Shown one piece after another: positions 1 to 64,000 of a stretch of 64,000 nt of DNA. The translations under genes were made by a program, and so were the position numbers. The notes beneath the pieces were generated by a model, which did no database searches, was not told the origin of the DNA, and saw only the letters and a program-made list of their open reading frames with translations. Source of the stretch: an uncultured Mycoplasmatota bacterium (lineage in GTDB: Bacteria; Bacillota_I; Bacilli_A; RF39; UBA660). Position 1 is the first letter of the stretch, and each line of letters opens with the position of its first letter. The stretch is taken from the NCBI GenBank assembly GCA_947642475.1, contig CANRSQ010000001.1, positions 3,991 to 67,990 of the forward strand. The letters run 5' to 3'.

Positions 1-703
1 TTATATTGGATGGTATTGTTACTGTATTTCCATTTCTATTACCATAAGAATTTAATTTTGTTTTATCTTCATTTCCATTACTATCTTTGTCATATATATA
101 GGCATTTTCACCTTCCATTAAATTTGATGTTGCAACTCCATCACCTAAGTTTTTGACGGTATTAGGTATTTTTATGGATTTTAGATTGTTATTGGTGAAA
201 GCTTCTTGTTCTATTGTTTCTAAGCCTTCATTGAGTTCTACTTCTTCTAACTGGGCATAACCAAAAGCTTGAAAGTTAATTGTTTTTAAACTACTTGGAA
301 AATTTATTTTTGTTAATTTACTTTGAAAAAAAGCTATAGAGCCAATATATGTAATAGTGTCTGGCAAAATGACAGTAGTAACATTTTTTCTTGTAAATGG
401 TCCTGTTGCTCCTGCGCCGAGACCTGTTCCATCGGCTAATGATGTTACTGTAAGTCCTTTTATGGTTTTTGGTATCTTTACTTTTTGACCACAGCTTTCA
501 TCGTAATTTGTGATTGCGGCAGTTCCGTCTCCATTATCACTTATTGTAAAACATTCTTCTTTTGTTACTACGACGTTTCCTTTGGCTGCTATATTTAGAT
601 TGGTACTGAAAGCAGCGTAGCCTACTGTTAAAATAAATAATAAGCTTAAACTAGCAAATATTATAAATTTTGTTTGTTTATTTTTTCTTCTTTTTCTTCG
701 CAT
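1..703 (-). CDS. Secreted leucine-rich-repeat (BspA-like LRR_5) protein, C-terminus runs off window start
   Basis: ATG at 703 with AGGTGG RBS upstream. Basic N-terminus followed by a hydrophobic signal peptide, then repeated ...KIPxTVKxLGxxAF... LRR-like units. The frame from 703 is not closed by the TAA at 1-3, so the CDS is partial. Confidence 0.5.
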   Translation of the reverse strand, partial: MRRKRRKNKQTKFIIFASLSLLFILTVGYAAFSTNLNIAAKGNVVVTKEECFTISDNGDGTAAITNYDESCGQKVKIPKTIKGLTVTSLADGTGLGAGATGPFTRKNVTTVILPDTITYIGSIAFFQSKLTKINFPSSLKTINFQAFGYAQLEEVELNEGLETIEQEAFTNNNLKSIKIPNTVKNLGDGVATSNLMEGENAYIYDKDSNGNEDKTKLNSYGNRNGNTVTIPSNI

Positions 704-819
704 ATTACCACCTATGATTAGTATTAATATCTATTTTATTCTTATTCATTATTATAATGTATTATCATTCATTTGGCAACAATAATATCATTATTCTTTT
801 CTACCATATACATCTTATC

Positions 820-838
820 AAAAAAAAAAAAAAAAAAA
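820..838. repeat. A19 homopolymeric tract in divergent intergenic/promoter region
   Basis: Direct count of 19 consecutive A (T19 on minus) between the LRR gene start (703) and thiI start (934). Confidence 0.9.
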
Positions 839-933
839 CAAGGTAATATTATTGCTAGATATACCTTATTTAATTTAGTGCTTTTTTATTTTGCTAAAAT
901 ATAGTATAATACGTTAAGAAATGAGGGAGTAAT

Positions 934-2100
934 ATGGACAAATTAATTTTAATTAAGTATGGCGAACTTACTACTAAAAAGGATAATCGTAAGTTTTTTA
1001 TTAATACTTTAGAAAAAAATATTAGGACTTTGATTGGTGATAATATTAAAATTACTAAAGACCGCGTTCGTATGTATATCGAGTGTGAGAATGTAGATGA
1101 AGTTGCTTTAAAACTTAAAAAGGTTTTTGGTATATATGGTATAGTTGTTTGTCATAAGGTAAATAATAACATTGAAGATGTTTTAAATAAATCTTTGGAA
1201 ATTATGGATAGTTCTTTGAAAACTTTTAAGGTGGTTACTAACCGTGCGGATAAGAGTTATCCTATTAGGTCTATGGAATTTAGTCGTAAATTAGGTGGGA
1301 TGATTCTTAAAAATACTGATTTTAAGGTTGATGTCCATAATCCTGATATTACTTTAACTGTGGAGATAAGAAACAATGGGACTTTTGTTTATGTAAATGA
1401 AATTAGAGGTGCGGGCGGATATCCGGTTGGAATTCAAGGTACTGGTTTATTAATGCTTAGTGGAGGTATTGATAGTCCAGTTGCTGGATATTTAACTTTA
1501 AAACGTGGTGTTAATATTGAATGTTTATATTTTGAATCACCACCTCATACAAGTGTGGAGGCTAAAAATAAAGTTTTAAAACTTGCTTCTATCCTTAATG
1601 AATATTCAGGACATGTTAAAGTTCATGTTGTACCTTTTACAGAAATTCAAGAAGAAATTTTTAAAAAATGTCCTGACACTTATATGATAACCATTATGAG
1701 ACGAATGATGTACCTGATTGCGGATAAATATTCAGAAAAAATTGGGGCAAAAATAATTGTTAATGGTGAAAGTATTGGACAAGTTGCTAGTCAAACTTTA
1801 AGTAGTATGGAGTGCATTAATAATGTAACTAATAAACCTGTTATTCGTCCAGTTGCTTGCCTTGATAAATTAGAAATTATTAATATTGCTGAAAAAATTG
1901 GAACTTATGAAACTAGTATTTTACCTTTTGAGGATTGCTGCACAATATTTGTTCCAAAGCATCCTGTTATTAATCCTGCTTTATCTAAATGTATTGAATA
2001 TGAAAAGGCTTTTGATTATGAAAAGTTAATAGATAAATGTATTGATGGTATCCAAGTTATTACTAATTTTGAAGATGATGATTTTTCTGATTTACTTTAA
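934..2100 (+). CDS. thiI: tRNA 4-thiouridine(8) synthase / thiamine biosynthesis protein ThiI
   Basis: THUMP-like N-terminus. PP-loop motif SGGIDSPVAGYL. Length 388 aa. Confidence 0.9.
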   Translation: MDKLILIKYGELTTKKDNRKFFINTLEKNIRTLIGDNIKITKDRVRMYIECENVDEVALKLKKVFGIYGIVVCHKVNNNIEDVLNKSLEIMDSSLKTFKVVTNRADKSYPIRSMEFSRKLGGMILKNTDFKVDVHNPDITLTVEIRNNGTFVYVNEIRGAGGYPVGIQGTGLLMLSGGIDSPVAGYLTLKRGVNIECLYFESPPHTSVEAKNKVLKLASILNEYSGHVKVHVVPFTEIQEEIFKKCPDTYMITIMRRMMYLIADKYSEKIGAKIIVNGESIGQVASQTLSSMECINNVTNKPVIRPVACLDKLEIINIAEKIGTYETSILPFEDCCTIFVPKHPVINPALSKCIEYEKAFDYEKLIDKCIDGIQVITNFEDDDFSDLL

Positions 2101-2175
2101 CAAAAATTTCCATTAAAAAAATCGTATTATTTTACCAAATGTACACAAGATATAAATGTACAGGAGGTGAAACGT

Positions 2176-2376
2176 ATGACAAATAGTAATAAAATCGTTG
2201 TTCCAGGTGCTAAACAAGCTATCGAACAAATGAAATATGAAATCGCTAACGAATTAGGCGTTAATATGGGTCCTGATGCTACTAGTAGAGCTAACGGTTC
2301 TGTAGGTGGAGAAATTACTAAAAGACTTGTACAAATGGGTCAACAACAATTAAGTGGTACTAAATATTCTAAATAA
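2176..2376 (+). CDS. Small acid-soluble spore protein, alpha/beta type
   Basis: [13 protein letters not shown] and [24 protein letters not shown] are SASP signatures. AGGAGGTG RBS sits 8 nt upstream of the ATG at 2176 (the ORF track gives an alternative GTG at 2167). Confidence 0.85.
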
Positions 2377-2396
2377 TTAGATTATTAGTTCATATA

Positions 2397-2430
2397 TAAA
2401 AATGCTAACGATATTTGTTAGCATTTTTTA
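2397..2430. terminator. Bidirectional rho-independent terminator between ssp and ezrA
   Basis: Stem AATGCTAAC / GTTAGCATT, loop GATATTT, flanked by A-run and T-run. Confidence 0.7.
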
Positions 2431-2445
2431 TTATTTGTGTCAAAA

Positions 2446-4167
2446 TTATTTGTCTTCTTCACTATAGAAATCTAATAGTTTTTCGTATATTCCTGGTTCT
2501 ACTTTATTTAGTGAATTTATTGTTAATTCTAAAGATTTTTTATATTCTCCTTTGTTGAATAAAACTTCACTATAATTTAAGTTTTTATCTAATTCTATTT
2601 CAGTTGATCTAAATCTATTTCCATAAACAATAGCCATTTCGGCAAACATTGCAGTTTTTACCATTTCTTTGGTTTTTCCAAAAAGTTTTAAAGCTAGATC
2701 TCTAGCGGTGTCAACTCTGGTATTTAATGTTTCTATTGTTAGTGGTTTTTTTTCTAATTCTTTTACTATTTCTTTGATTGCTTCACTTGCTTCTCTTAGT
2801 TCAATATAGTAACTATTAGGGATAACTGGTAAATTATAGTTTCTAATCTGACTTTTAGCATCTTTTAATAAAACATTTACTTCGTCTAATTGTTGTCTAG
2901 CTCTAACTTCATCATCGTGCATGCTACCGATAACATTGATTGATTTATCTAATTTTTCTTCAATTTCAGCTAGTTTTATAACTAAGATTTCTATTTCTTC
3001 TGTTAGTTTTGAATATGGGAATGTTTGATTACTGGTGTGTTTTTTTAATGTTTCGTAATCGTTATTTAATTCTTGTAATTCTTTTCTAACTTCTTCTAAT
3101 GAGGTTATATCTTCTTCTTTTAAATCGTACATTCTTTTTAAATCATCTAGTTGCTCAAAGATATCTTCGACTAATCTATTTGTTTTTTGTAGTTTATTTT
3201 TTAATGTTTTATCAGCCTCTTCGTATTCGGCTTTAATAATTTTTTCTTTTTCAAAGTCGGTAAATATTGATTCAAAGTATTCTGTTAATACTTTTAAATC
3301 GAAGACACTATCTTCTAAATCTAGGACTTTGGCTCTATCTAAAATATCTTTTATTTTGTTATTTGCTTCTTCGATGTTAAATTCTATATTTAGGTAATCT
3401 AATGGATAGCCTTGTTCGGTCATTTTTTCGTATATTGTTTTTATTTCTTCTATTTTTTTTGGAAGTATTCCTTCGGCAAGTAAGACTACTGCTGGCATTT
3501 CTTCTACTATTACTTCCATATGTTTAAGCATTTCTTCAACAGCACTAACGATTGTTCCAACTTCTTCGTATTGGTTTTTATCCATGATATTTTCAAAGTC
3601 TTCAAATCTTCTAGAGATGTTTTCAAATTGTAATTCTACTGATGGAGCAATGTCGCCAAATTCTGTTTTTGTATCGATAAATTTTTCATATAACTCACGA
3701 TATTTGCTTTTTAGTTTTGTTATCATGGCTCTACTACGCTCTTCGCTGGTTGTTAGTTCTTTTATTTCGTCTAATAGGAATTCTGTTTTTGTTCTTAGTT
3801 TATATATTTCCATTTCTAGTTTAGCAATTTTATACATTGCGCTTTTATAATCTGTTTGTGAAATTGAATATTCGGCTTCGATTAACATATCTGTTATTTT
3901 GGGTATTCTTGTGTCTTTTATATCTTCTAATCTTTCTTGCCAATCATTATACATTACTTCTAATTTTTCGTTTTTTAGATATGATTCTACTTTGGCAAGT
4001 TCTGGTCCAACTGGAGAAGATGCGATTTGATTTTTTTCATATTCTAAATCTGCTAGTATTTTTTTATATTTATTTCGTTTTTTACTTTTTGATATTTTTA
4101 ATATTATAAAAATTAGTATAATTACAATAATGCAGGCTGCAATGCCAACTATTATCATTTTATCCAT
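2446..4167 (-). CDS. ezrA: Septation ring formation regulator EzrA
   Basis: N-terminal TM helix followed by about 550 aa of coiled coil. Length 573 aa. Sits next to thiI/ssp as in Bacillus. Confidence 0.8.
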   Translation of the reverse strand: MDKMIIVGIAACIIVIILIFIILKISKSKKRNKYKKILADLEYEKNQIASSPVGPELAKVESYLKNEKLEVMYNDWQERLEDIKDTRIPKITDMLIEAEYSISQTDYKSAMYKIAKLEMEIYKLRTKTEFLLDEIKELTTSEERSRAMITKLKSKYRELYEKFIDTKTEFGDIAPSVELQFENISRRFEDFENIMDKNQYEEVGTIVSAVEEMLKHMEVIVEEMPAVVLLAEGILPKKIEEIKTIYEKMTEQGYPLDYLNIEFNIEEANNKIKDILDRAKVLDLEDSVFDLKVLTEYFESIFTDFEKEKIIKAEYEEADKTLKNKLQKTNRLVEDIFEQLDDLKRMYDLKEEDITSLEEVRKELQELNNDYETLKKHTSNQTFPYSKLTEEIEILVIKLAEIEEKLDKSINVIGSMHDDEVRARQQLDEVNVLLKDAKSQIRNYNLPVIPNSYYIELREASEAIKEIVKELEKKPLTIETLNTRVDTARDLALKLFGKTKEMVKTAMFAEMAIVYGNRFRSTEIELDKNLNYSEVLFNKGEYKKSLELTINSLNKVEPGIYEKLLDFYSEEDK

Positions 4168-4254
4168 ATTACCACCTATTATGATTTTAACATATTTTTG
4201 TAAAGTTTTGTATTCTTTTGTCTTATTTTTAGAAAAAATGCAAATTTTTATTAA

Positions 4255-4285
4255 AAGAAAACCTATAAAATAATATAGGTTTATA
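4255..4285 (-). terminator. Rho-independent terminator downstream of DUF1292 gene
   Basis: Stem AAACCTATA / TATAGGTTT followed by a T-rich tract on the minus strand. Confidence 0.55.
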
Positions 4286-4544
4286 GTTGACTATTAATAA
4301 GTATATCATCTAATATTTTATAAATGTCTTGCCATTCTTCATTAGTGGTTGGATAACCGATAAATGGCTCATCACTATTTTCATCATATAAAGCGGCGAA
4401 GACTTTTAATTTTCCTTCTTCGTCGTAACTATTATCGGTATAAACGATATAGTCTTTATTATTTTTTGGGTTATTAAAGGTTAAGATTACATCGTATTCT
4501 TTTTCTTCGCCGTTTTTATTTATAGCTTTTATTGTTTTTTTCAT
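4281..4544 (-). CDS. DUF1292 family protein
   Basis: 87 aa. C-terminal EEWQDIYKILDDIL-type motif typical of DUF1292. Confidence 0.6.
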   Translation of the reverse strand: MKKTIKAINKNGEEKEYDVILTFNNPKNNKDYIVYTDNSYDEEGKLKVFAALYDENSDEPFIGYPTTNEEWQDIYKILDDILINSQL

Positions 4545-5020
4545 TAGATTGTTCCTCTACTTTTTGTTTTTCCCAAACTTTCTTTCATTGTGGCGCTGAT
4601 TTTTTTCTTTTCTTCTTGAATTTGGGCCAATCTTTCGTCTATTGCTTGTTGGGCGATTATGAAATCTTCCATTTCTTTTTGTCTTTGGGCGTAAAGGGTA
4701 TCTGATAATTTATCTAATGCCATCCATCTTTCGTATTCGCTTTGTTCTTCGATGCTTAAGCTTATTTCTCCATTATTAGATGTATATACAGTAGCGCTTT
4801 CTATTTCTTCATCGCTTTTAATTATAATTCCGCCTGTTTTTTTGAAGGTTTTATCTTCTTTTTGGACGGCGTCATCTAACTCATCGATATCTAAAAGGCT
4901 ATTTAAAAAGGAACTTAGGTCTAGTCTTTCGTTTCGATTTACGTAGACATTATAAAAGCGGCCTCCTTTTTTGTTTTTGTCGTTTGGTACAAAGTATATA
5001 TTAACTTTTTTGGCTTCCAT
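4544..5020 (-). CDS. Hypothetical protein with C-terminal coiled coil
   Basis: 158-aa ORF, start overlapping the stop of the DUF1292 gene. No family recognised. Confidence 0.45.
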   Translation of the reverse strand: MEAKKVNIYFVPNDKNKKGGRFYNVYVNRNERLDLSSFLNSLLDIDELDDAVQKEDKTFKKTGGIIIKSDEEIESATVYTSNNGEISLSIEEQSEYERWMALDKLSDTLYAQRQKEMEDFIIAQQAIDERLAQIQEEKKKISATMKESLGKTKSRGTI

Positions 5021-5104
5021 TGTTTTTATACCTCCTTTTGTTTTGGATATAATTTTTCCTTTTTAATTATATCATATTTTTGACATTTTTTCAGCGTTTT
5101 GGTA

Positions 5105-5133
5105 TTGACTTATAAGGGAAAACATAATATAAT
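5105..5133 (+). promoter_or_regulatory. SigA-type promoter of rpsD (TTGACT-17-TATAAT) followed by about 150-nt leader
   Basis: Consensus hexamers read directly. The rpsD leader is the autoregulatory S4 binding region in Bacilli. Confidence 0.65.
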
Positions 5134-5291
5134 TAATAACAGCGTTAAAAAGCAGCGTTACTTTGAAAATTATAATGTGTTTATTTCCTTTAGGGATTAT
5201 TTGTAACTTTGGCTGCGAAGCGAAGATATTAATTTAATACACCCTATAATTTGGCAAGGTAACCTTCTTACGCTAAGAAGGAGGAGAAAAA

Positions 5292-5894
5292 ATGGCAAGA
5301 TATACTGGACCTATGTACAAAAAATCTAGAAGACTTGGATTTTCTGTATTAGAAAACGGTAAAGAATTAGCTAAAAAGCCTTATATTCCAGGTGAACATG
5401 GGCAAGATCGTAGAAAGAAACTTTCTAACTATGGTATTCAATTACAAGAAAAACAAAAAGTAAGATTCATGTATGGACTTAATGAAAAACAGTTTAAGAA
5501 AGTATTTGAAAAAGCTGGTAAAATGAAAGGTGTTCATGGTGAGAACTTCCTTAAATTACTAGAAAGTCGTTTAGACAACTTAGTTTATCGTATTGGTTTT
5601 TCTACTACTAGAAAAGGTGCGAGACAATTAGTTAACCACGGACATATTACTGTTAATGGTAAAAAAGTTGATATCCCTTCTTATACTGTTAAAGTTGGTG
5701 ACGTTATTAGTTTACCAGAAGGTGATAAAGAACTTGCAATTGTTAAATCTTCTTTAGAAGCTTTACAAAACAGAGTAGAATTCATTTCTTATGATGATAA
5801 GAAAATGGAAGGTACTTATGTTAGAATGCCAGAACGTAGTGAGTTAAATGCTGATGTTAATGAAGCATTAATTATTGAATTCTACAACAGATAA
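5292..5894 (+). CDS. rpsD: 30S ribosomal protein S4
   Basis: MARYTGPxxKxSRRLG N-terminus. S4 domain. 200 aa. Confidence 0.95.
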
Positions 5895-5920
5895 AATTGG
5901 AAATTTTTCCAATTTTTTTG
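5893..5920 (+). terminator. Rho-independent terminator after rpsD
   Basis: ATTGGAAA / TTTCCAAT hairpin followed by T7. Confidence 0.7.
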
Positions 5921-5986
5921 TTTGTTATTTATTTGATTTAAATTTGTTTTATTGATATAATACGTCCTAATTGAAGTGGTGATTTT

Positions 5987-6817
5987 ATGTTTGAAATAGA
6001 AGAATATGAAAGAATGCTTAGTAAAATGTATCGTAATAGGCAATTTTCTAGTATGTATGATTTATCTGGAAGTCTTTATACATATGAGTTTGTTTCTGAA
6101 AAAATAAGGATGATTTATGGACAATGTTTGATTTTAGATATGAAAAATGATTTAGCCTTGGATGTTTTTGAAAGATTATATGATGAAAATTATCTTAATT
6201 ATCATGTTTTGGCTGGTCTTCTTTATATTTGCTTTGAATCATATGATTATGAAGCTGCCCTATTTTATCTAAATAAATTAAAAGCGTATTGTAATAAGAC
6301 TCAATTATCAGAATTGGTTCCTATAGAAATTTATTTATATATGAGACTAAGATTAAGTACTAACTCAATTTGTAGAACTAAGTCGGCGTTTTATTTAAGA
6401 AATCAAATTAGGGATTATAGACAAGATAAGGCGATTAATTTTATTAGTTATAAAAACCGTTATAGTAGTGTTGGGTTTGAGAGTGATATTAATTTTGAAA
6501 ATTTATTTTATAATGCGCTTAATCATGTAGCTACTAATGAACGTGGTATTCAGTTTGATCCATTTCTTAAGAGTATCAGCTTATTTGATAAATATTATAT
6601 GGATATAAATGGAAGTTATTTAGGTGAATATCAGGAAATACCAGCTATTACTTATTCTGACTATCCTAAGGGATTACTAGACCAAGCTATATATACTTCA
6701 CCTTATCAATATGCAGAAATATCGACGTTACCATTTACTAATCATATATGTATGATTAAACCAGTTAATTCTGATAATAAAATTAAAAAATTGTCAAAAG
6801 AACAGAGGTCAAAATAA
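5987..6817 (+). CDS. Hypothetical protein
   Basis: 276-aa ORF in a consistent coding frame. No recognised domain. Aromatic-rich. Confidence 0.4.
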   Translation: MFEIEEYERMLSKMYRNRQFSSMYDLSGSLYTYEFVSEKIRMIYGQCLILDMKNDLALDVFERLYDENYLNYHVLAGLLYICFESYDYEAALFYLNKLKAYCNKTQLSELVPIEIYLYMRLRLSTNSICRTKSAFYLRNQIRDYRQDKAINFISYKNRYSSVGFESDINFENLFYNALNHVATNERGIQFDPFLKSISLFDKYYMDINGSYLGEYQEIPAITYSDYPKGLLDQAIYTSPYQYAEISTLPFTNHICMIKPVNSDNKIKKLSKEQRSK

Positions 6818-6848
6818 AAAATGCAGTTTAGTAAGCTGCATTTTTATC
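6817..6848. terminator. Bidirectional terminator
   Basis: AAAATGCAG / CTGCATTTT hairpin between convergent genes. Confidence 0.6.
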
Positions 6849-8493
6849 TAACTCCTCCACCAGAGGAGAAGCCACCTGAGCTTGATCCTCCCCCTGAGAA
6901 ACTACCACCACTGCTGGCAGCTGCTGCGGCATTTCTTGCGGATGAAATTGAATTTATGGTGAAGGTATTTATCCACACATAGTTGTTATAATAATTCATA
7001 TTTTCATTGTATTCTACTGGATGGAAGTCTTTAAATTGTTTAGCAACTTTGCCTGCAATTCCTAACATTTGGGCGAATATTAAATATTCATCCCATACAT
7101 GGACTTCAATGGCTTTCTTTTCTTCGATGATTGTCATATCTTCTAAGAATTTTTTTAGGCCTTTTAATTTTATAAATTCTTCGGCTAATTTTGAAGTTAG
7201 TTTATAAACTTTTCTAGTTTGACTTCCGGTAACGGTTTCTTCTGAAACTGTTATAAATCCATTTTCAATTAATTTATTTTTTGAAAATTCTTCAGCATTT
7301 TCTAACCATCTATTTATTTCGGTATAATGAGACCCACACCATTTTTTAAATTGTTTTGGGGTTAAATGTTTATTATTGTCGTCTGCGTTTAAGAGAATTC
7401 TTTGAAGTCCTTCTTCTACGCTGTTTTCGGCATTGGTTAGGTTAGTTAAATCTAAATAGTAATTATCGTTTTTATTAAAGTCTAATATTTCACCTTCGGT
7501 TGGCACCATTTTTATTTTATTTTCTTTTATCCATTTTAATAAGATAGCGCCCATAAGATTTTCGTCTTTCATTAATCCTTTTCTTTTACCAATAAAGTAA
7601 GCTAGTGTAATATCTTTATTAAATGGAATATCTCTAAAGTTATTTATTTCTTTAGGAATTATGAATTCTGTTTCATCATATCTATCTTGTGATTTAGCTA
7701 CAAATATCATGATTATAATTACAATGGTAGCTATGCCTCCGAAAATAATAAATGGTAAAATTGTATCTATAAAGCTTTCTTGTTCATTTAATTTAGCGCC
7801 TTCTAGGGCTTCATTTGCGACTTCTTCATAAGTTCCGGTTTTAGTTACCTTAGGGGTGAATGTCCCGTTTGGGAAACCTACTAAAGCTACTACATATTCA
7901 TCTGGATTCATTCGACCATTACTTTTAAAATTTATTTGTCCGTTTGTTATATTGTTTGTACTGTTGAATCCATATGAACTATATTTTATATCTGAGAATG
8001 GATTTGTTCCTTTTATTGTTAGGTTAAATGATTTTGGTGCGGGGTCCATATCTTTTGGCAAGAAAGTAAAATATAAAATTTGGTTATTATCATATTGCCA
8101 TACTAGATTTTGAATCGTATATTTTACGGTATAGGTATGCATTCCATATTCTATGCCCCAGCAAAGTTCTAGGCCGTCATCTATATAATGTATTCCATTT
8201 TTATATGCTTTTTGTGTTTTTGAGGCATCTATATTCCATGTTGTTTGAGGAATGTAGTTTCTACCATCCATTGAGACAGTAAAATCGGTTATTTTTCTAT
8301 CTTCCATATTTCCGAAGGTGTGGTAGCTTTCAGTTCCTTCATCAGCATCTAATTTCCATATTTCTGTGACATGTCCGTTTCCGTTTTGATCAATATTAAC
8401 GGTTGTATCGATACTTTCTATGGTGTTTGCTTTTACTTGTCCTAGTGATAAGAAGAACAAGAAACTAAAGAATATTAGATATATTTTTTTCAT
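6844..8493 (-). CDS. DUF2207-family membrane protein with Gly/Ser-rich C-terminal tail
   Basis: Signal peptide, central TM segment, and C-terminal ...SGGSFSGGGSSSGGFSSGGGVR tail typical of DUF2207. Confidence 0.65.
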   Translation of the reverse strand: MKKIYLIFFSFLFFLSLGQVKANTIESIDTTVNIDQNGNGHVTEIWKLDADEGTESYHTFGNMEDRKITDFTVSMDGRNYIPQTTWNIDASKTQKAYKNGIHYIDDGLELCWGIEYGMHTYTVKYTIQNLVWQYDNNQILYFTFLPKDMDPAPKSFNLTIKGTNPFSDIKYSSYGFNSTNNITNGQINFKSNGRMNPDEYVVALVGFPNGTFTPKVTKTGTYEEVANEALEGAKLNEQESFIDTILPFIIFGGIATIVIIIMIFVAKSQDRYDETEFIIPKEINNFRDIPFNKDITLAYFIGKRKGLMKDENLMGAILLKWIKENKIKMVPTEGEILDFNKNDNYYLDLTNLTNAENSVEEGLQRILLNADDNNKHLTPKQFKKWCGSHYTEINRWLENAEEFSKNKLIENGFITVSEETVTGSQTRKVYKLTSKLAEEFIKLKGLKKFLEDMTIIEEKKAIEVHVWDEYLIFAQMLGIAGKVAKQFKDFHPVEYNENMNYYNNYVWINTFTINSISSARNAAAAASSGGSFSGGGSSSGGFSSGGGVR

Positions 8494-8553
8494 TGTTTCC
8501 CCTACTTTCTAATTTTATTTTATCATATTTTTTTGTAAGAAAAAAGGTAAAGT

Positions 8554-9780
8554 TTATTTAACTTTACCAATAAAATATTTCTTTTTACCTCTTTTTACTA
8601 CTAAGATTTCATTATCAATTGTGATATCTTTAGTTATATTATAATTTTCATCGGTTATTTTTTCTTCGTTGATTGTTATACTTCCAGCATTTATGAATTC
8701 TCTTGCTTCTCTTTTGCTTGAGGCTATATTTGCTTCTACTAACATATCAACTATGTTTTTATTTTCTTCGGTTTCGAATGTAGGAACGCCTTTGAAAATG
8801 TCATTTATTTCGTCTTTTGTTAGTTCTTTTACTTTTCCACTGAATAAGGCTTCACTCATTTTTTGTGCTTTTTCAGCTTCTTCTTTTCCATGTAGGAAAG
8901 TAACTATTTCTGTGGCAAGTATTTTTTGAGCTTGTCTTAATTCTGGTTTTTCTTTATGTTCTTTTTCGATTTTTTCTATTTCTTCTTTGGTTAGGAAGGT
9001 AAATATTTTTAAGTAATCTATAACCATATCATCTTCTGAATTTAATAGGTATTGATAGATTTCATATGATGATGTTTTATTTTTATCAAGCCAGTAAGCG
9101 TTACCTTCACTTTTTCCGAATTTTTTACCGTTTTTATCGGTTACTAGTGGCATTGTAAATCCATAGGCTTCTTTACCTTCTTTTTTTCTAATTAAATCTA
9201 TTCCAGCGGTTATATTTCCCCATTGGTCAGATCCTGCACATTGCATGGTACAGTTTTTTGTTTGATAAAGGTGAAGAAAGTCTAGGGCTTGCATAATCAT
9301 GTAAGAAAATTCTGTATAGGTTATTCCAGTATCTAATCTTCTTCTTATGATATCTTTATCTAACATGTAGTTGATATTAAAGTATTTTCCATAGTCTCTT
9401 AAGAAATCTATAAAGTTTATGTCTTTACACCAATCGTAGTTATTAACAATTTCGAATCCGAAAAGATCTTGTACTTGTTTTTTTAGTGATTTAAAGTTTT
9501 GTTCTATTTGTTCTACTGGTTGCATTTGTCTTTCTTCGGTTGGTCTTGGATCACCTATTCTTCCTGTGGCTCCACCTATTAGTAATATTGGGTGGTGGCC
9601 TCCTTTTTCTAATCTTTTACTGATTAAAAAACTTGAAAGATGACCTAGATGAAGGCTGTCGGCAGTTGGGTCGGTTCCGATATAAAAGGTTAGACCACCG
9701 TTATTTATTTTTTCTTCTAGGTCTTCTCCGGCTTCATCTTTTATTAAACCACGCCATTTTAGTTCTTCATATAATGTCAT
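8554..9780 (-). CDS. tyrS: Tyrosine--tRNA ligase
   Basis: HLGHL (HIGH) and KFGKS (KMSKS) motifs. C-terminal S4 domain. Start assigned to the ATG at 9780 with a GAGGAGG RBS. The ORF track extends to 9831. Confidence 0.9.
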   Translation of the reverse strand: MTLYEELKWRGLIKDEAGEDLEEKINNGGLTFYIGTDPTADSLHLGHLSSFLISKRLEKGGHHPILLIGGATGRIGDPRPTEERQMQPVEQIEQNFKSLKKQVQDLFGFEIVNNYDWCKDINFIDFLRDYGKYFNINYMLDKDIIRRRLDTGITYTEFSYMIMQALDFLHLYQTKNCTMQCAGSDQWGNITAGIDLIRKKEGKEAYGFTMPLVTDKNGKKFGKSEGNAYWLDKNKTSSYEIYQYLLNSEDDMVIDYLKIFTFLTKEEIEKIEKEHKEKPELRQAQKILATEIVTFLHGKEEAEKAQKMSEALFSGKVKELTKDEINDIFKGVPTFETEENKNIVDMLVEANIASSKREAREFINAGSITINEEKITDENYNITKDITIDNEILVVKRGKKKYFIGKVK

Positions 9781-9781
9781 T

Positions 9782-10474
9782 TTATTCCTCCTCACAGTCG
9801 CAGTTTTCACAGTGGCAGTCTTCACACTCACATTGATGAGAGGCGATTTCTACGCCACTACTTGTTCCTAGTCTAGTGGCTCCTGCTTTTATTAATTCTT
9901 CTGCTTGTTTTCTGGTTTTAATTCCACCTGATGCTTTTATTTCTAAAACTTCGTTTTTGTTTTTATTTATTATTTTTACGTCTTCTACTGATGCTCCTCT
10001 ACTTCCAAAACCGGTTGATGTTTTAATGAAGTTTACGAATGTTTCGTTGCATATTTCGGTCATTTTTTTGATTTCTTCTTTGGTTAAAAGTGATGTTTCG
10101 ATAATAACTTTTAATGTTTTACCATCGATAGAGTCTCTTATTTCTTCGATTTCTGATTTTACATAGTCATAGTCTTTATCTTTTAAAGCTCCTACGTTTA
10201 TTACCATATCTATTTCGTCTACACCATTTTCTATGGCATCTATGGCTTCAAAGGCTTTTGTTTTTGGGGTATTCATTCCTAATGGGAATCCGATTACTGT
10301 ACATACTCCTACATTTGAATCTTCTAGCAATTCTTTTGCGAGCGTAACATAGCATGGATGAACACAAACGGTTTCAAAGTTATATTCCATAGCCTCTTTA
10401 CATAATTTAGCGATGTCTTCACTTGTGGCATCCATTTTTAGATTTGTGTGGTCAATATATTTGTTTATTTCCAT
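9782..10474 (-). CDS. deoC: Deoxyribose-phosphate aldolase with Cys/His-rich C-terminal tail
   Basis: IDHTNLK, KVIIETSLL and FIKTSTGF DeoC motifs. Extra C-terminal SHQCECEDCHCENCDCEEE. Its stop abuts the tyrS start. Confidence 0.8.
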   Translation of the reverse strand: MEINKYIDHTNLKMDATSEDIAKLCKEAMEYNFETVCVHPCYVTLAKELLEDSNVGVCTVIGFPLGMNTPKTKAFEAIDAIENGVDEIDMVINVGALKDKDYDYVKSEIEEIRDSIDGKTLKVIIETSLLTKEEIKKMTEICNETFVNFIKTSTGFGSRGASVEDVKIINKNKNEVLEIKASGGIKTRKQAEELIKAGATRLGTSSGVEIASHQCECEDCHCENCDCEEE

Positions 10475-10479
10475 ATTTA

Positions 10480-10700
10480 TTCCTCCTTTTTTAATAAAAA
10501 AATACTATGAATGTAAGGACGTTTTGAACGTGGTACCACCTTACTTCCATAGTATTCTATGCTTATTATCTGTTAACGGAGATTAACCGTTTTGACTCCA
10601 AATATGTATTTCATTAATTAATCTTGGTTAGCTTTCATCATCCGCTAACTTTCTAATTACTAATTAATTAATTACTGGGTATTTTTCTTCATCAATTAAT
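10480..10700 (-). promoter_or_regulatory. T-box riboswitch leader upstream of deoC-tyrS
   Basis: Minus strand reads GGAAGUAAGGUGGUACCACG, a T-box consensus-like sequence, followed by a terminator hairpin (GGAAGTAAGG...CCTTAC) and a U-run directly upstream of the deoC RBS. Confidence 0.7.
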
Positions 10701-10703
10701 AAA

Positions 10704-10732
10704 ACTATAACATAACTAGTTTGTTTCGTCAA
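10704..10732 (-). promoter_or_regulatory. Promoter TTGACG-17-TATAGT driving the T-box leader
   Basis: Hexamers read on the minus strand. The -35 overlaps the toxN stop codon. Confidence 0.55.
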
Positions 10733-11247
10733 CTTTTTATTGTTAAATTATTATACTCATTGCATTTTTCTTCTAGCAATTTAAAATTGCAACATCTATC
10801 CATAATATTTTTATTTAGTTTTCCACAATTATACAAATCGTATAATTTTTTTGATTTATTCTTTATTGACTTATAATTTTCATTAAGCCATAGACGTTGT
10901 TCTTCTAATAATTTAATATATTTTCTTTCTAAATTATTAATACTTATTTTATCTAAATCTAGTAGTTTATAGTTACTAGGCATGACTGGTATCATATTAT
11001 TAAAATTTACTGCTCCTAATTCACCATTTTTTATTTTTAAAAAGTCCAGTGTGTTTTTCATTTTCAGGTGCTTAGGCTTTGGACTTGTTAGTGGTGCGAA
11101 ATATTCATATTTTCCAATATTAAACAAAACTCCTATAAATGGTCTTAAGTCTTTCTCATTTTTGTTGTAGGCTACCTTTTTATCATACTTTCTTAAATAA
11201 TCACAATATTCTGCATTAACTTTTACAATTTTTAAATTTAATATCAT
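10729..11247 (-). CDS. toxN: ToxN/AbiQ-family type III toxin (endoribonuclease)
   Basis: FIGVLFNIGKYEYFAPLTSPKPKH aligns to the ToxN FIGIVLEIQGHKYLAPLTSPKKWH core. NMIPVM, LLDLD and CNFKLLEEK also align. The GGGGGA RBS favours the third Met (11247). Confidence 0.8.
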   Translation of the reverse strand: MILNLKIVKVNAEYCDYLRKYDKKVAYNKNEKDLRPFIGVLFNIGKYEYFAPLTSPKPKHLKMKNTLDFLKIKNGELGAVNFNNMIPVMPSNYKLLDLDKISINNLERKYIKLLEEQRLWLNENYKSIKNKSKKLYDLYNCGKLNKNIMDRCCNFKLLEEKCNEYNNLTIKS

Positions 11248-11321
11248 TTCCATTCCCCCTTACCGCTATATTTACTACATGTTAATTATATAATTATTCA
11301 TTACACTTGTCAATTGCTTTT

Positions 11322-11362
11322 TGTTAATTTAAAAGAAAAGACTAGAGTTTAGTCTCTAGTCT
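11322..11362 (-). terminator. Rho-independent terminator between the RNA repeats and toxN
   Basis: AGACTAGAG / CTCTAGTCT stem followed by TTTTCTTTT on the minus strand. This matches the ToxIN arrangement. Confidence 0.65.
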
Positions 11363-11370
11363 ACTTTTTT

Positions 11371-11479
11371 AACTCCCAATTTAATGGCTGGGTTCACCGC
11401 TTTTTTAAGTCCCGATTTAATGGCTGGGTTCACCGCTTTTTTAAGTCCCGATTTTACGGCTGGGTTCACCGCTTTTTTT
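11371..11479 (-). ncRNA. toxI: ToxI-like antitoxin RNA: three tandem 36-nt repeats
   Basis: Units AAGTCCCGATTTAATGGCTGGGTTCACCGCTTTTTT x3 with minor variants, directly upstream of the terminator and toxN on the same strand. Confidence 0.75.
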
Positions 11480-11534
11480 ATGCATAATAATTTATGCACT
11501 TATAGTGTACTAATATTTGGGCAAAAAGTCAATT

Positions 11535-11978
11535 TTATTTTTTAAATATTATTAATTTACTTAGTATATAATTCATAGCCACAACGACAAATTGAACGAT
11601 TATTTTGGCTATTGTATCATTTATGTGCATTAAACTATACATGATATACATCATGGCCATATCGACTAATAATGAAGCGATTCTAGCTGATACGAAATTA
11701 AATATTTCTTTTATTTGCATTTTTCCTTTGGTTTTACTTTTGAAAACCCATATTCTATTTGTTATATAGGCAAAAGCAACAGCGCATATCCATGAAAGGA
11801 TATTGGCAATTTGAATATCTAGGTCGGTTTTTTGTGGGAAAAGTATATTAGCAAAGAAAATATATGTCCCAAAAGAAACTACGGTTGTTAAAACGCCAAA
11901 GAATAAATAACTGATTATTTCTTCATATTTTTTATATAGTTTTTTTATTTTGTTTATCATTGTTTTTTCCCTTTTCAT
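11535..11978 (-). CDS. GtrA-family membrane protein (polysaccharide-lipid flippase-like)
   Basis: About 140 aa with 4 TM helices and a GtrA-like profile. Overlaps the GT2 gene end. Confidence 0.65.
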   Translation of the reverse strand: MKREKTMINKIKKLYKKYEEIISYLFFGVLTTVVSFGTYIFFANILFPQKTDLDIQIANILSWICAVAFAYITNRIWVFKSKTKGKMQIKEIFNFVSARIASLLVDMAMMYIMYSLMHINDTIAKIIVQFVVVAMNYILSKLIIFKK

Positions 11979-12903
11979 TTGTTAGTATTTCTCTTGTAAT
12001 ATAGACTGGTCTATTTTTTGTTTCAACGTAAGTTCGCGCTAGATATTCACCGATAATTCCAATACTTAATAATTGGACACCACCTAATAATAGGATAAGG
12101 GTTACGATGGTTGCATAACCTTCGGTATCGATTCCATAAAATATTTTTTCTATTAGGACTACTACTAAATATATTAATGAAAGTAATGAAACTATTATAC
12201 CTAAAATTGTTGCAAATCTAAGTGGAACAGTTGTGAATGAAACGATTCCTTCGATAGCGTATTTAAATAATTTATAAAATGACCATTTTGAGGTTCCATC
12301 ATTACGAGCCTCTACATCATAAGTCATATAACAGTTATTGAATCCTACCCATGAGAAAATTCCTTTTGAGAAACGATAGTATTCTTGCATTTCTAATATT
12401 GCATCTACCATGTTTCTTCTGAATGTTCTAAAGTCACTGGCACCCATAACAAATTCTGTTTCAGACATTCCGTTTATTATTTTATAGAATTTATTTTTAA
12501 AGAATGTTAAAACTTTACTTTCTTTTCTTCGTTCTTGATAGGCAACTACTGAATCATATTCTTGATTTTCATCTAAGATTTCTACCATTTTTACAACGTA
12601 ATCTGGTCTTTGTTGTAAATCGGCATCGATGATTGTTACATAATCTCCTTGGGCTTCTTTTAATCCAGCATATATTCCGGCTTCTTTACCAAAGTTTCTA
12701 GAAAAATTGATTATTTTAATATTTTGATCTGTTTCTTCTAATAATTCTTTTAATTTTCCTATTGTATTATCTTTACTACCATCATTTATGAAAATTATTT
12801 CGTAATCTTGTATTTGATTTTTAAATGTGTTTTTTACTGTTTCTGCGAAAAGTTTTACATTTCCTTCTTCATTATAACAAGGAACTACTAATGATAACTT
12901 CAT
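11932..12903 (-). CDS. Polyprenyl-phosphate glycosyltransferase (GT2, GtrB/CsbB-like)
   Basis: VVPCYNEE...INDGSKDNT GT2 motifs plus two C-terminal TM helices. Confidence 0.8.
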   Translation of the reverse strand: MKLSLVVPCYNEEGNVKLFAETVKNTFKNQIQDYEIIFINDGSKDNTIGKLKELLEETDQNIKIINFSRNFGKEAGIYAGLKEAQGDYVTIIDADLQQRPDYVVKMVEILDENQEYDSVVAYQERRKESKVLTFFKNKFYKIINGMSETEFVMGASDFRTFRRNMVDAILEMQEYYRFSKGIFSWVGFNNCYMTYDVEARNDGTSKWSFYKLFKYAIEGIVSFTTVPLRFATILGIIVSLLSLIYLVVVLIEKIFYGIDTEGYATIVTLILLLGGVQLLSIGIIGEYLARTYVETKNRPVYITREILTNEKGKNNDKQNKKTI

Positions 12904-12954
12904 ACTATACCTCTTTCTGCCGATTATTATATCATTTATATTTCAAGTTGTAAA

Positions 12955-12987
12955 TTGAAAAATAAAAACCAATTAGTCATTGGTTTT
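12955..12987 (-). terminator. Terminator after pilin gene
   Basis: AAAACCAAT / ATTGGTTTT hairpin overlapping the stop, followed by a T-run on the minus strand. Confidence 0.55.
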
Positions 12988-13357
12988 ATGAACAAACACT
13001 TCCGTATTCATATTTATACTGTTTATATTCTTCATCGTAGGTTATTTTTACACAGCCTTTCATTTGGCTATTGTCTCTTGGATCGATTATTTCTTTATTA
13101 CTGGCTAAATAGCCATTTTGTTTTAGAAAATCTACTGATTTATATGTTGTTGTTTTGTTTAGCTCTGCGCTATTGTCTGCGGCCCATCTTTTAGCAGCGT
13201 GTTCTATCGTTCTTACTTGTTCATTATATGTCTTTTCTTTTGAATCATCTATTGAATCTTGTATAAATGGAAAGGCGATTGCGGCAATGATTGCAAGAAT
13301 GACTATTACGGCAAGTAATTCCACTAGTGTGAATCCTTTTTTATTCATTTTATTCAC
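12986..13357 (-). CDS. Type IV pilin / pseudopilin (ComGC-like)
   Basis: Prepilin leader KKGFTLVELLAVIVILAIIA (class III signal with a conserved Glu after the cleavage site). Confidence 0.75.
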   Translation of the reverse strand: MNKMNKKGFTLVELLAVIVILAIIAAIAFPFIQDSIDDSKEKTYNEQVRTIEHAAKRWAADNSAELNKTTTYKSVDFLKQNGYLASNKEIIDPRDNSQMKGCVKITYDEEYKQYKYEYGSVCS

Positions 13358-13431
13358 TCTCCTATTATCTACATTTTACACCATATGGTATTTTTTATCA
13401 AGAACTTGTGTTTTTATAAAACAAAAAAGCC

Positions 13432-13773
13432 TTATTCGGCTTCTTTGATTTCTTTTAATTTTTCTTCAATTCTTTTTCCATATTCAATAGATTCATCGTA
13501 AACGAATCTTAATTCTGGAATTTGTCTAATGTCTACTCTATCTCTAAGTTCATGTCTTATGAAACCGCCGGCACTTTTTAGGGCTTTTTCTGTTTCGGTT
13601 ATTTTTGTTTCATCTAAGACTGTAAAATATATTTTAGCAAAACTTAAATCGTTTGATACTTCGGCATCGGTTATGGTGACAAAGTTTATGTCTTTGTTTT
13701 TTACTTCTGTTTTTATGATGTAGCTTATTTGTTCGATAAGGCTATCGGCTACTCTTTCGGATTTAATGCTCAT
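13432..13773 (-). CDS. rbfA: Ribosome-binding factor A
   Basis: RbfA KH-like profile. 113 aa. Downstream of infB. Confidence 0.85.
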   Translation of the reverse strand: MSIKSERVADSLIEQISYIIKTEVKNKDINFVTITDAEVSNDLSFAKIYFTVLDETKITETEKALKSAGGFIRHELRDRVDIRQIPELRFVYDESIEYGKRIEEKLKEIKEAE

Positions 13774-13810
13774 TTTATCCCTCTTTTCTGTTTTTATTAT
13801 ATCAGAGATA

Positions 13811-13836
13811 AGAAAAAAAAGCGAGATTATCGCTTA
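13811..13836 (-). terminator. Attenuating terminator between infB and rbfA
   Basis: AAGCGA / TCGCTT hairpin followed by T8. Confidence 0.55.
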
Positions 13837-15887
13837 ATTTCTACCATTTCATATGATTCTATAATATCGCCTGGTTTGATGTCGTTAAAGTTTTCGATTG
13901 TGATTCCACATTCTAAGCCTTTTTTAACTTCTTTGACAGAATCTTTTTCTCTTTGTAGTGAACCTACTTCACCATCGTAGATTACTACTCCGTCTCTAAT
14001 GATTCTGGCTTTACTATTTCTAGTAATTACGCCGTCTGTAACTAATGAACCGGCAATGTTTCCAACTTTTGAGAATTTAAATATTTGTTTAATTTCGGCA
14101 TTTCCTAGAATTTTTTCTTCGAATTCTGGGTCTAACATACCTTTCATTGCGGCTTCCATTTCTTCTACTACTTTATATATAATGTCATATAGTCTTATTT
14201 CTACGCCTTCTTCTTTGGCTTTATCTTTTATATTGTTTGATGGTCTAACGTTAAAGCCAATTATGATGGCGTTTGATGCGTTTGCAAGAACGATATCACT
14301 TTCGGTAATGGCTCCAACACCACTACGGATTATATTTACTCTAACGCCTTCTACATCTATTTTGTTTAATGAATTTTTTACGGCTTCTGCACTTCCGTTT
14401 ACGTCGGTTTTTAGAATTACGTTAATTTCTTTTAATCCTTCTCCTATTTTAGAAAATAGGTCATCTAATGATACGGAAGCTTTTTTATGATTTTCTTTTA
14501 ATCTAGCTTTGGTTTTTCTTTCTTCGGCTATACTTCTTGCTTGTTTTTCTGATTCAAAGGCCATGAATTTATCTCCAGCACTTGGAACTTCACTGATTCC
14601 TGTAATTTCAACTGGTCTTGATGGTCCAGCTTCGGTAATTTCTTCGCCTTTATCATTTTTAAGGGTTCTGATTTTACCAAATGATGTTCCAACAACAACT
14701 GGATCTCCTAGTCTTAGAGTTCCGTTTTGAACTAAAACTGTTACTATTGAACCTACTTGTTTACTTAATCTTGATTCTACTACTGTTCCAATTGCATATC
14801 TATTTGGGTTTGCTTTGAATTCATTCATATCTGAGATTAATAAGATATTTTCTAATAGGTCGTTAATGCCTTCGCCTGTTGCGGCTGATATTTTTGTGAA
14901 GATTGTGTCGCCGCCCCATTCTTCTGGCATTAATCCATATTCACCAAGTTCAGTCATTACTCTATCTGGATTAGCTTCCGGTTTATCCATTTTATTTATA
15001 GCAACGATTATTGGAACACCTGCAGCTTTTGCATGATCGATTGCTTCTTTGGTTTGTGGCATTACACCATCATCAGCAGCAACTATAATGATAACTATAT
15101 CGGTTATACTTGCGCCTCTGGCACGCATTTCAGTGAAAGCGGCGTGTCCTGGTGTATCGATAAAGGTAATTAGTCTATCGTCACATTTTACTTGGTAAGC
15201 TGATATAGCCTGCGTAATTCCTCCGGCTTCGGTTGATACAACATCGGTTCTTCTGATTGCGTCTAATAATGTTGTTTTTCCGTGGTCAACGTGTCCCATT
15301 ATAGTAACGACTGGGGGTCTTACTTCTAGATCTTCTTCATTATCGATTACTTCGTATTCTTCGAAGTTTGTAATGTCAGCATTTTCTTCTCTTTTTAGTT
15401 CTTTTCCATAATCAACGATTAAAATTTCTGCGTTTTCAAAGGAAATTGGACTGTTGATATTAACCATAAGTCCTAAAGCGAATAACTTTTTGATTATTTC
15501 GGCACCCTGCACTCCTAGTTCTTCTGCTAGTGAACCAATTGTCATATTTTCTTTGTATAAAACAATATTTTCATTTATGGCATTTCCACTAAGTTTTTCT
15601 TTGTTTTTATACATTTCTTTTTTCTTTTTAGCTAAATCTTCTTTATTTTCTTTTTCCTTTTTTTCTTTTTTGGCTTTTTTTGCAGGTGTTTTTTGTTTTA
15701 CAACTTTTTCTTCATAAGCTTCTTCAATTTCTTCGTCGGTTTCTAGATTATTATCTAGCATTACTATGGCGTCTTCGTCTAGTAAATCTTCTTCTGTTTG
15801 AACGTCAATATTTAGTTCTTTACATTTTTCTAATACCCATTCTACTGTTCTATTAACGTCCTGTGCATATTCTAGTACACTCATCAT
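13827..15887 (-). CDS. infB: Translation initiation factor IF-2
   Basis: [13 protein letters not shown]-domain. 686 aa. Confidence 0.95.
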
Positions 15888-15908
15888 AGCTTTAGCACCT
15901 CTTTTCTA

Positions 15909-16166
15909 TTATTTTAATATTTGTTTTAAATCTTCAAACACTTTATCGTTTACTTCTGTTTCTAAGACTTTATTTAGAATTTTTGTTTTTTGTGCCTTTT
16001 CAAAAACTTCTAAGTCTTTTTTTAGATATGCCCCTCTACCGTTTTGCTTTCCTGTCTTATCGACAATTACTCCTTCTTCGGTTTTGACTACTCTAATAAG
16101 TTCACCTTTTGGCCATTTTTCTCTTGTGACTACGCACATACGCATAGGAATTTTTCTTTGTTTCAT
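15909..16166 (-). CDS. ylxR: YlxR-family (DUF448) RNA-binding protein
   Basis: MRMCVVTREK...GRGAYL motif. Lies between nusA and infB. Confidence 0.8.
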   Translation of the reverse strand: MKQRKIPMRMCVVTREKWPKGELIRVVKTEEGVIVDKTGKQNGRGAYLKKDLEVFEKAQKTKILNKVLETEVNDKVFEDLKQILK

Positions 16167-17314
16167 TAAGCTATATTGATTCCCATTTCTTTGGCTTCCT
16201 CTGTTGTTTTGATGTCTAATTTATGGTGTGTAAGTCTTGATGCTAGGCGAACGTTTAGTCCTTTTTTACCAATAGCAAGTGATAGATTATCATCATCAAC
16301 TACTATTAGTGCTTCTTTTTTCTTTTCATCTGTTATAAAGATATGAAGATCTTTAGCTGGACTTAAAGCATTTTCGATAAATCTTGCTTCGTCGTTATCA
16401 TAAGGAACTATATCAATTTTTTCTCCGTTTAATTCTTCGATTATACGGTTAATTCTGCTTCCTCTTTCTCCAATACAAGCTCCTACTGGGTCAACGTTTG
16501 GATTTTCTGAATAAACGGCGATTTTTGTACGGTTTCCAGCTTCTCTAGCTACGCTGTAAACTAGGATAATTCCTTCGTTTATTTCTGGGATTTCTAATTC
16601 GAATAGTCTTTTTACAAATCCATAATGATTTCTTGAAAGTAAGATAAGTGGTCCTTTTGAGTTATTTTCTACTTTACTGATGTATACTTTGATGCTTGAA
16701 CCCATTTTTATTGTTTCACCTGGAATTGTTTCTGATTTTGGTAAAATGCCTTGTGTTCTTCCTAAATCGATATAGTAATTTCTTACGTCTTCCATGGCTA
16801 CTGTTCCTACAACCATTTCATCTTTTTTGTCTTCGAATTCATTATTGATGATTTCTCTTTCAGCTTCTCTTATTTTTTGAACTACTACTTGTTTTGCGGT
16901 AGCGGCAGCAACTCTTCCGAAATCTTTTGGGGTTACTTCTTCTTCGATTGTTTCTCCAATTTGGATATCTTTAACTATTTTTCTTGCTTCTTCTAAAGTT
17001 ATATGAATACGGTCATCAAAGTAGTAGTCTTTTTCTACTTCTTCTTCGTTTCCATCTTCATCGGTGATGATTTCGGTTTCGTATTTTCCTTCTTCTTTTT
17101 CCCATTCTTCATCAAAAACTACTGTTTTGTAAGAGAAAATTTTGATGTCGCCTGTTTCTTTATTAATATCTACTCTTACGTTGGATAATGAATGATAATT
17201 TTTTTTGTATGCAGATGTTAAAGCAAGTGTCATTGCTTCATATATTGTTTCTTTATCGATGCCTTTTTCTTCTGATAAAGCATCAACGGCTTTTTTGAAT
17301 TCTTTTCCGTTCAT
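16166..17314 (-). CDS. nusA: Transcription termination/antitermination factor NusA
   Basis: S1 and KH domains. 382 aa. Conserved operon position. Confidence 0.95.
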   Translation of the reverse strand: MNGKEFKKAVDALSEEKGIDKETIYEAMTLALTSAYKKNYHSLSNVRVDINKETGDIKIFSYKTVVFDEEWEKEEGKYETEIITDEDGNEEEVEKDYYFDDRIHITLEEARKIVKDIQIGETIEEEVTPKDFGRVAAATAKQVVVQKIREAEREIINNEFEDKKDEMVVGTVAMEDVRNYYIDLGRTQGILPKSETIPGETIKMGSSIKVYISKVENNSKGPLILLSRNHYGFVKRLFELEIPEINEGIILVYSVAREAGNRTKIAVYSENPNVDPVGACIGERGSRINRIIEELNGEKIDIVPYDNDEARFIENALSPAKDLHIFITDEKKKEALIVVDDDNLSLAIGKKGLNVRLASRLTHHKLDIKTTEEAKEMGINIA

Positions 17315-17318
17315 TATT

Positions 17319-17567
17319 TTACCTTCCTTTCTCTTTTGAACATACGTCTAATACGTAACTGTCGCTTATTAAATCAGCTTCATCTAAAAGTGGATTTACG
17401 ATTTTATTTACGGCTAAGCAATCATTTATGGTTATATAACCTTCTTTATCAATTACTAGCATTAGGGTATATGTTTTCCCTTCTTTGGTATAAACTACTT
17501 CGTCTAGTATGTATCCAGCTTCTTCGATAGGGCTTTGTAATAAGTCTCTCACTTTTTCTTCAATCAT
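17319..17567 (-). CDS. rimP: Ribosome maturation factor RimP, N-terminal-domain-only (82 aa)
   Basis: RimP N-domain similarity. The ORF ends 4 nt before the nusA start. About half the usual length. Confidence 0.65.
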   Translation of the reverse strand: MIEEKVRDLLQSPIEEAGYILDEVVYTKEGKTYTLMLVIDKEGYITINDCLAVNKIVNPLLDEADLISDSYVLDVCSKEKGR

Positions 17568-17859
17568 TTTTTCCTCCTACTACATTAAAGAGTGGGATAT
17601 CCCACTCTTCTTGCTTTTTTCATGAAGTCAACTACATTATACCACAATTATATGTGTTTTGCCTAGTGCTTATGATAAATTATTTTTTTATGACAAAAAT
17701 GGCAAATCTGCGCTTAAAAATATGCAGAAAAGGGAATTTTGTAAAAAGCATTGACTTGTTTGAACAGTTAATATATATTAATACCCATGGAAATATTGTA
17801 ACCGCTATTGGTGCTTGTCTTTTATTTTTCAGGGGGTTCCTGGGAGGGAGGCGGTGTTT

Positions 17860-17940
17860 ATGAGTAAGAAAGATTTTTTAATCGTAGTATTACTTATAAT
17901 CATTATTTTGTTAATTAGTCTTCTCTGGAAGTTTATTTAA
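17860..17940 (+). CDS. 26-aa hydrophobic peptide MSKKDFLIVVLLIIIILLISLLWKFI
   Basis: GGGAGG RBS 7 nt upstream of the ATG. TTGACT-17-TATATT promoter at 17751-17779. Terminator hairpin immediately downstream. Confidence 0.4.
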   Translation: MSKKDFLIVVLLIIIILLISLLWKFI

Positions 17941-17974
17941 TAAAAAAAGGCACCTAAGTCTAAGACTTAAGTGC
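17941..17974 (-). terminator. Terminator for the LCP gene (hairpin also closes the small ORF)
   Basis: GCACCTAAGTC / GACTTAAGTGC stem preceded by A7 on plus (T7 on minus). Confidence 0.6.
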
Positions 17975-18080
17975 TTAACGAAAAATTCGGCAAGCATTGA
18001 TATGTTACAATGTTTCCCTTTTTTATGAGGAAATTCCTCACTAAATATAATATATCATATTTATTAATTTATTACAATGT

Positions 18081-19499
18081 CTATTTTATTTCTTTAAATG
18101 TTTTGCCTTCTTCAATTTCTGTTATATATTTATGAGCGTTATCAACAGTGTTTTGGTCTGGTATCATTACATATAGATTACTTCCTGGCATTGAATAACA
18201 ATTACCTCGTGAACTTGTTCCATCAACGCTTATTGAATTTATATTCCAGTTTGGCACTCCATTTAATTGATTTTTTATAAATGATTTCATTTGGCTTGAT
18301 GTTATATTTGTTTGAAGTGAGTCATTTAAGGTTTCAAGTATTTTATTATAGTCTTTTAATAAGACTTCGCTACTTGTAACTTTTTGGAAGATGGCGGTTA
18401 TAACTTGTTCTTGATGTTTTCCTCTAGCTCTATCTCCGCCTTCTAAGACGTGTCTTATTCTTGAATACATTAGAGCATTCATACCATCTAAGTGGTTAAT
18501 ACCTTTTTTATAGCTATATCCATATTCGCTGAAGGCTTGATCGGATACAACATCTATTCCGCCAATGGTATCTACTAATTTTATTAAGGTTGTAAAATTT
18601 ACTCTAACGTAATAATTTATATCTATGTCTAGTAAATCTTCTATTGTTGTTAGTGTCATATTAATTCCATATATTCCAGAGTGTGTTAGTTTATCTTCCC
18701 CACCGTCTATTCCATGAAGCCTTACATAATAATCTCTTGGAATATGGGTTAATAATATTTCATGCGTTTTTGGATTTACGGTCATAATTATGTTAACGTC
18801 ACTTCTTGATGTTTTTGTTATAGAACCATCTGTATCTATTCCGCTTATTAATATATTAAATGGTTCTTTTGTTATATCTAATTCATCTTCTTCTATTTTT
18901 GTATTTGTGGTTATGTTTATTTTATCAATTATTCGAATGTTTTTAGAAAAGTTTTCATTTTCTTCACAAATTAAATCGTAATATGCGGAATTTAAATATA
19001 TGGCATCTGTTTTATTTATTCCTTCAATTACTTCGTTTGTGGTTATTAGTGTTTCTTTTTTAAATTCTATTTTTTCTTCTAGTTTATTTGTTGCTTCGGT
19101 GTTTCCCATATAAATACCGATTGTTTTATTTTCTAATTGTTTTATATTATTATATGAACTATCTTTTTTTACTATAACATAATAAATGTCTGTCTCTGTT
19201 TTTACTGTTTTTATATTGTTAAAAAAGTTATTTGTATCGTTTAAATAAGCTATTCCAAAAATACTTCCTAGCGTTATGATGATTTCTATTAGTGTTAGAA
19301 CAATTTTAAGTGGTAGTTTTTTTATTTTTTTAAACATTAATGTAAATATAACTATTATAATTAAAATTATTCCTAATATTATAAATAAATATTTATTTGG
19401 TAATAGGTTTAATATGCATAGCTCTATACCTAAACATATTAATGCGACTATAAATAGTGCGAATATTACTTTATAAAGTATATTAAATATTTTTGACAT
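18081..19499 (-). CDS. LytR-CpsA-Psr (LCP) family cell-wall polymer transferase
   Basis: N-terminal TM region plus an LCP domain (ISGIDTDG...SRSDVNIIMTVNP...IPRD). Confidence 0.8.
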   Translation of the reverse strand: MSKIFNILYKVIFALFIVALICLGIELCILNLLPNKYLFIILGIILIIIVIFTLMFKKIKKLPLKIVLTLIEIIITLGSIFGIAYLNDTNNFFNNIKTVKTETDIYYVIVKKDSSYNNIKQLENKTIGIYMGNTEATNKLEEKIEFKKETLITTNEVIEGINKTDAIYLNSAYYDLICEENENFSKNIRIIDKINITTNTKIEEDELDITKEPFNILISGIDTDGSITKTSRSDVNIIMTVNPKTHEILLTHIPRDYYVRLHGIDGGEDKLTHSGIYGINMTLTTIEDLLDIDINYYVRVNFTTLIKLVDTIGGIDVVSDQAFSEYGYSYKKGINHLDGMNALMYSRIRHVLEGGDRARGKHQEQVITAIFQKVTSSEVLLKDYNKILETLNDSLQTNITSSQMKSFIKNQLNGVPNWNINSISVDGTSSRGNCYSMPGSNLYVMIPDQNTVDNAHKYITEIEEGKTFKEIK

Positions 19500-19581
19500 G
19501 ATTTCACCTCTTTAAATGTTTGGTATTGTACTATAACTATTTTTATTTGTCAAAATGAAAATTTTGGAATTGAAAAATCCA

Positions 19582-19692
19582 CTATTTAAAGTGGATTTCC
19601 TTGTTTAATGTTTCATCATAGTCTTTGCCTATTGATAAAACTTTTAAGGTTATTATTGTTAGAGAAGTTAGCGTTATAAGTATTACTGTCAT
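19582..19692 (-). CDS. 36-aa small ORF MTVILITLTSLTIITLKVLSIGKDYDETLNKEIHFK
   Basis: AGGAGGG RBS 7 nt upstream. Hydrophobic N-half. AAATCCACT / AGTGGATTT hairpin at the 3' end. Confidence 0.35.
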   Translation of the reverse strand: MTVILITLTSLTIITLKVLSIGKDYDETLNKEIHFK

Positions 19693-19899
19693 TTGTTTAC
19701 CCTCCTATTATAATAGTAGCAAATTTTCTATTAAAAATCCATGTTTTTATGATTTTCTTTTTTTATTTTGTTATTTTTTGAGTTTTCTGTTGTTTTATAT
19801 GGTTTTGGCTCGATTTGACAAAGCATTAATTTTCTGTTAGTATAACCCACCGAAAACAAAAAGGGACTTCTTATAAAGAAGTAATCAGGGGGGAAATTT

Positions 19900-21474
19900 A
19901 TGAAAAAAATTGGTAAAATATTGTTTTTAAGTTTAATAACTTGTGCGTTATTAGTTTTTGGATGTAGTGACACTATCGCGGCTACTAAGGCTAAAACTAT
20001 TACGATTAAGAGTGCGAAAAAGATTACTAGTTTTATAGGCAACTATAATCAAGATTTTACTATTTATACTACTACTGGTAAGAAAACTGTTTATAGTTTG
20101 AATTTTGATAAAATGCCTTTAAAGAAAAATATGAAATTATCTTTTGATGATAATGGTGATGAAGGATTATTATATCTTTTAGAAAATAGTTATCCCAATT
20201 CAAAAATAACTGGTGATAGTGCGACTGATAAGTATATTACACAAGCTGCTATTTGGTGGTATATGGATGCTACTTTCCAAGGTGCTAAAGTTAATCCTAT
20301 TTTAAAAGATGAAAATAATGAGGAAGATACTTATGGCCTTGTTTCTAATTATATTAAACCTTTAGTTGAAAAAGCTGTTAAGGCTAAATATGAAGGTTAT
20401 AAAACTAAGAAAGCGACTATGAAGGTTAATAGTGATAATACTGCTTTATCTTTAAGTAAAAATAAAAAATATTTTGAATCTGATTATATTTCTGTTGATT
20501 TAGATGGCGCTAGCAAATATACAGTTTCTAGTGATGCAACTATTTTAGATGAAAATGGTAAAAAGAAAGAAAGTTTTAATGCTTCTGAAAGTTTTAAGGT
20601 AAGAATTCCTGTAAGTAAAATTTCAGATAATAGTAAAGTTTCTGTAACTGTTAAATCTGATGGTCAGGAAAAAGTGGCTAAAATATTTGTTCCTAGTGAT
20701 TCTAAATATACAAGTGTTATTGGATTATATAACAAAACTACTAATTTAAGTGAAACTTTTGATTTAAATGTTATGGTTGATACAACTTGTAAATATATAG
20801 ATGGTAATTTTCATGATAAATCTGGTAATGTAGTTGATGAACAAACTTATAGAAATGCATGTGCAAATGTTTGTAAGATTGTAAATGAGAATTACTATGA
20901 TACTACTGGCGAAGAAACTAGTAAGTTAATATTTGATCAAGAATGTAAAAATTCATGTGTAATTGATGATGAAACTTATTATGGTGTCGATGGCAGAAAA
21001 GTTGATAAAAATACATTTGATAAAGAGTGTCCAGTAGCAAATGTTACTAAAACTTCTGATACTAAGGATAGTTTAAATTTATTTGCGACTGCTAAAATTG
21101 CGATAGACAAAGCTGCTGATGAGGCTAAAACTTTAGCTGAAAAGGATGCTAAGATCAAAGCTGAGAAAGCTGCGAAAGCTAAAATCGAAAAAGAAAAAAC
21201 TGAACAAGAAGCTAAAGCTAAGGCTGAGAAAGAAAAAGCTGAACAAGAAGCTAAAGCTGAACAGGAAAAAGCTGAGCAAAAAGCTAAAGCTGAAAAAGAA
21301 AATACTGAAGCTAATTTAACTGATAATCAAAATGTAGTAAATCCTGCAGATGAATTAGAAGTTGAAGTTCCTAATACCAGTGCTGAAGTTCCATTTTCTA
21401 ATATGTTATTTGGTACTTTACTTGTATTAATGGGATTAGGAGTATTATATAAAAGAAATAAATCTTTAAGTTAA
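19900..21474 (+). CDS. Cell-surface protein with TQXA motif, Cys-rich repeats, A/K/E coiled coil and C-terminal sorting-signal-like anchor
   Basis: Signal peptide with LVFGC. TQAAIWWY at 20240-20263. Three CKxxC-type repeats. AKAEKEKAEQEAK coiled coil. Ends VPNTS + TM + KRNKSLS. Confidence 0.7.
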   Translation: MKKIGKILFLSLITCALLVFGCSDTIAATKAKTITIKSAKKITSFIGNYNQDFTIYTTTGKKTVYSLNFDKMPLKKNMKLSFDDNGDEGLLYLLENSYPNSKITGDSATDKYITQAAIWWYMDATFQGAKVNPILKDENNEEDTYGLVSNYIKPLVEKAVKAKYEGYKTKKATMKVNSDNTALSLSKNKKYFESDYISVDLDGASKYTVSSDATILDENGKKKESFNASESFKVRIPVSKISDNSKVSVTVKSDGQEKVAKIFVPSDSKYTSVIGLYNKTTNLSETFDLNVMVDTTCKYIDGNFHDKSGNVVDEQTYRNACANVCKIVNENYYDTTGEETSKLIFDQECKNSCVIDDETYYGVDGRKVDKNTFDKECPVANVTKTSDTKDSLNLFATAKIAIDKAADEAKTLAEKDAKIKAEKAAKAKIEKEKTEQEAKAKAEKEKAEQEAKAEQEKAEQKAKAEKENTEANLTDNQNVVNPADELEVEVPNTSAEVPFSNMLFGTLLVLMGLGVLYKRNKSLS

Positions 21475-21494
21475 TAGATTTTAAGGGGGATATT

Positions 21495-22169
21495 ATGGAA
21501 GAAATTAATGTAAGAGAAATTTTAGATTTCTTTATATCAAAAATATGGTTAATTATTATATTTATACTTGTGTTTGCAGCTAATGGTTATTTATATTTCG
21601 CACATATTCAAACACCAAAGTATCACAGTTCTACAACAATTATCCTTGTAAGTGAACAGGAAGATACTAATACTTCTAATATTAGTATGAACCAACAACT
21701 TGTTTCTACTTATAGTGAGATTGTTAAAAATAGAAGTGTTTTAAGTAAAGTTATTAATAAATTAGATTTAGATATGTCTGTTAAGGAACTTGCTGAAAAT
21801 ATTTCGGTTACTTCGGTAGATGATACTGAAATTATTAAAATCGAAGTTAGTTCGGTAGACAATGTACTTGCTCGTGATATTGCTTCTGAGGTTGCGAAAA
21901 CGTTTATCTCTGAAGTTAATGACATCTTTAAATTACAAAACGTTACAATTTTATCTGAAGCTCAAATTGGAAACCAACCTTATAATGTTTCTTTAATTAA
22001 ACAAGTTGCTTTATCTGGCGCTGTTGGATTATTCTTAAGTTTAATTATTATATTTTTAATTTATTATTTTGATACTTCTATAAAATCAGTAGAAGCTATT
22101 GAAAATAAAGCAAAATTAACTGTCTTAGGTACAGTAGAAAAGGTGAAGGGGAAAAATGAAAACAAATAA
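21495..22169 (+). CDS. Polysaccharide chain-length determinant (Wzz/CpsC-like)
   Basis: Two TM helices flanking a periplasmic coiled-coil domain. Precedes the BY-kinase gene. Confidence 0.8.
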   Translation: MEEINVREILDFFISKIWLIIIFILVFAANGYLYFAHIQTPKYHSSTTIILVSEQEDTNTSNISMNQQLVSTYSEIVKNRSVLSKVINKLDLDMSVKELAENISVTSVDDTEIIKIEVSSVDNVLARDIASEVAKTFISEVNDIFKLQNVTILSEAQIGNQPYNVSLIKQVALSGAVGLFLSLIIIFLIYYFDTSIKSVEAIENKAKLTVLGTVEKVKGKNENK

Positions 22170-22869
22170 GAATGAGATTAAAAATGAAATTTTATTAAAT
22201 GATAATCCTAAATCTTCTTTTAGTGAATCAATAAAATCTATTAGAGCTAATTTAAAATTCTCTGATTTAGATGGCGGAAATAAGGTTATTTTGATGACTA
22301 GTGCGAACCCTAGTGAAGGTAAAAGTTTTATAACTGCTAACCTTGCTTGTTCGTTTGCGAAGGATAATAAAAAAGTTTTAATTATTGATGCTGATCTTCG
22401 TAAAGGGCGTCAGCACAGAATTTTCGGAATTCCTAACAACAAAAAGAATGGTTATTCTAATATGATTGTTAATGTTAATAAGGATGGTTTTACTTTTGAT
22501 GGTTATATTAATAAAACTAGTGTTCCTAATTTAGATTTCATTAATTTAGGGGCTACTCCACCATCACCAACTGAACTTTTATCTTCTGATAATAACAAAT
22601 TATTACTTGAATTTTTAAAGAGAAAATATGATTATATTTTCCTTGATTGTCCACCTGTTTTAGGTTTGAGTGATACTTTAATTTTAAGTAGGATTTCTGA
22701 TTTTAATATTGTTGTTGTATCAAACAAACAAACTAAAATGGAACAATTATTAGATGTTAAAAAAGCTTTTGAAAAAGCTGGAAGTAATATTACTGGTGTT
22801 ATCTTAAATAAAGTTGATAAAAAACGTCATGGCTATGGATATGGCTATTACGGTTATTATGGTGAATAG
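22156..22869 (+). CDS. BY-kinase (CpsD/YwqD-like tyrosine kinase)
   Basis: Walker A SEGKSF. C-terminal Tyr cluster GYGYGYYGYYGE. Confidence 0.85.
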   Translation: MKTNKNEIKNEILLNDNPKSSFSESIKSIRANLKFSDLDGGNKVILMTSANPSEGKSFITANLACSFAKDNKKVLIIDADLRKGRQHRIFGIPNNKKNGYSNMIVNVNKDGFTFDGYINKTSVPNLDFINLGATPPSPTELLSSDNNKLLLEFLKRKYDYIFLDCPPVLGLSDTLILSRISDFNIVVVSNKQTKMEQLLDVKKAFEKAGSNITGVILNKVDKKRHGYGYGYYGYYGE

Positions 22870-22871
22870 TA

Positions 22872-23597
22872 ATGAAAGATTTACACACTCATGTAATGTT
22901 TGGAATTGATGATGGTAGCACGAGCTTAGATGAATCTATGGCTATGCTTGAAAGATTAGCTAATGAGGGCGTTACTGATGTAATGCTTACGCCACATTAT
23001 ATTGAAAATAGTAGATTTAATTGTAATAACAATACAAAGAAAAAGTTATTTAAGGAAATTAAGGCTGAGGCTTTAAGGCGTGGAATCAATATTAATGTTT
23101 ATCTTGGCAATGAGGTTATGGTTAACGGAAACATAATGAATTTATTTAATACTGAAATTGCGACTTTAAATGCCTCTAAATATTTATTAATCGAACTTCC
23201 TATGGATAAGGAATTTGATGATTTAGATTTAGTTATAAAAGAATTAATGGATTGCGGCGTTGTTCCTATAATTGCCCATCCTGAAAGATATAATTATGTT
23301 AAAAAGAATTATAAATGGGTAGAAGATTATTTAAAAATGGGCGTTTTATTTCAAAGTAATTATGAAAGTTTATTTGGCAAATATGGAAATGATGCGAAAA
23401 AAACTTTGAAAAAATTACTTAAACATAATATGATTCATTTTCTTGCTTCTGATATACACCATGAAAGTAGCGAATGCAATTTAAAAAAATTACATTCTAA
23501 GTTAAGAAAAATTATTCATGATGAAAAGGTTATAAATGATTTATTAAATGATAATTTTACTAAAGTTATTAAAGACGAAAATATAGAGAGTTTATAG
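22872..23597 (+). CDS. PHP-family protein-tyrosine phosphatase (CpsB/YwqE-like)
   Basis: DLHTHVMFGIDDGS N-terminus typical of CpsB. Confidence 0.8.
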   Translation: MKDLHTHVMFGIDDGSTSLDESMAMLERLANEGVTDVMLTPHYIENSRFNCNNNTKKKLFKEIKAEALRRGININVYLGNEVMVNGNIMNLFNTEIATLNASKYLLIELPMDKEFDDLDLVIKELMDCGVVPIIAHPERYNYVKKNYKWVEDYLKMGVLFQSNYESLFGKYGNDAKKTLKKLLKHNMIHFLASDIHHESSECNLKKLHSKLRKIIHDEKVINDLLNDNFTKVIKDENIESL

Positions 23598-23606
23598 GGT
23601 GTTAGT

Positions 23607-24284
23607 ATGTATAAATATGTTAAAAGATTTATTGATATTATTTTATCTACTCTACTTTTAATTTTATTTATGGTTCCAATGATTATAGTTAGTATTTGTA
23701 TTAAATTAGAAAGTAATGGTCCTATTTTATTTAAACAAATGCGTACTGGTTATAAGGGAAAGGAATTTACTTTATATAAATTTAGAAGTATGACAGTGGA
23801 TAATAATGTTCTTGATTTTTCTAATGAGAATAAGGTTACTAAAGTTGGTAATTTTATTAGAAAAACTTCTTTGGACGAGCTACCACAATTTATTAACATT
23901 TTAAAGGGTGATATGTCGTTTATTGGTCCTAGACCTTGGATTACCAGTTATGCAGCTTTGTTTACTGACAATCAAAAAAGAAGACTTGATGTAATTCCTG
24001 GAATTACTGGTCTTGCTCAGGTTAGTGGTCGTAATGATATTAGTATATTAGATAAGATTAATTATGATATTGAATATGCCAACAATTTTTCGTTTTTAAT
24101 GGATATAAAAGTTATTTTTAAAACGATTAAAACTATTTTTTCAAAACAAGGAGCAGAAATTAAAAAAAGTGGAATTGCGAATGAGCTTAACACTTTAGAA
24201 AAGCATCTTTTTAGCCATAAGGTTATGCATAGGGTTAATAAAAGATCTGGTGCGAATGAGATTAGTGAATTAGTTATAGATTAG
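23607..24284 (+). CDS. Undecaprenyl-phosphate sugar phosphotransferase (bacterial sugar transferase family)
   Basis: Single TM plus the conserved C-terminal PGITGLAQV motif. Confidence 0.85.
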   Translation: MYKYVKRFIDIILSTLLLILFMVPMIIVSICIKLESNGPILFKQMRTGYKGKEFTLYKFRSMTVDNNVLDFSNENKVTKVGNFIRKTSLDELPQFINILKGDMSFIGPRPWITSYAALFTDNQKRRLDVIPGITGLAQVSGRNDISILDKINYDIEYANNFSFLMDIKVIFKTIKTIFSKQGAEIKKSGIANELNTLEKHLFSHKVMHRVNKRSGANEISELVID

Positions 24285-24303
24285 AATATCAAGGGGGGAT
24301 ATT

Positions 24304-26421
24304 ATGAAGAAGGTATTATTTACGGCAACGGTAGATTCTCATATCGAGTTATTTCACGTGCCGTTTTTAAAATATTTTAAGGATAATGGCTATGAAGTTC
24401 ATGTAGCCACTAATGGCGATAATGATATTCCTTTTTGTGATAAGAAGATTAAAATTCCTTTTGAAAGAAGCCCATTTAAATTAAATAATTTAAAGGCTAT
24501 TAGGAGGCTTAAAAAGGTTATTGAAAGTGAAAATTATGATATTATTCACACTCATACTCCTATGGGTAGTGTGGTTACAAGATTAGCGGCTTTAAAGGCT
24601 CGTAAGAATGGTACAAGGGTTATTTATACAGCGCATGGTTTTCATTTTTATAAGGGTGCTCCCCTACTAAATTGGCTTTTATTTTATCCTGTGGAAAAGA
24701 TTTTAGCTAGATATACTGATGAGTTAATAACTATTAATAAAGAGGATTATAACTTAGCTAAAAATAAATTTGATGTTAATGTTTATTATGTTCCTGGTGT
24801 GGGAATTGATGAGTCAAAATTTGATGTTAGTATGACTTCTCTTGATAAATCTAATTTAAGAAAATCTTTAGGTTTATCTGATGATGATTTTGTGATGATT
24901 TATCCGGCTGAACTTAATAAAAACAAGAATCAATTATTTTTAATTAATGTAATGGAAATTCTTGTGAAAAATTATCCAAATATTCATTTGTTATTGGCTG
25001 GTAAGGATTCTTATAATGGTTTTTATCAGGAACTTGTTAATAGTAAAAATTTAAATAATAATATTCATTTTTTAGGATTTAGAAATGATATTCCTAAATT
25101 ATTAAAAATTGCTGATATATCTCTTTCGGCAAGTTTACGTGAGGGTCTTCCGGTTAATATTATGGAAGCTATGTATGTAGGTTTACCTATTATCGCAACT
25201 GATTGCCGTGGTAATAGAGATTTAGTTACTGATGGAATTAACGGTTATGTTGTTCCTAAAAATGATAGCTACTCTTTTGTTAAAAGAATTAAAGAATTAT
25301 ATTTAAACAGGCAAAAGTTAATAGAAATTTCTAGAAAGAATAGAAATGATATTAATAAATATTTACTTTCTAATATTATGAATGAGATGGTAAATATTTA
25401 TGAAAGAAAAACTAAGGTTATGCATGTTTTAGCTAGTAATAATTTTTCTGGCGCTGAAAACGTTGCTTGTACTATTATTAAGGAATTTAATGATGAATAT
25501 GATATGCTTTATGTAGCTACTAAGGGTAATGTTGAAGATATTTTAATTGAACGTGGTATTGATTATATGTTAATTGATAAATTATCTTTTAGAAATGTTA
25601 AAAGGGCTTTAAAGGAGTTTAGACCTGACATTATTCATGCTCATGATTTTAGAGCTAGTTTGATTGTTTCTAGGCTTAAATATAAAGCTAAAAGAATTTC
25701 TCAGATACATCAGAATCCAACTTGGTTTTCTAAAGTTAATCTTAAGACACTTTTATACGCCTTAACTTCTAAAAAAATGGATAAAATTGTTTTGGTTTCT
25801 GAAAGTGTATATGATGAATATGTTTTTAAAGATAATATTAAAGACAAGGTTTCAATTATTCCGAATTATGTGGATAAGAATATGATTATTAATCAATCTA
25901 AAGCTCATTTTAATGAACATTTTGATGTTTGTTATTTTGGTAGATTATCTACTGAAAAAAATCCTTTATTATTTATCAATTTAATTAGATTGTATAATGA
26001 AACTTATGGAAAAAGGATTTCCGCTTGTATGATTGGTGATGGACCTATGTATGATGAATGCGCGAATTTAATTAGAAAATATGGTCTAGATTCTACGGTT
26101 AAAATGATGGGCTTTATGAAAAATCCTTCTAAGGTTATTAAAAATTGTAAGTGTGTTATAATGCCATCAATTTATGAAGGATTTGGACTTACAGCTGTTG
26201 AAAGTGTTTGCTTAGGTAAACCAGTATTAAATAGTGGTGTAGGTGGCCTTAAGGAAATTTTTAAAGATAATAAATGGTTAATTTGTAAAATTAATGAGGA
26301 CTATGTTTGTAAATTACATTATATTCTTCAAAATGGTTATAAAGAGTCTTTTGATGGTATAATTAATTTATATACTAATCTTGATAATTACAAAAACAAT
26401 ATTAAAAAGCTTTATAAATAA
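24304..26421 (+). CDS. Fused double glycosyltransferase (two GT4 domains, 705 aa)
   Basis: Two successive GT4-like units. The second starts near MHVLASNNFSGAEN. Confidence 0.7.
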   Translation: MKKVLFTATVDSHIELFHVPFLKYFKDNGYEVHVATNGDNDIPFCDKKIKIPFERSPFKLNNLKAIRRLKKVIESENYDIIHTHTPMGSVVTRLAALKARKNGTRVIYTAHGFHFYKGAPLLNWLLFYPVEKILARYTDELITINKEDYNLAKNKFDVNVYYVPGVGIDESKFDVSMTSLDKSNLRKSLGLSDDDFVMIYPAELNKNKNQLFLINVMEILVKNYPNIHLLLAGKDSYNGFYQELVNSKNLNNNIHFLGFRNDIPKLLKIADISLSASLREGLPVNIMEAMYVGLPIIATDCRGNRDLVTDGINGYVVPKNDSYSFVKRIKELYLNRQKLIEISRKNRNDINKYLLSNIMNEMVNIYERKTKVMHVLASNNFSGAENVACTIIKEFNDEYDMLYVATKGNVEDILIERGIDYMLIDKLSFRNVKRALKEFRPDIIHAHDFRASLIVSRLKYKAKRISQIHQNPTWFSKVNLKTLLYALTSKKMDKIVLVSESVYDEYVFKDNIKDKVSIIPNYVDKNMIINQSKAHFNEHFDVCYFGRLSTEKNPLLFINLIRLYNETYGKRISACMIGDGPMYDECANLIRKYGLDSTVKMMGFMKNPSKVIKNCKCVIMPSIYEGFGLTAVESVCLGKPVLNSGVGGLKEIFKDNKWLICKINEDYVCKLHYILQNGYKESFDGIINLYTNLDNYKNNIKKLYK

Positions 26422-26432
26422 GGGGTGATAAA

Positions 26433-27719
26433 ATGATTATTGGAGAAACAATTTTAATTGTTTTATATATGATAAATAGTAATCTTGCTTTTGCTTTTTC
26501 TCTTCTATTTTTTGGTTACTATTTATTTCAAAAAAATACTTCAAAATATGAAACATTATTTAATTTATTAATTTTAAGTACCCCTTTATTTTCAATTAGT
26601 ATTTTAGGTGCGAATTTGCATCATATGTTTTCTTGGATTTATATTTTTCTACTTATTTATTTAATTTTATTAGTTCGTGATTTAGCTAAGGGTAAGTATT
26701 GTTTGAAGAAAAATTTTTTACTAATTATTATTTTTCTGATTATTCTTTTTGTTCAAAGTATCATTGGTAATTTTGTATTATCTAATATTATGGAGTTTAT
26801 TCAAATTACAATTATGATATTACCGATTGCTTTAACTTATTATGCTAAAGATTATATCAAGACTTTACTTCCAAAGGATTTTTCTAGTAAGTTTGTTAAT
26901 TCTATAGGTAATGTAATTTTTGCGACAGCACTGGCGGTTATTATTCAATGTGGTTTATATACTTATAAAGGAATTATGATTGGAAATATTAACTTTTTTG
27001 CCCAAAGAATTGTATTTGATGCGGTATTTAGTGGTTTTAGTATCTTATCAATATTTTTAGGTGTTGGTGTGGTTATTTATATGTATCAGCTTTTGAAATA
27101 TAAAAAGTTTAATTCTTTATTTAAGTTAGCAGTTATTGCTGTTGCGTTATTCTTTAATTCTTCAAGAACTGGTATTGTTGCTTCTGCTTTAGCAATTGGT
27201 CTTTGGATTATTAAAAATAGTTTTTCTAAGGGTAAAATTAATTTTAAAAATTTGATGTTCTTATTAATTTTTGTTATTGCATCTTTTTTCTTACTATATC
27301 AATTATTTATGGTAAGAGGTGATGATTCGATATTTGCTGGTTCTGGAAGGCTTGAAGGTTATCATCAAGCTTGGGATTTTACGATAAGTTCGCCTATTTA
27401 TTTCCTTTTTGGAAATGGTCTTGCGGCTAGTAATTATAATTTCACTTTACCTCATAACTTTATTTTACAAACTCTAATGTGTAGTGGTATATTTATGTTA
27501 GTTTATTCTTTAATTTTTGTTTATAAGCTTATTAAGGTAACTAGTGATGACATTTTTAAATATATTATTATTGCTATTTTAATTGGAGGACTTTTAACTA
27601 CTGACTTTTATGCGAATACTTTCTTTACGGTTTTTGCAGTTATAGGTTTAATTTGTAATTCTCTAAATGGTGGTGAAAAAAATGAAGAAAAAAGTAACTG
27701 TAGTAGTTCCGGTTTATAA
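26433..27719 (+). CDS. Wzy-like polysaccharide polymerase / O-antigen ligase family membrane protein
   Basis: About 10 TM helices with a central large loop. Position within the cluster. Confidence 0.65.
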   Translation: MIIGETILIVLYMINSNLAFAFSLLFFGYYLFQKNTSKYETLFNLLILSTPLFSISILGANLHHMFSWIYIFLLIYLILLVRDLAKGKYCLKKNFLLIIIFLIILFVQSIIGNFVLSNIMEFIQITIMILPIALTYYAKDYIKTLLPKDFSSKFVNSIGNVIFATALAVIIQCGLYTYKGIMIGNINFFAQRIVFDAVFSGFSILSIFLGVGVVIYMYQLLKYKKFNSLFKLAVIAVALFFNSSRTGIVASALAIGLWIIKNSFSKGKINFKNLMFLLIFVIASFFLLYQLFMVRGDDSIFAGSGRLEGYHQAWDFTISSPIYFLFGNGLAASNYNFTLPHNFILQTLMCSGIFMLVYSLIFVYKLIKVTSDDIFKYIIIAILIGGLLTTDFYANTFFTVFAVIGLICNSLNGGEKNEEKSNCSSSGL

Positions 27720-28647
27720 TGTTTCTAATTATTTAGGAAAATGTATTGATTCAATCATTAATCAAACATATAAAAAATTGGAAATCATTTTAGTTGATGA
27801 TGGTTCTACTGATAATAGTGGTGCTATATGTGATGATTTTGCTTCTAAGGATAAACGTATTAAGGTTATACATAAGGAAAATGGTGGTTTATCGGATGCT
27901 AGAAATTTTGGTATTGATATTGCTACTGGTGAATATATTGTCTTTGTCGATAGTGATGATTATATTGCTTTAGATATGATTGAGTTTTTATATAATAGTT
28001 TGGAAAGTAATGAGGCAGATATTTCTACTTGTTTATATCAGAATTTCTATGATGGTGAAGATGTTTTAGAAAGCGATGACAATATTTCGTATGTTTGCTC
28101 TAATACTGAAGCGCTTGAAAAAATGTTATATCAACAAGACTGTACTACTAGTGCTTGGGGTAAATTATATAAAACTTCATTATTTGATGGGATTAGATAT
28201 CCTAAAGGTAAAATTTGTGAAGATTTAGATACTACTTATTTACTGTTTTCTAAGGCTAATAAAATAGTTATTAATACGGCTAAAAAGTATTTCTATCTTC
28301 AGAGAGAAACTAGTATTATTAATTCTGAATTTAACCCTAAAAGAATGGATGCTTTGAAATTTGTGAAAAATGAAACTGATTATATTATTAAAAATCATTT
28401 AGAAATATTTAAAAGTGCGGTAAATAGAGAATTTATGGAAGCAATATTTATATTATCTTCTATGTCTAGTTTAAAGGGCAATAAGAAGTATATTAGGATG
28501 ATTTCTGATACTATAAAGGAAACAAGAAAAGTTGTTTTATTTGATAGTAAATCAAGGAAATTATATAGGCTATATGCTTTGATTTCTTATTTTGGAATTC
28601 ATATTTTATTCTTTAGTATTAAATTTAAGATGTTTTTAAAAAGGTGA
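27682..28647 (+). CDS. Glycosyltransferase family 2
   Basis: VVVPVYNVSNYL...DDGSTDNS...FVDSDD motifs. Start moved to the ATG after the GGTGGTGA RBS. Confidence 0.8.
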   Translation: MKKKVTVVVPVYNVSNYLGKCIDSIINQTYKKLEIILVDDGSTDNSGAICDDFASKDKRIKVIHKENGGLSDARNFGIDIATGEYIVFVDSDDYIALDMIEFLYNSLESNEADISTCLYQNFYDGEDVLESDDNISYVCSNTEALEKMLYQQDCTTSAWGKLYKTSLFDGIRYPKGKICEDLDTTYLLFSKANKIVINTAKKYFYLQRETSIINSEFNPKRMDALKFVKNETDYIIKNHLEIFKSAVNREFMEAIFILSSMSSLKGNKKYIRMISDTIKETRKVVLFDSKSRKLYRLYALISYFGIHILFFSIKFKMFLKR

Positions 28648-28651
28648 TTTT

Positions 28652-29686
28652 ATGAAATTAATTAAGGAAAAACTTATTCCAATTTATGAATATATTAAAT
28701 CTTATTTATTTCCTAGTAAGGTTTCTTTAGATTTTGATAATTCTAAAACTGTTTATATGTTTTTATGTCCTGACTATGGTAATATTGGGGATATTGCGAT
28801 TGGGTACGCCCAAAAGAAATTTATTGTGGAAAATTATCCTGATTACAATGTCGTAGAAATTATGATATCTAATACTTATGATTATATTATGAAGATTAAA
28901 AGGAACATTAAAAAGGATGATGTTATTGCTTTAATTGGTGGTGGAAATTTTGGTGATATGTATCCAAAAGCTGATTTTATGAGGTTATTTATTATTAAAA
29001 ATTTTAAAAATAATAAAATTATTTCTTTTCCTCAAACTATTAATTTTAGTGATAGTAAATATGGTCAAAGAAGGCTTTCTAAAAATATTAAGGTTATTAA
29101 TAATCATAAGGATATTGTTTTATTTGCAAGGGAACAGATTTCTTATGATTTAATGAAAGAATATTTTCCTAATAAAGAAGTATATTTATGTCCTGATATT
29201 GTTTTATCTTTAAATATGGTTAAAGTTTCTAAAAGAGATAATGTATTATTTGCTTTTAGAAATGATGATGAGAAAAAGATTAATGATGAATTTATAGATA
29301 ATCTTACTAAGTTTATTAATAGTAAAAATGAGGGAATTGTACTTAGGGATACTACGATACCTAATGATGAATTTGTTTGTGATGAAAGGCTTAATTATTT
29401 AAATAATCTTTTAGCTGATTTTGGTAAAGCTAAATTAGTTATTACTGACAGACTTCACGGAATGATATTTAGTTATATTACCGCTACTCCATGTATTGTT
29501 TTACCTAACAGTAATCATAAAATTAAATCTACTTATGATACATGGCTTAAAGATTGTGATTATATCAAATTTATTTCTGATTTAGATAATATTGATAGTG
29601 ATACCTACAAATTATTATCTTTAAATAATGTTATAAAAACTGATTTTAAAGATAAATATATTGATTTAAAAAATTGTTTTAAATAG
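28652..29686 (+). CDS. Polysaccharide pyruvyl transferase
   Basis: DYGNIGDIAIGYA and GGGNFGD motifs of the PS_pyruv_trans family. Confidence 0.7.
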   Translation: MKLIKEKLIPIYEYIKSYLFPSKVSLDFDNSKTVYMFLCPDYGNIGDIAIGYAQKKFIVENYPDYNVVEIMISNTYDYIMKIKRNIKKDDVIALIGGGNFGDMYPKADFMRLFIIKNFKNNKIISFPQTINFSDSKYGQRRLSKNIKVINNHKDIVLFAREQISYDLMKEYFPNKEVYLCPDIVLSLNMVKVSKRDNVLFAFRNDDEKKINDEFIDNLTKFINSKNEGIVLRDTTIPNDEFVCDERLNYLNNLLADFGKAKLVITDRLHGMIFSYITATPCIVLPNSNHKIKSTYDTWLKDCDYIKFISDLDNIDSDTYKLLSLNNVIKTDFKDKYIDLKNCFK

Positions 29687-29695
29687 GAGTTTAGT

Positions 29696-31093
29696 ATGGA
29701 TAAGAAAAAAGAATTATTTGGAAATACTGTTATTATTTTTATTGGTAAAATACTTCCACAAGTACTTTCTTTTTTCATGCTTTATTTATATACTTCTTTT
29801 TTAAGTACTAGTGAATATGGATCTGTTGATTTAATTATTACTTATGTTTCGTTACTTGCCCCTATTATTACTTTGCAGCTGGAAATGGCGATGTTTAGAT
29901 TTTTGATTGATGCTCGTGATAATGATGATGAAAAGAAAAAACTAATTAGTAACAATTATATTTGTTTAATTATTTTTTCTGTGGTATTTACTATTTTGTA
30001 TTTAATAGTAATGTCTTTTATTCATTTTAAGTTTACTTTAGTTGTATTATTCTATATACTAGCGACTATCTTTATGTCTAATGCGATGCAGATTGCTCGT
30101 GGCCTTGGTAAAAATAAGGTATTTGCTTATGCGAGTATTATTAATGCGATTATTCTTGTAATTAGTAATATTTATTTATTGGTATTTTTACATTTTGGTA
30201 TGTATGGAATGCTTTTATCTTTTGTTATCGCAAATGTTATTACATTTATTTATTTAGTATTTAGTCTTGGTTTATATAAACATATTGATTTTAAAAAAGC
30301 TTCTTTTGATAAAACTAAGGAATTAATTAAATATTCTTTACCTTTAATTCCTAATGGAATTTCTTGGTGGATTATTAATGCGGCTGATAGAACTATTATA
30401 AGTGCCGTTTTAGGAACGGCGGCTAATGGTATTTATGCGATTAGTAATAAGTTTCCGGCGATTTTATCTAGTCTGGGAACGGTATTTAGTTTGTCTTGGA
30501 GCGAGTCTGCTTCACTTCATATTAATGATAAGGATAGAGATAGTTTCTTTTCTTCAGTGTGTAATAATTCTTTAAAAATATTTGGTAGTTTAAGTATTTT
30601 GATTATTGCGGTTATTCCTTTTGTTTTTGGTGTCCTAATTAATCCTAATTTTAATGAAGCTTATAAATATATTCCAATTTTAGTACTTGGGGCTTTGTGC
30701 AACAACATGGTTATTTGTTATAGTGCTATTTATATTGCGAAAAAGCTTACTAAAAAGGTTATGAATACTTCTATTATGTCTGCGGTTATTAATATTGTTA
30801 TTAATTTGGTTTTAATTAAGTTTATCGGTATTTATGCGGCAGCTATATCTACTTTTATTGCTTATTTTGTAATGCTTATTTATAGACATTTTGATGTGTT
30901 GAAATATGTTAAAATTAAATATGATTTTTCTTTGATTTTGAAGATTAGTATAATGTTTATTTTTGTTTCTATTTTATATTATATTAATAATTTTTACCTT
31001 AATATTTTAGCTTTATTAATTGGATGTATTTTTACTTTTGTTTTAAATGGTAGTTTAATTAATGAAGTTAAAAGGATGTTTTTAAGAAGATAA
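29696..31093 (+). CDS. Wzx-type polysaccharide flippase (PST family)
   Basis: 465 aa, about 12 TM helices. Typical terminal position in the cluster. Confidence 0.8.
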   Translation: MDKKKELFGNTVIIFIGKILPQVLSFFMLYLYTSFLSTSEYGSVDLIITYVSLLAPIITLQLEMAMFRFLIDARDNDDEKKKLISNNYICLIIFSVVFTILYLIVMSFIHFKFTLVVLFYILATIFMSNAMQIARGLGKNKVFAYASIINAIILVISNIYLLVFLHFGMYGMLLSFVIANVITFIYLVFSLGLYKHIDFKKASFDKTKELIKYSLPLIPNGISWWIINAADRTIISAVLGTAANGIYAISNKFPAILSSLGTVFSLSWSESASLHINDKDRDSFFSSVCNNSLKIFGSLSILIIAVIPFVFGVLINPNFNEAYKYIPILVLGALCNNMVICYSAIYIAKKLTKKVMNTSIMSAVINIVINLVLIKFIGIYAAAISTFIAYFVMLIYRHFDVLKYVKIKYDFSLILKISIMFIFVSILYYINNFYLNILALLIGCIFTFVLNGSLINEVKRMFLRR

Positions 31094-31116
31094 TAGTTTT
31101 TATTATCTTTTTTATT
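31086..31116 (+). terminator. Terminator after wzx
   Basis: AGATAATA / TATTATCT hairpin followed by T5. Confidence 0.6.
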
Positions 31117-31169
31117 TGTGGATAATTTTTTGTGATGTGTGATATAATGTTTAAAGGAGATGATAAGCA

Positions 31170-31874
31170 ATGGTTACTTTTGAAAAAAATACACGTCTTA
31201 AAAACATTTTAAAAGGTATATTTGTTATCTTACTTTATTTTTTTGTAAGTTTATTTAAGGAACTTCCTTTATTGTTAATGGGGCTTCATTATGACTCTTT
31301 AAGTATTTTTGGAAAAGAATTTTATTCTATTTTGATTGAAGTTTTACTTATTTTAGCTATTTTCTTTATTTTTAAAGATGAGTTTAAAAGGGCTTTTACT
31401 GATTTAAAGAAAAATCATTTGAAATATTTTACTAGTAATTTTAAATACTATATTGCTGGTGTGATTATTATGATGATGGCTAATTCTTTAATTTTAATTT
31501 TAGGTGGGAACTCTTCTGATAATGAAACTGCTATCCGTAGCCAATTTGATATGTACCCTATTTTTACTTTTATTTCAGCTGTCTTCTTGGCCCCTATTTT
31601 AGAGGAAAGCGTATTTAGATTAAGTTTTAGAAATATATTTAAAAATAATATTTTATTTATTTTGGCTTCTGGATTTATCTTTGGTGGTCTTCATTTAACT
31701 GGTATGTTTGATAGTAATTTATTTTTCTTATATTTAGTTGCTTATTCTGCGATGGGTGTAGCTTTTGCTTATATGCTTGCTAAAACTAACAATATTTTTG
31801 TAACAATGGGATTTCATTTTATGCATAATGGAATACTTATGTCTTTACAAACTTTTATATTATTATTTGGATAA
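31170..31874 (+). CDS. CPBP (CAAX protease / Abi) family intramembrane metalloprotease
   Basis: EESVFR, FGGLH and HFMHN motifs. Own extended -10 promoter (TGaTATAAT). Confidence 0.8.
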   Translation: MVTFEKNTRLKNILKGIFVILLYFFVSLFKELPLLLMGLHYDSLSIFGKEFYSILIEVLLILAIFFIFKDEFKRAFTDLKKNHLKYFTSNFKYYIAGVIIMMMANSLILILGGNSSDNETAIRSQFDMYPIFTFISAVFLAPILEESVFRLSFRNIFKNNILFILASGFIFGGLHLTGMFDSNLFFLYLVAYSAMGVAFAYMLAKTNNIFVTMGFHFMHNGILMSLQTFILLFG

Positions 31875-31916
31875 AAAGCTTTTAGCTTTTTTTTGTTTGT
31901 GGTAAAATTATGGTAG

Positions 31917-32801
31917 GTGAATAATATGGGCAAGAAAAGGGAGAAACATTTTAGCCTTGTTAAATTTATCTTTATCATTATTTTGATTGGTTTATTTATA
32001 TTTGCTTATGGTTCTTACATTGAACCTAAACAGTTGGCGGTTAAAGAAAATGTAATTAAAAATGATAATATTACGGATAATTTTGATGGGTTTAAAATTG
32101 TTAGTCTTAGTGATATACATTATGGTGAAAACTTTGGAAAAGATGAGCTTAAAAAACTAGTTGATAGAGTTAATGAATTAAATCCTGATGTGGTTGTTAT
32201 GACTGGTGATTTAATTGATGATGATACGAAAATGACGACTAGTATGGCTACTGAGATTTCTAAAGAGCTTAAAAGGATTTCGGCTGGAAGTGGAAAATAT
32301 ATTATTTCTGGTGAAAATGATACGAAGTTTGATGAGTGGGAAAATATTATTGCTGGCGGCGAATTTATGAATTTGAATAATAGTTATGATTCTATTTATA
32401 AAAATGGTTATGATAGTATTTTGATTGCTGGTGTTAGTTCTTTTGCTGATAAGGAATCGATTGTGAATAAAAATCAAAAGAATCAAAATTATATTAATTC
32501 TTTTGAAAAGGATGGCCCTATTTATAAAATATTACTTATGCATGAACCTGATTATATTGATGAACTTGAAGATAACAAATATGATTTAGTTTTGGCTGGT
32601 CATTCACATGGTGGTCAAATTAGAGTTCCTTTTGTTAGTGAGTTATTACTTCCTAAGGGAGCAACTAAGTATTCTTCTGGATATTATAAAATTGGTAATA
32701 GTGATTTATATGTTTCTAATGGAATTGGAGTATCTGATTTTAATTTTAGGTTATTTAATACTCCGACTATTGATGTTTATAGACTTGTTAAGTCAAAATA
32801 A
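31917..32801 (+). CDS. Membrane-anchored metallophosphoesterase (YkuE-like)
   Basis: LSDIHYG, GDLIDD and GHSHGGQ calcineurin-like motifs. Confidence 0.8.
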   Translation: MNNMGKKREKHFSLVKFIFIIILIGLFIFAYGSYIEPKQLAVKENVIKNDNITDNFDGFKIVSLSDIHYGENFGKDELKKLVDRVNELNPDVVVMTGDLIDDDTKMTTSMATEISKELKRISAGSGKYIISGENDTKFDEWENIIAGGEFMNLNNSYDSIYKNGYDSILIAGVSSFADKESIVNKNQKNQNYINSFEKDGPIYKILLMHEPDYIDELEDNKYDLVLAGHSHGGQIRVPFVSELLLPKGATKYSSGYYKIGNSDLYVSNGIGVSDFNFRLFNTPTIDVYRLVKSK

Positions 32802-32802
32802 A

Positions 32803-32833
32803 ATACTCTTTTATGAGTATTTTTTTTGACGTT
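32803..32833 (+). terminator. Terminator after metallophosphoesterase gene
   Basis: AATACTC / GAGTATT hairpin followed by T8. Confidence 0.6.
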
Positions 32834-32939
32834 TATTTTACAGGTTATTTTTTATTTATTTTATAGTAGTGTTTAGTAACATAATCGTAAGGTAACATTC
32901 TACAAAGACTTACATTTTTTGCGGAAAGTGTAAAGTCTA

Positions 32940-34118
32940 CTATCTTCTTTTTAGTTTAACGACATTTTCTATATGGTAGGTGTTTGGGAACATTTCTACT
33001 GGTGTTACTTCTTCGATGTTATATTTTTGATTTAAAATTTTTAAGTCTCTGGCAAGGGTGATTGGATCACATGATATATATACCATTATTTCTGGATTTA
33101 TTTTTAAGATATCTTCTATTCCTTCTTGGGTTAATCCACTTCTAGGTGGGTCGACGATTATTAAATCGGCTTTTAGTTTTTTTATTTCTTTTCCGGCATC
33201 ACCACATATGAATTCTACATTAGTTATATTGTTTTGTTTTTTATTTTCATTTGCGCATTTTATGGCTTCTTTATTTATTTCTATTCCGATTACTTTTTTG
33301 AAATATTTACTTAGTAATAGACTAATTGTTCCGGTTCCGCAGTATAAATCTAAGACTGTTTTATTTGGGTTTTCGTTTAAATAATTGATGGCGATATCAT
33401 ATAATTTTTCGGTCATATTTTTATTTATTTGAAAGAATGAATCTTTTGATACGTTTAGTTTTAAATCTTTTAGTTTTGTTTTTATGAATGGTTTACCTTT
33501 GATTAGTGTGTTATTGATATAGATGGTATCTACTTTATCTTTGATGTTTTCGATATTCATTTTTCCGTCTATTATTATCATTATTTTTTCAAATTCTTTG
33601 ATGGTAATTTCTTTTACTTTGGATAAATCTTCTTTATTTAAAATGTTTATTAGTTCATTTATTTTTTCACTTACTAATTCACATCTATTTATTGGTAAAA
33701 ATTCATGACTTTCGTTGGTATAATACCCTACTTTATTATTTACTTTTAGGGTTATTTTATTTCTATAATGGTTTATATTATTATCATAAACTATATTGTT
33801 TATTTTAGGATTTATTTTAGTGAATTTATTTAGGATGTCTTTGACTTTATTTTGTTTATATTCTAGTTGCGCTTTATAGTTTAAATATTTTAGGTGACAT
33901 CCACAGTTTTGGTATGGGCATTTTGGTTTTATTCTATCTTTACTTTCTTTAGTAAGGTTAATTATTTTAGCTTCAGCATATTTCTTTTTATTGTTTATAA
34001 TTTGTATGGTTGCTTCTTCAGTTGGCAAAAGGTTTCTTACAAAGGTTATTTTATTATTTATTTGTACTATTCCTCTTCCTTTATCGTCTAGTCTAAGACA
34101 TTTTACTTCATGTTTCAT
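32940..34118 (-). CDS. 23S rRNA (uracil-C5)-methyltransferase RlmCD/RumA family
   Basis: TRAM domain. CPYQNCGCHLKY Fe-S Cys cluster. DLYCGTGT SAM motif. Confidence 0.85.
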   Translation of the reverse strand: MKHEVKCLRLDDKGRGIVQINNKITFVRNLLPTEEATIQIINNKKKYAEAKIINLTKESKDRIKPKCPYQNCGCHLKYLNYKAQLEYKQNKVKDILNKFTKINPKINNIVYDNNINHYRNKITLKVNNKVGYYTNESHEFLPINRCELVSEKINELINILNKEDLSKVKEITIKEFEKIMIIIDGKMNIENIKDKVDTIYINNTLIKGKPFIKTKLKDLKLNVSKDSFFQINKNMTEKLYDIAINYLNENPNKTVLDLYCGTGTISLLLSKYFKKVIGIEINKEAIKCANENKKQNNITNVEFICGDAGKEIKKLKADLIIVDPPRSGLTQEGIEDILKINPEIMVYISCDPITLARDLKILNQKYNIEEVTPVEMFPNTYHIENVVKLKRR

Positions 34119-34123
34119 TTTAT

Positions 34124-34924
34124 CTAGTCCTTTAATATTTTTATTTCTTTGGCAAGTGTTTGATATGATGTATTATTGGTGCATATCACATCAAACTTTT
34201 TTTGGTAATTTTCTAAATTTTCGTTTATTTTTTCATCTAAAAATCCTATTTTTAATGAGTGTTTTTTGGTATTTTTAGTCATGTTGGCATCGGTTATTGT
34301 ATCGCCCATAAGAATAACGTTTGGTCTATTTAATATGGTTTCTTGGATGTGTTTTGGAAAAATTATTTGGTCTTTATTTGATGAATGAATTATTTCTTCG
34401 GTTATTCCTTTGGCGACTCCATCTTTAAAAATCAATGTATTGGCGATGATATATATGTTATCGTAATTACAATTATTTTTGATTAGAAATTCTTCTATAA
34501 AATTACTAATACCAGCGGATATGATAATAACTGGAATATTTCTTTTATGCATATTTTCAAGGAATTCTTTAGCGCCTTCTCTAAATTCCATAAAATTGGG
34601 ATTTTTGGTTGCTTCTTCTAATGTTTGTTTTGATAGTTTGTATTTGATAAAAAGATTTATTGTGTCTTCCCACCATTTTTTCATGTGGTTTGCTTTAATT
34701 TTTTCATCTATGGTTGTGTCTAGTTCGATTGGTCTATAATAATTATACATTTCGTTTCTTTCTTTAATATATTCTGGGGCGATACTATCGTTTTCCTTTA
34801 AAAATCCCCATGAACTTTGACTATTATTTGAGGTAATTGTTTTATCAAAATCGGTTAATATGTAAATGGTACCATCGTTCCAATCTTTTATTTTTTCTAA
34901 AAGTCCTTTTTTATAAATTATCAT
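34124..34924 (-). CDS. HAD-superfamily hydrolase (5'-nucleotidase-like)
   Basis: ILTDFDKTIT motif I (DxDxT). GDTITD motif. Confidence 0.65.
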   Translation of the reverse strand: MIIYKKGLLEKIKDWNDGTIYILTDFDKTITSNNSQSSWGFLKENDSIAPEYIKERNEMYNYYRPIELDTTIDEKIKANHMKKWWEDTINLFIKYKLSKQTLEEATKNPNFMEFREGAKEFLENMHKRNIPVIIISAGISNFIEEFLIKNNCNYDNIYIIANTLIFKDGVAKGITEEIIHSSNKDQIIFPKHIQETILNRPNVILMGDTITDANMTKNTKKHSLKIGFLDEKINENLENYQKKFDVICTNNTSYQTLAKEIKILKD

Positions 34925-35016
34925 ATGCGTGCTCCTTTTCTATATTATAGTATATCATATTTTATTTTTTTCTTATATTTTTTCTTTTTTTTACCATAAT
35001 AATTTTAGGTGGTTTT

Positions 35017-36480
35017 ATGAAAAAAATTAATAAGAAAGTAAGTAGTGTAATTAAACAAATTAGGACGTTATATGGAAATAGTGGTGACTTAAATACTAGG
35101 GTTATTAAGGTTAACGGTGTGGATGTTGGCGTTTTATTTATGGAAAGTTCTAGTGGGCCTGGTGATATTAGTGACCGCATTATTAAAAGTATTGATTATT
35201 TAACTGAGGAAAATTTATATAATAATTTATATAATTTATTAAAAAATAGTATTTTTAATTCACAAGTATTAACTACTAATAATTTTGATGAGTTTGCTTA
35301 TTATTTATCTAGTGGTTTTACAATTATTGTGGTTGATGGTGTTTCTGAAGCTATTGTAATGGAAACTCGTGCGGATCTCGATCGCGGAGTTACGGAATCT
35401 ACCAGTGAGCCTATTTTAAGGGGTCCTAAAGATAGTTTTACTGAAAGTCATGCAAAGAATTTGGGCTTGGTACGTAAAAGGATTAAGGATCCTAATTTAT
35501 GGTTTGATGAGGTTAAGGTTGGTAAACGTACGGAAACTCGCGTTACTATTGCTTACTTAAATGATGTTGCAGATAAAAAAACAGTGAGTAATATTAAAAA
35601 AATTTTGAGTTCTATTGATGTTGATGGAATTTTGGATAGTGGAAATATTAAGGAGTACTTGCTTAAGGAAAAGTCTGTTTTTCCTCAGATTTTAAGTACG
35701 GAAAGACCTGATTTGGTATGTCAATCCATTTTAAATGGAAAGATTGCTTTGATTGTGGAGAATACTCCTTTTGTTTTGATTTTGCCTAATGTTTTTGTTG
35801 ATTTTATGCATACTTCGGAGGATCAATACCAAAAACCTCTTAATATTAGTTTTACGAGAATGTTGAAGGTTATGGCTTTGATTGTTACGTTGTTTACGCC
35901 GGCTATTTATATTGCGATTACAACTTTTGATCAGACGGCTGTTCCTGATAAGCTTTTGATTTCTCTGGCGGTTCAAAGGAGCGGAGTTCCTTTTCCAACT
36001 TTTTTTGAAATCATACTTCTTATGATTATTTTTGAAATTTTACGTGAGGGTGATATTAGATCGCCTTCTAATATGGGAACTTCGATGAGTATTGTTGGGG
36101 CTTTAGTGCTTGGTCAAGCAGCTGTTGATGCGGGGATTGTTTCTCCTATTGCGGTTATTGTTATTGCGATTACTTCTATTTGTAGTTTGATTTTTAATGA
36201 TGTTGATTTTATGAATGGTATTAGGGCTTGGCGTTTTATATTTATTTTATCGGCTACTTTCTTTGGGCTTATTGGCCTTGTGGCTTCTGGACTTGTTTGG
36301 CTACTTAAGCTTTCTTCTTTGGACTCTTTTGGCACACCTTTTATGGCGCCTTTTAGTCCTTTAATTAAGGCTAGTCAAAAGGATGCGATTTTACGTTTTC
36401 CTTTACCTAAGATTTTTAAACGTCCTTTATATTTGAATAATATGGATGAGATTAAACAGGGAGGTAAAAATGAGGAATAA
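35017..36480 (+). CDS. Spore germination protein, GerA family (A subunit)
   Basis: GerAA/GerKA-like profile with C-terminal TM helices. Confidence 0.85.
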   Translation: MKKINKKVSSVIKQIRTLYGNSGDLNTRVIKVNGVDVGVLFMESSSGPGDISDRIIKSIDYLTEENLYNNLYNLLKNSIFNSQVLTTNNFDEFAYYLSSGFTIIVVDGVSEAIVMETRADLDRGVTESTSEPILRGPKDSFTESHAKNLGLVRKRIKDPNLWFDEVKVGKRTETRVTIAYLNDVADKKTVSNIKKILSSIDVDGILDSGNIKEYLLKEKSVFPQILSTERPDLVCQSILNGKIALIVENTPFVLILPNVFVDFMHTSEDQYQKPLNISFTRMLKVMALIVTLFTPAIYIAITTFDQTAVPDKLLISLAVQRSGVPFPTFFEIILLMIIFEILREGDIRSPSNMGTSMSIVGALVLGQAAVDAGIVSPIAVIVIAITSICSLIFNDVDFMNGIRAWRFIFILSATFFGLIGLVASGLVWLLKLSSLDSFGTPFMAPFSPLIKASQKDAILRFPLPKIFKRPLYLNNMDEIKQGGKNEE

Positions 36481-37645
36481 GATTATTTTGCTTGCGATTT
36501 GTATTTTGCTTGTTTGTGGTTGTAGTAATTACCGTGAACTTGATGAACTGGCTATTATTACGGCTATTGCGATTGATAAAAGTGATGATGAGTATGAACT
36601 TAGTTTTTTGATTGCGAATTCGCCTAAAGCCCAAACAAGTAGTAAGGAGGGAGAGGCAACGACGACGGTCTTTTCTGGTAAGGGTAAAACTTTAACTGAA
36701 GCGGCGAACAGTGTGGATAGTAAAACTCCTAAGACTTTATATTATGGTCATATTAATGTGGCAATTATTTCTGAGGAGATTGCGCGCGAAGGATTTTTGG
36801 AGATTGCTGACTGGCTTCTTAGAAGTCCGGAAACTCGTAAGCAATTTTATTTAATGCAGGCTAAGGATAGTGACGCTAAGGATATTTTAAAGATTGTTGA
36901 GCCTTTGGAGGCGACTCCATCACAAAGTATTTCTTCGTTGATTGAGTCTAATATTAATTCACAGTCTATTACAACGACGATTAGTTATAGTCCTTTTATT
37001 GAAAGGGTTTTGGAAAAGGGTTATGATCCGATTTTGCCTTCGGTTTCTATTAGTGGGAAGGTTAAAAAAGGTAGTTCGGAAACTAATTTAGAGAAAACTG
37101 AACCGGCTGGTTATTTGAAACTTGATGATACGGCGATTTTTAGGGAGGATAAGTTTGTTGGTTATGTTGGAGTGACTGATAGTCAATCTATTAATGTTTT
37201 AAATGATTCTGTTAGTGAGCTTAAAATTGATTTTAAATATGATGGTAATGATGTTGTTTTTACTTCTGATAATATTAAAACAACTATTACTAATGAAAGT
37301 TTTAATCATTTTCGGGTTAAGGTAAAAGGTAGTGGTTTTGTTTCTGAGGTTAATGGTAAAATTGCTTTGGATGAACCGGCTATTGTTAAAAAAATGGAAA
37401 AGAAGTTGGAATCGGCTTTAGAGAAGCAGCTTAATAAAACTTTGAATAAGCTTCAAAATGAATATAAATGTGATGTTGTGGGATTTGGTAACAGGTTATA
37501 TGGAAAATATCCTAAACAGTGGGATAAGATTGAAGAACAATGGAATGATGAGTATTATCCTAAACTTAAGGTGGATATAACTTCTGATTTGACTATTGAA
37601 TCTTCTGGTTCACTTAACCGTGCGATTGAGGAGGTTAGATCATGA
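36470..37645 (+). CDS. Germinant receptor C subunit lipoprotein
   Basis: Lipobox LLVCGC. Ger(x)C-like. GGGAGGT RBS before the ATG at 36470. Confidence 0.8.
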   Translation: MRNKIILLAICILLVCGCSNYRELDELAIITAIAIDKSDDEYELSFLIANSPKAQTSSKEGEATTTVFSGKGKTLTEAANSVDSKTPKTLYYGHINVAIISEEIAREGFLEIADWLLRSPETRKQFYLMQAKDSDAKDILKIVEPLEATPSQSISSLIESNINSQSITTTISYSPFIERVLEKGYDPILPSVSISGKVKKGSSETNLEKTEPAGYLKLDDTAIFREDKFVGYVGVTDSQSINVLNDSVSELKIDFKYDGNDVVFTSDNIKTTITNESFNHFRVKVKGSGFVSEVNGKIALDEPAIVKKMEKKLESALEKQLNKTLNKLQNEYKCDVVGFGNRLYGKYPKQWDKIEEQWNDEYYPKLKVDITSDLTIESSGSLNRAIEEVRS

Positions 37646-38736
37646 AGAATATTAGTTCAATGGAATACAATAGTTTGGTTTGGTTTTTGATTCGTGCGGG
37701 TTATATTGGTATTAGTATTAGTAGTTTGATTGCGATTAGTGGTCGTGATTCTTGGCTTAGTGGAATTATTGCGTTATTTTTGGGGCTTATTCCTTTATTT
37801 ATTTTTAATCGTTTACGTGACTATGATGAAAAAATGAATATTTGTGATTTGAATGTGCATTTATTTGGAGGCTTTGGTAAATTTTTGAATGTTGTTTTAG
37901 CGCTTGGAGTTTTATTCGTGGCGCAAATTACTTTTCTTGATATGACGCATTTTATTAATTCACAATTTTTATATAAAACGCCTATTTGGGTTATTTCTAT
38001 CGTATTTATTATTCCTTTGATTTATAGTTTATTTAAAGGGATAAATGCGGTTTCTAGAACGGCATTGCTTTTGTTTTATGTGGTTATTTTTGTTATTATT
38101 TTCATTATTTTAGGAATTTCTAGTGGGGTTGAATTGGAAAATTTGAAACCGGTGTTTACTAAAGATTCTGTTTCTATACTTTATGGTTCTTTGGTTTTGG
38201 TGGCTTACAATGTTTTACCTTTATTTTTCTTACTTATTATTCCTAAATATAAATTAACTGGCTATAGTTCTAAAAAAAGTTTAGCATTTTATATTCTGGC
38301 GATGCTTAGTTTGGCTAATGCAGCTTTTATGACGATTGGTATTTTTGGACTTCAACTTTCGCTTTTATATGAATATCCTGAATTTCATTTACTTAAAAAG
38401 GTTCAAATTGGTGAATTTATTGACAGGGTTGAAAGTATTTTATCAATGGAGTGGATTTTAGCTTTATTTGTTTTACTTATGGTGGCTGTTTATTTTGTAA
38501 GTCGAGTTTTTGAACAAACTTTTAAGGCAAAAGAAAAAACAAATAATATTTTTAAGATTATTATTTGTTTGGTTATTCTGATTGTTAATCAATTTATTTT
38601 TACTACTAATGGCTCGGCTTATAAGTTTTTCCAAGATGATATGTTGATTATTATGTTTGTTATTTTTTTCTTTATTCCTTTGTTTATTTTGCTGGGATGT
38701 AAATTAAAGGGCTTTCATAATAAGAATAGCGCTTGA
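37642..38736 (+). CDS. Spore germination protein B subunit (APC-type permease)
   Basis: 10 TM helices, GerAB-like. Translationally coupled (ATGA overlap). Confidence 0.8.
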   Translation: MKNISSMEYNSLVWFLIRAGYIGISISSLIAISGRDSWLSGIIALFLGLIPLFIFNRLRDYDEKMNICDLNVHLFGGFGKFLNVVLALGVLFVAQITFLDMTHFINSQFLYKTPIWVISIVFIIPLIYSLFKGINAVSRTALLLFYVVIFVIIFIILGISSGVELENLKPVFTKDSVSILYGSLVLVAYNVLPLFFLLIIPKYKLTGYSSKKSLAFYILAMLSLANAAFMTIGIFGLQLSLLYEYPEFHLLKKVQIGEFIDRVESILSMEWILALFVLLMVAVYFVSRVFEQTFKAKEKTNNIFKIIICLVILIVNQFIFTTNGSAYKFFQDDMLIIMFVIFFFIPLFILLGCKLKGFHNKNSA

Positions 38737-39525
38737 TGTTATAATTGTTAAAACTAGGATTACTACTATTAAGATATTTAGTATTTTTCCTTTTTTCTTT
38801 CCTTCACCTTCAAAGTCTGATTTACTAAGTTTTAGACTTGAGGTAAAGAATGAACGATCATAAGTAGGCTCATTTGTGTCTACTTTTTTTGCTTTTACGA
38901 AGTCTTCATTATCTTCAATTAGTTCTTTGATATCTTTTATCTCCCCTATTTGGGTATCGTCATCTTGAAGATCGCTTAGAAGATCAGATGCTAGATCAAC
39001 ATCGTTTATTTTATTTAACATGCTTGTATTGGTGATGGTTTGAATTAAATCTTTTAATTCTTCTTCACCTTCTTCGGTATAGTCTTCTTTATGTAGTTCT
39101 TTTTTTAGGTCGATGTTTTTTAAAATGTTATATTGAGTATTTCTTAGTACTCTTTCTTTATCATCTGGTTCTTTGTTTTCTTTGGCTTCTTTTAAGATGT
39201 CTCTGATATCATAATTTTTGTCTTCGTTGCTTTCAAAGGTTCTTTGAATTACTGGTTTTGGTCTTTCTGGCTTATATTCACCTGTTATTCGGCGGTATTG
39301 TCTTTCTTTTTGATAATTTTCTCTATTTTTAAGCATTTCTTTTACTTTGGTGATATCTACTTCATTTGCATTATCAATTGAGGCAATTCCTTCGATATTT
39401 GAATATTTACTGCCTGTGTATATTTCTCCATATAGTTCTTTATTACGAGAACTACGTGAATCTGTATTAGCCTCGGCTCTAGCGTTTTTGTAATACTTTT
39501 GCATACGTGTCGCCATGTCTACCAC
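38704..39525 (-). CDS. Hypothetical acidic protein with C-terminal TM anchor
   Basis: 273 aa, charged and low complexity. Single C-terminal TM helix. Its 3' end overlaps the gerB 3' end by 33 nt. Confidence 0.45.
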   Translation of the reverse strand: MVDMATRMQKYYKNARAEANTDSRSSRNKELYGEIYTGSKYSNIEGIASIDNANEVDITKVKEMLKNRENYQKERQYRRITGEYKPERPKPVIQRTFESNEDKNYDIRDILKEAKENKEPDDKERVLRNTQYNILKNIDLKKELHKEDYTEEGEEELKDLIQTITNTSMLNKINDVDLASDLLSDLQDDDTQIGEIKDIKELIEDNEDFVKAKKVDTNEPTYDRSFFTSSLKLSKSDFEGEGKKKGKILNILIVVILVLTIITSSAILIMKAL

Positions 39526-39619
39526 CTCTAGAATAATAATATCACATTTTACTTTTTTTTTAAAGGTGTGGTTGCAATTTATATGGTTTTTAATTATAAT
39601 TGTTTATAGGAGGTAGATT

Positions 39620-39811
39620 ATGGAAAAAGTACATGTTGATAAAGATTTATGTATTTCATGTGGCTCATGTGTAGCAATTTGCCCTAATCATTTTGAATTT
39701 GATGATGATAATTTAGCTAAGGCTACTAATGATAGTGTTGATGATGAAGTTAGGGATGCAGCTGAGGCTTGCCCTACTGAAGCTATTGTGATTGAGGAAG
39801 AAGACGAGTAA
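39620..39811 (+). CDS. fer: 4Fe-4S ferredoxin
   Basis: CISCGSCVAICP...CP motif. 63 aa. Acidic C-terminus. Confidence 0.85.
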   Translation: MEKVHVDKDLCISCGSCVAICPNHFEFDDDNLAKATNDSVDDEVRDAAEACPTEAIVIEEEDE

Positions 39812-39919
39812 GTCTTTTTTTATGTGGAAGATTTTGATTCTATTATTACGCTTCAATTTGATATGGTATATATAATGTGTTATAATTAGCATATATTGTT
39901 ATGAAGGAGGAATGTTTTT

Positions 39920-40495
39920 ATGGATCCTGACTCGGGGCCGAGAAACACAAATATAATTAATTTTATTCCAGATGATATTAACTGGAACCGTGTATTTTTT
40001 GATGAGGTTAATGGAGAAAAGGTTTTCTCTTTGGCGTATTTTAATGAATATACACATTCTTTAGTTACTTGTAAGGCTAGTTTTAATTGTAACTATAAAT
40101 TATTATCTTGTAATATTGATGTTAATTTACTTGATAATGATTATGATGAAATAAGTGAGCGTGATAGTGAATTATCTTTAGGTGATTTATTTAGTATTTC
40201 TGAAAAGTTTGCAAGAAATGAAAGAGTGTGCTTATCTTATGATGGTGAAAATGTTTTATCTTATATGATTGGCGCTAGTTACAAAACTGAAGTTCATGTA
40301 GATTGGATATTTAAGTATGCGCTTAGAGAAGATGAGGCTAAATATATGGACAATATTGATAAAATGATTGAATATTTATATGTTCAGCTTAGTGACTCTA
40401 AGTTATATAGAAATACTAGACCTTTTAAAATAATTGAAAGTGTTAGTAAAGTTATACAGGTTAAGCCAATTACTTTATTAAAAAAAGTGGGATAA
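39920..40495 (+). CDS. Hypothetical protein
   Basis: 191 aa. GAAGGAGG RBS. No family recognised. Confidence 0.4.
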   Translation: MDPDSGPRNTNIINFIPDDINWNRVFFDEVNGEKVFSLAYFNEYTHSLVTCKASFNCNYKLLSCNIDVNLLDNDYDEISERDSELSLGDLFSISEKFARNERVCLSYDGENVLSYMIGASYKTEVHVDWIFKYALREDEAKYMDNIDKMIEYLYVQLSDSKLYRNTRPFKIIESVSKVIQVKPITLLKKVG

Positions 40496-40507
40496 AAAAT
40501 CTCACTT

Positions 40508-41221
40508 TTATTTTACTAAACTATAAAGTATTTTTACTTCTTTGGTTGTTAGATGTCTATATTCGCCTGAGTTTAAACCTTTTAAATCTAAGAAAGCAAA
40601 TTTTTCTCTTTTTAGGCTTTCGACGTGATAGCCTATTTGTTCAAACATTCTTTTTACTTGGTGATATTTACCTTCATGAATGACTATTTCGATGATTGTT
40701 TTATTTTTTCTTCTGTCTAGTTTTTTTATTTTTACTCTATCGGCTTTTGTTTTTTGACCGTCAATGATAACTCCTGATAGTAGTTTTTTTATTTCTTGTG
40801 GATTTACGGCTTCGTCTATTTTAGCTATGTATAATTTTTGTATTTCATTTTTTGGATGAATAAGTAAATTAGTTAACTCACCGTCGTTAGTTAGTAATAG
40901 TAATCCACTGGTATCATAGTCTAGTCTTCCAACTGGATATAATCGATTTTTTGTTTCTATTAAATCCATGACTGTTTTTCTGCCTTTTTCATCTTTAGTG
41001 GTTGTCACTACTCCTCTTGGTTTATATAGTAGGATATATTCTTTATTTTGAGTTTCTATTTTGTTTCCTTCAACAATTATTGTGTCTGAGTTATTGGCTT
41101 TTGTTCCTAAGTCTGTGATGGTCTTTCCATTAACTGTAACTTTTCCTTGTTCTATTAGTTCTTCGGCTTTTCTTCTTGAACAATATCCACTATTTGCGAT
41201 AATTTTTTGTAATCTTTCCAT
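40508..41221 (-). CDS. rluB: Pseudouridine synthase RluB/RsuA family
   Basis: S4 domain plus PVGRLDYDTSGLLLLTNDG catalytic motif. Confidence 0.9.
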   Translation of the reverse strand: MERLQKIIANSGYCSRRKAEELIEQGKVTVNGKTITDLGTKANNSDTIIVEGNKIETQNKEYILLYKPRGVVTTTKDEKGRKTVMDLIETKNRLYPVGRLDYDTSGLLLLTNDGELTNLLIHPKNEIQKLYIAKIDEAVNPQEIKKLLSGVIIDGQKTKADRVKIKKLDRRKNKTIIEIVIHEGKYHQVKRMFEQIGYHVESLKREKFAFLDLKGLNSGEYRHLTTKEVKILYSLVK

Positions 41222-41256
41222 GTTTTTTCACCTAAATAAATTATACAGTAGTATGT

Positions 41257-41775
41257 TTAAAAAAACAAGGGGACAATTATTAGACTAAGAATAACTGTTA
41301 CTAAGTCGGCGAGTAATCCGGCCCAAAGGGCATATTTTATTTTTTTTATTCCTATTGTTCCAAAATATAGTGTGATGATATAAAGGGTTGTATCACTTGA
41401 TCCTTGAATGATTGAGGCTAAAATACTTAGATAGTGATCGGCTCCATGTAAGGTATATATATCATTTAGGAGGGCTAGACCAAAGCTTCCTGATAATGGT
41501 CTCATTACGGCGATTGGAAGTACTTCTAAAGGAACATTTACTAGGTAAAAAATTGGTTTTAGAAACTGAAATATTTCATCTATTATACCGCTACTTGTAA
41601 ATATGTTTATACCAAAAATCATTGCGAGTAATGGTGGGAACATATTTAATATCATTGGCAGGCTTTCCTTGGCACCTTCGACAAAACTATCGTATACGTT
41701 TATTTTCTTTTTGGCTCCATAAATTATTACTGTAAGCACTAGAACTGGAATGAATAAATTTGATAATAGTTTCAT
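41257..41775 (-). CDS. spmB: Spore maturation protein B
   Basis: Nucleoside-recognition-domain membrane protein following spmA. Confidence 0.8.
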   Translation of the reverse strand: MKLLSNLFIPVLVLTVIIYGAKKKINVYDSFVEGAKESLPMILNMFPPLLAMIFGINIFTSSGIIDEIFQFLKPIFYLVNVPLEVLPIAVMRPLSGSFGLALLNDIYTLHGADHYLSILASIIQGSSDTTLYIITLYFGTIGIKKIKYALWAGLLADLVTVILSLIIVPLFF

Positions 41776-42350
41776 TTATACCTCCGTGCGAAGATTCTAT
41801 CTATTATTAAGCCTATAAATAGTGAAATAAAGGTGACGATAATACAGGGAATTACTATACTGGTTGGATCAGTACTGTCGTGCATCATTCTTAGTGATAT
41901 GATGGTGGTTGGGACTAGGGTTACGCCGCAGGTATTTATTACTAAAAAGGTTATCATACTTCTACTGGCTGTATCTTTTTGTTTATTTAGTTTTTGAAGT
42001 GATTCCATGGCTTTTAGTCCAAATGGTGTGGCGGCATTGCCTAATCCGAAAAGATTGGCAATTATATTTGATGATATTAGTCCTAATGATTCGTGTCCTT
42101 TTGGAATTTCTGGAAATATTTTTGAAAGGATTGGGGAAATTAGTTTTGATGCTTTATCTAATAATCCTGATTTTTTTGCGATGTTCATTATTCCAAGCCA
42201 AATAGCGAGGAGTGGGAATATTTGAATAATTAAATCTAGTGTTGTTTTTCCACTTGAAAGTATTTGGGTATTTAATATATCGGCTTTACCATTGATAATT
42301 AAAAATAGTCCTCCCGTGACTATAAAAAATATCCACAGTTTATTTATCAT
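41772..42350 (-). CDS. spmA: Spore maturation protein A
   Basis: Membrane protein with Gate domain. dacB-spmA-spmB arrangement. Confidence 0.8.
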   Translation of the reverse strand: MINKLWIFFIVTGGLFLIINGKADILNTQILSSGKTTLDLIIQIFPLLAIWLGIMNIAKKSGLLDKASKLISPILSKIFPEIPKGHESLGLISSNIIANLFGLGNAATPFGLKAMESLQKLNKQKDTASRSMITFLVINTCGVTLVPTTIISLRMMHDSTDPTSIVIPCIIVTFISLFIGLIIDRIFARRYK

Positions 42351-43431
42351 TGGTAAACCTTGCTTTTATTTTTTGAAAAAATGTTTGGCTTTTTTGTTTT
42401 TCTTTATTTATATAAATATTTTGGCTATTTACTTTTTTATCACCGATATATAAGTTAATGGTTCCTACTTTTTCATTATCTTGAAAGGTTCGTTTTTTTT
42501 CTAGTTTATATTTGATTTTTACGGCATCTTTTTCGGTTTCTAATAATGGATATTTGAAATCTTTTTTTATGTATAGTGTGTTGTTTTTGTAATAGGTTTC
42601 TCCGAGTACTGTTATGTTTCCTTTATCGATAAATGTATATGAGGTATATTTTTTAAAGGCTTCTTCATAAAGCGATGTGTGGTCTTTCCAATCACTGCCA
42701 TCATTAATTGTAACTACGGTTAGATTTAAACCGTTTTTAGTGGCGGTTGATACTAATGTTCTTTTGGCTTTTTTAGTAAATCCTGTTTTCCCACCGGTTG
42801 TATATTTGTATGTATTTAGTAGTTTGTTTTTATTGGTCCATTTATAAACGTTTTTATTTGTTTTTACGGTTCTTTCTTTTGTCTTTGTTATTGTTTTGAA
42901 GTCTTCATTTTGCATAGCGTAACTCATTAATAGTGCCATATCATAGGCTGATGAAATATTTCCTTTGTCTTCTTCATCTAGTCCGCTTGGATTATTGAAA
43001 GTGGTGTCTTTCATACCTATTTCTTGGGCCTTTTCATTCATTTTTTGGACAAATTTTTCGATACTTCCTGAAGTGTTTTTGGCTAGTACTAAAGCGGCAT
43101 CATTACCACTTCTTAACATTAATCCATATAATAAATCTTCGATGCTGATTTTTTCTCCTTGTTTAACATATATTCCTGAACCGTGTGCTTTTAATATTTC
43201 ATCACCGACGGTTATTTGTTTTTTAATATCAATATTTTCTATTACGACGATGGCGGTCATTATTTTTGAGATTGAGGCTACACTTTGGGTGTAATGGGCA
43301 TTTTCTGCATAAAGTATTCGATTGTTGTCGGTATCCATTAATATGGCTCCTTTGGCGTTTGTACTGAAGGCTTGAACGTTTAATGGAATTAACAGCAACA
43401 GTAGAACTAATATTTTTTTCACTTGTATCAC
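42340..43431 (-). CDS. dacB: D-alanyl-D-alanine carboxypeptidase (sporulation PBP5*-like)
   Basis: Signal peptide. SISKIMT (SxxK), SGN and KTG motifs. Confidence 0.85.
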   Translation of the reverse strand: MIQVKKILVLLLLLIPLNVQAFSTNAKGAILMDTDNNRILYAENAHYTQSVASISKIMTAIVVIENIDIKKQITVGDEILKAHGSGIYVKQGEKISIEDLLYGLMLRSGNDAALVLAKNTSGSIEKFVQKMNEKAQEIGMKDTTFNNPSGLDEEDKGNISSAYDMALLMSYAMQNEDFKTITKTKERTVKTNKNVYKWTNKNKLLNTYKYTTGGKTGFTKKAKRTLVSTATKNGLNLTVVTINDGSDWKDHTSLYEEAFKKYTSYTFIDKGNITVLGETYYKNNTLYIKKDFKYPLLETEKDAVKIKYKLEKKRTFQDNEKVGTINLYIGDKKVNSQNIYINKEKQKSQTFFQKIKARFTNDK

Positions 43432-43484
43432 CTAAATAAGTGTATGATAACTTGGACATTTTTATTAATAGAAAAAGGACTATA

Positions 43485-44030
43485 TCAACCTGCGTATAGT
43501 CCATTTATTTTATTTAAGTCTTCATCGCTTAATTCATTTAATTTCCATTCATCATTTTGTTTTGTTAATGTGAAATTTATTGTGTATGTTGATGTTTCGG
43601 TTACTTTTTCTAGTTCTTCTAAACGATATGTACTAAAGATTGTTTTATCGTAGTTTCCGTCTTCACCGTTAAATTCGTCTTTATTTTCACTTTTGTAATT
43701 TTCGGCATCAGAAACTGATTTAGCATAATTTCTAACAGTGACCTCGGCTTCGACGGTGGCGTTATCACCGTCTATTTTTTCATCTTTGATTTCGTATTTT
43801 AAATCTTTATAATGTTTTTCCATAAATTTTCGATAATCTTTACGATCGTTATCACTTAGGGTTGTGTCGGCTGCGAGTGTTGAATCTAAATCTTCTAATA
43901 CTGAATCATCTAATGTTTGATAGTTATTTAAAAAGGCTTCTACTTTTTTTGTTGGAGTATTATCTAGATTTGAATTACAGCCTGTTAGAATGAATAAACA
44001 TGATGCAAGAACTAATAAAATTTTTTTCAT
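43485..44030 (-). CDS. Hypothetical lipoprotein
   Basis: Lipobox ILTGC. 181 aa. Terminator hairpin overlaps the stop. Confidence 0.5.
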   Translation of the reverse strand: MKKILLVLASCLFILTGCNSNLDNTPTKKVEAFLNNYQTLDDSVLEDLDSTLAADTTLSDNDRKDYRKFMEKHYKDLKYEIKDEKIDGDNATVEAEVTVRNYAKSVSDAENYKSENKDEFNGEDGNYDKTIFSTYRLEELEKVTETSTYTINFTLTKQNDEWKLNELSDEDLNKINGLYAG

Positions 44031-44078
44031 AACTTCCCTCCTTAATTATATTGTGGGAAATTACTTGTTTTTTATTCA

Positions 44079-44783
44079 TTATTTTGTATTTTTTTCTATT
44101 TTTTGGATTTCTGTTTCAACTTTTTTGACTTCTTTTTTTATTTTTACTTTTAAATTAGGGAAGGCATTCATTAAACGTTTTGTAAGTACTGATTTGTTTT
44201 TTAAGGCACTTCTTACTCTGGCAGTGATTTCATCAGTTGCGTCTTTAGCGCCGGTTAAACCAACTTTTTTTACTTTTGAAACGACGTTAAATGAAATGAT
44301 AAAGTCGGTTAATATTAAAATAGCGAGAATCACAACGATAATAGTTTGGATTGTATGTGGGATTAGGTTTATTAGTTTTGTCAAAAATGGGTTAGTAAAA
44401 TGAACCATTAAAACGCCTAAAGCTCCAAAACCTAAACTGGCTTTTAAGCATATTCTTCCGTTAAGATTATACTTATCATGACTATAATCCCACCAACGTA
44501 CTTTGAATATTTTTTCCATTATATAGCTTGTAAAATATTCTAGGCAAGCGCCTAAAACTGTCGCTAAAACAAATAGTACTGGTATATCGGTGTGGTATTT
44601 AGCTAAAACTACTGTGATTAATATTGCACCAAATCCATAAATTGGACAAACTGGTCCGATTAAAAATCCTCGATCTACAACCTTTTTTTCTTTTATTCCA
44701 ACTAGTATTTCTTCCATTAGCCAACCTAAAAATGAATAGATTATAAATAATAAAAATAATACGTTTAAACTCATATACATCAC
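44079..44783 (-). CDS. DUF1113-family membrane protein (putative ABC-transporter type IV family)
   Basis: FLGWLMEE...GPVCPIYGFGA motifs. 6 TM helices. Charged C-terminal tail. Confidence 0.55.
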   Translation of the reverse strand: MMYMSLNVLFLLFIIYSFLGWLMEEILVGIKEKKVVDRGFLIGPVCPIYGFGAILITVVLAKYHTDIPVLFVLATVLGACLEYFTSYIMEKIFKVRWWDYSHDKYNLNGRICLKASLGFGALGVLMVHFTNPFLTKLINLIPHTIQTIIVVILAILILTDFIISFNVVSKVKKVGLTGAKDATDEITARVRSALKNKSVLTKRLMNAFPNLKVKIKKEVKKVETEIQKIEKNTK

Positions 44784-44832
44784 TCACTTCTTATGCATTT
44801 ATTCTATCATGTTTTCTGGTTAATTTCAATTA

Positions 44833-44866
44833 AAAAAATATGACTTTATCAATCATATTTTATTTC
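44833..44866 (-). repeat. Terminator hairpin, copy 1 of duplicated element
   Basis: AAAATATGA / TCATATTTT stem followed by T7 on minus. Overlaps the stop of the Bro-N gene. Confidence 0.7.
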
Positions 44867-45667
44867 GGTTAAATCTATATAATTTTCAGATGTTACAACT
44901 GATCTTTCTAGTTTTGCTTCGATTTGTTTTTTTGCTCCACTTATCACTTTGCCTGCGTCTTTCATATCATTTTTTAATTCACTCATACCCTGACTATTAT
45001 TTTTTTTATGAAATTCCATAGCCGTTGCTTCGCCTAAATTCGTTAAAGCTAATTCAATATTTGTCATTGAATCTCTTAAATTTTGGCTTGGATGTATTTT
45101 TTTCATTGCCTTATATTCTTTGGCATTAAAGCCAAAGCCAGCTTTATATATTTCATTAGTTAATATAGCATAGTCTTTTCCTTGTTGTGCTCCGCGTTCT
45201 TTCCATTCGTCAGTTAAACTATGTCTTGTTGTAATTGTTCTTTCCCTTTGTTCAATCCATGTTTTTGAATATCCCTTTTTCTCATAAATTTCTTTCATTC
45301 TGTCGAAGGCAAGTTCAGGATCATTTATTTCTTCAATTCTTTCACTTCCCACCTTAGCAAGCCATCTTTTAAATGGCTCTGCTTTTGTTGATGGAATTGA
45401 TTGTATAATTCTTAAAATTCCTTCGGTATCTGCCATTTGAATTTTTCTATGTTTTCCATCGATTGTTGGCATTTTAAGTAGGGTACAAATTGTACCCCAG
45501 TTGTTTTTAATTTCAGGATCTCTAGATTTTATTTTTTTTAAATATTGTTTTGGATCTGTAGAATCAGTAAGAGCGAATATCACATCTATAATGCTAAAGT
45601 ACCATTTGTCATCTTCCCATGTTTTTCTGATTTCTTTTTCTTCAAAAAGTGCTAAATTATTATTCAT
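44849..45667 (-). CDS. Bro-N domain protein with DinD-like C-terminal half (phage antirepressor-like)
   Basis: N-terminal Bro-N-like FEEKEIRKTWEDDKWYFSIIDV. The C-half resembles the C-terminal half of E. coli DinD as recalled. Confidence 0.55.
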   Translation of the reverse strand: MNNNLALFEEKEIRKTWEDDKWYFSIIDVIFALTDSTDPKQYLKKIKSRDPEIKNNWGTICTLLKMPTIDGKHRKIQMADTEGILRIIQSIPSTKAEPFKRWLAKVGSERIEEINDPELAFDRMKEIYEKKGYSKTWIEQRERTITTRHSLTDEWKERGAQQGKDYAILTNEIYKAGFGFNAKEYKAMKKIHPSQNLRDSMTNIELALTNLGEATAMEFHKKNNSQGMSELKNDMKDAGKVISGAKKQIEAKLERSVVTSENYIDLTEIKYD

Positions 45668-45787
45668 TTATATTCCCCCTTGCCATCTACACTAAACTAA
45701 TTATAACATTCGTTCGTAGCGGTAGTCAATACACTTTATAACATTTGGTTAATTTTGTTTTTGTGTAAAAAAGCACTTTCCTTATAG

Positions 45788-45821
45788 ATAAAAAATATGA
45801 CTTTATAATCATATTTTATTC
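45788..45821 (-). repeat. Terminator hairpin, copy 2 of duplicated element
   Basis: Same 9-bp stem and near-identical loop as copy 1. Directly downstream of the DUF1653 gene stop. Confidence 0.7.
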
Positions 45822-46085
45822 ACCTTTAAATTTGGGTGCCACACTTTCTATTTCTTGCAATTCAAATCTATATTTTTGTTTTACGTTTGGATATTTATTA
45901 TGGTCTACTTCACTTAAGAACATATTTATTTCTCTAATCCAAAGACTATTATCACCATATAGTTTTCTATAAACAACATATTTATCTTTAGTTTCGGAAT
46001 GATTAGCAATGTCTTCTACTAGATAATAATCTCCTTTGAAGTGTCTATAAACTCCATTTATTTTTACTTTTCTCATCTTATTCAC
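45816..46085 (-). CDS. DUF1653 family protein
   Basis: YRHFKGDYY motif. 89 aa. Confidence 0.6.
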   Translation of the reverse strand: MNKMRKVKINGVYRHFKGDYYLVEDIANHSETKDKYVVYRKLYGDNSLWIREINMFLSEVDHNKYPNVKQKYRFELQEIESVAPKFKGE

Positions 46086-46095
46086 CTATCTATTA

Positions 46096-46728
46096 TTAAT
46101 ATGATTTTATTAAATTTCCATTAGCATATATATCTGTACGTATTAAAGGATCAATGTTTGTTTCACGATTACATTGATAAATCTTTTCAACATATGACTT
46201 TGTTGTAGCGTCAAACTGCTCAACTACCGAATAATAAGTTAGCTTGTTATTTTTATAATATTCTACTCTTAATAGGGTTATATTATCATTGTCGTAAATA
46301 GATGTGGTTCTATCATAAGTAATTGTTGGTGTTTTTACCTCTGGGGTAGTGTTTGTTGTGTCCTGATTTTTTGTATTTATTGTGGTGGTTGTTTGTGAAC
46401 TAGTTGTTTTTTTATTTATATTGGTATTACTTGATTGTTCTGATTTAGTTTCTGTTGTTTCTTGCTTATTTGCATTATTATTTTGCGAATTATCACTTGG
46501 TGTTTTTGTATCAGCTGATGAATTCTGTTCTTTGTTATCACTTTCTTTTTCAGTTTGTGGATCTACTACAATATCTTTTGAATTATTTTCTTTTATATTA
46601 GATGCCTGTGATTTTCTATTGGTGGTATGTAAATCATTGAGTGCTGGTAGGGTTGTGGTTGATATACCTCCAAAGATCGCTACTGTGGCAAACATTCCTA
46701 TTAAATTTTTTAAAAACATTTTAAGCAT
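46096..46728 (-). CDS. Secreted Ser/Thr/Asn-rich low-complexity protein
   Basis: N-terminal TM/signal. Long T/S/N/Q-rich linker. Small C-terminal globular part. Confidence 0.45.
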   Translation of the reverse strand: MLKMFLKNLIGMFATVAIFGGISTTTLPALNDLHTTNRKSQASNIKENNSKDIVVDPQTEKESDNKEQNSSADTKTPSDNSQNNNANKQETTETKSEQSSNTNINKKTTSSQTTTTINTKNQDTTNTTPEVKTPTITYDRTTSIYDNDNITLLRVEYYKNNKLTYYSVVEQFDATTKSYVEKIYQCNRETNIDPLIRTDIYANGNLIKSY

Positions 46729-46846
46729 ACTTCATTCCTCCTAATTACTTTTATTATAGCATATATTTTTTAATTATTTAAGAAAAACCAATCACTTGAT
46801 TGGCTTTATATATTAAAGTCCGAACAGTTCGAACGTATTTTCAAAT

Positions 46847-47203
46847 TGGTGGAGCCGGGGAGACTCGAACTCCCGTCCAAATACACTTCCAAAAAAATCT
46901 CTACAAGTTTAGTTAGCTAAGAGATGTCCTAATAAATAAAGTAGCTAACAACTAATTTATTAGTAAGCCTATAAAATTCGTTACTATCGCTAGGCTAGAT
47001 AGCAATATATCCCATTAAAAGTGAGCCCTTTAAATTCTTCATGGGAGAAAGAATAGAAAGAGCAGCATCGACTTTTTCTTAAGCGAATGCTAATTGGCCA
47101 TTATAGCCTTCATTTTTTCCAGTTATATTTAACTGTGTATTTTACGATTACCATCGACTTGCAATTTTAATTTCCACATATCTGTCGAAACCAAAGCGGC
47201 CCC
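46847..47203 (-). ncRNA. ssrA: tmRNA (ssrA)
   Basis: 5' GGGGCCGCUUUGGUUUCGAC. 3' GGUUCGAGUCUCCCCGGCUCCACCA. Internal tag frame GKNEGYNGQLAFA followed by UAA. Sits next to smpB. Confidence 0.9.
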
Positions 47204-47245
47204 GTGTAAGAGATATTATATCATGTTTTATTTTATGTGTAAAAT

Positions 47246-47689
47246 TTATCTCTTTAGTCTAGCTCTGATATCTCTTTCGATATCTTTTTGTTTGATGCTT
47301 TCTCTCTTGTCGTAATCTTTTTTACCTTTGGCTACTCCTAGTAACAGTTTTGCTTTACCATTTTTGAAGTAAAGTTTGATTGGTACTAGGGTGAATCCTT
47401 CTAATCTTATTTTATCATTTAATTTTAATATCTCTTTTTTATGAAGTAATAATTTTCTAGTTCTTGTTTCATCATGATTGAAAATATTTCCTTTATCATA
47501 ATGGCTTATATGCATATTTATAATTATTGCTTCACCATTTTTTATTTTGGCATAACTATCTTTTAGATTGGCCTTACCTTCTCTTATTGATTTTATTTCA
47601 GTCCCTGTTAATACTATGCCTGCTTCTAGGCACTCAAATATTTGATAATCGTATTTAGCTTTCCTGTTGTTTATTTCCATCTTTATCAC
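47246..47689 (-). CDS. smpB: SsrA-binding protein SmpB
   Basis: [27 protein letters not shown] matches the SmpB N-terminus. The start may be at the 4th codon (47680). Overlaps the rnr 3' end. Confidence 0.9.
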
Positions 47690-49778
47690 CTTTTTTTGCT
47701 AATTTGAAATTGATTAGGCCTTTGTCTTTGATGACACTATCAACTACTATATCTACTTTCTGTCCAACCATATATCTTTTTTTAGTTCGTTTACCTATTA
47801 AGCTAAATGTTTGTTCTTGATAAAAGTAATAGTCATCTTCTAGGTCATCTATTCTTATCATACCTTCTACTAAATTTGGTAATTCAACATACATTCCGTA
47901 ATTAGTTACGGTATCAATTACTCCTCTATATGTTTCTCCAACATGACCTTCCATATATTCGGCCATTTTCATATCGGTTACGTCTCTTTCACATTCTACA
48001 GCAGCTCTTTCTCTTTCTGATGATTGAATAGCAATTTGTGGAAGTTCATTGGTATAGTAATTAATTGTTTCGTTGTTGATTTGATGTTTGAATAGATATG
48101 TTCTAAGTAATCTATGAACTGTTAAATCTGGAAATCTTCTGATTGGTGAAGTAAAGTGAGTATAACATTTACTTGCTAAACCGAAGTGACCGATGTTTGC
48201 ATTATCATAAACGGCTTTTTTCATACATCTAAGTAACATAGTTGAGAGGATTGGATATTCTTCTTTATCTTTTAGTTGGTTTAGGATTCCTTGAATTGTT
48301 TGTGGGGTTATTTTTCTTAAGTTAGCGTTTACTTTATAACCTAATACTCCTACAAATTTTAAGAAGTTTTGTAGTTTTTCTTCTTCTGGTACGCCATGGA
48401 CACGATATATAAATGGAAGTGTCATATAGGTGATGGTTGTAGCTACGGCTTCGTTGGCTGCGATCATGAAATCTTCGATTAGTTTTTCGCCTTCGCCTCT
48501 TTCTCTTTTTTGGATATCAATTGCTTTACCGTTTTCATCAACTATTACTTTTGCTTCTTCGGTATCAAAGTCGATATAACCTCTTTGTAGTTTATTTTTT
48601 CTTATTATTTGTGCAAGCTCGTGCATTAATTTTAATTTATCGGCATATGGTTCATATCCTTCTGGAATGATATTTTCTTCTATTACTTTATTAACTTTTT
48701 TATATGTCATTTGGATTCTTGATTTGATAACACTTTCAAATATTTCATTTGTAATTGTGTTTCCCTTAGGATCTATTTCCATTACGCATGATATTGCGAG
48801 TCTATCTACATTTGGGTTTAATGAACATATTCCATTTGATAATTGATGTGGAAGCATTGGTATTACTCTATCAGCTAGATATGAGCTTGTTCCTCTATTG
48901 TATGCTTCTTTACCTAGGGCTGAATTTTCTTTTACGTAATATGAAACATCGGCAATATGAACACCTAATAAGTAATTACCATTTTCTAGTTTTTTTATGC
49001 TTATAGCGTCATCGATATCTTTGGTATCATCACCATCGATTGTGAATATTACTTCATCTCTTAAATCTCTTCTATTTTTTATGTCTTCTGGTTTTACTTC
49101 AGTAGGAATGGTTTCTAATTCTTTTAATACTTCATCTGGGAATATATCACTTATATTGTATTTAGCAGCAATTGATAAAATATCAACGCCTGGGTCATCT
49201 TTGTGGCCTAGAATTCTGATTACTTTTCCTTTATAGTAATTTGTTTTATTGATGTTACCATCTATTTTTACGACTACTTTATGGCCTGGAACAGCACCTT
49301 TTGTATCTTCTTCATCGATTTCTATCATGATATTTAATTTGTCATCATCTAAATCAATAAAGTGTTTATTATCTTTAGTGTAGAATTCTCCAACTATTAG
49401 ATTATTTAAGTTTCTTTCGTTTATACTTCTAACTACGGCTTCATGTTTTTGGTCATCTATTACACTAATTACAACGGTATCTCCGTTAATTCCACCGTTA
49501 ATATTATTTTTAGATACATAGTAATCTTTTTCTTCACCTTCAACTACAACAAATCCAAAACCTTTAGGATTTACTACTAGAGTTCCTATTTTTTGGCTTT
49601 TGTCATTAAATTTTTCATATTTACTTTTATTGGTAACTCTTATTTTTAGATTTTTTTGAAGTTCTACTAATGTTTTTGGTAATTCTTCTTTTTCTTCGTC
49701 TTCTAATTTTTCTTCTATTTCTTCATAGGTTATTGCTTTATTTTGACCTGTGATTATTTCATATATTTTTTCTTCCAT
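47655..49778 (-). CDS. rnr: Ribonuclease R
   Basis: Cold-shock/OB domains, RNB catalytic domain, C-terminal S1 and a basic tail. 707 aa. Confidence 0.9.
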
Positions 49779-49851
49779 GGATTATTCACCTCTATTATTA
49801 TTATAGTCTATTTTCTTTTAAAAATATAGTATTTATGTAAATTAAAACAGT

Positions 49852-50262
49852 TTAATAGGTGATTTTGGTGTAAATTAATTGGTATTTAGTTTTAATTGTT
49901 CTTCTTTTTCTGGTTTGAACAGCGAAATATGTTTGACCTAAAGCAATTACCTTTTTTCTACTATCACCATTTTAGGCAATTAAATAACAAGCATAACGTG
50001 ATAGTTTATAATCTTGCTGTTTTCGTTTAGCATCAGAACCAATATTAACCATTTTGTTGACTTCAACAAAATGGTCTAAAGTATTAATTTTACTACTATT
50101 ACAAGCTATTATAGATTTATCTATAACTTTCTTAAAATTCCTCCATTCTTTGTATTCTAATACTTTTTTTAGTTTTCTTGCTTCCCAGTATTCGTTTCTA
50201 AATTCATCAAAATGTTTTATTTGATTGAAAATATTTTCATTATATTTTTGTAGTTCTAACAT
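49852..50262 (-). pseudogene. dinD-like (DNA-damage-inducible protein D family) gene fragment with in-frame nonsense codon and 3' truncation
   Basis: The 96-aa ORF matches the DinD N-half as recalled (WRNFKKV...DHFVE..KMV.IGS...LSRYACYL). TAA sits where Q (CAA) is expected. The downstream frame continues as NGDSRKKVIALGQTYFAVQTRKRR, then diverges and stops. Confidence 0.55.
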
Positions 50263-50393
50263 TTTACCATCACCCTTTGCTTATTATGTTTACTATATTT
50301 TATATTGTAACAAATGTTCGTAATGCTGATAATAACTTTTTATTAATTTTTGTATAATAAAAGTTTTACTTATTATAGTAAAACTTTGTAATT

Positions 50394-50945
50394 TTATTTT
50401 AATTTTGTTTTGATTATATAGTATATAGAGAATGCGATAGAACCAAAGAAAGCAACTATCATATCCCACATGGTATCTGATACTCCTGTTGCAGCAACTC
50501 TTTGGGCATCTCCACCGAATAAATAATTACAGGTGAATTCAAATACTTCCCAAAGTCCTGCACATAGCCAAGTAAATGATAAAATAAATAATATATTAAA
50601 TGGTAATTTTTTTGATTTATTATATTGTAATATTATAGCGGCTACATATGCACTTAGGACACCTGACATTGTGTGAGTAACTTTATCAAAACCTTCCCAT
50701 TTATTATAGAATTCAGCGGCTACGCCTAAATAATGGGCAAGGAATATAAATATTATCCATATGGTTTTGCATCCTTCTGGTAATTCTATTTTGAATATTT
50801 TTTCAATTATATATGGCAAAAATATTGTTAAGAATATGCTTGCATCTTTTAATATTACGACAATACTTTGGTCTAGTTCTCCTAGTATTGTGAATGTACT
50901 ACAAGCTAGTGTTATTATTATCAGTAATGCGTTTAGTTTCTTCAT
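50394..50945 (-). CDS. Hypothetical membrane protein (5-6 TM)
   Basis: 183-aa hydrophobic ORF. Its start overlaps the rmuC 3' end by 47 nt. Confidence 0.5.
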   Translation of the reverse strand: MKKLNALLIIITLACSTFTILGELDQSIVVILKDASIFLTIFLPYIIEKIFKIELPEGCKTIWIIFIFLAHYLGVAAEFYNKWEGFDKVTHTMSGVLSAYVAAIILQYNKSKKLPFNILFILSFTWLCAGLWEVFEFTCNYLFGGDAQRVAATGVSDTMWDMIVAFFGSIAFSIYYIIKTKLK

Positions 50946-51996
50946 TTTGTATTTGCTCCATTTCTACACCATTGATTGAATTAAATCTTTTGGTGATTTT
51001 TTCTGTTGTTGTATGGATATCTTTGACATCCTTACTAACTGTATCGATACTTCTTGATAATTTATCCCATCTATCTTTATATCTTTTAAATTCTTCATCT
51101 AATAATCTTAATTCGGTTTGGATTACTTTTGTATATTTATCTCTTTCAACATTTTTTATAATTATTTGTAATGTTGTTAATGTACTCATTAGTGTGGTTG
51201 GTCCTGTAATCCATACTCTCTTTTTATAGGCATAGTCCATTACGTCTTGGTGGTAGGCATTTACTTCGGCAAAGATGGCTTCGGCTGGTAAGAATAAAAT
51301 TGCTTGATCTGTTGTTTCGCCTGGGATTATATATTTGTTAGCAATGGCATCTATATGCTTTTTCATATCTTGTTTGAATAGTTTTTCTGATTCATTTCTT
51401 CTTGGATTATTTTTATCCACCATATTTTGATAATTTTCTAGTGGGAATTTTGAATCTATGGCGATTAGTCCTAGTGGTTCTGGAGCTTTTACTACGGAAT
51501 CGGCTATGGTTCCATTACTTAATGTATATTGCAGGCTATAAACTTTTTCGTTATTTGGTCCGAAGACATTTTCTAAGATGTGTTTTAAATTTATTTCTCC
51601 AAATATTCCTCTGGTTTTTTTATCTGTTAATACGGTTTGTAGTGAAACTATATCGTTTGAAAGGATATCTATTTTCTTTTGGGCTTCATCTATTTTTGAA
51701 AGTCTTTCTAATACTGAAGTAAATGTTTTATTTGTTTTTTCGAAGTTTTGATCTAATCTTTCATTTACTTTATCATTTATTTGATTTAGTCTATTTTCGA
51801 TTTTTTCATTTAATTTTTGAAAGTTTTCGTTGGTGTTTTCAGCTAGGTCGTTTTTGAAAACGCCTAGTTCTTTTACGACTTCGGTTTCTAGTTTTCCTAG
51901 TCTTTCTGTAATGTTTGATTCGTTTATATTTTTTGTTAATGATATGACACTAACTATTAATATTATGACTAAAAGTCCGATTATTATATATTCCAT
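50899..51996 (-). CDS. rmuC: DNA recombination protein RmuC
   Basis: N-terminal TM, long coiled coil, RmuC C-terminal domain (GIFGEINLKHILE). Confidence 0.8.
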   Translation of the reverse strand: MEYIIIGLLVIILIVSVISLTKNINESNITERLGKLETEVVKELGVFKNDLAENTNENFQKLNEKIENRLNQINDKVNERLDQNFEKTNKTFTSVLERLSKIDEAQKKIDILSNDIVSLQTVLTDKKTRGIFGEINLKHILENVFGPNNEKVYSLQYTLSNGTIADSVVKAPEPLGLIAIDSKFPLENYQNMVDKNNPRRNESEKLFKQDMKKHIDAIANKYIIPGETTDQAILFLPAEAIFAEVNAYHQDVMDYAYKKRVWITGPTTLMSTLTTLQIIIKNVERDKYTKVIQTELRLLDEEFKRYKDRWDKLSRSIDTVSKDVKDIHTTTEKITKRFNSINGVEMEQIQNEETKRITDNNNTSL

Positions 51997-52082
51997 TTTA
52001 TCAACTTCTTCCTAGTTTCATTATATCTTATATATTATTCGGTTTCAAGATTTGTGCATGAAAAAAAGTATATGATTATACT

Positions 52083-52346
52083 TTAATAGTAGGTTTTTGG
52101 CTTTTCTCTATTTGGTTCTTTGCATAGTTCATCTAATTCAACGTCTAGTACTTGTGCGATTTTCCAAACGGTGCCTAGTGAAAATGTTTGATGAACGTTA
52201 TTTTCGATGTTTGAAATGAATTGTTTTGAATATCTACTTTCCTCGGCTAACTTTCTTTGTGTCCATCCTTTTTGTTTTCTGTATCTTCGAATGTTTTTAC
52301 CTACAAAATCATATACGTAATTTTCATCACTTCTATCGAATTTCAT
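52083..52346 (-). CDS. XRE-family helix-turn-helix transcriptional regulator
   Basis: GKNIRRYRKQKGWTQRKLAEESRYSKQFISNIENN HTH_3 pattern. 87 aa. Confidence 0.8.
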   Translation of the reverse strand: MKFDRSDENYVYDFVGKNIRRYRKQKGWTQRKLAEESRYSKQFISNIENNVHQTFSLGTVWKIAQVLDVELDELCKEPNREKPKTYY

Positions 52347-52419
52347 ATTATCACCAATATTATTTTCCCATATTTTTCCAATTTATTGGTGTTACTGTTC
52401 GTAGTATATTATCTATATG

Positions 52420-52701
52420 CTAATTTTGCAAGAGCCATGCTTCATATCCACCATTTATGCTGATGGCATTATATCCGTTATTTCTTAATATTTGGCAAAG
52501 TTTTTGTGATGTGATTCCGTGTTGACAATATAAATAGTATGTTTCATTTTTATTTAAATACTTTTCTGGTCTTATCATTAATTCTTTTGATTCTATGTTT
52601 TTGGCGTTTGGCATGTGATTGTTATTGAAATTTTCTCTTGATCTTATATCTATTATATTAGGATTTGGTAATTTTAATAAATCTAATACTAAAATATTCA
52701 A
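52420..52701 (-). CDS. Single-domain rhodanese (sulfurtransferase)
   Basis: IIDIR...YLYCQHGITS active-site Cys loop. TTG start 5 nt after a GGTGA RBS is preferred over the upstream GTG at 52710. Confidence 0.7.
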   Translation of the reverse strand: MNILVLDLLKLPNPNIIDIRSRENFNNNHMPNAKNIESKELMIRPEKYLNKNETYYLYCQHGITSQKLCQILRNNGYNAISINGGYEAWLLQN

Positions 52702-52874
52702 ATTTATCACCTCAGTATATTATATGCTTTTTGTTTTTTTATGGAGTGGATAAACAGAACAAAAGTAAGAATTTCTTACTTTATGCATTATTAGTTAATT
52801 GAAATATTTAATAGTTTCAAGTCCCGCATTGTTTGTTTTCAAGAGAACAATAATTAGTTTTTTTCTGATGAAAT

Positions 52875-52912
52875 AATTAAAAAATCCCCAGATACTAGGG
52901 ATTTTAACTGTT
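52875..52912 (-). terminator. Terminator after hicB
   Basis: AAAATCCC / GGGATTTT hairpin followed by T5 on minus. Confidence 0.6.
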
Positions 52913-52961
52913 ATGGGCTAACAGTGGACGTCTAATAATATTATACTCTTTTTCTTATAAA

Positions 52962-53348
52962 TTATAACATATTTAATTCTCTTTTAATTCCATCTTGTAA
53001 AATTTTAGAATAATTTAATCCTTTTTCTTCTGCTAAAGTCTTTAACCATTGAGGCATAGTAACCGTAGTATTAACGACTTTCTTTGATATTGCGCGCTCA
53101 TGTTGAGTTAGATTAAGATCTACCAAAGTAATAAATTCATCAGGTTCAACTTTAATATTCATATAATCCAATGTTGGTTCTGGTTTATTTTCGTATTCTG
53201 GCAACATATTAAACAATACGTCTTGTGCCATAAAGTATGCGTCTTCAAAGCTATCTCCGAATGTAAAAACGTTGTCAAAATCAATAAATTCAACACTATA
53301 TGAATTGCCTTCCTTTTTAAACTTTGCAGGATAAAAATATGTTTGCAT
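52962..53348 (-). CDS. hicB: HicB-family antitoxin
   Basis: HicB/UPF0150 N-fold plus C-terminal ribbon-helix-helix-like DNA-binding tail. Confidence 0.7.
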   Translation of the reverse strand: MQTYFYPAKFKKEGNSYSVEFIDFDNVFTFGDSFEDAYFMAQDVLFNMLPEYENKPEPTLDYMNIKVEPDEFITLVDLNLTQHERAISKKVVNTTVTMPQWLKTLAEEKGLNYSKILQDGIKRELNML

Positions 53349-53393
53349 AGTTCCTGTTTTATTGTGGACAAAATAAAATATAAGGGGTGGGAG

Positions 53394-53573
53394 CTATATT
53401 TTAGCTCCTGTCACTCTAACGATGTTAGCCAATGTTCCTTTAGGGATATCACCTTTGTGATTTGGAATAGGACAAACCTTACCACCTTTTTTATATATCA
53501 TATGTGATCCTTTTTGTCTATCTAATTTCCAGCCTTCTTTTTCTAGAACTTTGACTAATTTTCTTACGTCCAC
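53394..53573 (-). CDS. hicA: HicA-family toxin (mRNA interferase)
   Basis: KLVKVLEKEGWKLDRQKGSHMIYKK HicA core. Start reassigned to the GTG 5 nt after AGGAGGG, because a TTGACA-16-TATAAT promoter overlaps the upstream ATG given by the ORF track (53597). Confidence 0.7.
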   Translation of the reverse strand: MDVRKLVKVLEKEGWKLDRQKGSHMIYKKGGKVCPIPNHKGDIPKGTLANIVRVTGAKI

Positions 53574-53595
53574 AACTGCCCTCCTTTCACTATAC

Positions 53596-53636
53596 ATTAT
53601 ACTCTTTTCTTAACATTTGTCAACACTTGTTTGACG
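53596..53636 (-). promoter_or_regulatory. hicAB promoter (TTGACA-16-TATAAT) with inverted repeat GTCAA-N7-TTGAC overlapping the -35
   Basis: Hexamers and inverted repeat read directly from the sequence. Confidence 0.6.
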
Positions 53637-53725
53637 CGTTTAGCATTTTTTTATTTCAATTGTCATCAAAATTTGTGTTTTGTTTGTATATTATTCTTAA
53701 TGCTTTAATGATATCTTAAATTTAA

Positions 53726-53758
53726 AAACCTAGTAAATATAAGGATTTTACTAGGTTT
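53726..53758 (-). terminator. Terminator after coupling-protein gene
   Basis: 12-bp stem AAACCTAGTAAA / TTTACTAGGTTT. Confidence 0.55.
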
Positions 53759-53763
53759 AAAGT

Positions 53764-56136
53764 TTATTCATCATCATCTGCAAAGAAATCATCGAAGAAT
53801 TGATCATCGGTAATATAGTTTTCATCTTTTGGTTGTTCTTTTTCGATATTTTTATTGATGTTGTTAGTAATTTTATTGGCAATTTCTTTTTTATTACCAA
53901 TTTCATGAACTGTTTTTGGTTTAGCCTTTTCTTTTGAATTTTCTTTTTTATTTGGTTTTTCTTGTTTTGTTTCTTCTTTTACAGGCGTTTCTTTTATTTC
54001 TTGTTTTGGTTGTTCTTTTGTTTCTGTTTTGATTTCTTCTTTTATTTCGATTTTTTCTTCTTTTTGCTTTTCTTTATTTGGTTTTATTTGTTCTTTAAAT
54101 TTTTCTTCTAGTTCTTTTGTCATTGGCATTGGTTTGACTATTTCGATATCAGGCAAACCTGTTTTTGGTGTAACTACTGTTTTTCCACTTTTTGCTCTTG
54201 AAAGATTAGCCTCTTCTTCTTTTTCCATTGCTTCTAATTCGGCAATTCTAGCATCGATTCTTTTTATCATATCATTATAGTTGATATTATTTGTTTTTCG
54301 AGGTTTTGGCATCATGTTTGGCATTGGCATACCTGGAGTGGCATTTTTATTTAGCCTATTGCCCATGATTTCATTAATTCTTTCTTCTTTTTTCTTCTGA
54401 ACATAACCTTTTAAATCGAAGACATGTACTGATTCTTTTTCTCTTTGTGGATATAGATCGAAGTTTCCTCTTGGTTCTGTTTTGAAAAGATCTCCCCAAT
54501 CCATTTGCCAGTCCATTTTTAATTTTGTTCTAAATGGGTCCATTCTACTTCTTAGTAAAATTACTTCTCCCATTTTTAATTTTTGCAGGTCACTTACTGT
54601 AATAAGTGGTCTAGTTTCTTCTTTTGCTTTATCGCCTTTACCACTTTTTACTTTTATTTCACCGCACATTTTACTTATTTCTTCTAAGGCGGCAAGTTCA
54701 GTACTGATTAAATAAATGATATTCATACAGTTACCTCTAATAGTATCGGCAACGTTTTTACCATATTTTTCGCTTAATTGAGCAAAGTTTTGGATTACGA
54801 AGAAGAATCTCATTTTTCTACTACGAGCTGCTGATACCATAGTTACGATATCGTTTAATTTGGGCATGTTGGCAAATTCATCTAGTAGGAAGTTTGTTCT
54901 ATATGGAAGTTTTCCACCACAACTTTGTGCATAGTCTACTAATGCTTCATAACATTGTTTGATAAAGATTGTAACTAGTGGGTGGTAAGTTGTTTTTTCG
55001 TCTTGAATTACAATAAATACAGCGATTTTCTTTTTCCCTATATCTTCCATTTCAAAGTCACTATGTGAAAGCATTTCTGATACGTTTTCTCTGGCTGCAA
55101 ATAGTCTTAATTTTTGTTTAAATACGGCTAAGATACTACCTTTAGTCTCAGTTGGAGCAATGATTGTTGCTGAGGCACTTATGTAGGCTGGTGAAGTTGG
55201 ATCTTTAGTTCCAAAGTATTCATTAACGTATGTTGCGTTTGGTCCACTTTTTTCTTCACCGATTGTTGTAAAGGCATTAACACTGTTTAGGTTTATTTCT
55301 TCTTCTTTAGCGTCTTCAAATAATCCTAAACATATTCCAGAGAAATAGTCGGCTGATGTTTTTTCCCAGAATGGATCTTGGTTTTGTGCGTTTTGGTCAT
55401 ATAAGATATTGATTGCAAGGTCTTCTACTAATTCTTGAGCTTTATCTTTATTACCCTTTTTATAGTATTCGTAAGGTAAGTGTAATGGGTTCCAACCACT
55501 ACCGTTTTGAGGATCACGGAAGTTTAATACAACAACATTATATCCTCTTTTTTTAAGCATACTAGAGGTACCTTCAAAAAGTTCACCTTTTGGGTCGGTA
55601 ATAATCATTGATTCATCGTGTTTTGCAAGTGATTTTATAAGTGGGAACATTGTTATTTGTGATTTTCCGGCTCCGGTTGAACCGATGATAATATTGTGTC
55701 CTTCACTATTATCTACCCACATTTTTTTACCATCGTTTATTAGTGGAATTCCTCCTGCTTCGGCATTTTCTGCTTTAACATCTACTACTTCTATATCGTC
55801 TTGGCTTTTTAATTCTTTTTCATCTAGCCATCTTGAATATCCTTTTTCTTTTTTTGATTCGGTTGAAAATCCAAATCCTTTTTCCATATCAAAGAATCGA
55901 TCTGATACGCTAAATAAACTAGCTATTAGGGCAATTATATATAGGACAATAGTTATACCTAAAAAGTGTGGCCCAAAGGCTGGAAATGGGTTAAAACCGT
56001 GGAATGGACGGTCTACATCTCCTGATGCAAATTGGGCTAAATTAAGTACTGCAATGGCTACAAAATATAATAGTACTACTGCATATATTCCAAACATTAT
56101 CCAATCTTTTTTTTCGGCTCTAAATTTTAATTTCAT
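53764..56136 (-). CDS. Type IV secretion coupling protein (VirD4/TraG family) with long K/E-rich C-terminal extension
   Basis: Two N-terminal TM helices. Walker A IIIGSTGAGKSQ. TraG/VirD4-like core. About 200-aa low-complexity tail ending DDFFADDDE. Confidence 0.8.
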   Translation of the reverse strand: MKLKFRAEKKDWIMFGIYAVVLLYFVAIAVLNLAQFASGDVDRPFHGFNPFPAFGPHFLGITIVLYIIALIASLFSVSDRFFDMEKGFGFSTESKKEKGYSRWLDEKELKSQDDIEVVDVKAENAEAGGIPLINDGKKMWVDNSEGHNIIIGSTGAGKSQITMFPLIKSLAKHDESMIITDPKGELFEGTSSMLKKRGYNVVVLNFRDPQNGSGWNPLHLPYEYYKKGNKDKAQELVEDLAINILYDQNAQNQDPFWEKTSADYFSGICLGLFEDAKEEEINLNSVNAFTTIGEEKSGPNATYVNEYFGTKDPTSPAYISASATIIAPTETKGSILAVFKQKLRLFAARENVSEMLSHSDFEMEDIGKKKIAVFIVIQDEKTTYHPLVTIFIKQCYEALVDYAQSCGGKLPYRTNFLLDEFANMPKLNDIVTMVSAARSRKMRFFFVIQNFAQLSEKYGKNVADTIRGNCMNIIYLISTELAALEEISKMCGEIKVKSGKGDKAKEETRPLITVSDLQKLKMGEVILLRSRMDPFRTKLKMDWQMDWGDLFKTEPRGNFDLYPQREKESVHVFDLKGYVQKKKEERINEIMGNRLNKNATPGMPMPNMMPKPRKTNNINYNDMIKRIDARIAELEAMEKEEEANLSRAKSGKTVVTPKTGLPDIEIVKPMPMTKELEEKFKEQIKPNKEKQKEEKIEIKEEIKTETKEQPKQEIKETPVKEETKQEKPNKKENSKEKAKPKTVHEIGNKKEIANKITNNINKNIEKEQPKDENYITDDQFFDDFFADDDE

Positions 56137-56263
56137 GTGAAAAACCTCCTAGTGAATTTGTTTAATAGTATATCTTAATTTTGTTTATTTGACAACTGGT
56201 TTTTTATATAAATATTATAGCACAAAAAAGTAATATTTTACATATTACCTTTGTTTGTTTATG

Positions 56264-57022
56264 TTATTTACATTCTTTTTTGTTTATCCATTTACCATTT
56301 TCGAGTTTGTATAATTTATAACAAGAGTCTAGCGTAGGTAAGTTGATGTAATCTTGTGATGTAATTAGTTCATATTCTCCATCATCATCTAAGTCTATGA
56401 AATCTTCAATTGCCAATATGTTATCTTTAGTTTTATTTATTATCTGTATGTTTTCGTCGTTATCAACTGCAAATAATATTGTATACATTTCATAATCTAC
56501 TATATCAAATACATAATTACTAGTAAGATATAGTGTTTCTTCTATTCCATCACTATCAATATCTACAAGATATTTTTGAGTTGTATATCCAACATTATCT
56601 TTTATACCGGCTAATTTCAAAGCTTGGTTTAAATATTCAATATCGTTTTCATCAATATTTTCTACTTCATAGTCTGCTAGTGCAATGTCAAAATTACTAG
56701 TTGCTGCCCTTAGGTTATCAACTTTTTCCTCTTTATATTTTGAATCGAAAAAATATACGTTATCTTTATCAAGTTGAATATGTAGATTTGATTTTGTTTC
56801 GTCACCATATATGGTATACATTTGACTTAAAACGTTATTATTAAAGCTGGTTATTTGTTTCCAATTATCTCCATCTTTTTGCCAAATTAAATAATTTTCT
56901 TTAATTAAATACTGGTTACTATTGGTTTGTTTATTTTTTCCACTAAAAATTATAAATCCTATTACTGCTACAGCTATAATAATTATTAATAATACCATAA
57001 TAATTTTCTTTTTATTTTCCAT
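56264..57022 (-). CDS. Hypothetical membrane-anchored acidic protein (T4SS-associated)
   Basis: N-terminal TM helix followed by an extracellular domain. Located inside the transfer module. Confidence 0.4.
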   Translation of the reverse strand: MENKKKIIMVLLIIIIAVAVIGFIIFSGKNKQTNSNQYLIKENYLIWQKDGDNWKQITSFNNNVLSQMYTIYGDETKSNLHIQLDKDNVYFFDSKYKEEKVDNLRAATSNFDIALADYEVENIDENDIEYLNQALKLAGIKDNVGYTTQKYLVDIDSDGIEETLYLTSNYVFDIVDYEMYTILFAVDNDENIQIINKTKDNILAIEDFIDLDDDGEYELITSQDYINLPTLDSCYKLYKLENGKWINKKECK

Positions 57023-57148
57023 AGTTTTCCTCCTATTTTAATTATATATTTTATTTTAGTTATAGTCAATTAGTGATTTGATTTACGTTTATTTTTATTG
57101 CATATTTTGTTTTATACTGATATAATTTTAAGTAGGATGGGTGATTTT

Positions 57149-57691
57149 ATGGAAGATGAAAATAGAGTTTATGATATTATTAAAAGATTTAAAATAATAT
57201 TTATTATTATTTTCATTCTAATAATAATGTGGATTGCTTTTTACTTTATAATGCAGGAAATAAATAAAAACACCGCTAATGATTACTTTAAAAATAATGG
57301 CTATACTAATGATAATGGCGTTTGGTATAAAGAAGTTAAAGCTTCGGAAGAAAATGATTATACTTCTATCAATTATGTTTATAATGCTGATTTAAAGATG
57401 TTTACTAAATCTTTAAATACACAAAATGGTGATTTTAAACAGGAAATGAGTTTTCAAGTTTATAAAGATAAAGATATTGATGTAACTTATAGTTTTGAAG
57501 GTGATGAAGATGGTAAAAGCTGTACATTAATTCAAAGTGCAACTTATAACTATAAAAACAAAAAATTTAATTGTTCTGTAGATTTGAATGATGGTAATTG
57601 CGATTTAAAATGTGACGTAATAAAAGAAGAAGTTGATACTTTTACAAAGGAATTTAAGGATATTGCAGATAATTCTAGAATTGATAAATAA
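57149..57691 (+). CDS. Hypothetical membrane-anchored protein with Cys-rich C-terminus
   Basis: Start at the ATG after GGATGGGTG, with TTGCAT-17-TATAAT upstream. One TM helix. Terminator follows at 57691-57722. Confidence 0.4.
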   Translation: MEDENRVYDIIKRFKIIFIIIFILIIMWIAFYFIMQEINKNTANDYFKNNGYTNDNGVWYKEVKASEENDYTSINYVYNADLKMFTKSLNTQNGDFKQEMSFQVYKDKDIDVTYSFEGDEDGKSCTLIQSATYNYKNKKFNCSVDLNDGNCDLKCDVIKEEVDTFTKEFKDIADNSRIDK

Positions 57692-57719
57692 AAGAGAGTT
57701 TTGATTTAAACTCTCTTTT

Positions 57720-59792
57720 TTAACGGCTTGATGGCCAGTGTTTATCGGTATATGCTTGTAATTGACTCATATTTTTTATTGCCATGAATTCATTATATGA
57801 ACTAAATGGTCTATCAGCATTATAGTTACCGGTTTTAAATAACTCATACTCTGTCATTCTTCTTATTGCTAATCCTTTTGCATATGTACCATTACTATAA
57901 CTGCAGCCTAAGTCTCTAAAACAAGCAAACACTTGATAACTATCTTTACCATATTCTTTCATTTTTTTATAGATTGCATTGGCTCCAGTAAATCCACCAT
58001 AGGCAATACTGGTTAATGCATCTTTTTCATGTTGGTTTAAATTAAATTCAGCAAATTTTTCATCAACATAATCTATAAATTTTTGTAATACGATTGGAAA
58101 CATTTTATCAATGTATTCTTTATCTGTACATCCACTGGCAGAATCGGCCAAATAATTTGTATATCCAACTTGTTTTGCTTCTCCAGCATCGTTATTAGAA
58201 GTAATACCAAATGCCGTAGTCATTCCAGCACCATCGCCCAAATCATATGATTTGTATCCAGTACCTTCACCTCTACCTTTATAATTACATTTTTCGTCTC
58301 CTTCTAATGATGTAATAAAATCGGCAAAATCTTCAAGAGTATTTTCACAGTAATTAGTTCCTGCACCTGCAGCTCCAACACCACTTGGCCCTGTTCCTCC
58401 TAATGGTACATCTGTTGCGTAAAATGTTTTATAGCTTTTCAAACTTCTTGATTTACCGTCTCTATTTAATGCAGTTTTTAAGTCTACTAATCCAACACCT
58501 TGTGCGGCTGCAGGATCCATTACATAAACAGTATCATTTTCTACGTGATCAACGGCTACCCAATGCCCTGTCATTTCTATAATTACAAAGGTTTGATTAT
58601 TTGAGCCACTGGCTGTATTTAACTCGTTTTCAATTACGCTCGCAACTGAAGCATCATTATATGATGATATATCTGCTGTTTTATCAACTTTGAAATTTGG
58701 CGCAACTTTGCTCCAAGTGCCCCATTCTAGGCAACTACTTGTAAATGATGTATTTTTAACAAATACTCCTGGATCAAAACTGTTTTTCTTTAATGATGTA
58801 CCTGATTTTTTAATCAAATAAGCCATTGATGTTGCAGTACACCCTGCCTGTTTTATTGTTTTTCCTCCACTACCTAGTGTAATATCAGACCATGAAGCTC
58901 CGTATTGCCTCCAATTGGTTTCATCGCCAGTTCCTGTTGTTTGATACACGCAATCATTTTGCTGGGTTCCTCTAAAATGTTGGGCTAATTTAATAATTTC
59001 ATCGGCTATTTTTTCTTTTTTTAGTTGATATTGTGCTTCCAGTTGTTTTGTTTCCTCTTCATTCTTTCCCTTTGTATTAAAGTTTTTTACATCTGAATAT
59101 GTTCCACCTACAAATCCTTTTTGACACACATTTTTCATTGTAACATAACGAGAGGCTTTGTTTTGGAAAGCCTTGTCTCCATTACCTTGTGATATGTCAT
59201 AACCAAATTCAATGGGCGTTGCAAGTGTATCTACTGCAGCACCAGCCACACAAAATATTGCATTAAATCCATTGCCTAATACGTCTTCTAATGGTTTTTT
59301 TGCATCAAGTAAGTTTCCTACTAATTTACTTCCAGCTAAAGCTTTTTTATAATTTTCATCACTATATTGGGCACCTGGTAAAAACCAACCACTAGAATCT
59401 AACATTACTATGGTTGCGGCTAATAATATGTCGGCTGATGTAGCTTTTACGTTTGACCCGATATTTTTAACTGTATCTACTGATGATGTTACACTATTTT
59501 TATATTTATTTTCATCAAAATTTTGATCATAAGAATCATTTACGTAATCTGTTAGTGTTCCTCTATGTACAAGTGTAGCGTATAGCGCAAACTCATCCGT
59601 TTGACTAGGAAATACTTCATGAATGATTTTTATTTTTTGTATTAATTGTTGTTCTTTTTTGTTAAATTCTGTTTCTTTAGCCATTAATCCAGCTTTAGCT
59701 GGAACACAATTAACGAAAACTATAACAAAAAACATAAGCACGGTGAAAACGTACTTAAATGTATTTTTTAAATGTTTATTTAATTTTTGCAT
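57720..59792 (-). CDS. Bifunctional peptidoglycan hydrolase (Cys/His peptidase CHAP/C39-like + lysozyme-like domain), CwlT/PrgK analogue
   Basis: Signal/TM. QAGCTATSMAY and TGHWVAVDHV (Cys-His pair). C-terminal domain with DALTSIAYGGF...GLAIRRMTEYELFKTGNY, lysozyme-like. Confidence 0.55.
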   Translation of the reverse strand: MQKLNKHLKNTFKYVFTVLMFFVIVFVNCVPAKAGLMAKETEFNKKEQQLIQKIKIIHEVFPSQTDEFALYATLVHRGTLTDYVNDSYDQNFDENKYKNSVTSSVDTVKNIGSNVKATSADILLAATIVMLDSSGWFLPGAQYSDENYKKALAGSKLVGNLLDAKKPLEDVLGNGFNAIFCVAGAAVDTLATPIEFGYDISQGNGDKAFQNKASRYVTMKNVCQKGFVGGTYSDVKNFNTKGKNEEETKQLEAQYQLKKEKIADEIIKLAQHFRGTQQNDCVYQTTGTGDETNWRQYGASWSDITLGSGGKTIKQAGCTATSMAYLIKKSGTSLKKNSFDPGVFVKNTSFTSSCLEWGTWSKVAPNFKVDKTADISSYNDASVASVIENELNTASGSNNQTFVIIEMTGHWVAVDHVENDTVYVMDPAAAQGVGLVDLKTALNRDGKSRSLKSYKTFYATDVPLGGTGPSGVGAAGAGTNYCENTLEDFADFITSLEGDEKCNYKGRGEGTGYKSYDLGDGAGMTTAFGITSNNDAGEAKQVGYTNYLADSASGCTDKEYIDKMFPIVLQKFIDYVDEKFAEFNLNQHEKDALTSIAYGGFTGANAIYKKMKEYGKDSYQVFACFRDLGCSYSNGTYAKGLAIRRMTEYELFKTGNYNADRPFSSYNEFMAIKNMSQLQAYTDKHWPSSR

Positions 59793-59822
59793 TTTATCAC
59801 CACCATAATGCTTATGTTTTGT

Positions 59823-60542
59823 TTATAATTTATTATTTTGTTTTGTTTTTAATTTCATATATAATCCAATTAAAACCAATACAGTAATTACACTTCCAAG
59901 AATAATTATTAGTTCTACTGAAGCATTGGTAATTTTAGAATTTGCTGCATTACCTTTGTCCATAATTATGTTAATTGGTTTATTTGTATAGTTGTTTTTT
60001 GTAATAATCCAAGTGTATATATTGTTATTTATTTCGTCAGCATTGGTTTCTGTAACTGCGTAATCTGTTTTTATATTGATTATTACTTTATCTAAGTTTG
60101 ATTGTTGTTCAAATAGTTTAAATCTTTTATCAGTTGTTATGGAAATTGTTTTTTCATTATCAATTATTGAAAAATCTCCATATGCATAGTTAATAATGGT
60201 AGAGTTTACGATATTGGTCCCGTTGAAATTTCCGTCAAATTGAACTCCCACTATGTTACCATCAGCTAAATCTGCTTTTTCGTAATATTCTACATCTTCT
60301 AATTTTTCGTTGGATTCAGATTGAATTGGTGAATCGTTGAATAATGGAATGGGTTTTGGCATATATTCATCGTATAAAACTTTACTTTTTAGTTCTGTGA
60401 GATTTTCACTAGCATCTAAGATATTACCAATAACTATTGTATTTTCTTTATAATCATTTTTGTTTATTTCGAGATTATATTCTATTTCACAGCCTGAAGT
60501 TATTAATATAGTTACAAATAATAATATTATTTTCTTCTTCAT
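59823..60542 (-). CDS. Lipoprotein with C-terminal TM anchor (T4SS-associated)
   Basis: Lipobox ITSGC plus a C-terminal TM helix. 239 aa. Confidence 0.45.
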   Translation of the reverse strand: MKKKIILLFVTILITSGCEIEYNLEINKNDYKENTIVIGNILDASENLTELKSKVLYDEYMPKPIPLFNDSPIQSESNEKLEDVEYYEKADLADGNIVGVQFDGNFNGTNIVNSTIINYAYGDFSIIDNEKTISITTDKRFKLFEQQSNLDKVIINIKTDYAVTETNADEINNNIYTWIITKNNYTNKPINIIMDKGNAANSKITNASVELIIILGSVITVLVLIGLYMKLKTKQNNKL

Positions 60543-60543
60543 A

Positions 60544-61488
60544 TTAGCTCCTTACATTTGAGGAATTACTATAATAGCTTTCCATATCTATTAGTGAATA
60601 TGATGATAATTCAGAATAATCACGTTTGGTGATAACGCCTCCGTAGGCAGTTCCTTTAAATTCGGCGCAGTAATATCCATTATCGTATGTTCCTAGAACC
60701 ATAATGATATGGCCATTACCACCACTATGCCTAACTAGAAAATCGCCTGCTTGAGCTCCTTTGACAGATGCCTTTAAATATCCATTTTCTCTGGCCCAGC
60801 TTTGTTGGTCACCTGTGTAAGGGGTTACTGATGTTCCATTTTTAAATTTTGGCCAATTGAAACCACCATTATAAAGGGTCCACCAAGCAAAACTAGAACA
60901 GTCTAGATAAAAATTACGATTGACTATCCCCTCTGCTGCTTGAGCCTGTCGATTTGCACTCATTTGATATCTAAGTCTTTTATTAGTTGCATTTATATAA
61001 TCAACAATTAAAGCTATTCCTGCTGTGACAACTGCATTTCTCGTTCCATATCCTGCCTGATTTACACTATCTTTTATATGCTGATTAAATGTGTCAACAT
61101 TTTTATAATCTGTAGATTTAAGATCTTCAGCTGGTATTTTGTCAGTAACAACAGCATTTTCTGAAGCTTGATAATATTGTTCTAGCATTGCAGGATCTAG
61201 AGAAATAGCTCCTGTTGGGTTCGCACCACTACCAGTTCCACTTAAATTATAATTTGGATTTAAACCTTCTATAACTATTCGTGGGTAGGCAAAAATCATT
61301 AAGGAAATAAGTAGAATAAAAGCAAAACCAATTAATCCTGCGATTATTGGTATTTTGAATTTATTCATTAATAGTGATGATGCTAATCCTTTGACATCAA
61401 GTTCTTTGGCTTGCTTCGTAGCATTATAAACTTGTGAGCCTTTTTTGATAGCACCTTTTGCTTTTAATAATACTGCGGGCAAAGCCAT
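60544..61488 (-). CDS. Membrane-anchored NlpC/P60-family cell-wall hydrolase
   Basis: One TM helix. DCSSFAWW (catalytic Cys) ... GDFLV ... GHIIMVLG (His). Confidence 0.65.
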   Translation of the reverse strand: MALPAVLLKAKGAIKKGSQVYNATKQAKELDVKGLASSLLMNKFKIPIIAGLIGFAFILLISLMIFAYPRIVIEGLNPNYNLSGTGSGANPTGAISLDPAMLEQYYQASENAVVTDKIPAEDLKSTDYKNVDTFNQHIKDSVNQAGYGTRNAVVTAGIALIVDYINATNKRLRYQMSANRQAQAAEGIVNRNFYLDCSSFAWWTLYNGGFNWPKFKNGTSVTPYTGDQQSWARENGYLKASVKGAQAGDFLVRHSGGNGHIIMVLGTYDNGYYCAEFKGTAYGGVITKRDYSELSSYSLIDMESYYSNSSNVRS

Positions 61489-61506
61489 TTTATCACCACC
61501 TACTTA

Positions 61507-63291
61507 TTATAGTCCGCCTCCGCTTCCGAATGAATCTAATTCTTGTTCGGTTACTACTACGTTAATTTGCATTCTTTTTCGTCCGCAAATAAATAGCGCT
61601 TCTCCTTGGTTGAATCCTTTTATTGCGTTTCTTTCGTTATCGTTTAAATCTATTAATTTTGATAAGTCTTCTACTGCTTGTTTTTTTAGTCCCATAACTA
61701 AATAGTATGAAGAGTTATCGAAAATTGCTTTTCCCTGGGTAATTACACTTGGGTCGCTAAAGTCTGTTGGTTGTTGTGTAATTATAATTGTTCCTGTGTT
61801 ATATTTTCTCGCACGTCTTTGAACCTGTGCTAAGAAATCTGCTCCTAAAGCGTTATTACCTGAAAGTAATACGTGAGCTTCATCTACCATTAATACTGTA
61901 TTTACTGATGGATTTAATGTTAAACTCCATGAGTATTTTAATGTATTAAAGAATAGTGCATTTCTGATATTTTGATCGGCATTCATTAATTCTTTAATAT
62001 TGAATACGATAAAATTACTATTTGGTGAAATTGTTGTTGTTCCATCAAAGTAGTATTTTAATTCTTTTGTTAATGGTCTTAATTTTAATTCTAATTGTTC
62101 TAATATTTCTTTTTCTCTTGTTTGTTCTGGCATTGCTGTTATTTTTCCTCTAACAGTTGCGTAAACGTCTTTGAATGTTGGATAATCTTTTGATGAGAAT
62201 TTTGTAAAATCTGTATCGAAATTGATATTAAAACGTCTATATGTTTCTTGAACCATTTCACTGAAGATATTTAATACATCTTCGGTGATTGATGGGTCAT
62301 AGTATTTCATAAATGCTTTGATTGTTTGTAATGTTCTGGTCAATACTGCATAACCCATTCCTTGTTTTATTTCTTCTTCGTCGGCATCAACTATAACTTC
62401 TAATGGGTTAATCATACCGAATTGTCCACCTTTACCTAATTCAATATAATCTCCACCATACATTCTAGCCATGTCTTCTAATTCGCCTTCTGGGTCAATT
62501 ACAACTAATTGGTTATCATTTCTGATATGTGTTCTAAGCATTAGTTTGGCCGCTGTTGATTTACCTGATCCAGATGTACCTAGGATAATCATGTTGGCAT
62601 TGTTTCTATCTGGTTCTTTTTGCATTTGATATAGGAATTGATTGAATAAAACAACTCCACCTGAGAAATCTACACCTAATAAAGTAGATAATCCTGGGTC
62701 TTTGATACTATCGAAGATAAATGGATACATAGCGGCTATTGTTGAACCTGGAATAGGTGTTCCAATTCTTTCTTCTATATCTTGTTTAGGGAATATTGGA
62801 AGGATTGATTTTAATACCTTTTCTTGTTCAAATCTAAGAGGTACTGCCCTCATATTCATTGCTTCTAAATAACTTTTTACTTGTACTTTTTTACTTGTTA
62901 ATTCATCTTGCGAATCAGCAGTTACCATTACGTGTAATTGGAAGTCATAAATTTTTGTTTGGCTTGCAGCTAATTGCTTAATAAATTGTTCTAAAGATTC
63001 ATAATTTTGTCTGATTCTTTCTTGAACTGTAACGTCGTTTTCTTCTTGATATTTTACTTTCAAATCAGCAATTTCTTTATTGATCATTTTGTTGATAATA
63101 TCAAATTGCATTGGTATATGTTTTATTACCATTTTAATTCCTGACATGCTTGTTAAGTTTGCAAGGAATCCTGGGGTAATATATTTTGGATATGAAATAA
63201 CTGTTAATATTGTTGCATATTTATCAGAAACTACAAATTCACTTGGTTTAAATTCTAGGCCTTTTGGCGCTATTTGTGATTTAATATCCAT
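61507..63291 (-). CDS. VirB4-family conjugal transfer ATPase, C-terminal (ATPase) part
   Basis: Walker A ILGTSGSGKST. Walker B LMVDEAH. 594 aa. Confidence 0.85.
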   Translation of the reverse strand: MDIKSQIAPKGLEFKPSEFVVSDKYATILTVISYPKYITPGFLANLTSMSGIKMVIKHIPMQFDIINKMINKEIADLKVKYQEENDVTVQERIRQNYESLEQFIKQLAASQTKIYDFQLHVMVTADSQDELTSKKVQVKSYLEAMNMRAVPLRFEQEKVLKSILPIFPKQDIEERIGTPIPGSTIAAMYPFIFDSIKDPGLSTLLGVDFSGGVVLFNQFLYQMQKEPDRNNANMIILGTSGSGKSTAAKLMLRTHIRNDNQLVVIDPEGELEDMARMYGGDYIELGKGGQFGMINPLEVIVDADEEEIKQGMGYAVLTRTLQTIKAFMKYYDPSITEDVLNIFSEMVQETYRRFNINFDTDFTKFSSKDYPTFKDVYATVRGKITAMPEQTREKEILEQLELKLRPLTKELKYYFDGTTTISPNSNFIVFNIKELMNADQNIRNALFFNTLKYSWSLTLNPSVNTVLMVDEAHVLLSGNNALGADFLAQVQRRARKYNTGTIIITQQPTDFSDPSVITQGKAIFDNSSYYLVMGLKKQAVEDLSKLIDLNDNERNAIKGFNQGEALFICGRKRMQINVVVTEQELDSFGSGGGL

Positions 63292-63833
63292 TAAGCAATC
63301 ACCGTCCCAAATGTAGTAGTTTGTCCGCCGTTTAGGAAATTATCTAAGATAATTCTTAAATCATCATTTGATGTCTGTTTAGATTGTAATCCAGCGTTTG
63401 CTAAATATTGCATAAGGTTTCTGATTCTTTTTTGAATTTTTTCCATATCCTTTTCTTTAAATAGTAAATAGAATTCTGTATCAACAACGTTATTATTTGT
63501 AAACATATTTGCTTTATTAATATCATCTATTATTAATTTTCTTTTAACTGGATTTGTTTGTGAATTATATAATAATTGAAGTTGTGAAAGGTATGCATTG
63601 ATGTCTACTGGTCTATCAGCAGCAATAATCCAAAATTCGTAATCTATCATATTATAGACATTTCTTAAATTATTTATTATTGAATAAACTGCATCTTCTT
63701 CTAGGATAAAAATGTTTCTTGGAAATATTTTTACTCCTGTAACTTTTTCATTTGTATCAAGTACAATCATTCCATTTGCAATTGATTTTACTGGTACAAA
63801 ATCACTTGTATATTTACTTCTGTTTGAGCTCAT
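63291..63833 (-). CDS. VirB4-family ATPase, N-terminal part as separate ORF
   Basis: Resembles the N-terminal region of Gram-positive conjugative VirB4 (TrsE/PrgJ/TcpF). Stop and start overlap as TAATG with the next ORF. Start assigned to ATG 63833. Confidence 0.55.
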   Translation of the reverse strand: MSSNRSKYTSDFVPVKSIANGMIVLDTNEKVTGVKIFPRNIFILEEDAVYSIINNLRNVYNMIDYEFWIIAADRPVDINAYLSQLQLLYNSQTNPVKRKLIIDDINKANMFTNNNVVDTEFYLLFKEKDMEKIQKRIRNLMQYLANAGLQSKQTSNDDLRIILDNFLNGGQTTTFGTVIA

Positions 63834-63883
63834 CTTTAACACACCATCCCTTCCATATAAATCTTTGCCTTGTGGTATAAAAT

Positions 63884-64000
63884 TTATATACTTCTTTTAT
63901 TACGTTTAATGTATTGTGGTAATTTGGAATTGGAAGCACCAAGAATCCACAAATTAATCCTGGTGCTAGGTCTAGCATTGCAAACAAGAAATTTGCAGGA
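63884..64000 (-). CDS. 3' end of an upstream T4SS gene (partial, runs off window)
   Basis: Open frame ending ...ILGASNSKLPQYIKRNKRSI*, a hydrophobic-then-basic C-terminus. Confidence 0.3.
   Translation of the reverse strand, partial: SCKFLVCNARPSTRINLWILGASNSKLPQYIKRNKRSI

Follow-up and report, generated by a model that had tools for sequence, protein, structure and literature searches.

A probable chromosomal ToxIN-family type III toxin–antitoxin cassette inserted upstream of a T-box promoter

[quoted passage not shown] An array of 36-nt repeats, an intrinsic terminator and a gene for a ToxN/AbiQ-family protein follow one another in that order. The protein has conserved the catalytic residues of its family and its gene is under purifying selection, the repeats are conserved and covary among related loci, and the cassette is inserted into a core region of the chromosome. 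A type III architecture had been proposed in a preliminary description of this DNA, and both the order of the parts and the matches to Pfam, PADLOC and PDB entries bear this out. The locus also shows the features listed by Blower et al. (2012; PMC3401426), namely a ToxN homologue, a repeat array and a terminator directly upstream of the toxin, as well as a consensus match to a promoter upstream of the repeats, which these authors preferred but did not strictly require. Its 36-nt unit, 3.2 copies and 172-aa toxin fall within the ranges given for the toxIN family (units of 31-62 nt, 1.9-5.6 copies and a mean toxin of 168 aa; PMC3401426).

From this anatomy and from characterised ToxIN systems, we infer how the cassette would work, from cleavage site and ring assembly to toxicity, rescue by the repeats and phage defence. 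A promoter right after gtrA would transcribe a short hairpin leader followed by the three toxI repeats of 36 nt, and the intrinsic terminator would stop most of these transcripts, leaving the antitoxin RNA in excess. The toxin gene, toxN, would be expressed through terminator read-through, from its own consensus promoter past the terminator, or by both routes. As a sequence-specific endoribonuclease, ToxN would cleave the precursor in the A-tracts between units. Each 36-nt unit would then fold into an H-type pseudoknot, with helix 1 formed by GGU/GCC, helix 2 by CCC(A)/(U)GGG, and an A-rich loop crossing helix 1, and these units would bind ToxN head-to-tail in a closed, inactive protein–RNA ring. 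ToxI would be unstable, and once its synthesis stops, for example through phage shut-off of host transcription, ToxN would be freed, cut A-rich RNAs and arrest the cell, such that the infection is aborted. Shut-off of host transcription followed by ToxI decay is also the published model of activation (PMC11951105). Only one feature of the cassette is unusual, a second promoter predicted before the toxin gene from a perfect consensus match; it is otherwise typical, and in itself the locus is a routine defence or toxin–antitoxin cassette.

The toxin and its known relatives

Evidence from Pfam, the PDB, an alignment of catalytic residues and dN/dS indicates that toxN (10729-11247, minus strand) encodes a 172-aa endoribonuclease of the ToxN/AbiQ family. 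The open reading frame as a whole spans 10729-11253, or 174 aa. However, the GGGGG ribosome-binding site (11259-11255) lies 7 nt from the second ATG and only 1 nt from the first, and the second ATG, at 11247, is therefore most likely the real start. On look-up in public assemblies, no record of the 174-aa form was found; the 172-aa product alone is on record.

A profile HMM search supports the earlier suggestion that the core of this reading frame has the ToxN/AbiQ fold. The protein matches the Pfam family ToxN_toxin (PF13958) with an E-value of 5.9e-48 and a score of 163.5 bits, against a cut-off of 25, and covers the full profile (positions 1-159 of 159). No other family was matched in the Pfam search. 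The PADLOC AbiQ model also matches (E 2.2e-37), while NCBIfam holds no matching model. Four relatives with solved structures were recovered from the PDB, the best being 4ATO, ToxN_Bt from B. thuringiensis (E 1.4e-24), followed by 2XD0 (ToxN_Pa, 2.1e-17), 7D8O (ToxN_Ec, 1e-16) and 4GLK (AbiQ, 1.1e-9). Homologues have already been annotated automatically by the NCBI pipeline as 'type III toxin-antitoxin system ToxN/AbiQ family toxin'.

The reading frame also contains the motif FIGVLFNIGKYEYFAPLTSPKPKH, which aligns to the active-site strand of the solved ToxN structures. The catalytic residues of ToxN are K33, T52, S53 and K55 (PMC8860590), to which R35, T54, S55 and K57 of the window protein align (172-aa numbering). 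The K-to-R change at the catalytic lysine has a precedent, as it occurs in E. coli clusters 4 and 5 (PMC8860590). R35, S55 and K57 never vary among 34 relatives of the window protein; at position 54, 3 of the 34 have Ala and most have Ser or Thr.

Several characterised systems can be set beside the window. ToxIN_Bt (B. thuringiensis pAW63, 4ATO, RF02519) has the closest solved toxin, and the window protein is ~38% identical to Bacillus plasmid ToxN. This system likewise has ~3 repeats and a terminator before the toxin, and the A-run between units in the window matches its A/AAAA cleavage specificity (PMC5086642). The two differ in that the ToxIN_Bt unit is 34 nt long rather than 36, and in that ToxIN_Bt is plasmid-borne whereas the window locus is chromosomal. 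ToxIN_Pa and ToxIN_Ec (from pECA1039 of Pectobacterium atrosepticum and from E. coli) belong to the same protein family and share the 36-nt unit. In contrast to the window, they have 5.5 repeats and a single promoter, are cleaved at AA/AU and GAAAU rather than in an A-run, and are found on plasmids of Proteobacteria.

More distant systems share the general arrangement. AbiQ/antiQ, an abortive-infection system on plasmid pSRQ900 of Lactococcus lactis, has 2.8 copies of a 35-nt repeat and is cleaved at A/AAA (PMC5086642). The E-value of 1.1e-9 marks the solved AbiQ (4GLK) as only a distant relative of the window protein, and its catalytic Ser51 corresponds to Thr54 in the window, a position at which most relatives of the window protein have Ser. 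CptIN and TenpIN, which make up the remaining two type III families, also have the order of repeats, terminator and toxin, and in both a processed pseudoknot RNA inhibits the RNase, but their repeats are longer (means of 45 and 51 nt; PMC3401426).

Predicted promoters, terminator and the possible control of toxN

A putative toxI promoter, TTGACT-17-TACACT (11504-11532, minus strand), begins 2 nt past the gtrA stop codon. It was located by a consensus scan, and its match of 9/12 suggests a promoter function; syntenic relatives (L003 and L089) carry TTGACA-17-TATATT at the equivalent position. Directly before the first repeat, folding and a palindrome search identified a leader hairpin (GUGCAUAA-AUUA-UUAUGCAU; 11480-11499, minus strand), which is paired in both the MFE and the centroid folds of the precursor. 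Relatives carry a comparable UGCAUA...UAUGCA element at this position, and the hairpin may act as a 5' stabiliser.

Downstream of the repeats, a terminator scan identified a rho-independent terminator, AGACUAGAG-ACUAAA-CUCUAGUCU followed by UUUCUUUU (11331-11362, minus strand). Its hairpin (11362-11339), with a 6-nt loop and a stem of 9 bp of which 4 are G-C pairs, is followed by TTTCTTTT and forms the main structure in the precursor's centroid fold. Two terminator-like sites were found between 10400 and 12000, against 0.7 expected, and both are this one palindromic hairpin read on two strands. The terminators of relatives read GAUUAGAG/CUCUAAUC; in the window, a U-A pair of this stem is replaced by a compensatory C-G. 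The preliminary description had placed such a terminator between the reading frame and three abutting 36-nt repeats on the minus strand; both elements were found again, with coordinates agreeing to within a few bases.

Between the terminator and toxN lies a candidate internal promoter, TTGACA-17-TATAAT (11285-11313, minus strand). It matches the sigma-70 consensus at 12/12 positions, as no other site in the 64 kb does (0.03 perfect matches expected), and by this measure the toxI promoter upstream is the weaker of the two. The internal promoter sits in a gap of ~75 nt between terminator and ribosome-binding site. ToxIN_Bt, by contrast, has almost no such gap, and in four canonical, reference-type loci (L083-L086) the distance is only ~10-25 nt, which leaves no room for a promoter. 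Type III loci have been described as bicistronic operons with a single promoter, in which the terminator sets the ratio of toxin to antitoxin (PMC5086642). Judged by its consensus, a perfect promoter before toxN does not fit this model of a single promoter and read-through.

One alternative to the standard model is therefore a ToxIN system with uncoupled transcription, in which two promoters, and possibly a repressor acting on the internal one, would set the toxI:toxN ratio, and in which the toxin of some relatives would be repressed by LexA and inducible by DNA damage. The odds of this reading appear about even. It draws on consensus matches, which recur at the same internal place in related loci: 17 of 80 have promoters of at least 10/12 there, and many others have a conserved TTGTAT-17-TATAAT. 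However, ~20 related loci have a short spacer with no promoter, so the internal promoter is not essential to the clade.

The possible link to DNA damage comes from the spacer of the internal promoter. In ~10 related loci, this spacer contains (G/A)AAC-N4-GTT(C/T) with up to two mismatches (0.73 expected, or ~14x the background rate), and in 4 loci with at most one mismatch (0.03 expected), although these counts come from related loci of shared ancestry and are thus not independent. The motif resembles the LexA (Cheo) box of Gram-positive bacteria. A LexA-like box was looked for in the window's own internal promoter and was not found, which counts against this part of the reading for the window itself. 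A repressor palindrome around the same promoter was also considered, but was only 70% complementary, AT-rich and unconvincing. The more specific proposal that the toxin gene of this clade acquired its own promoter past the terminator, uncoupling its transcription, and that the toxin is induced by DNA damage in the ~10 relatives with a LexA-like palindrome, is possible but doubtful. Within the literature library that was searched, no paper describing an internal or LexA-controlled toxN promoter was found. Overall, the internal promoters and LexA-like boxes are a lead suggested by sequence motifs, not a result.

Insertion into a core region

The genes around the cassette are, in order, nusA, ylxR, infB, rbfA, a pilin-like gene, gtrB and gtrA on one side, and the T-box leader, deoC, tyrS, a DUF2207 gene and rpsD on the other. 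Loci of close DeoC relatives were compared with this arrangement, and the alignment shows a ~0.8-kb cassette flanked by the gtrA stop (11535) on one side and by the -35 box of the T-box promoter on the other. In L091 and L092, this slot is empty: gtrB-gtrA are followed by the T-box promoter, leader and deoC-tyrS, with 245 nt before deoC and no toxIN. This empty site confirms that the cassette is an insert, as had been proposed. In other relatives, the slot contains an unrelated 188-aa gene (L093 and L094), another unrelated gene (L088), or a tRNA-editing-domain gene and a 310-aa gene together with toxIN (L003, L089 and L090). The empty site and the alternative cargoes show a recombination hot spot directly upstream of the T-box promoter. 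The idea that this region forms an accessory island did not hold up, as the neighbours are all housekeeping genes and nothing besides the 0.8-kb cassette occupies the slot in the window. Although what lies upstream of the T-box differs among relatives, the slot is not a defence island.

On the right, the cassette is bounded by the predicted host promoter of the T-box leader, TTGACG-17-TG-n-TATAGT (10704-10732, minus strand; 10/12 in the scan, with an extended -10), which aligns with the promoter in the empty-site locus L091 and in L093. The junction at this end, AAAAAGTTGACGAA, is also present in L003, L089 and L095, whose ToxN proteins are 74-80% identical to that of the window. Because they share this right-hand junction, the four copies descend from one insertion. 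A target-site duplication, with AAAA-n-TTGAC at both ends of the cassette, was considered but rejected as unproven; the copy at the left end is the -35 box of the cassette itself and also occurs in L003, where it does not lie beside gtrA.

Variable slots of this kind could also hold the decaying, non-functional remnant of a mobile toxIN cassette, kept by chance, and different cargo in close relatives would agree with this. So would the frameshifted toxN of a related strain (L090), from which it follows that the system can be lost, and the loss of the original toxN stop codon to one inside the host promoter, where its TGA lies within the TTGACG of the -35 box. For the window, however, this explanation is very improbable. 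The reading frame is full length with its catalytic residues intact, all three repeats are 91-100% identical and have kept their pseudoknot pairs, and the identical 172-aa protein is encoded on 7 contigs from different samples. Against syntenic relatives, the dN/dS of toxN is 0.07-0.13, with synonymous sites near saturation. The gene has therefore been maintained by selection, and this purifying selection excludes a remnant.

A scan of one genome per GTDB species for relatives of the window ToxN found close relatives in at least 472 species genomes. The best 80 of these at least 472 all come from uncultured MAGs with labels such as Clostridia or Bacilli, and many are of gut or faecal origin. 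The other 79 loci of the scan carry toxIN in unrelated neighbourhoods, as expected for a mobile cassette.

The antitoxin RNA

The toxI array comprises three full 36-nt antitoxin RNA units with the consensus AAAAAAGCGGUGAACCCAGCCAUUAAAUCGGGACUU (11371-11478, minus strand), delimited with Tandem Repeats Finder and a sequence-only model. In RNA register, the units lie at 11478-11443, 11442-11407 and 11406-11371, and read AAAAAAGCGGUGAACCCAGCC(G/A)U(A/U)AAAU(C/U)GGGA(C/G)UU. Tandem Repeats Finder reports a slightly longer interval, 11364-11478, with a period of 36, 3.2 copies, 94% matches and a score of 202. A separate repeat search likewise returned three copies spaced 36 nt apart, in register and with 91-100% identity, and the sequence-only model (R1) finds exactly three copies in the whole 64-kb window, at 44-45 bits each. 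The partial 0.2 repeat at the end of the array is a fourth A-tract, AAAAAAG (11364-11370, minus strand), which would supply the 3' cleavage site releasing unit 3. In the aligned units of related loci, the A-tract is the most conserved inter-unit element.

Among the best 80 related loci, ~76 have the same repeat consensus, AAAAAAGCGGUGAAYCCAGCCAUUAAAUUGGRACUU, upstream of toxN. Their arrays consist of 2-4 copies, mostly 3.2, of a 34-37-nt repeat, and lie ~100-200 nt upstream of the gene. When viral contigs were scanned for the core of the repeat, one match appeared, in a GC-rich phage tail-fibre gene, which was put down to chance rather than to a phage-borne pseudo-ToxI. That the repeats instead form a short CRISPR-like array or encode a repetitive peptide is hardly credible despite their 36-nt length and a 47-aa ORF (11356-11499) that spans them and reads KKAVNPAIKSGL three times, given that the copies abut without spacers, which rules out CRISPR, that the period is 34, 35, 36 or 37 nt among relatives, so that no reading frame is conserved, that variation follows RNA base-pairing and not codons, and that the array is always upstream of a terminator and a ToxN gene.

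The predicted pseudoknot was examined in 121 unique units. A MAFFT alignment of these placed no gaps in the loop, whose length varies, and misaligned helix 2, and was replaced by anchoring on the invariant CC/GG dinucleotides and by an alignment to the sequence-only model, which is not fitted to structure. In the 120 anchored units, the outer pair of helix 2 forms in 120/120 (U:A 86, C:G 28, U:G 3, G:C 2, A:U 1), with all four Watson-Crick types represented and zero mismatches. At the inner pair, one unit has a compensatory change from A:U to G:C, and copies 1 and 2 of the window have an A.C mismatch. When helix 1 (GGU/GCC) and helix 2 (YCCA/UGGR) are taken together as crossing helices, the paired cells amount to 98.7%, compared with 95.6% in shuffles. 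None of 500 shuffles reaches the observed pairing, and controls with slid partners reach at most 66%.

Helix 1 is almost invariant within the clade, and support for it therefore lies in a handful of divergent loci and in comparisons with other clades. Compensatory variants in divergent loci include GAGU/GCUC, UAGU/ACUA and GGC/GCC. Elsewhere, the helix is represented by GGU/ACC in B. thuringiensis and Fusobacterium, CAGUG/CACUG in C. botulinum and GGUG/CACC in Lactococcus. In addition, loop residues A25 and A26 are invariant in the units of the clade. ToxI has been described as an H-type pseudoknot, with two adenines of its loop packed into stem 1 (PMC8860590), and the ToxI of ToxIN_Pa and ToxIN_Ec has A-minor contacts from the loop. 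These patterns support folding of each clade unit into the H-type pseudoknot that is known from other ToxI RNAs.

This likeness extends to the layout of the unit. A common plan, consisting of an A-run or A-rich junction, GGUG(A), the 5' strand of helix 2, (A/G)CC, a UUAA-containing loop and the 3' strand of helix 2, is found in the repeats of the B. thuringiensis, Fusobacterium, C. botulinum and Lactococcus toxIN loci, as well as in ToxI_Pa, whose sequence was verified on pECA1039. In ToxIN_Bt, it takes the form AAAAA-NN-GGUG-NN-helix 2-(A)CC-loop-helix 2', while ToxIN_Pa and ToxIN_Ec share with the window the motifs GGUGA ... (A/G)CC(U/A)UUAA(G/A)U. As the plan is shared with known ToxI repeats, the window repeat is a homologous ToxI variant. 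The earlier view that its sequence is unrelated to known ToxI is thus refuted, both by the common plan and by the covariation-backed pseudoknot.

Despite this homology, scans with the Rfam ToxI family (RF02519) found no match, whether positions 9500-12500 were searched at E<=1 or just the array at E<=10. The gathering score of this family is 50 bits, and the B. thuringiensis repeats, used as a positive control, score 39-59 bits. Permissive Rfam scans of the array returned RybB, miRNAs and similar matches, which were discarded as noise. The proposal of a distinct ToxI family consequently stands only in the sense that RF02519 misses the array, since the plan of the unit is that of known ToxI.

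In summary, what is new here is modest: the RNA family of this clade is missing from Rfam and is now backed by covariation. The clade is very large, with at least 472 species-level GTDB genomes, and the natural covariation behind the pseudoknot would make it possible to build a new RNA family for its antitoxin. The fusion of the toxN stop codon into a host -35 box at an insertion hot spot is likewise of modest novelty. The recurrent candidate promoter inside the cassette, in some relatives with a LexA-like operator, may add another level to the control of toxN transcription and questions the textbook model of type III loci with a single promoter. [quoted passage not shown]

A variable slot upstream of deoC-tyrS

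The site between gtrA and the T-box promoter, where the toxIN cassette of the window sits, holds at least five different contents among close relatives. It can be empty, or it can carry a 188-aa unknown gene (3108-3674 in L093, a relative with other cargo), a different unknown gene whose product ends in ...KEEIEKLK (1-108 in L088, another such relative), a tRNA-edit gene together with a gene for a 310-aa secreted-looking protein and toxIN (1159-2654 in the toxIN-bearing relative L003), or toxIN only. This slot is a local recombination hot spot.

Downstream of toxN, a T-box leader (10512-10698, minus strand) was matched by Rfam at 85.7 bits (E 1.7e-18), which is below the gathering score of 93. 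Its specifier appears to be UAC (Tyr), within GAAAUACAU, and the leader controls the deoC-tyrS pair rather than tyrS alone. toxN lacks a dedicated terminator, and its transcripts would therefore continue into the T-box leader. The DeoC (deoxyribose-phosphate aldolase) encoded here (9782-10474, minus strand) ends in an unusual C-terminal tail rich in Cys, His and Glu, HQCECEDCHCENCDCEEE, possibly a metal-binding extension. This tail may be absent from many close homologues, since these have lengths of 217-219 aa and align to only ~93% of the query.

Possible regulatory elements of the toxIN cassette

In some related loci, a palindromic (G/A)AAC-N4-GTT(C/T) motif lies inside the spacer of the internal toxN promoter, for example AAACCTATGTTC and GAACATATATTC. 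The motif resembles the Gram-positive LexA (Cheo) box. It occurs in the terminator-toxN interval, ~30-60 nt 5' of the start codon, in the related loci L003, L008, L022, L059, L061, L067, L070, L072, L078, L079 and L081. At two or fewer mismatches, it was observed in ~10 loci versus 0.73 expected. The motif is absent from the window's own internal toxN promoter.

Conserved elements also flank the toxI repeats. A leader hairpin, UGCAUA...UAUGCA (11480-11499, minus strand), separates the toxI promoter from the first repeat and is conserved at the corresponding place in most of the related loci. Its 3' arm is TGCATATAATATTATTGC in many relatives, a sequence that also contains TATAAT, and the hairpin could act as a 5'-end stabiliser or an alternative -10 box. 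The terminator stem GAUUAGAG/CUCUAAUC is conserved among loci whose ToxN identity is only 65-70%, with compensatory GACUAGAG/CUCUAGUC in the window (11339-11362, minus strand), a degree of sequence conservation that would not be expected of a plain terminator.

Toxin truncation and additional modules

Two toxIN-bearing relatives, L089 and L090, are otherwise identical strains that differ by one base deleted from a T-run within toxN of L090 (3233-3574, versus 3232-3750 in L089). The deletion cuts the toxin to 113 aa and leaves the toxI repeats unaffected, reflecting either natural toxin inactivation or an assembly error.

A second, divergent ToxN (37-42% identity), or an additional, unrelated 35-37-nt tandem array, adjoins the first toxIN in some of the related loci (L007 4301-4984, L055 5911-6384, L077 3721-3849 and L053 583-659). 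This suggests tandem stacking of type III systems, each with a different cognate RNA.

Follow-up and report, generated by a model that had tools for sequence, protein, structure and literature searches.

A Class II thioester-domain surface protein without its bond-forming residues at the head of a capsule locus

The locus and its first gene

The features described here lie in a window of 64,000 nucleotides, i.e., the whole stretch of DNA that was analysed, and their coordinates are collected in Table 1. The 524-aa ORF adjoining the capsule genes is real, and its product is a variant of the known Class II thioester-domain (TED) surface protein family that has lost both bond-forming residues. 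A Shine-Dalgarno-like AGGGGGG is found approximately 8 nt 5' of the ATG, and the promoter-like site lies 57 nt 5' of it, whereby sites of this kind show no enrichment across the AT-rich region around the gene. The TED-like gene and wzz are 20 nt apart, no terminator-like site lies in between, and the gene is probably co-transcribed with the capsule locus. A previous reading of the DNA made from the letters alone (hereafter, the sequence-only reading) placed the gene at the head of an EPS locus. Indeed, it is the first plus-strand gene of a locus with wzz, cpsD, cpsB, a priming transferase, glycosyltransferases, wzy and a flippase, located opposite a divergent LCP gene.

Table 1. Position of the TED-like gene, its parts and its neighbours in the window
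Feature	Position	Strand	Basis or remark
Divergent LytR-CpsA-Psr (LCP) glycopolymer transferase gene, conserved neighbour	18081..19499	-	
Promoter-like site, TTGACA-17-TAGTAT, TG ahead of second hexamer	19815..19843	+	Consensus match only
TED-like ORF, 524 aa, thioester-less Class II TED surface protein	19900..21474	+	
Sec signal peptide, residues 1-28	19900..19983	+	Orthologue alignment, sequence features
Class II TED fold, residues ~29-293: head lobe and inserted β-sandwich	19984..20778	+	AF2, Foldseek, family profile
Codon AGT (Ser66), column of the thioester-forming Cys (BaTIE Cys71)	20095..20097	+	Alignments, family profile
TQAAIW, TQxxΦW helix motif, residues 114-119	20239..20256	+	Alignment; kept here, not the bond-forming Gln (PMC6194298)
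Codon ACA (Thr271), column of the thioester-forming Gln (BaTIE Gln266)	20710..20712	+	Alignments, family profile
Three 25-aa Cys-bracketed repeats with 3-aa linkers: C297-C321, C325-C349, C353-C377	20788..21030	+	
E/K/A-rich helical spacer, residues ~398-472	21091..21315	+	33/39-nt DNA tandem repeats
Sorting signal: VPNTS (490-494), hydrophobic segment 495-517 (23 residues), KRNKSLS, stop	21367..21474	+	
Capsule/EPS locus: wzz, cpsD kinase, cpsB phosphatase, priming transferase, glycosyltransferases, wzy, pyruvyl transferase, flippase	21495..31093	+	

The gene order LCP (minus strand), TED-like gene, wzz, cpsD and cpsB is shared by the window and six other lineages, and a Cys-less TED is the first capsule-locus gene in every related gut-bacterium genome retrieved. 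A link with the conjugative element at 53-64 kb, considered by analogy with the TIEpLS20 protein, was rejected: 30 kb separate the two, the gene has housekeeping and cps genes around it, and it keeps a syntenic position in the genomes of which only the cps context was retrieved.

At the N-terminus, the alignment places a probable SPase I site after a conserved Ala-Ala. The sequence-only reading described this part as a signal/lipobox region. Cys22 does fit the lipobox pattern (LVFGC22), but it is not conserved in most orthologues, being replaced by T, A, S or F in 5 of 9 close homologues. A lipoprotein was rejected on this ground; the AA-type SPase I site is kept.

The head domain has a Class II TED fold

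The N-terminal ~265 residues of the protein form a Class II TED according to Pfam, the family profile and AlphaFold combined with Foldseek. The Pfam TED model PF08341 matches residues 82-159 with 24.9 bits (cut-off 22), and the NCBIfam model TQXA_dom scores 19.4, under its cut-off of 30.4. The family profile recovers the Bacillus anthracis TIE protein BaTIE (6fwv) with an E value of 1.6e-54 and EfmTIE86 (6fwy) with 2e-15. The AF2 model has a pLDDT of 94.2 and a pTM of 0.88, and its best Foldseek matches are the same two Class II structures, with E values from 2e-15 (6fwv) to 3e-12 and TM scores up to 0.71 (~0.7 for 6fwy); Class I TEDs rank after them. Structure prediction against TED folds, proposed by the sequence-only reading as a check, thus returned a TED fold, and the opposite outcome, the absence of any TED-like fold, did not occur.

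The octapeptide TQAAIWWY (residues 114-121) had been recognized as a TED-type TQXA motif, in agreement with the above-cut-off PF08341 match. Its glutamine, in contrast, had been mistaken for a thioester signature residue: it does not take part in the bond (PMC6194298, PMC4450167), and the column of the bond-forming Gln holds Thr271. Many orthologues have TEAAIW in place of TQAAIW. With 1359 cluster representatives at E<=1e-3, the Class II TED surface family that includes this protein is large, and VPNTS is its commonest sorting signal, which argues against the novel adhesin class that had been offered as an option.

Loss of both thioester-forming residues

The YC and YQ columns of the family profile align to Cys71 and Gln266 of BaTIE. 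In the TED-like protein, the former column is occupied by Ser66 within VYSLNFDK, where relatives have Y-C, so that the [YFL]CΦζ motif is without its Cys, and the latter by Thr271 within SKYTSVIG, where relatives have kYQrVVG and the ΦQζΦΦ strand has its Gln. The flanking Asp68 and Arg272, conserved in Cys-bearing relatives, are altered as well. The Cys and Gln pair is present in 119 of the 149 listed representatives (P0020-P0168), and both residues were described by Miller et al. (2018) as the sole universally conserved ones of these domains (PMC6194298).

The sequence-only reading had correctly reported that the thioester Cys is missing and that the only cysteines upstream of the TQ motif, C15 and C22, are in the signal peptide. 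The place where it expected the Cys, YLLE (92-95), was wrong: this is a part of the conserved LYILENGYP helix, and both the alignments with Cys-bearing relatives and the profile comparison with BaTIE put the Cys column at Ser66. Since the mature head domain contains no Cys, an internal thioester is chemically excluded and, judging by the sequence, no Cys-Gln thioester is possible with both partners replaced. The domain is, therefore, a degenerate thioester domain with a confidently predicted Class II fold, as had been suggested, albeit on partly mistaken reasoning. No report of naturally Cys-less TEDs was found in the literature consulted, although such a report may exist.

In a neighbour-joining tree, all 14 Cys-less sequences fall into a single clade. 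Gly occupies the Cys column in most of its members and Ser in four; the corresponding codons are GGT/GGC and AGT in the orthologues against TGT/TGC in Cys-bearing relatives, so that the clade series TGY, AGT, GGY proceeds by one-position differences. The Gln was also lost in several members of the clade, including the protein studied here.

It might be asked whether the domain is altered but still reactive, forming an oxo-ester from Ser66. All independent Cys replacements outside the clade lead to Ser (P0109, P0136, P0137 and P0163), as in the four clade members, and Thr-Gln ester cross-links are known from the ester domains of other Gram-positive surface proteins (cited in PMC6194298). However, the acyl partner is also missing here (Thr271), Gly predominates at the Cys column within the clade, and a Cys to Ser replacement is a simple one-nucleotide change (TGT to AGT). 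Moreover, TIEpLS20, the Class II TED adhesin of plasmid pLS20, loses its function when its Cys at this position is replaced by Ser (engineered C68S; PMC8092201). A covalent role of this type is extremely improbable.

Selective constraint and genomic context of the Cys-less clade

Every member of the Cys-less clade with a known context is located between a divergent LCP gene and wzz-cpsD-cpsB. The Cys-bearing paralogues of the same MAGs are found elsewhere, as tandem pairs upstream of hisS/aspS and away from cps genes, and two MAGs contain both kinds. The NCBI records name the Gly-bearing orthologues 'Cys-Gln thioester bond-forming surface protein'.

Compared with its closest orthologue, the TED-like gene has a dN/dS of 0.30, with values of 0.05-0.22 for the neighbouring genes. 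The head reaches 0.39, above the rest of the protein, which could reflect a partly relaxed constraint. Of the 265 head positions, 89 show a conservation of 90% or more within the clade. A former TED adhesin decaying into a functionless pseudogene would be in line with the loss of the catalytic residues, the replacement of the TQ Gln by Glu in many orthologues and a head dN/dS exceeding that of the neighbouring genes. Against such decay, at least 14 diverged sequences (49-76% identity) have intact ORFs of 407-533 aa with both the architecture and the sorting signal kept, and the fold is predicted with high confidence. Because the dN/dS of 0.30 is far under 1, it indicates that the gene is maintained, and we consider a relic very unlikely.

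Stalk and C-terminal sorting signal

The head is followed by three Cys-bracketed 25-aa units, each predicted as a β-hairpin with a short helix. The sequence-only reading had counted three CxxxC-containing repeats; there are indeed three units, but the CxxxC pattern occurs only at the two junctions between them. The bracketing cysteines of each unit would probably be joined by a disulfide. No Pfam or NCBIfam model matches the repeat, and no fold match was found for it in PDB. Moreover, the TED-like protein has no Pfam match to SpaA/CnaB, i.e., it is without the isopeptide/ester stalk of the TIE type, while PF17802 is present in other members of the family.

The subsequent E/K/A-rich spacer varies in length among orthologues or is absent. 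Within residues 398-475, Ala, Lys and Glu account for 74%, and there are six bulky hydrophobics in 78 residues, whereby a single one, L473, occurs after position 429; 23 of 74 i/i+4 pairs carry opposite charges. Judging by composition and spacing, the heptad a/d hydrophobic pattern is missing, and the spacer looks like a helical or low-complexity stretch rather than the coiled coil proposed for the AKAEKEK region.

The protein ends with the tripartite layout of a sorting signal: a pentapeptide, a hydrophobic segment and a basic tail. As had been stated, the combination of VPNTS, 23 hydrophobic residues and KRNKSLS resembles a sortase signal without being LPXTG; the pentapeptide matches the canonical motif in P and T alone, and the NCBIfam model EF0750_LPXTG scores 21.1 bits, under the cut-off of 47. 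All of 19 homologues share P491 and T493, and nearly all V490. Among 189 sequences of the family, 165 have this tripartite layout, with a V-P-x-T-x motif 24-39 residues from the C-terminus, VPNTS being its commonest form. Unusually for a sortase signal, the fifth position varies strongly (G/S/A/D/N/K/L). In the family profile, the motif aligns with VPDTG of RrgC, a documented sorting-signal variant (PMC5640630).

A sortase gene was found neither in the 64-kb window nor in any orthologous locus, using a TLxTC-type regular expression, tblastn with a family-linked sortase, and Pfam on the window ORFs without contig annotation. Among the 120 listed of 751 database matches to the L027 sortase, none had the length of the 1.27-Mb contig ERZ28758397:contig_11845, which carries the orthologue P0009. 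A window and orthologous loci free of sortase genes would fit a plain membrane anchor, with the hydrophobic segment as a permanent transmembrane helix and VPNTS left uncut; such an anchor is also suggested by a motif that is not LPXTG and ends in Ser, and by TIEpLS20, a Class II TED protein which is not sortase-anchored and works without sortases (PMC8092201). However, homologues of 24-75% identity all keep the Pro and Thr just before the hydrophobic segment, and nearly all keep the Val, with flanks that are free to vary; a mere anchor would not need this. In addition, two relatives with VPNTN are encoded with a PF04203 sortase gene directly 3'. Housekeeping sortases are usually unlinked to the genes of their substrates. 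A plain anchor thus appears rather unlikely, and VPNTS is presumably processed by a sortase encoded elsewhere in the genome.

Proposed role at the capsule-locus head

The gene product is probably an exported, stalked surface protein with a disarmed Class II TED head, descended from Cys-bearing TEDs and kept at the head of the capsule locus. Its ancestor would have been a canonical Cys-bearing TED surface protein, paralogues of which persist in related genomes. A single ancestral loss of the Cys would have been followed by the retention of the capsule-head copy through purifying selection, and both the partner Gln, useless without the Cys, and the TQ Gln would then have been free to drift. In the living cell, the protein would be exported by the Sec route and its signal peptide cut off; the hydrophobic segment and the basic tail would retain it until a sortase cleaved VPNT/S and joined it to peptidoglycan. 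The E/K/A spacer, the three disulfide-clamped mini-repeats and the TED β-sandwich might then hold the head lobe off the wall, probably through the capsule. The head may bind its ligand non-covalently, in place of the covalent binding of canonical TEDs, and its ancestry would make the protein a non-covalent adhesin.

Given its fixed placement between LCP and wzz, the protein may serve the capsule specifically and not adhesion. In the GspA-like variant of this idea, LCP would load the polysaccharide of the locus on the TED-like protein and a sortase would fix the glycoprotein to the wall, so that the TED served as a scaffold or acceptor and not as an adhesin. In each of the seven lineages examined, the LCP and TED-like genes stand side by side and divergent, just before the polysaccharide genes, and in the clade the cps linkage and the loss of the thioester came together. 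Moreover, in Actinomyces oris lcpA adjoins gspA, which encodes a sortase-anchored protein glycosylated by LcpA (PMC6381275). Nevertheless, cps loci normally have an LCP gene at their head to attach the capsule to peptidoglycan, and its adjacency needs no special cause; the TED-like protein has no sequence similarity to GspA, no acceptor motif was identified, and the glycosylation of a protein by LCP is to date established in one actinobacterium only. Such a carrier is, in our estimate, unlikely. The same low probability is given to the broader proposal that the disarmed TED is a part of the capsule system, either as an LCP polysaccharide acceptor before fixing by sortase, i.e., a Firmicute counterpart of LcpA-GspA, or as a lectin-like protein that is anchored in the wall and tethers the capsule of its own cell. 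If an acceptor or tether function proved true, it would provide the first case of a natural TED fold that works without thioester chemistry, and Bacilli would gain their first protein-linked capsule pathway of this type.

The Cys-Gln thioester of TEDs is studied as a means of covalent attachment of bacteria to host molecules. Here, a whole clade is without the Cys, and its fold is still under purifying selection and always found at the capsule-locus head. The TED scaffold hence appears to be useful independently of the thioester, and the clade is a natural counterpart of the engineered Cys-to-Ser negative controls. It is also an example of how motif-based annotation misleads, as Gly-bearing orthologues are named as thioester-forming. 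Apart from the head, two features widespread in uncultured gut Bacilli are documented: a sorting signal of the VPxT type and a stalk repeat, presumably bracketed by a disulfide, that had not been catalogued.

Comparison with known systems

With the Class II TEDs of TIE proteins (BaTIE 6fwv, EfmTIE86 6fwy and SaTIE; PMC6194298) the protein shares the fold, a head lobe with the TQxxΦW helix and an inserted β-sandwich (profile E 1.6e-54, Foldseek E 1e-15 to 1e-12), as well as the N-terminal position of the TED after the signal peptide and a C-terminal sortase-type signal. It differs from them in Ser66 and Thr271, with which no thioester would be possible, in a stalk of Cys mini-repeats and E/K/A spacer instead of CnaB isopeptide domains, and in the sorting motif, VPNTS here and LPATG there.

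TIEpLS20 (p34 of the Bacillus subtilis plasmid pLS20; PMC8092201) is likewise a Class II TED surface protein, and the natural Ser66 corresponds to its engineered C68S at the same motif position. TIEpLS20 cannot act in conjugation without its Cys and lacks a sorting signal (PMC8092201), whereas the TED-like gene is chromosomal, linked to cps genes, equipped with a sorting signal, maintained without Cys or Gln, and located outside the conjugative element (~53-64 kb). Closer relatives are the Cys-bearing paralogues of the same gut Bacilli lineage (e.g., P0011-P0018, L007-L022), with 35-43% head identity, a VPNTS-type signal and an optional Cys-repeat stalk of 0-4 units. Unlike the protein described here, they retain YC[LMI]D and YQRVVG, and their tandem pairs upstream of hisS/aspS are never beside cps genes.

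Two further systems resemble the TED-like protein in single features. RrgC of S. pneumoniae (4oq1; PMC5640630) also has a V-P-x-T-type sorting pentapeptide, VPDTG against VPNTS, but it is the base pilin of a pilus and is handled by the class C sortases of the pilus island, whereas in our case there is neither a pilus operon nor a linked sortase, and Ser takes the fifth place of the motif. In the GspA/LcpA system of Actinomyces oris (PMC6381275), the gene of a surface protein with a sortase signal lies beside an LCP gene, as it does here. The two proteins are not related in sequence, however, and in the window the LCP gene takes the ordinary position in front of a cps locus.

Head domain and thioester residues

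The Pfam thioester domain (TED) model PF08341 matched residues 82-159 of the protein only just above its gathering score (24.9 against 22 bits). An exhaustive profile search gathered 1359 cluster representatives of the family at E<=1e-3, and a profile of 139 members matched both the B. anthracis TIE protein (BaTIE, 6fwv; E 1.6e-54) and the TED of E. faecium TIE86 (6fwy; E 2e-15). The AlphaFold2 model of residues 24-300 had a mean pLDDT of 94.2 and a pTM of 0.88, and its top PDB matches in Foldseek were the same two Class II TEDs (E 2e-15 to 3e-12, TM up to 0.71), then came Cpa, CpTIE and SfbI, all Class I TEDs. The head belongs to the Class II TEDs. A sequence-only reading had offered a degenerate TED as one of two options; the fold was recovered, so its counter-case of no TED-like fold falls away.

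TEDs form their bond between two residues, a Cys on a [YFL]CΦζ strand and a Gln on a weak ΦQζΦΦ one; the TQxxΦW helix also contains a Gln and a Trp, but neither is needed for the bond (PMC6194298, PMC4450167). In BaTIE the bond joins Cys71 and Gln266, and in the profile alignment their columns read 'aYCl' and 'kyQnvvv' (6fwv chain indices 40 and 235, offset +31). At these columns MAFFT and hmmalign place Ser66 (codon AGT, in VYSLNFDK) and Thr271 (ACA, in SKYTSVIG), and the mature head contains no Cys. The sequence-only reading had rightly seen a TQXA motif without the thioester Cys but assigned its position wrongly: YLLE (92-95) belongs to the conserved LYILENGYP helix, ahead of the TQ helix. 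Since the acyl-donor Gln is also lost, the loss is double. A residual Ser ester in the head is the less likely reading.

Evolution of the loss

Among the 149 representatives listed as P0020-P0168, 119 carry both Cys and Gln, and Ser replaces the Cys in five. The Cys is absent from all close relatives (nine proteins and four GTDB species, 49-76% identity), nine of which carry Gly in its place and the rest Ser. A neighbour-joining tree built from the head domain groups these sequences and the present protein, 14 in all, as a single clade from which Cys-bearing proteins are absent. At this column the Cys-bearing relatives use TGT/TGC, Ser is encoded by AGT and Gly by GGT/GGC; each change is thus one step at the first position of the codon. 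The partner Gln is retained in ten clade members and gone in four (the present protein, P0008, P0009 and the L005 copy); as the nearest relatives of the present protein are Gly + Gln, the Gln losses look like at least two separate events. Many clade members, moreover, have Glu in place of the TQ Gln, and the bond-flanking Asp68 and Arg272, conserved in Cys-bearing relatives, have changed too. A single disabling event at the site, followed by release from constraint, would be expected to leave such a pattern.

Ser also occupies the Cys column in P0109, P0136, P0137 and P0163, each nearest to Cys-bearing proteins, so thioester loss happened repeatedly. Their Gln column reads E, Q, S and E, respectively, and P0136 carries a Cys two residues upstream of the Ser (CYSLD).

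In a comparison with L032, the nearest orthologous locus (76% identity), dN/dS was 0.30 overall, with 0.39 in the head, 0.19 in the Cys repeats and 0.15 in the sorting signal. Neighbouring genes (LCP, wzz, cpsD, cpsB and priming transferase) had values of 0.05-0.22. Conservation within the clade reaches >=90% at 89 of 265 head positions. These values point to a gene that is still maintained, a decaying relic being less likely.

Stalk, termini and proposed anchoring

Residues 297-377 comprise three 25-residue Cys-bracketed units with 3-residue linkers; the family consensus is CExxDGKYYGKxGxEVDKxTYxxEC, with 0-13 units per member. Single-unit proteins have exactly two Cys, the bracketing ones, and Cys number is twice the unit number in 74 of 83 proteins, so one disulfide in each unit would be the parsimonious interpretation. 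Each unit was modelled by AlphaFold as a short β-hairpin and a helix (pLDDT 75); Pfam and NCBIfam hold no model for the repeat, and Foldseek gave no significant PDB match to its fold. The repeat is a widespread stalk module, in up to 13 copies (P0141, P0126, P0026, P0038, P0044, P0079 and others), also present in TED-less proteins with NPQTG/NPKTG C-terminal signals. Residues ~398-475, earlier called an AKAEKEK coiled coil, are 74% Ala/Lys/Glu and contain scarcely any bulky hydrophobic residues. Tandem DNA repeats of 33/39 nt encode the region, which in orthologues ranges from absent to ~90 residues. From its composition, this region is read rather as a probable helical spacer of variable length. 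The modular stalk would hold the head away from the wall.

The N-terminus has a clear signal peptide. Its lipobox-like LVFGC22 is unconserved in orthologues, which instead share an Ala-Ala site near residue 28. SPase I cleavage is more likely than lipidation. The description of the C-terminus as sortase-signal-like but not LPXTG was accurate. Pro491 and Thr493 are shared by all 19 homologues and Val490 by nearly all, and V-P-x-T-x lies 24-39 residues from the C-terminus in 165 of 189 family sequences, VPNTS being the commonest single form. In the family profile the motif aligns with VPDTG, which is documented as the sortase signal of S. pneumoniae RrgC (4oq1; PMC5640630). Two VPNTN family members of different lineages have a PF04203 sortase gene directly 3'; neither the window nor any of the orthologous loci yielded a sortase gene. 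The motif itself is under selection, which argues against the tail as simply a transmembrane anchor, and a plain membrane anchor is less likely; we infer that the protein is anchored to the wall.

Two contigs (L027, 6676-10176; L033, 4188-7602) share a conserved cassette. Its first gene encodes a TED-SpaA/CnaB surface protein (VPNTN), and the 3' end of that gene overlaps one for a sortase of 220 aa; the third product, of ~300-346 aa, has no Pfam matches and in L033 is 306 aa long with many hydrophobic segments. The cluster of the L033 sortase comprises 211 sequences from 112 contigs.

Host and other features of the window

The window has a G+C content of ~29% and encodes GerA/GerAC/spore permease, SASP, a PBP5-type carboxypeptidase and EzrA, which indicates a spore-forming, walled Firmicute; the nearest public sequences are from uncultured gut 'Bacilli bacterium' MAGs. 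Just upstream of a ToxN-family gene, on its strand, is a tandem repeat; together (10729-11478, minus strand) the two are arranged as in type III ToxIN toxin-antitoxin/abortive-infection modules. The conjugative block also holds several large ORFs without Pfam matches and is adjoined by a HicA/HicB pair.

Features of the window
Feature	Position	Strand	Remark
ToxN-family toxin gene	10729-11253	-	PF13958 by contig annotation
Tandem repeat	11364-11478	-	36 nt x 3.2, 94% matches
GT2/GtrA pair	11535-12903		adjoins the PF07963 gene
Small protein	12986-13357	-	type IV pilin-like N-terminal methylation motif (PF07963)
LytR-CpsA-Psr (LCP) gene	18081-19499	-	divergent, precedes TED-like gene
Hairpin + T-run	19575-19598		between LCP and TED-like genes
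34-36-aa ORF	~19580-19700	-	between LCP and TED-like genes; called in three contigs (L001, L002, L032)
Promoter-like site	19815-19843	+	upstream of TED-like ORF
AGGGGGG	~8 nt 5' of TED-like ATG		Shine-Dalgarno-like
TED-like surface protein ORF	19900-21474	+	ATG-initiated, 524 aa
C-terminal signal	residues 490-494		VPNTS, then 23 hydrophobic residues, KRNKSLS
Rce1-like/CPBP intramembrane protease gene	31170-31874	+	directly after flippase at cps end
Conjugative-element block	~52900-64000		
HicB	52962-53348		
VirD4/TraG coupling protein	53764-56136	-	conjugative block
VirB4-like ATPase	61507-63291	-	conjugative block
TraC-like protein	63291-63842	-	conjugative block

Capsule locus and interpretation

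The TED-like gene heads the EPS (cps) locus, as had been claimed: wzz starts 20 nt past its stop, followed by the cpsD tyrosine kinase, cpsB phosphatase and priming sugar transferase genes and, further downstream, glycosyltransferases, wzy, a pyruvyl transferase and the flippase. No terminator-like site was found between the TED-like gene and wzz. The order LCP(-)/TED-like/wzz/cpsD/cpsB recurs in L003, L004, L005, L006, L029 and L032, with a variable glycosyltransferase portion. L006 also has a 56%-identical Rce1-like/CPBP copy (20414-21094), separated from the cps genes upstream by some 6-7 kb.

Cys-bearing relatives form tandem pairs never adjoining cps genes, and on both gene-annotated contigs each pair is followed by two unknown genes and hisS/aspS. 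Canonical tandem genes of the same lineage occur in L007, L010-L015, L018, L030 and L031; in the last two, the pair, two large unannotated genes and hisS/aspS make up a second conserved TED locus. Two MAGs, JAAWSW01 (L004 + L023) and CASPVX01 (L005 + L021), contain both kinds, so the cps-linked copy is a specialised paralogue.

The best-supported interpretation is a sortase-type surface protein with a Class II TED head unable to form or use a thioester, its gene being kept, on this proposal, as the first of the capsule operon; any binding by the head would have to be non-covalent. The protein is a variant of a well-known domain family and not the novel adhesin class suggested earlier. Both bond residues have been described as universally conserved (Miller et al., PMC6194298), and no report of natural TEDs lacking them was found in the literature searched. 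To specialists the finding should come as a mild surprise and serve as a caution in annotation, with no open questions hinging on it. NCBI names the orthologues P0003 and P0005 'Cys-Gln thioester bond-forming surface protein' despite Gly at the thioester Cys position, likely an over-annotation from TQXA/TED models.

The natural Ser66 is equivalent to C68S, an engineered substitution with which the Class II TED adhesin encoded on plasmid pLS20 loses its function (PMC8092201). The main alternative of added interest would be that the protein has a capsule-specific role, e.g., as a protein acceptor of polysaccharide, which its conserved placement beside the LCP gene might reflect. It would then resemble GspA of Actinomyces oris, a surface protein encoded beside an LCP gene that serves as the polysaccharide acceptor for LcpA (PMC6381275).
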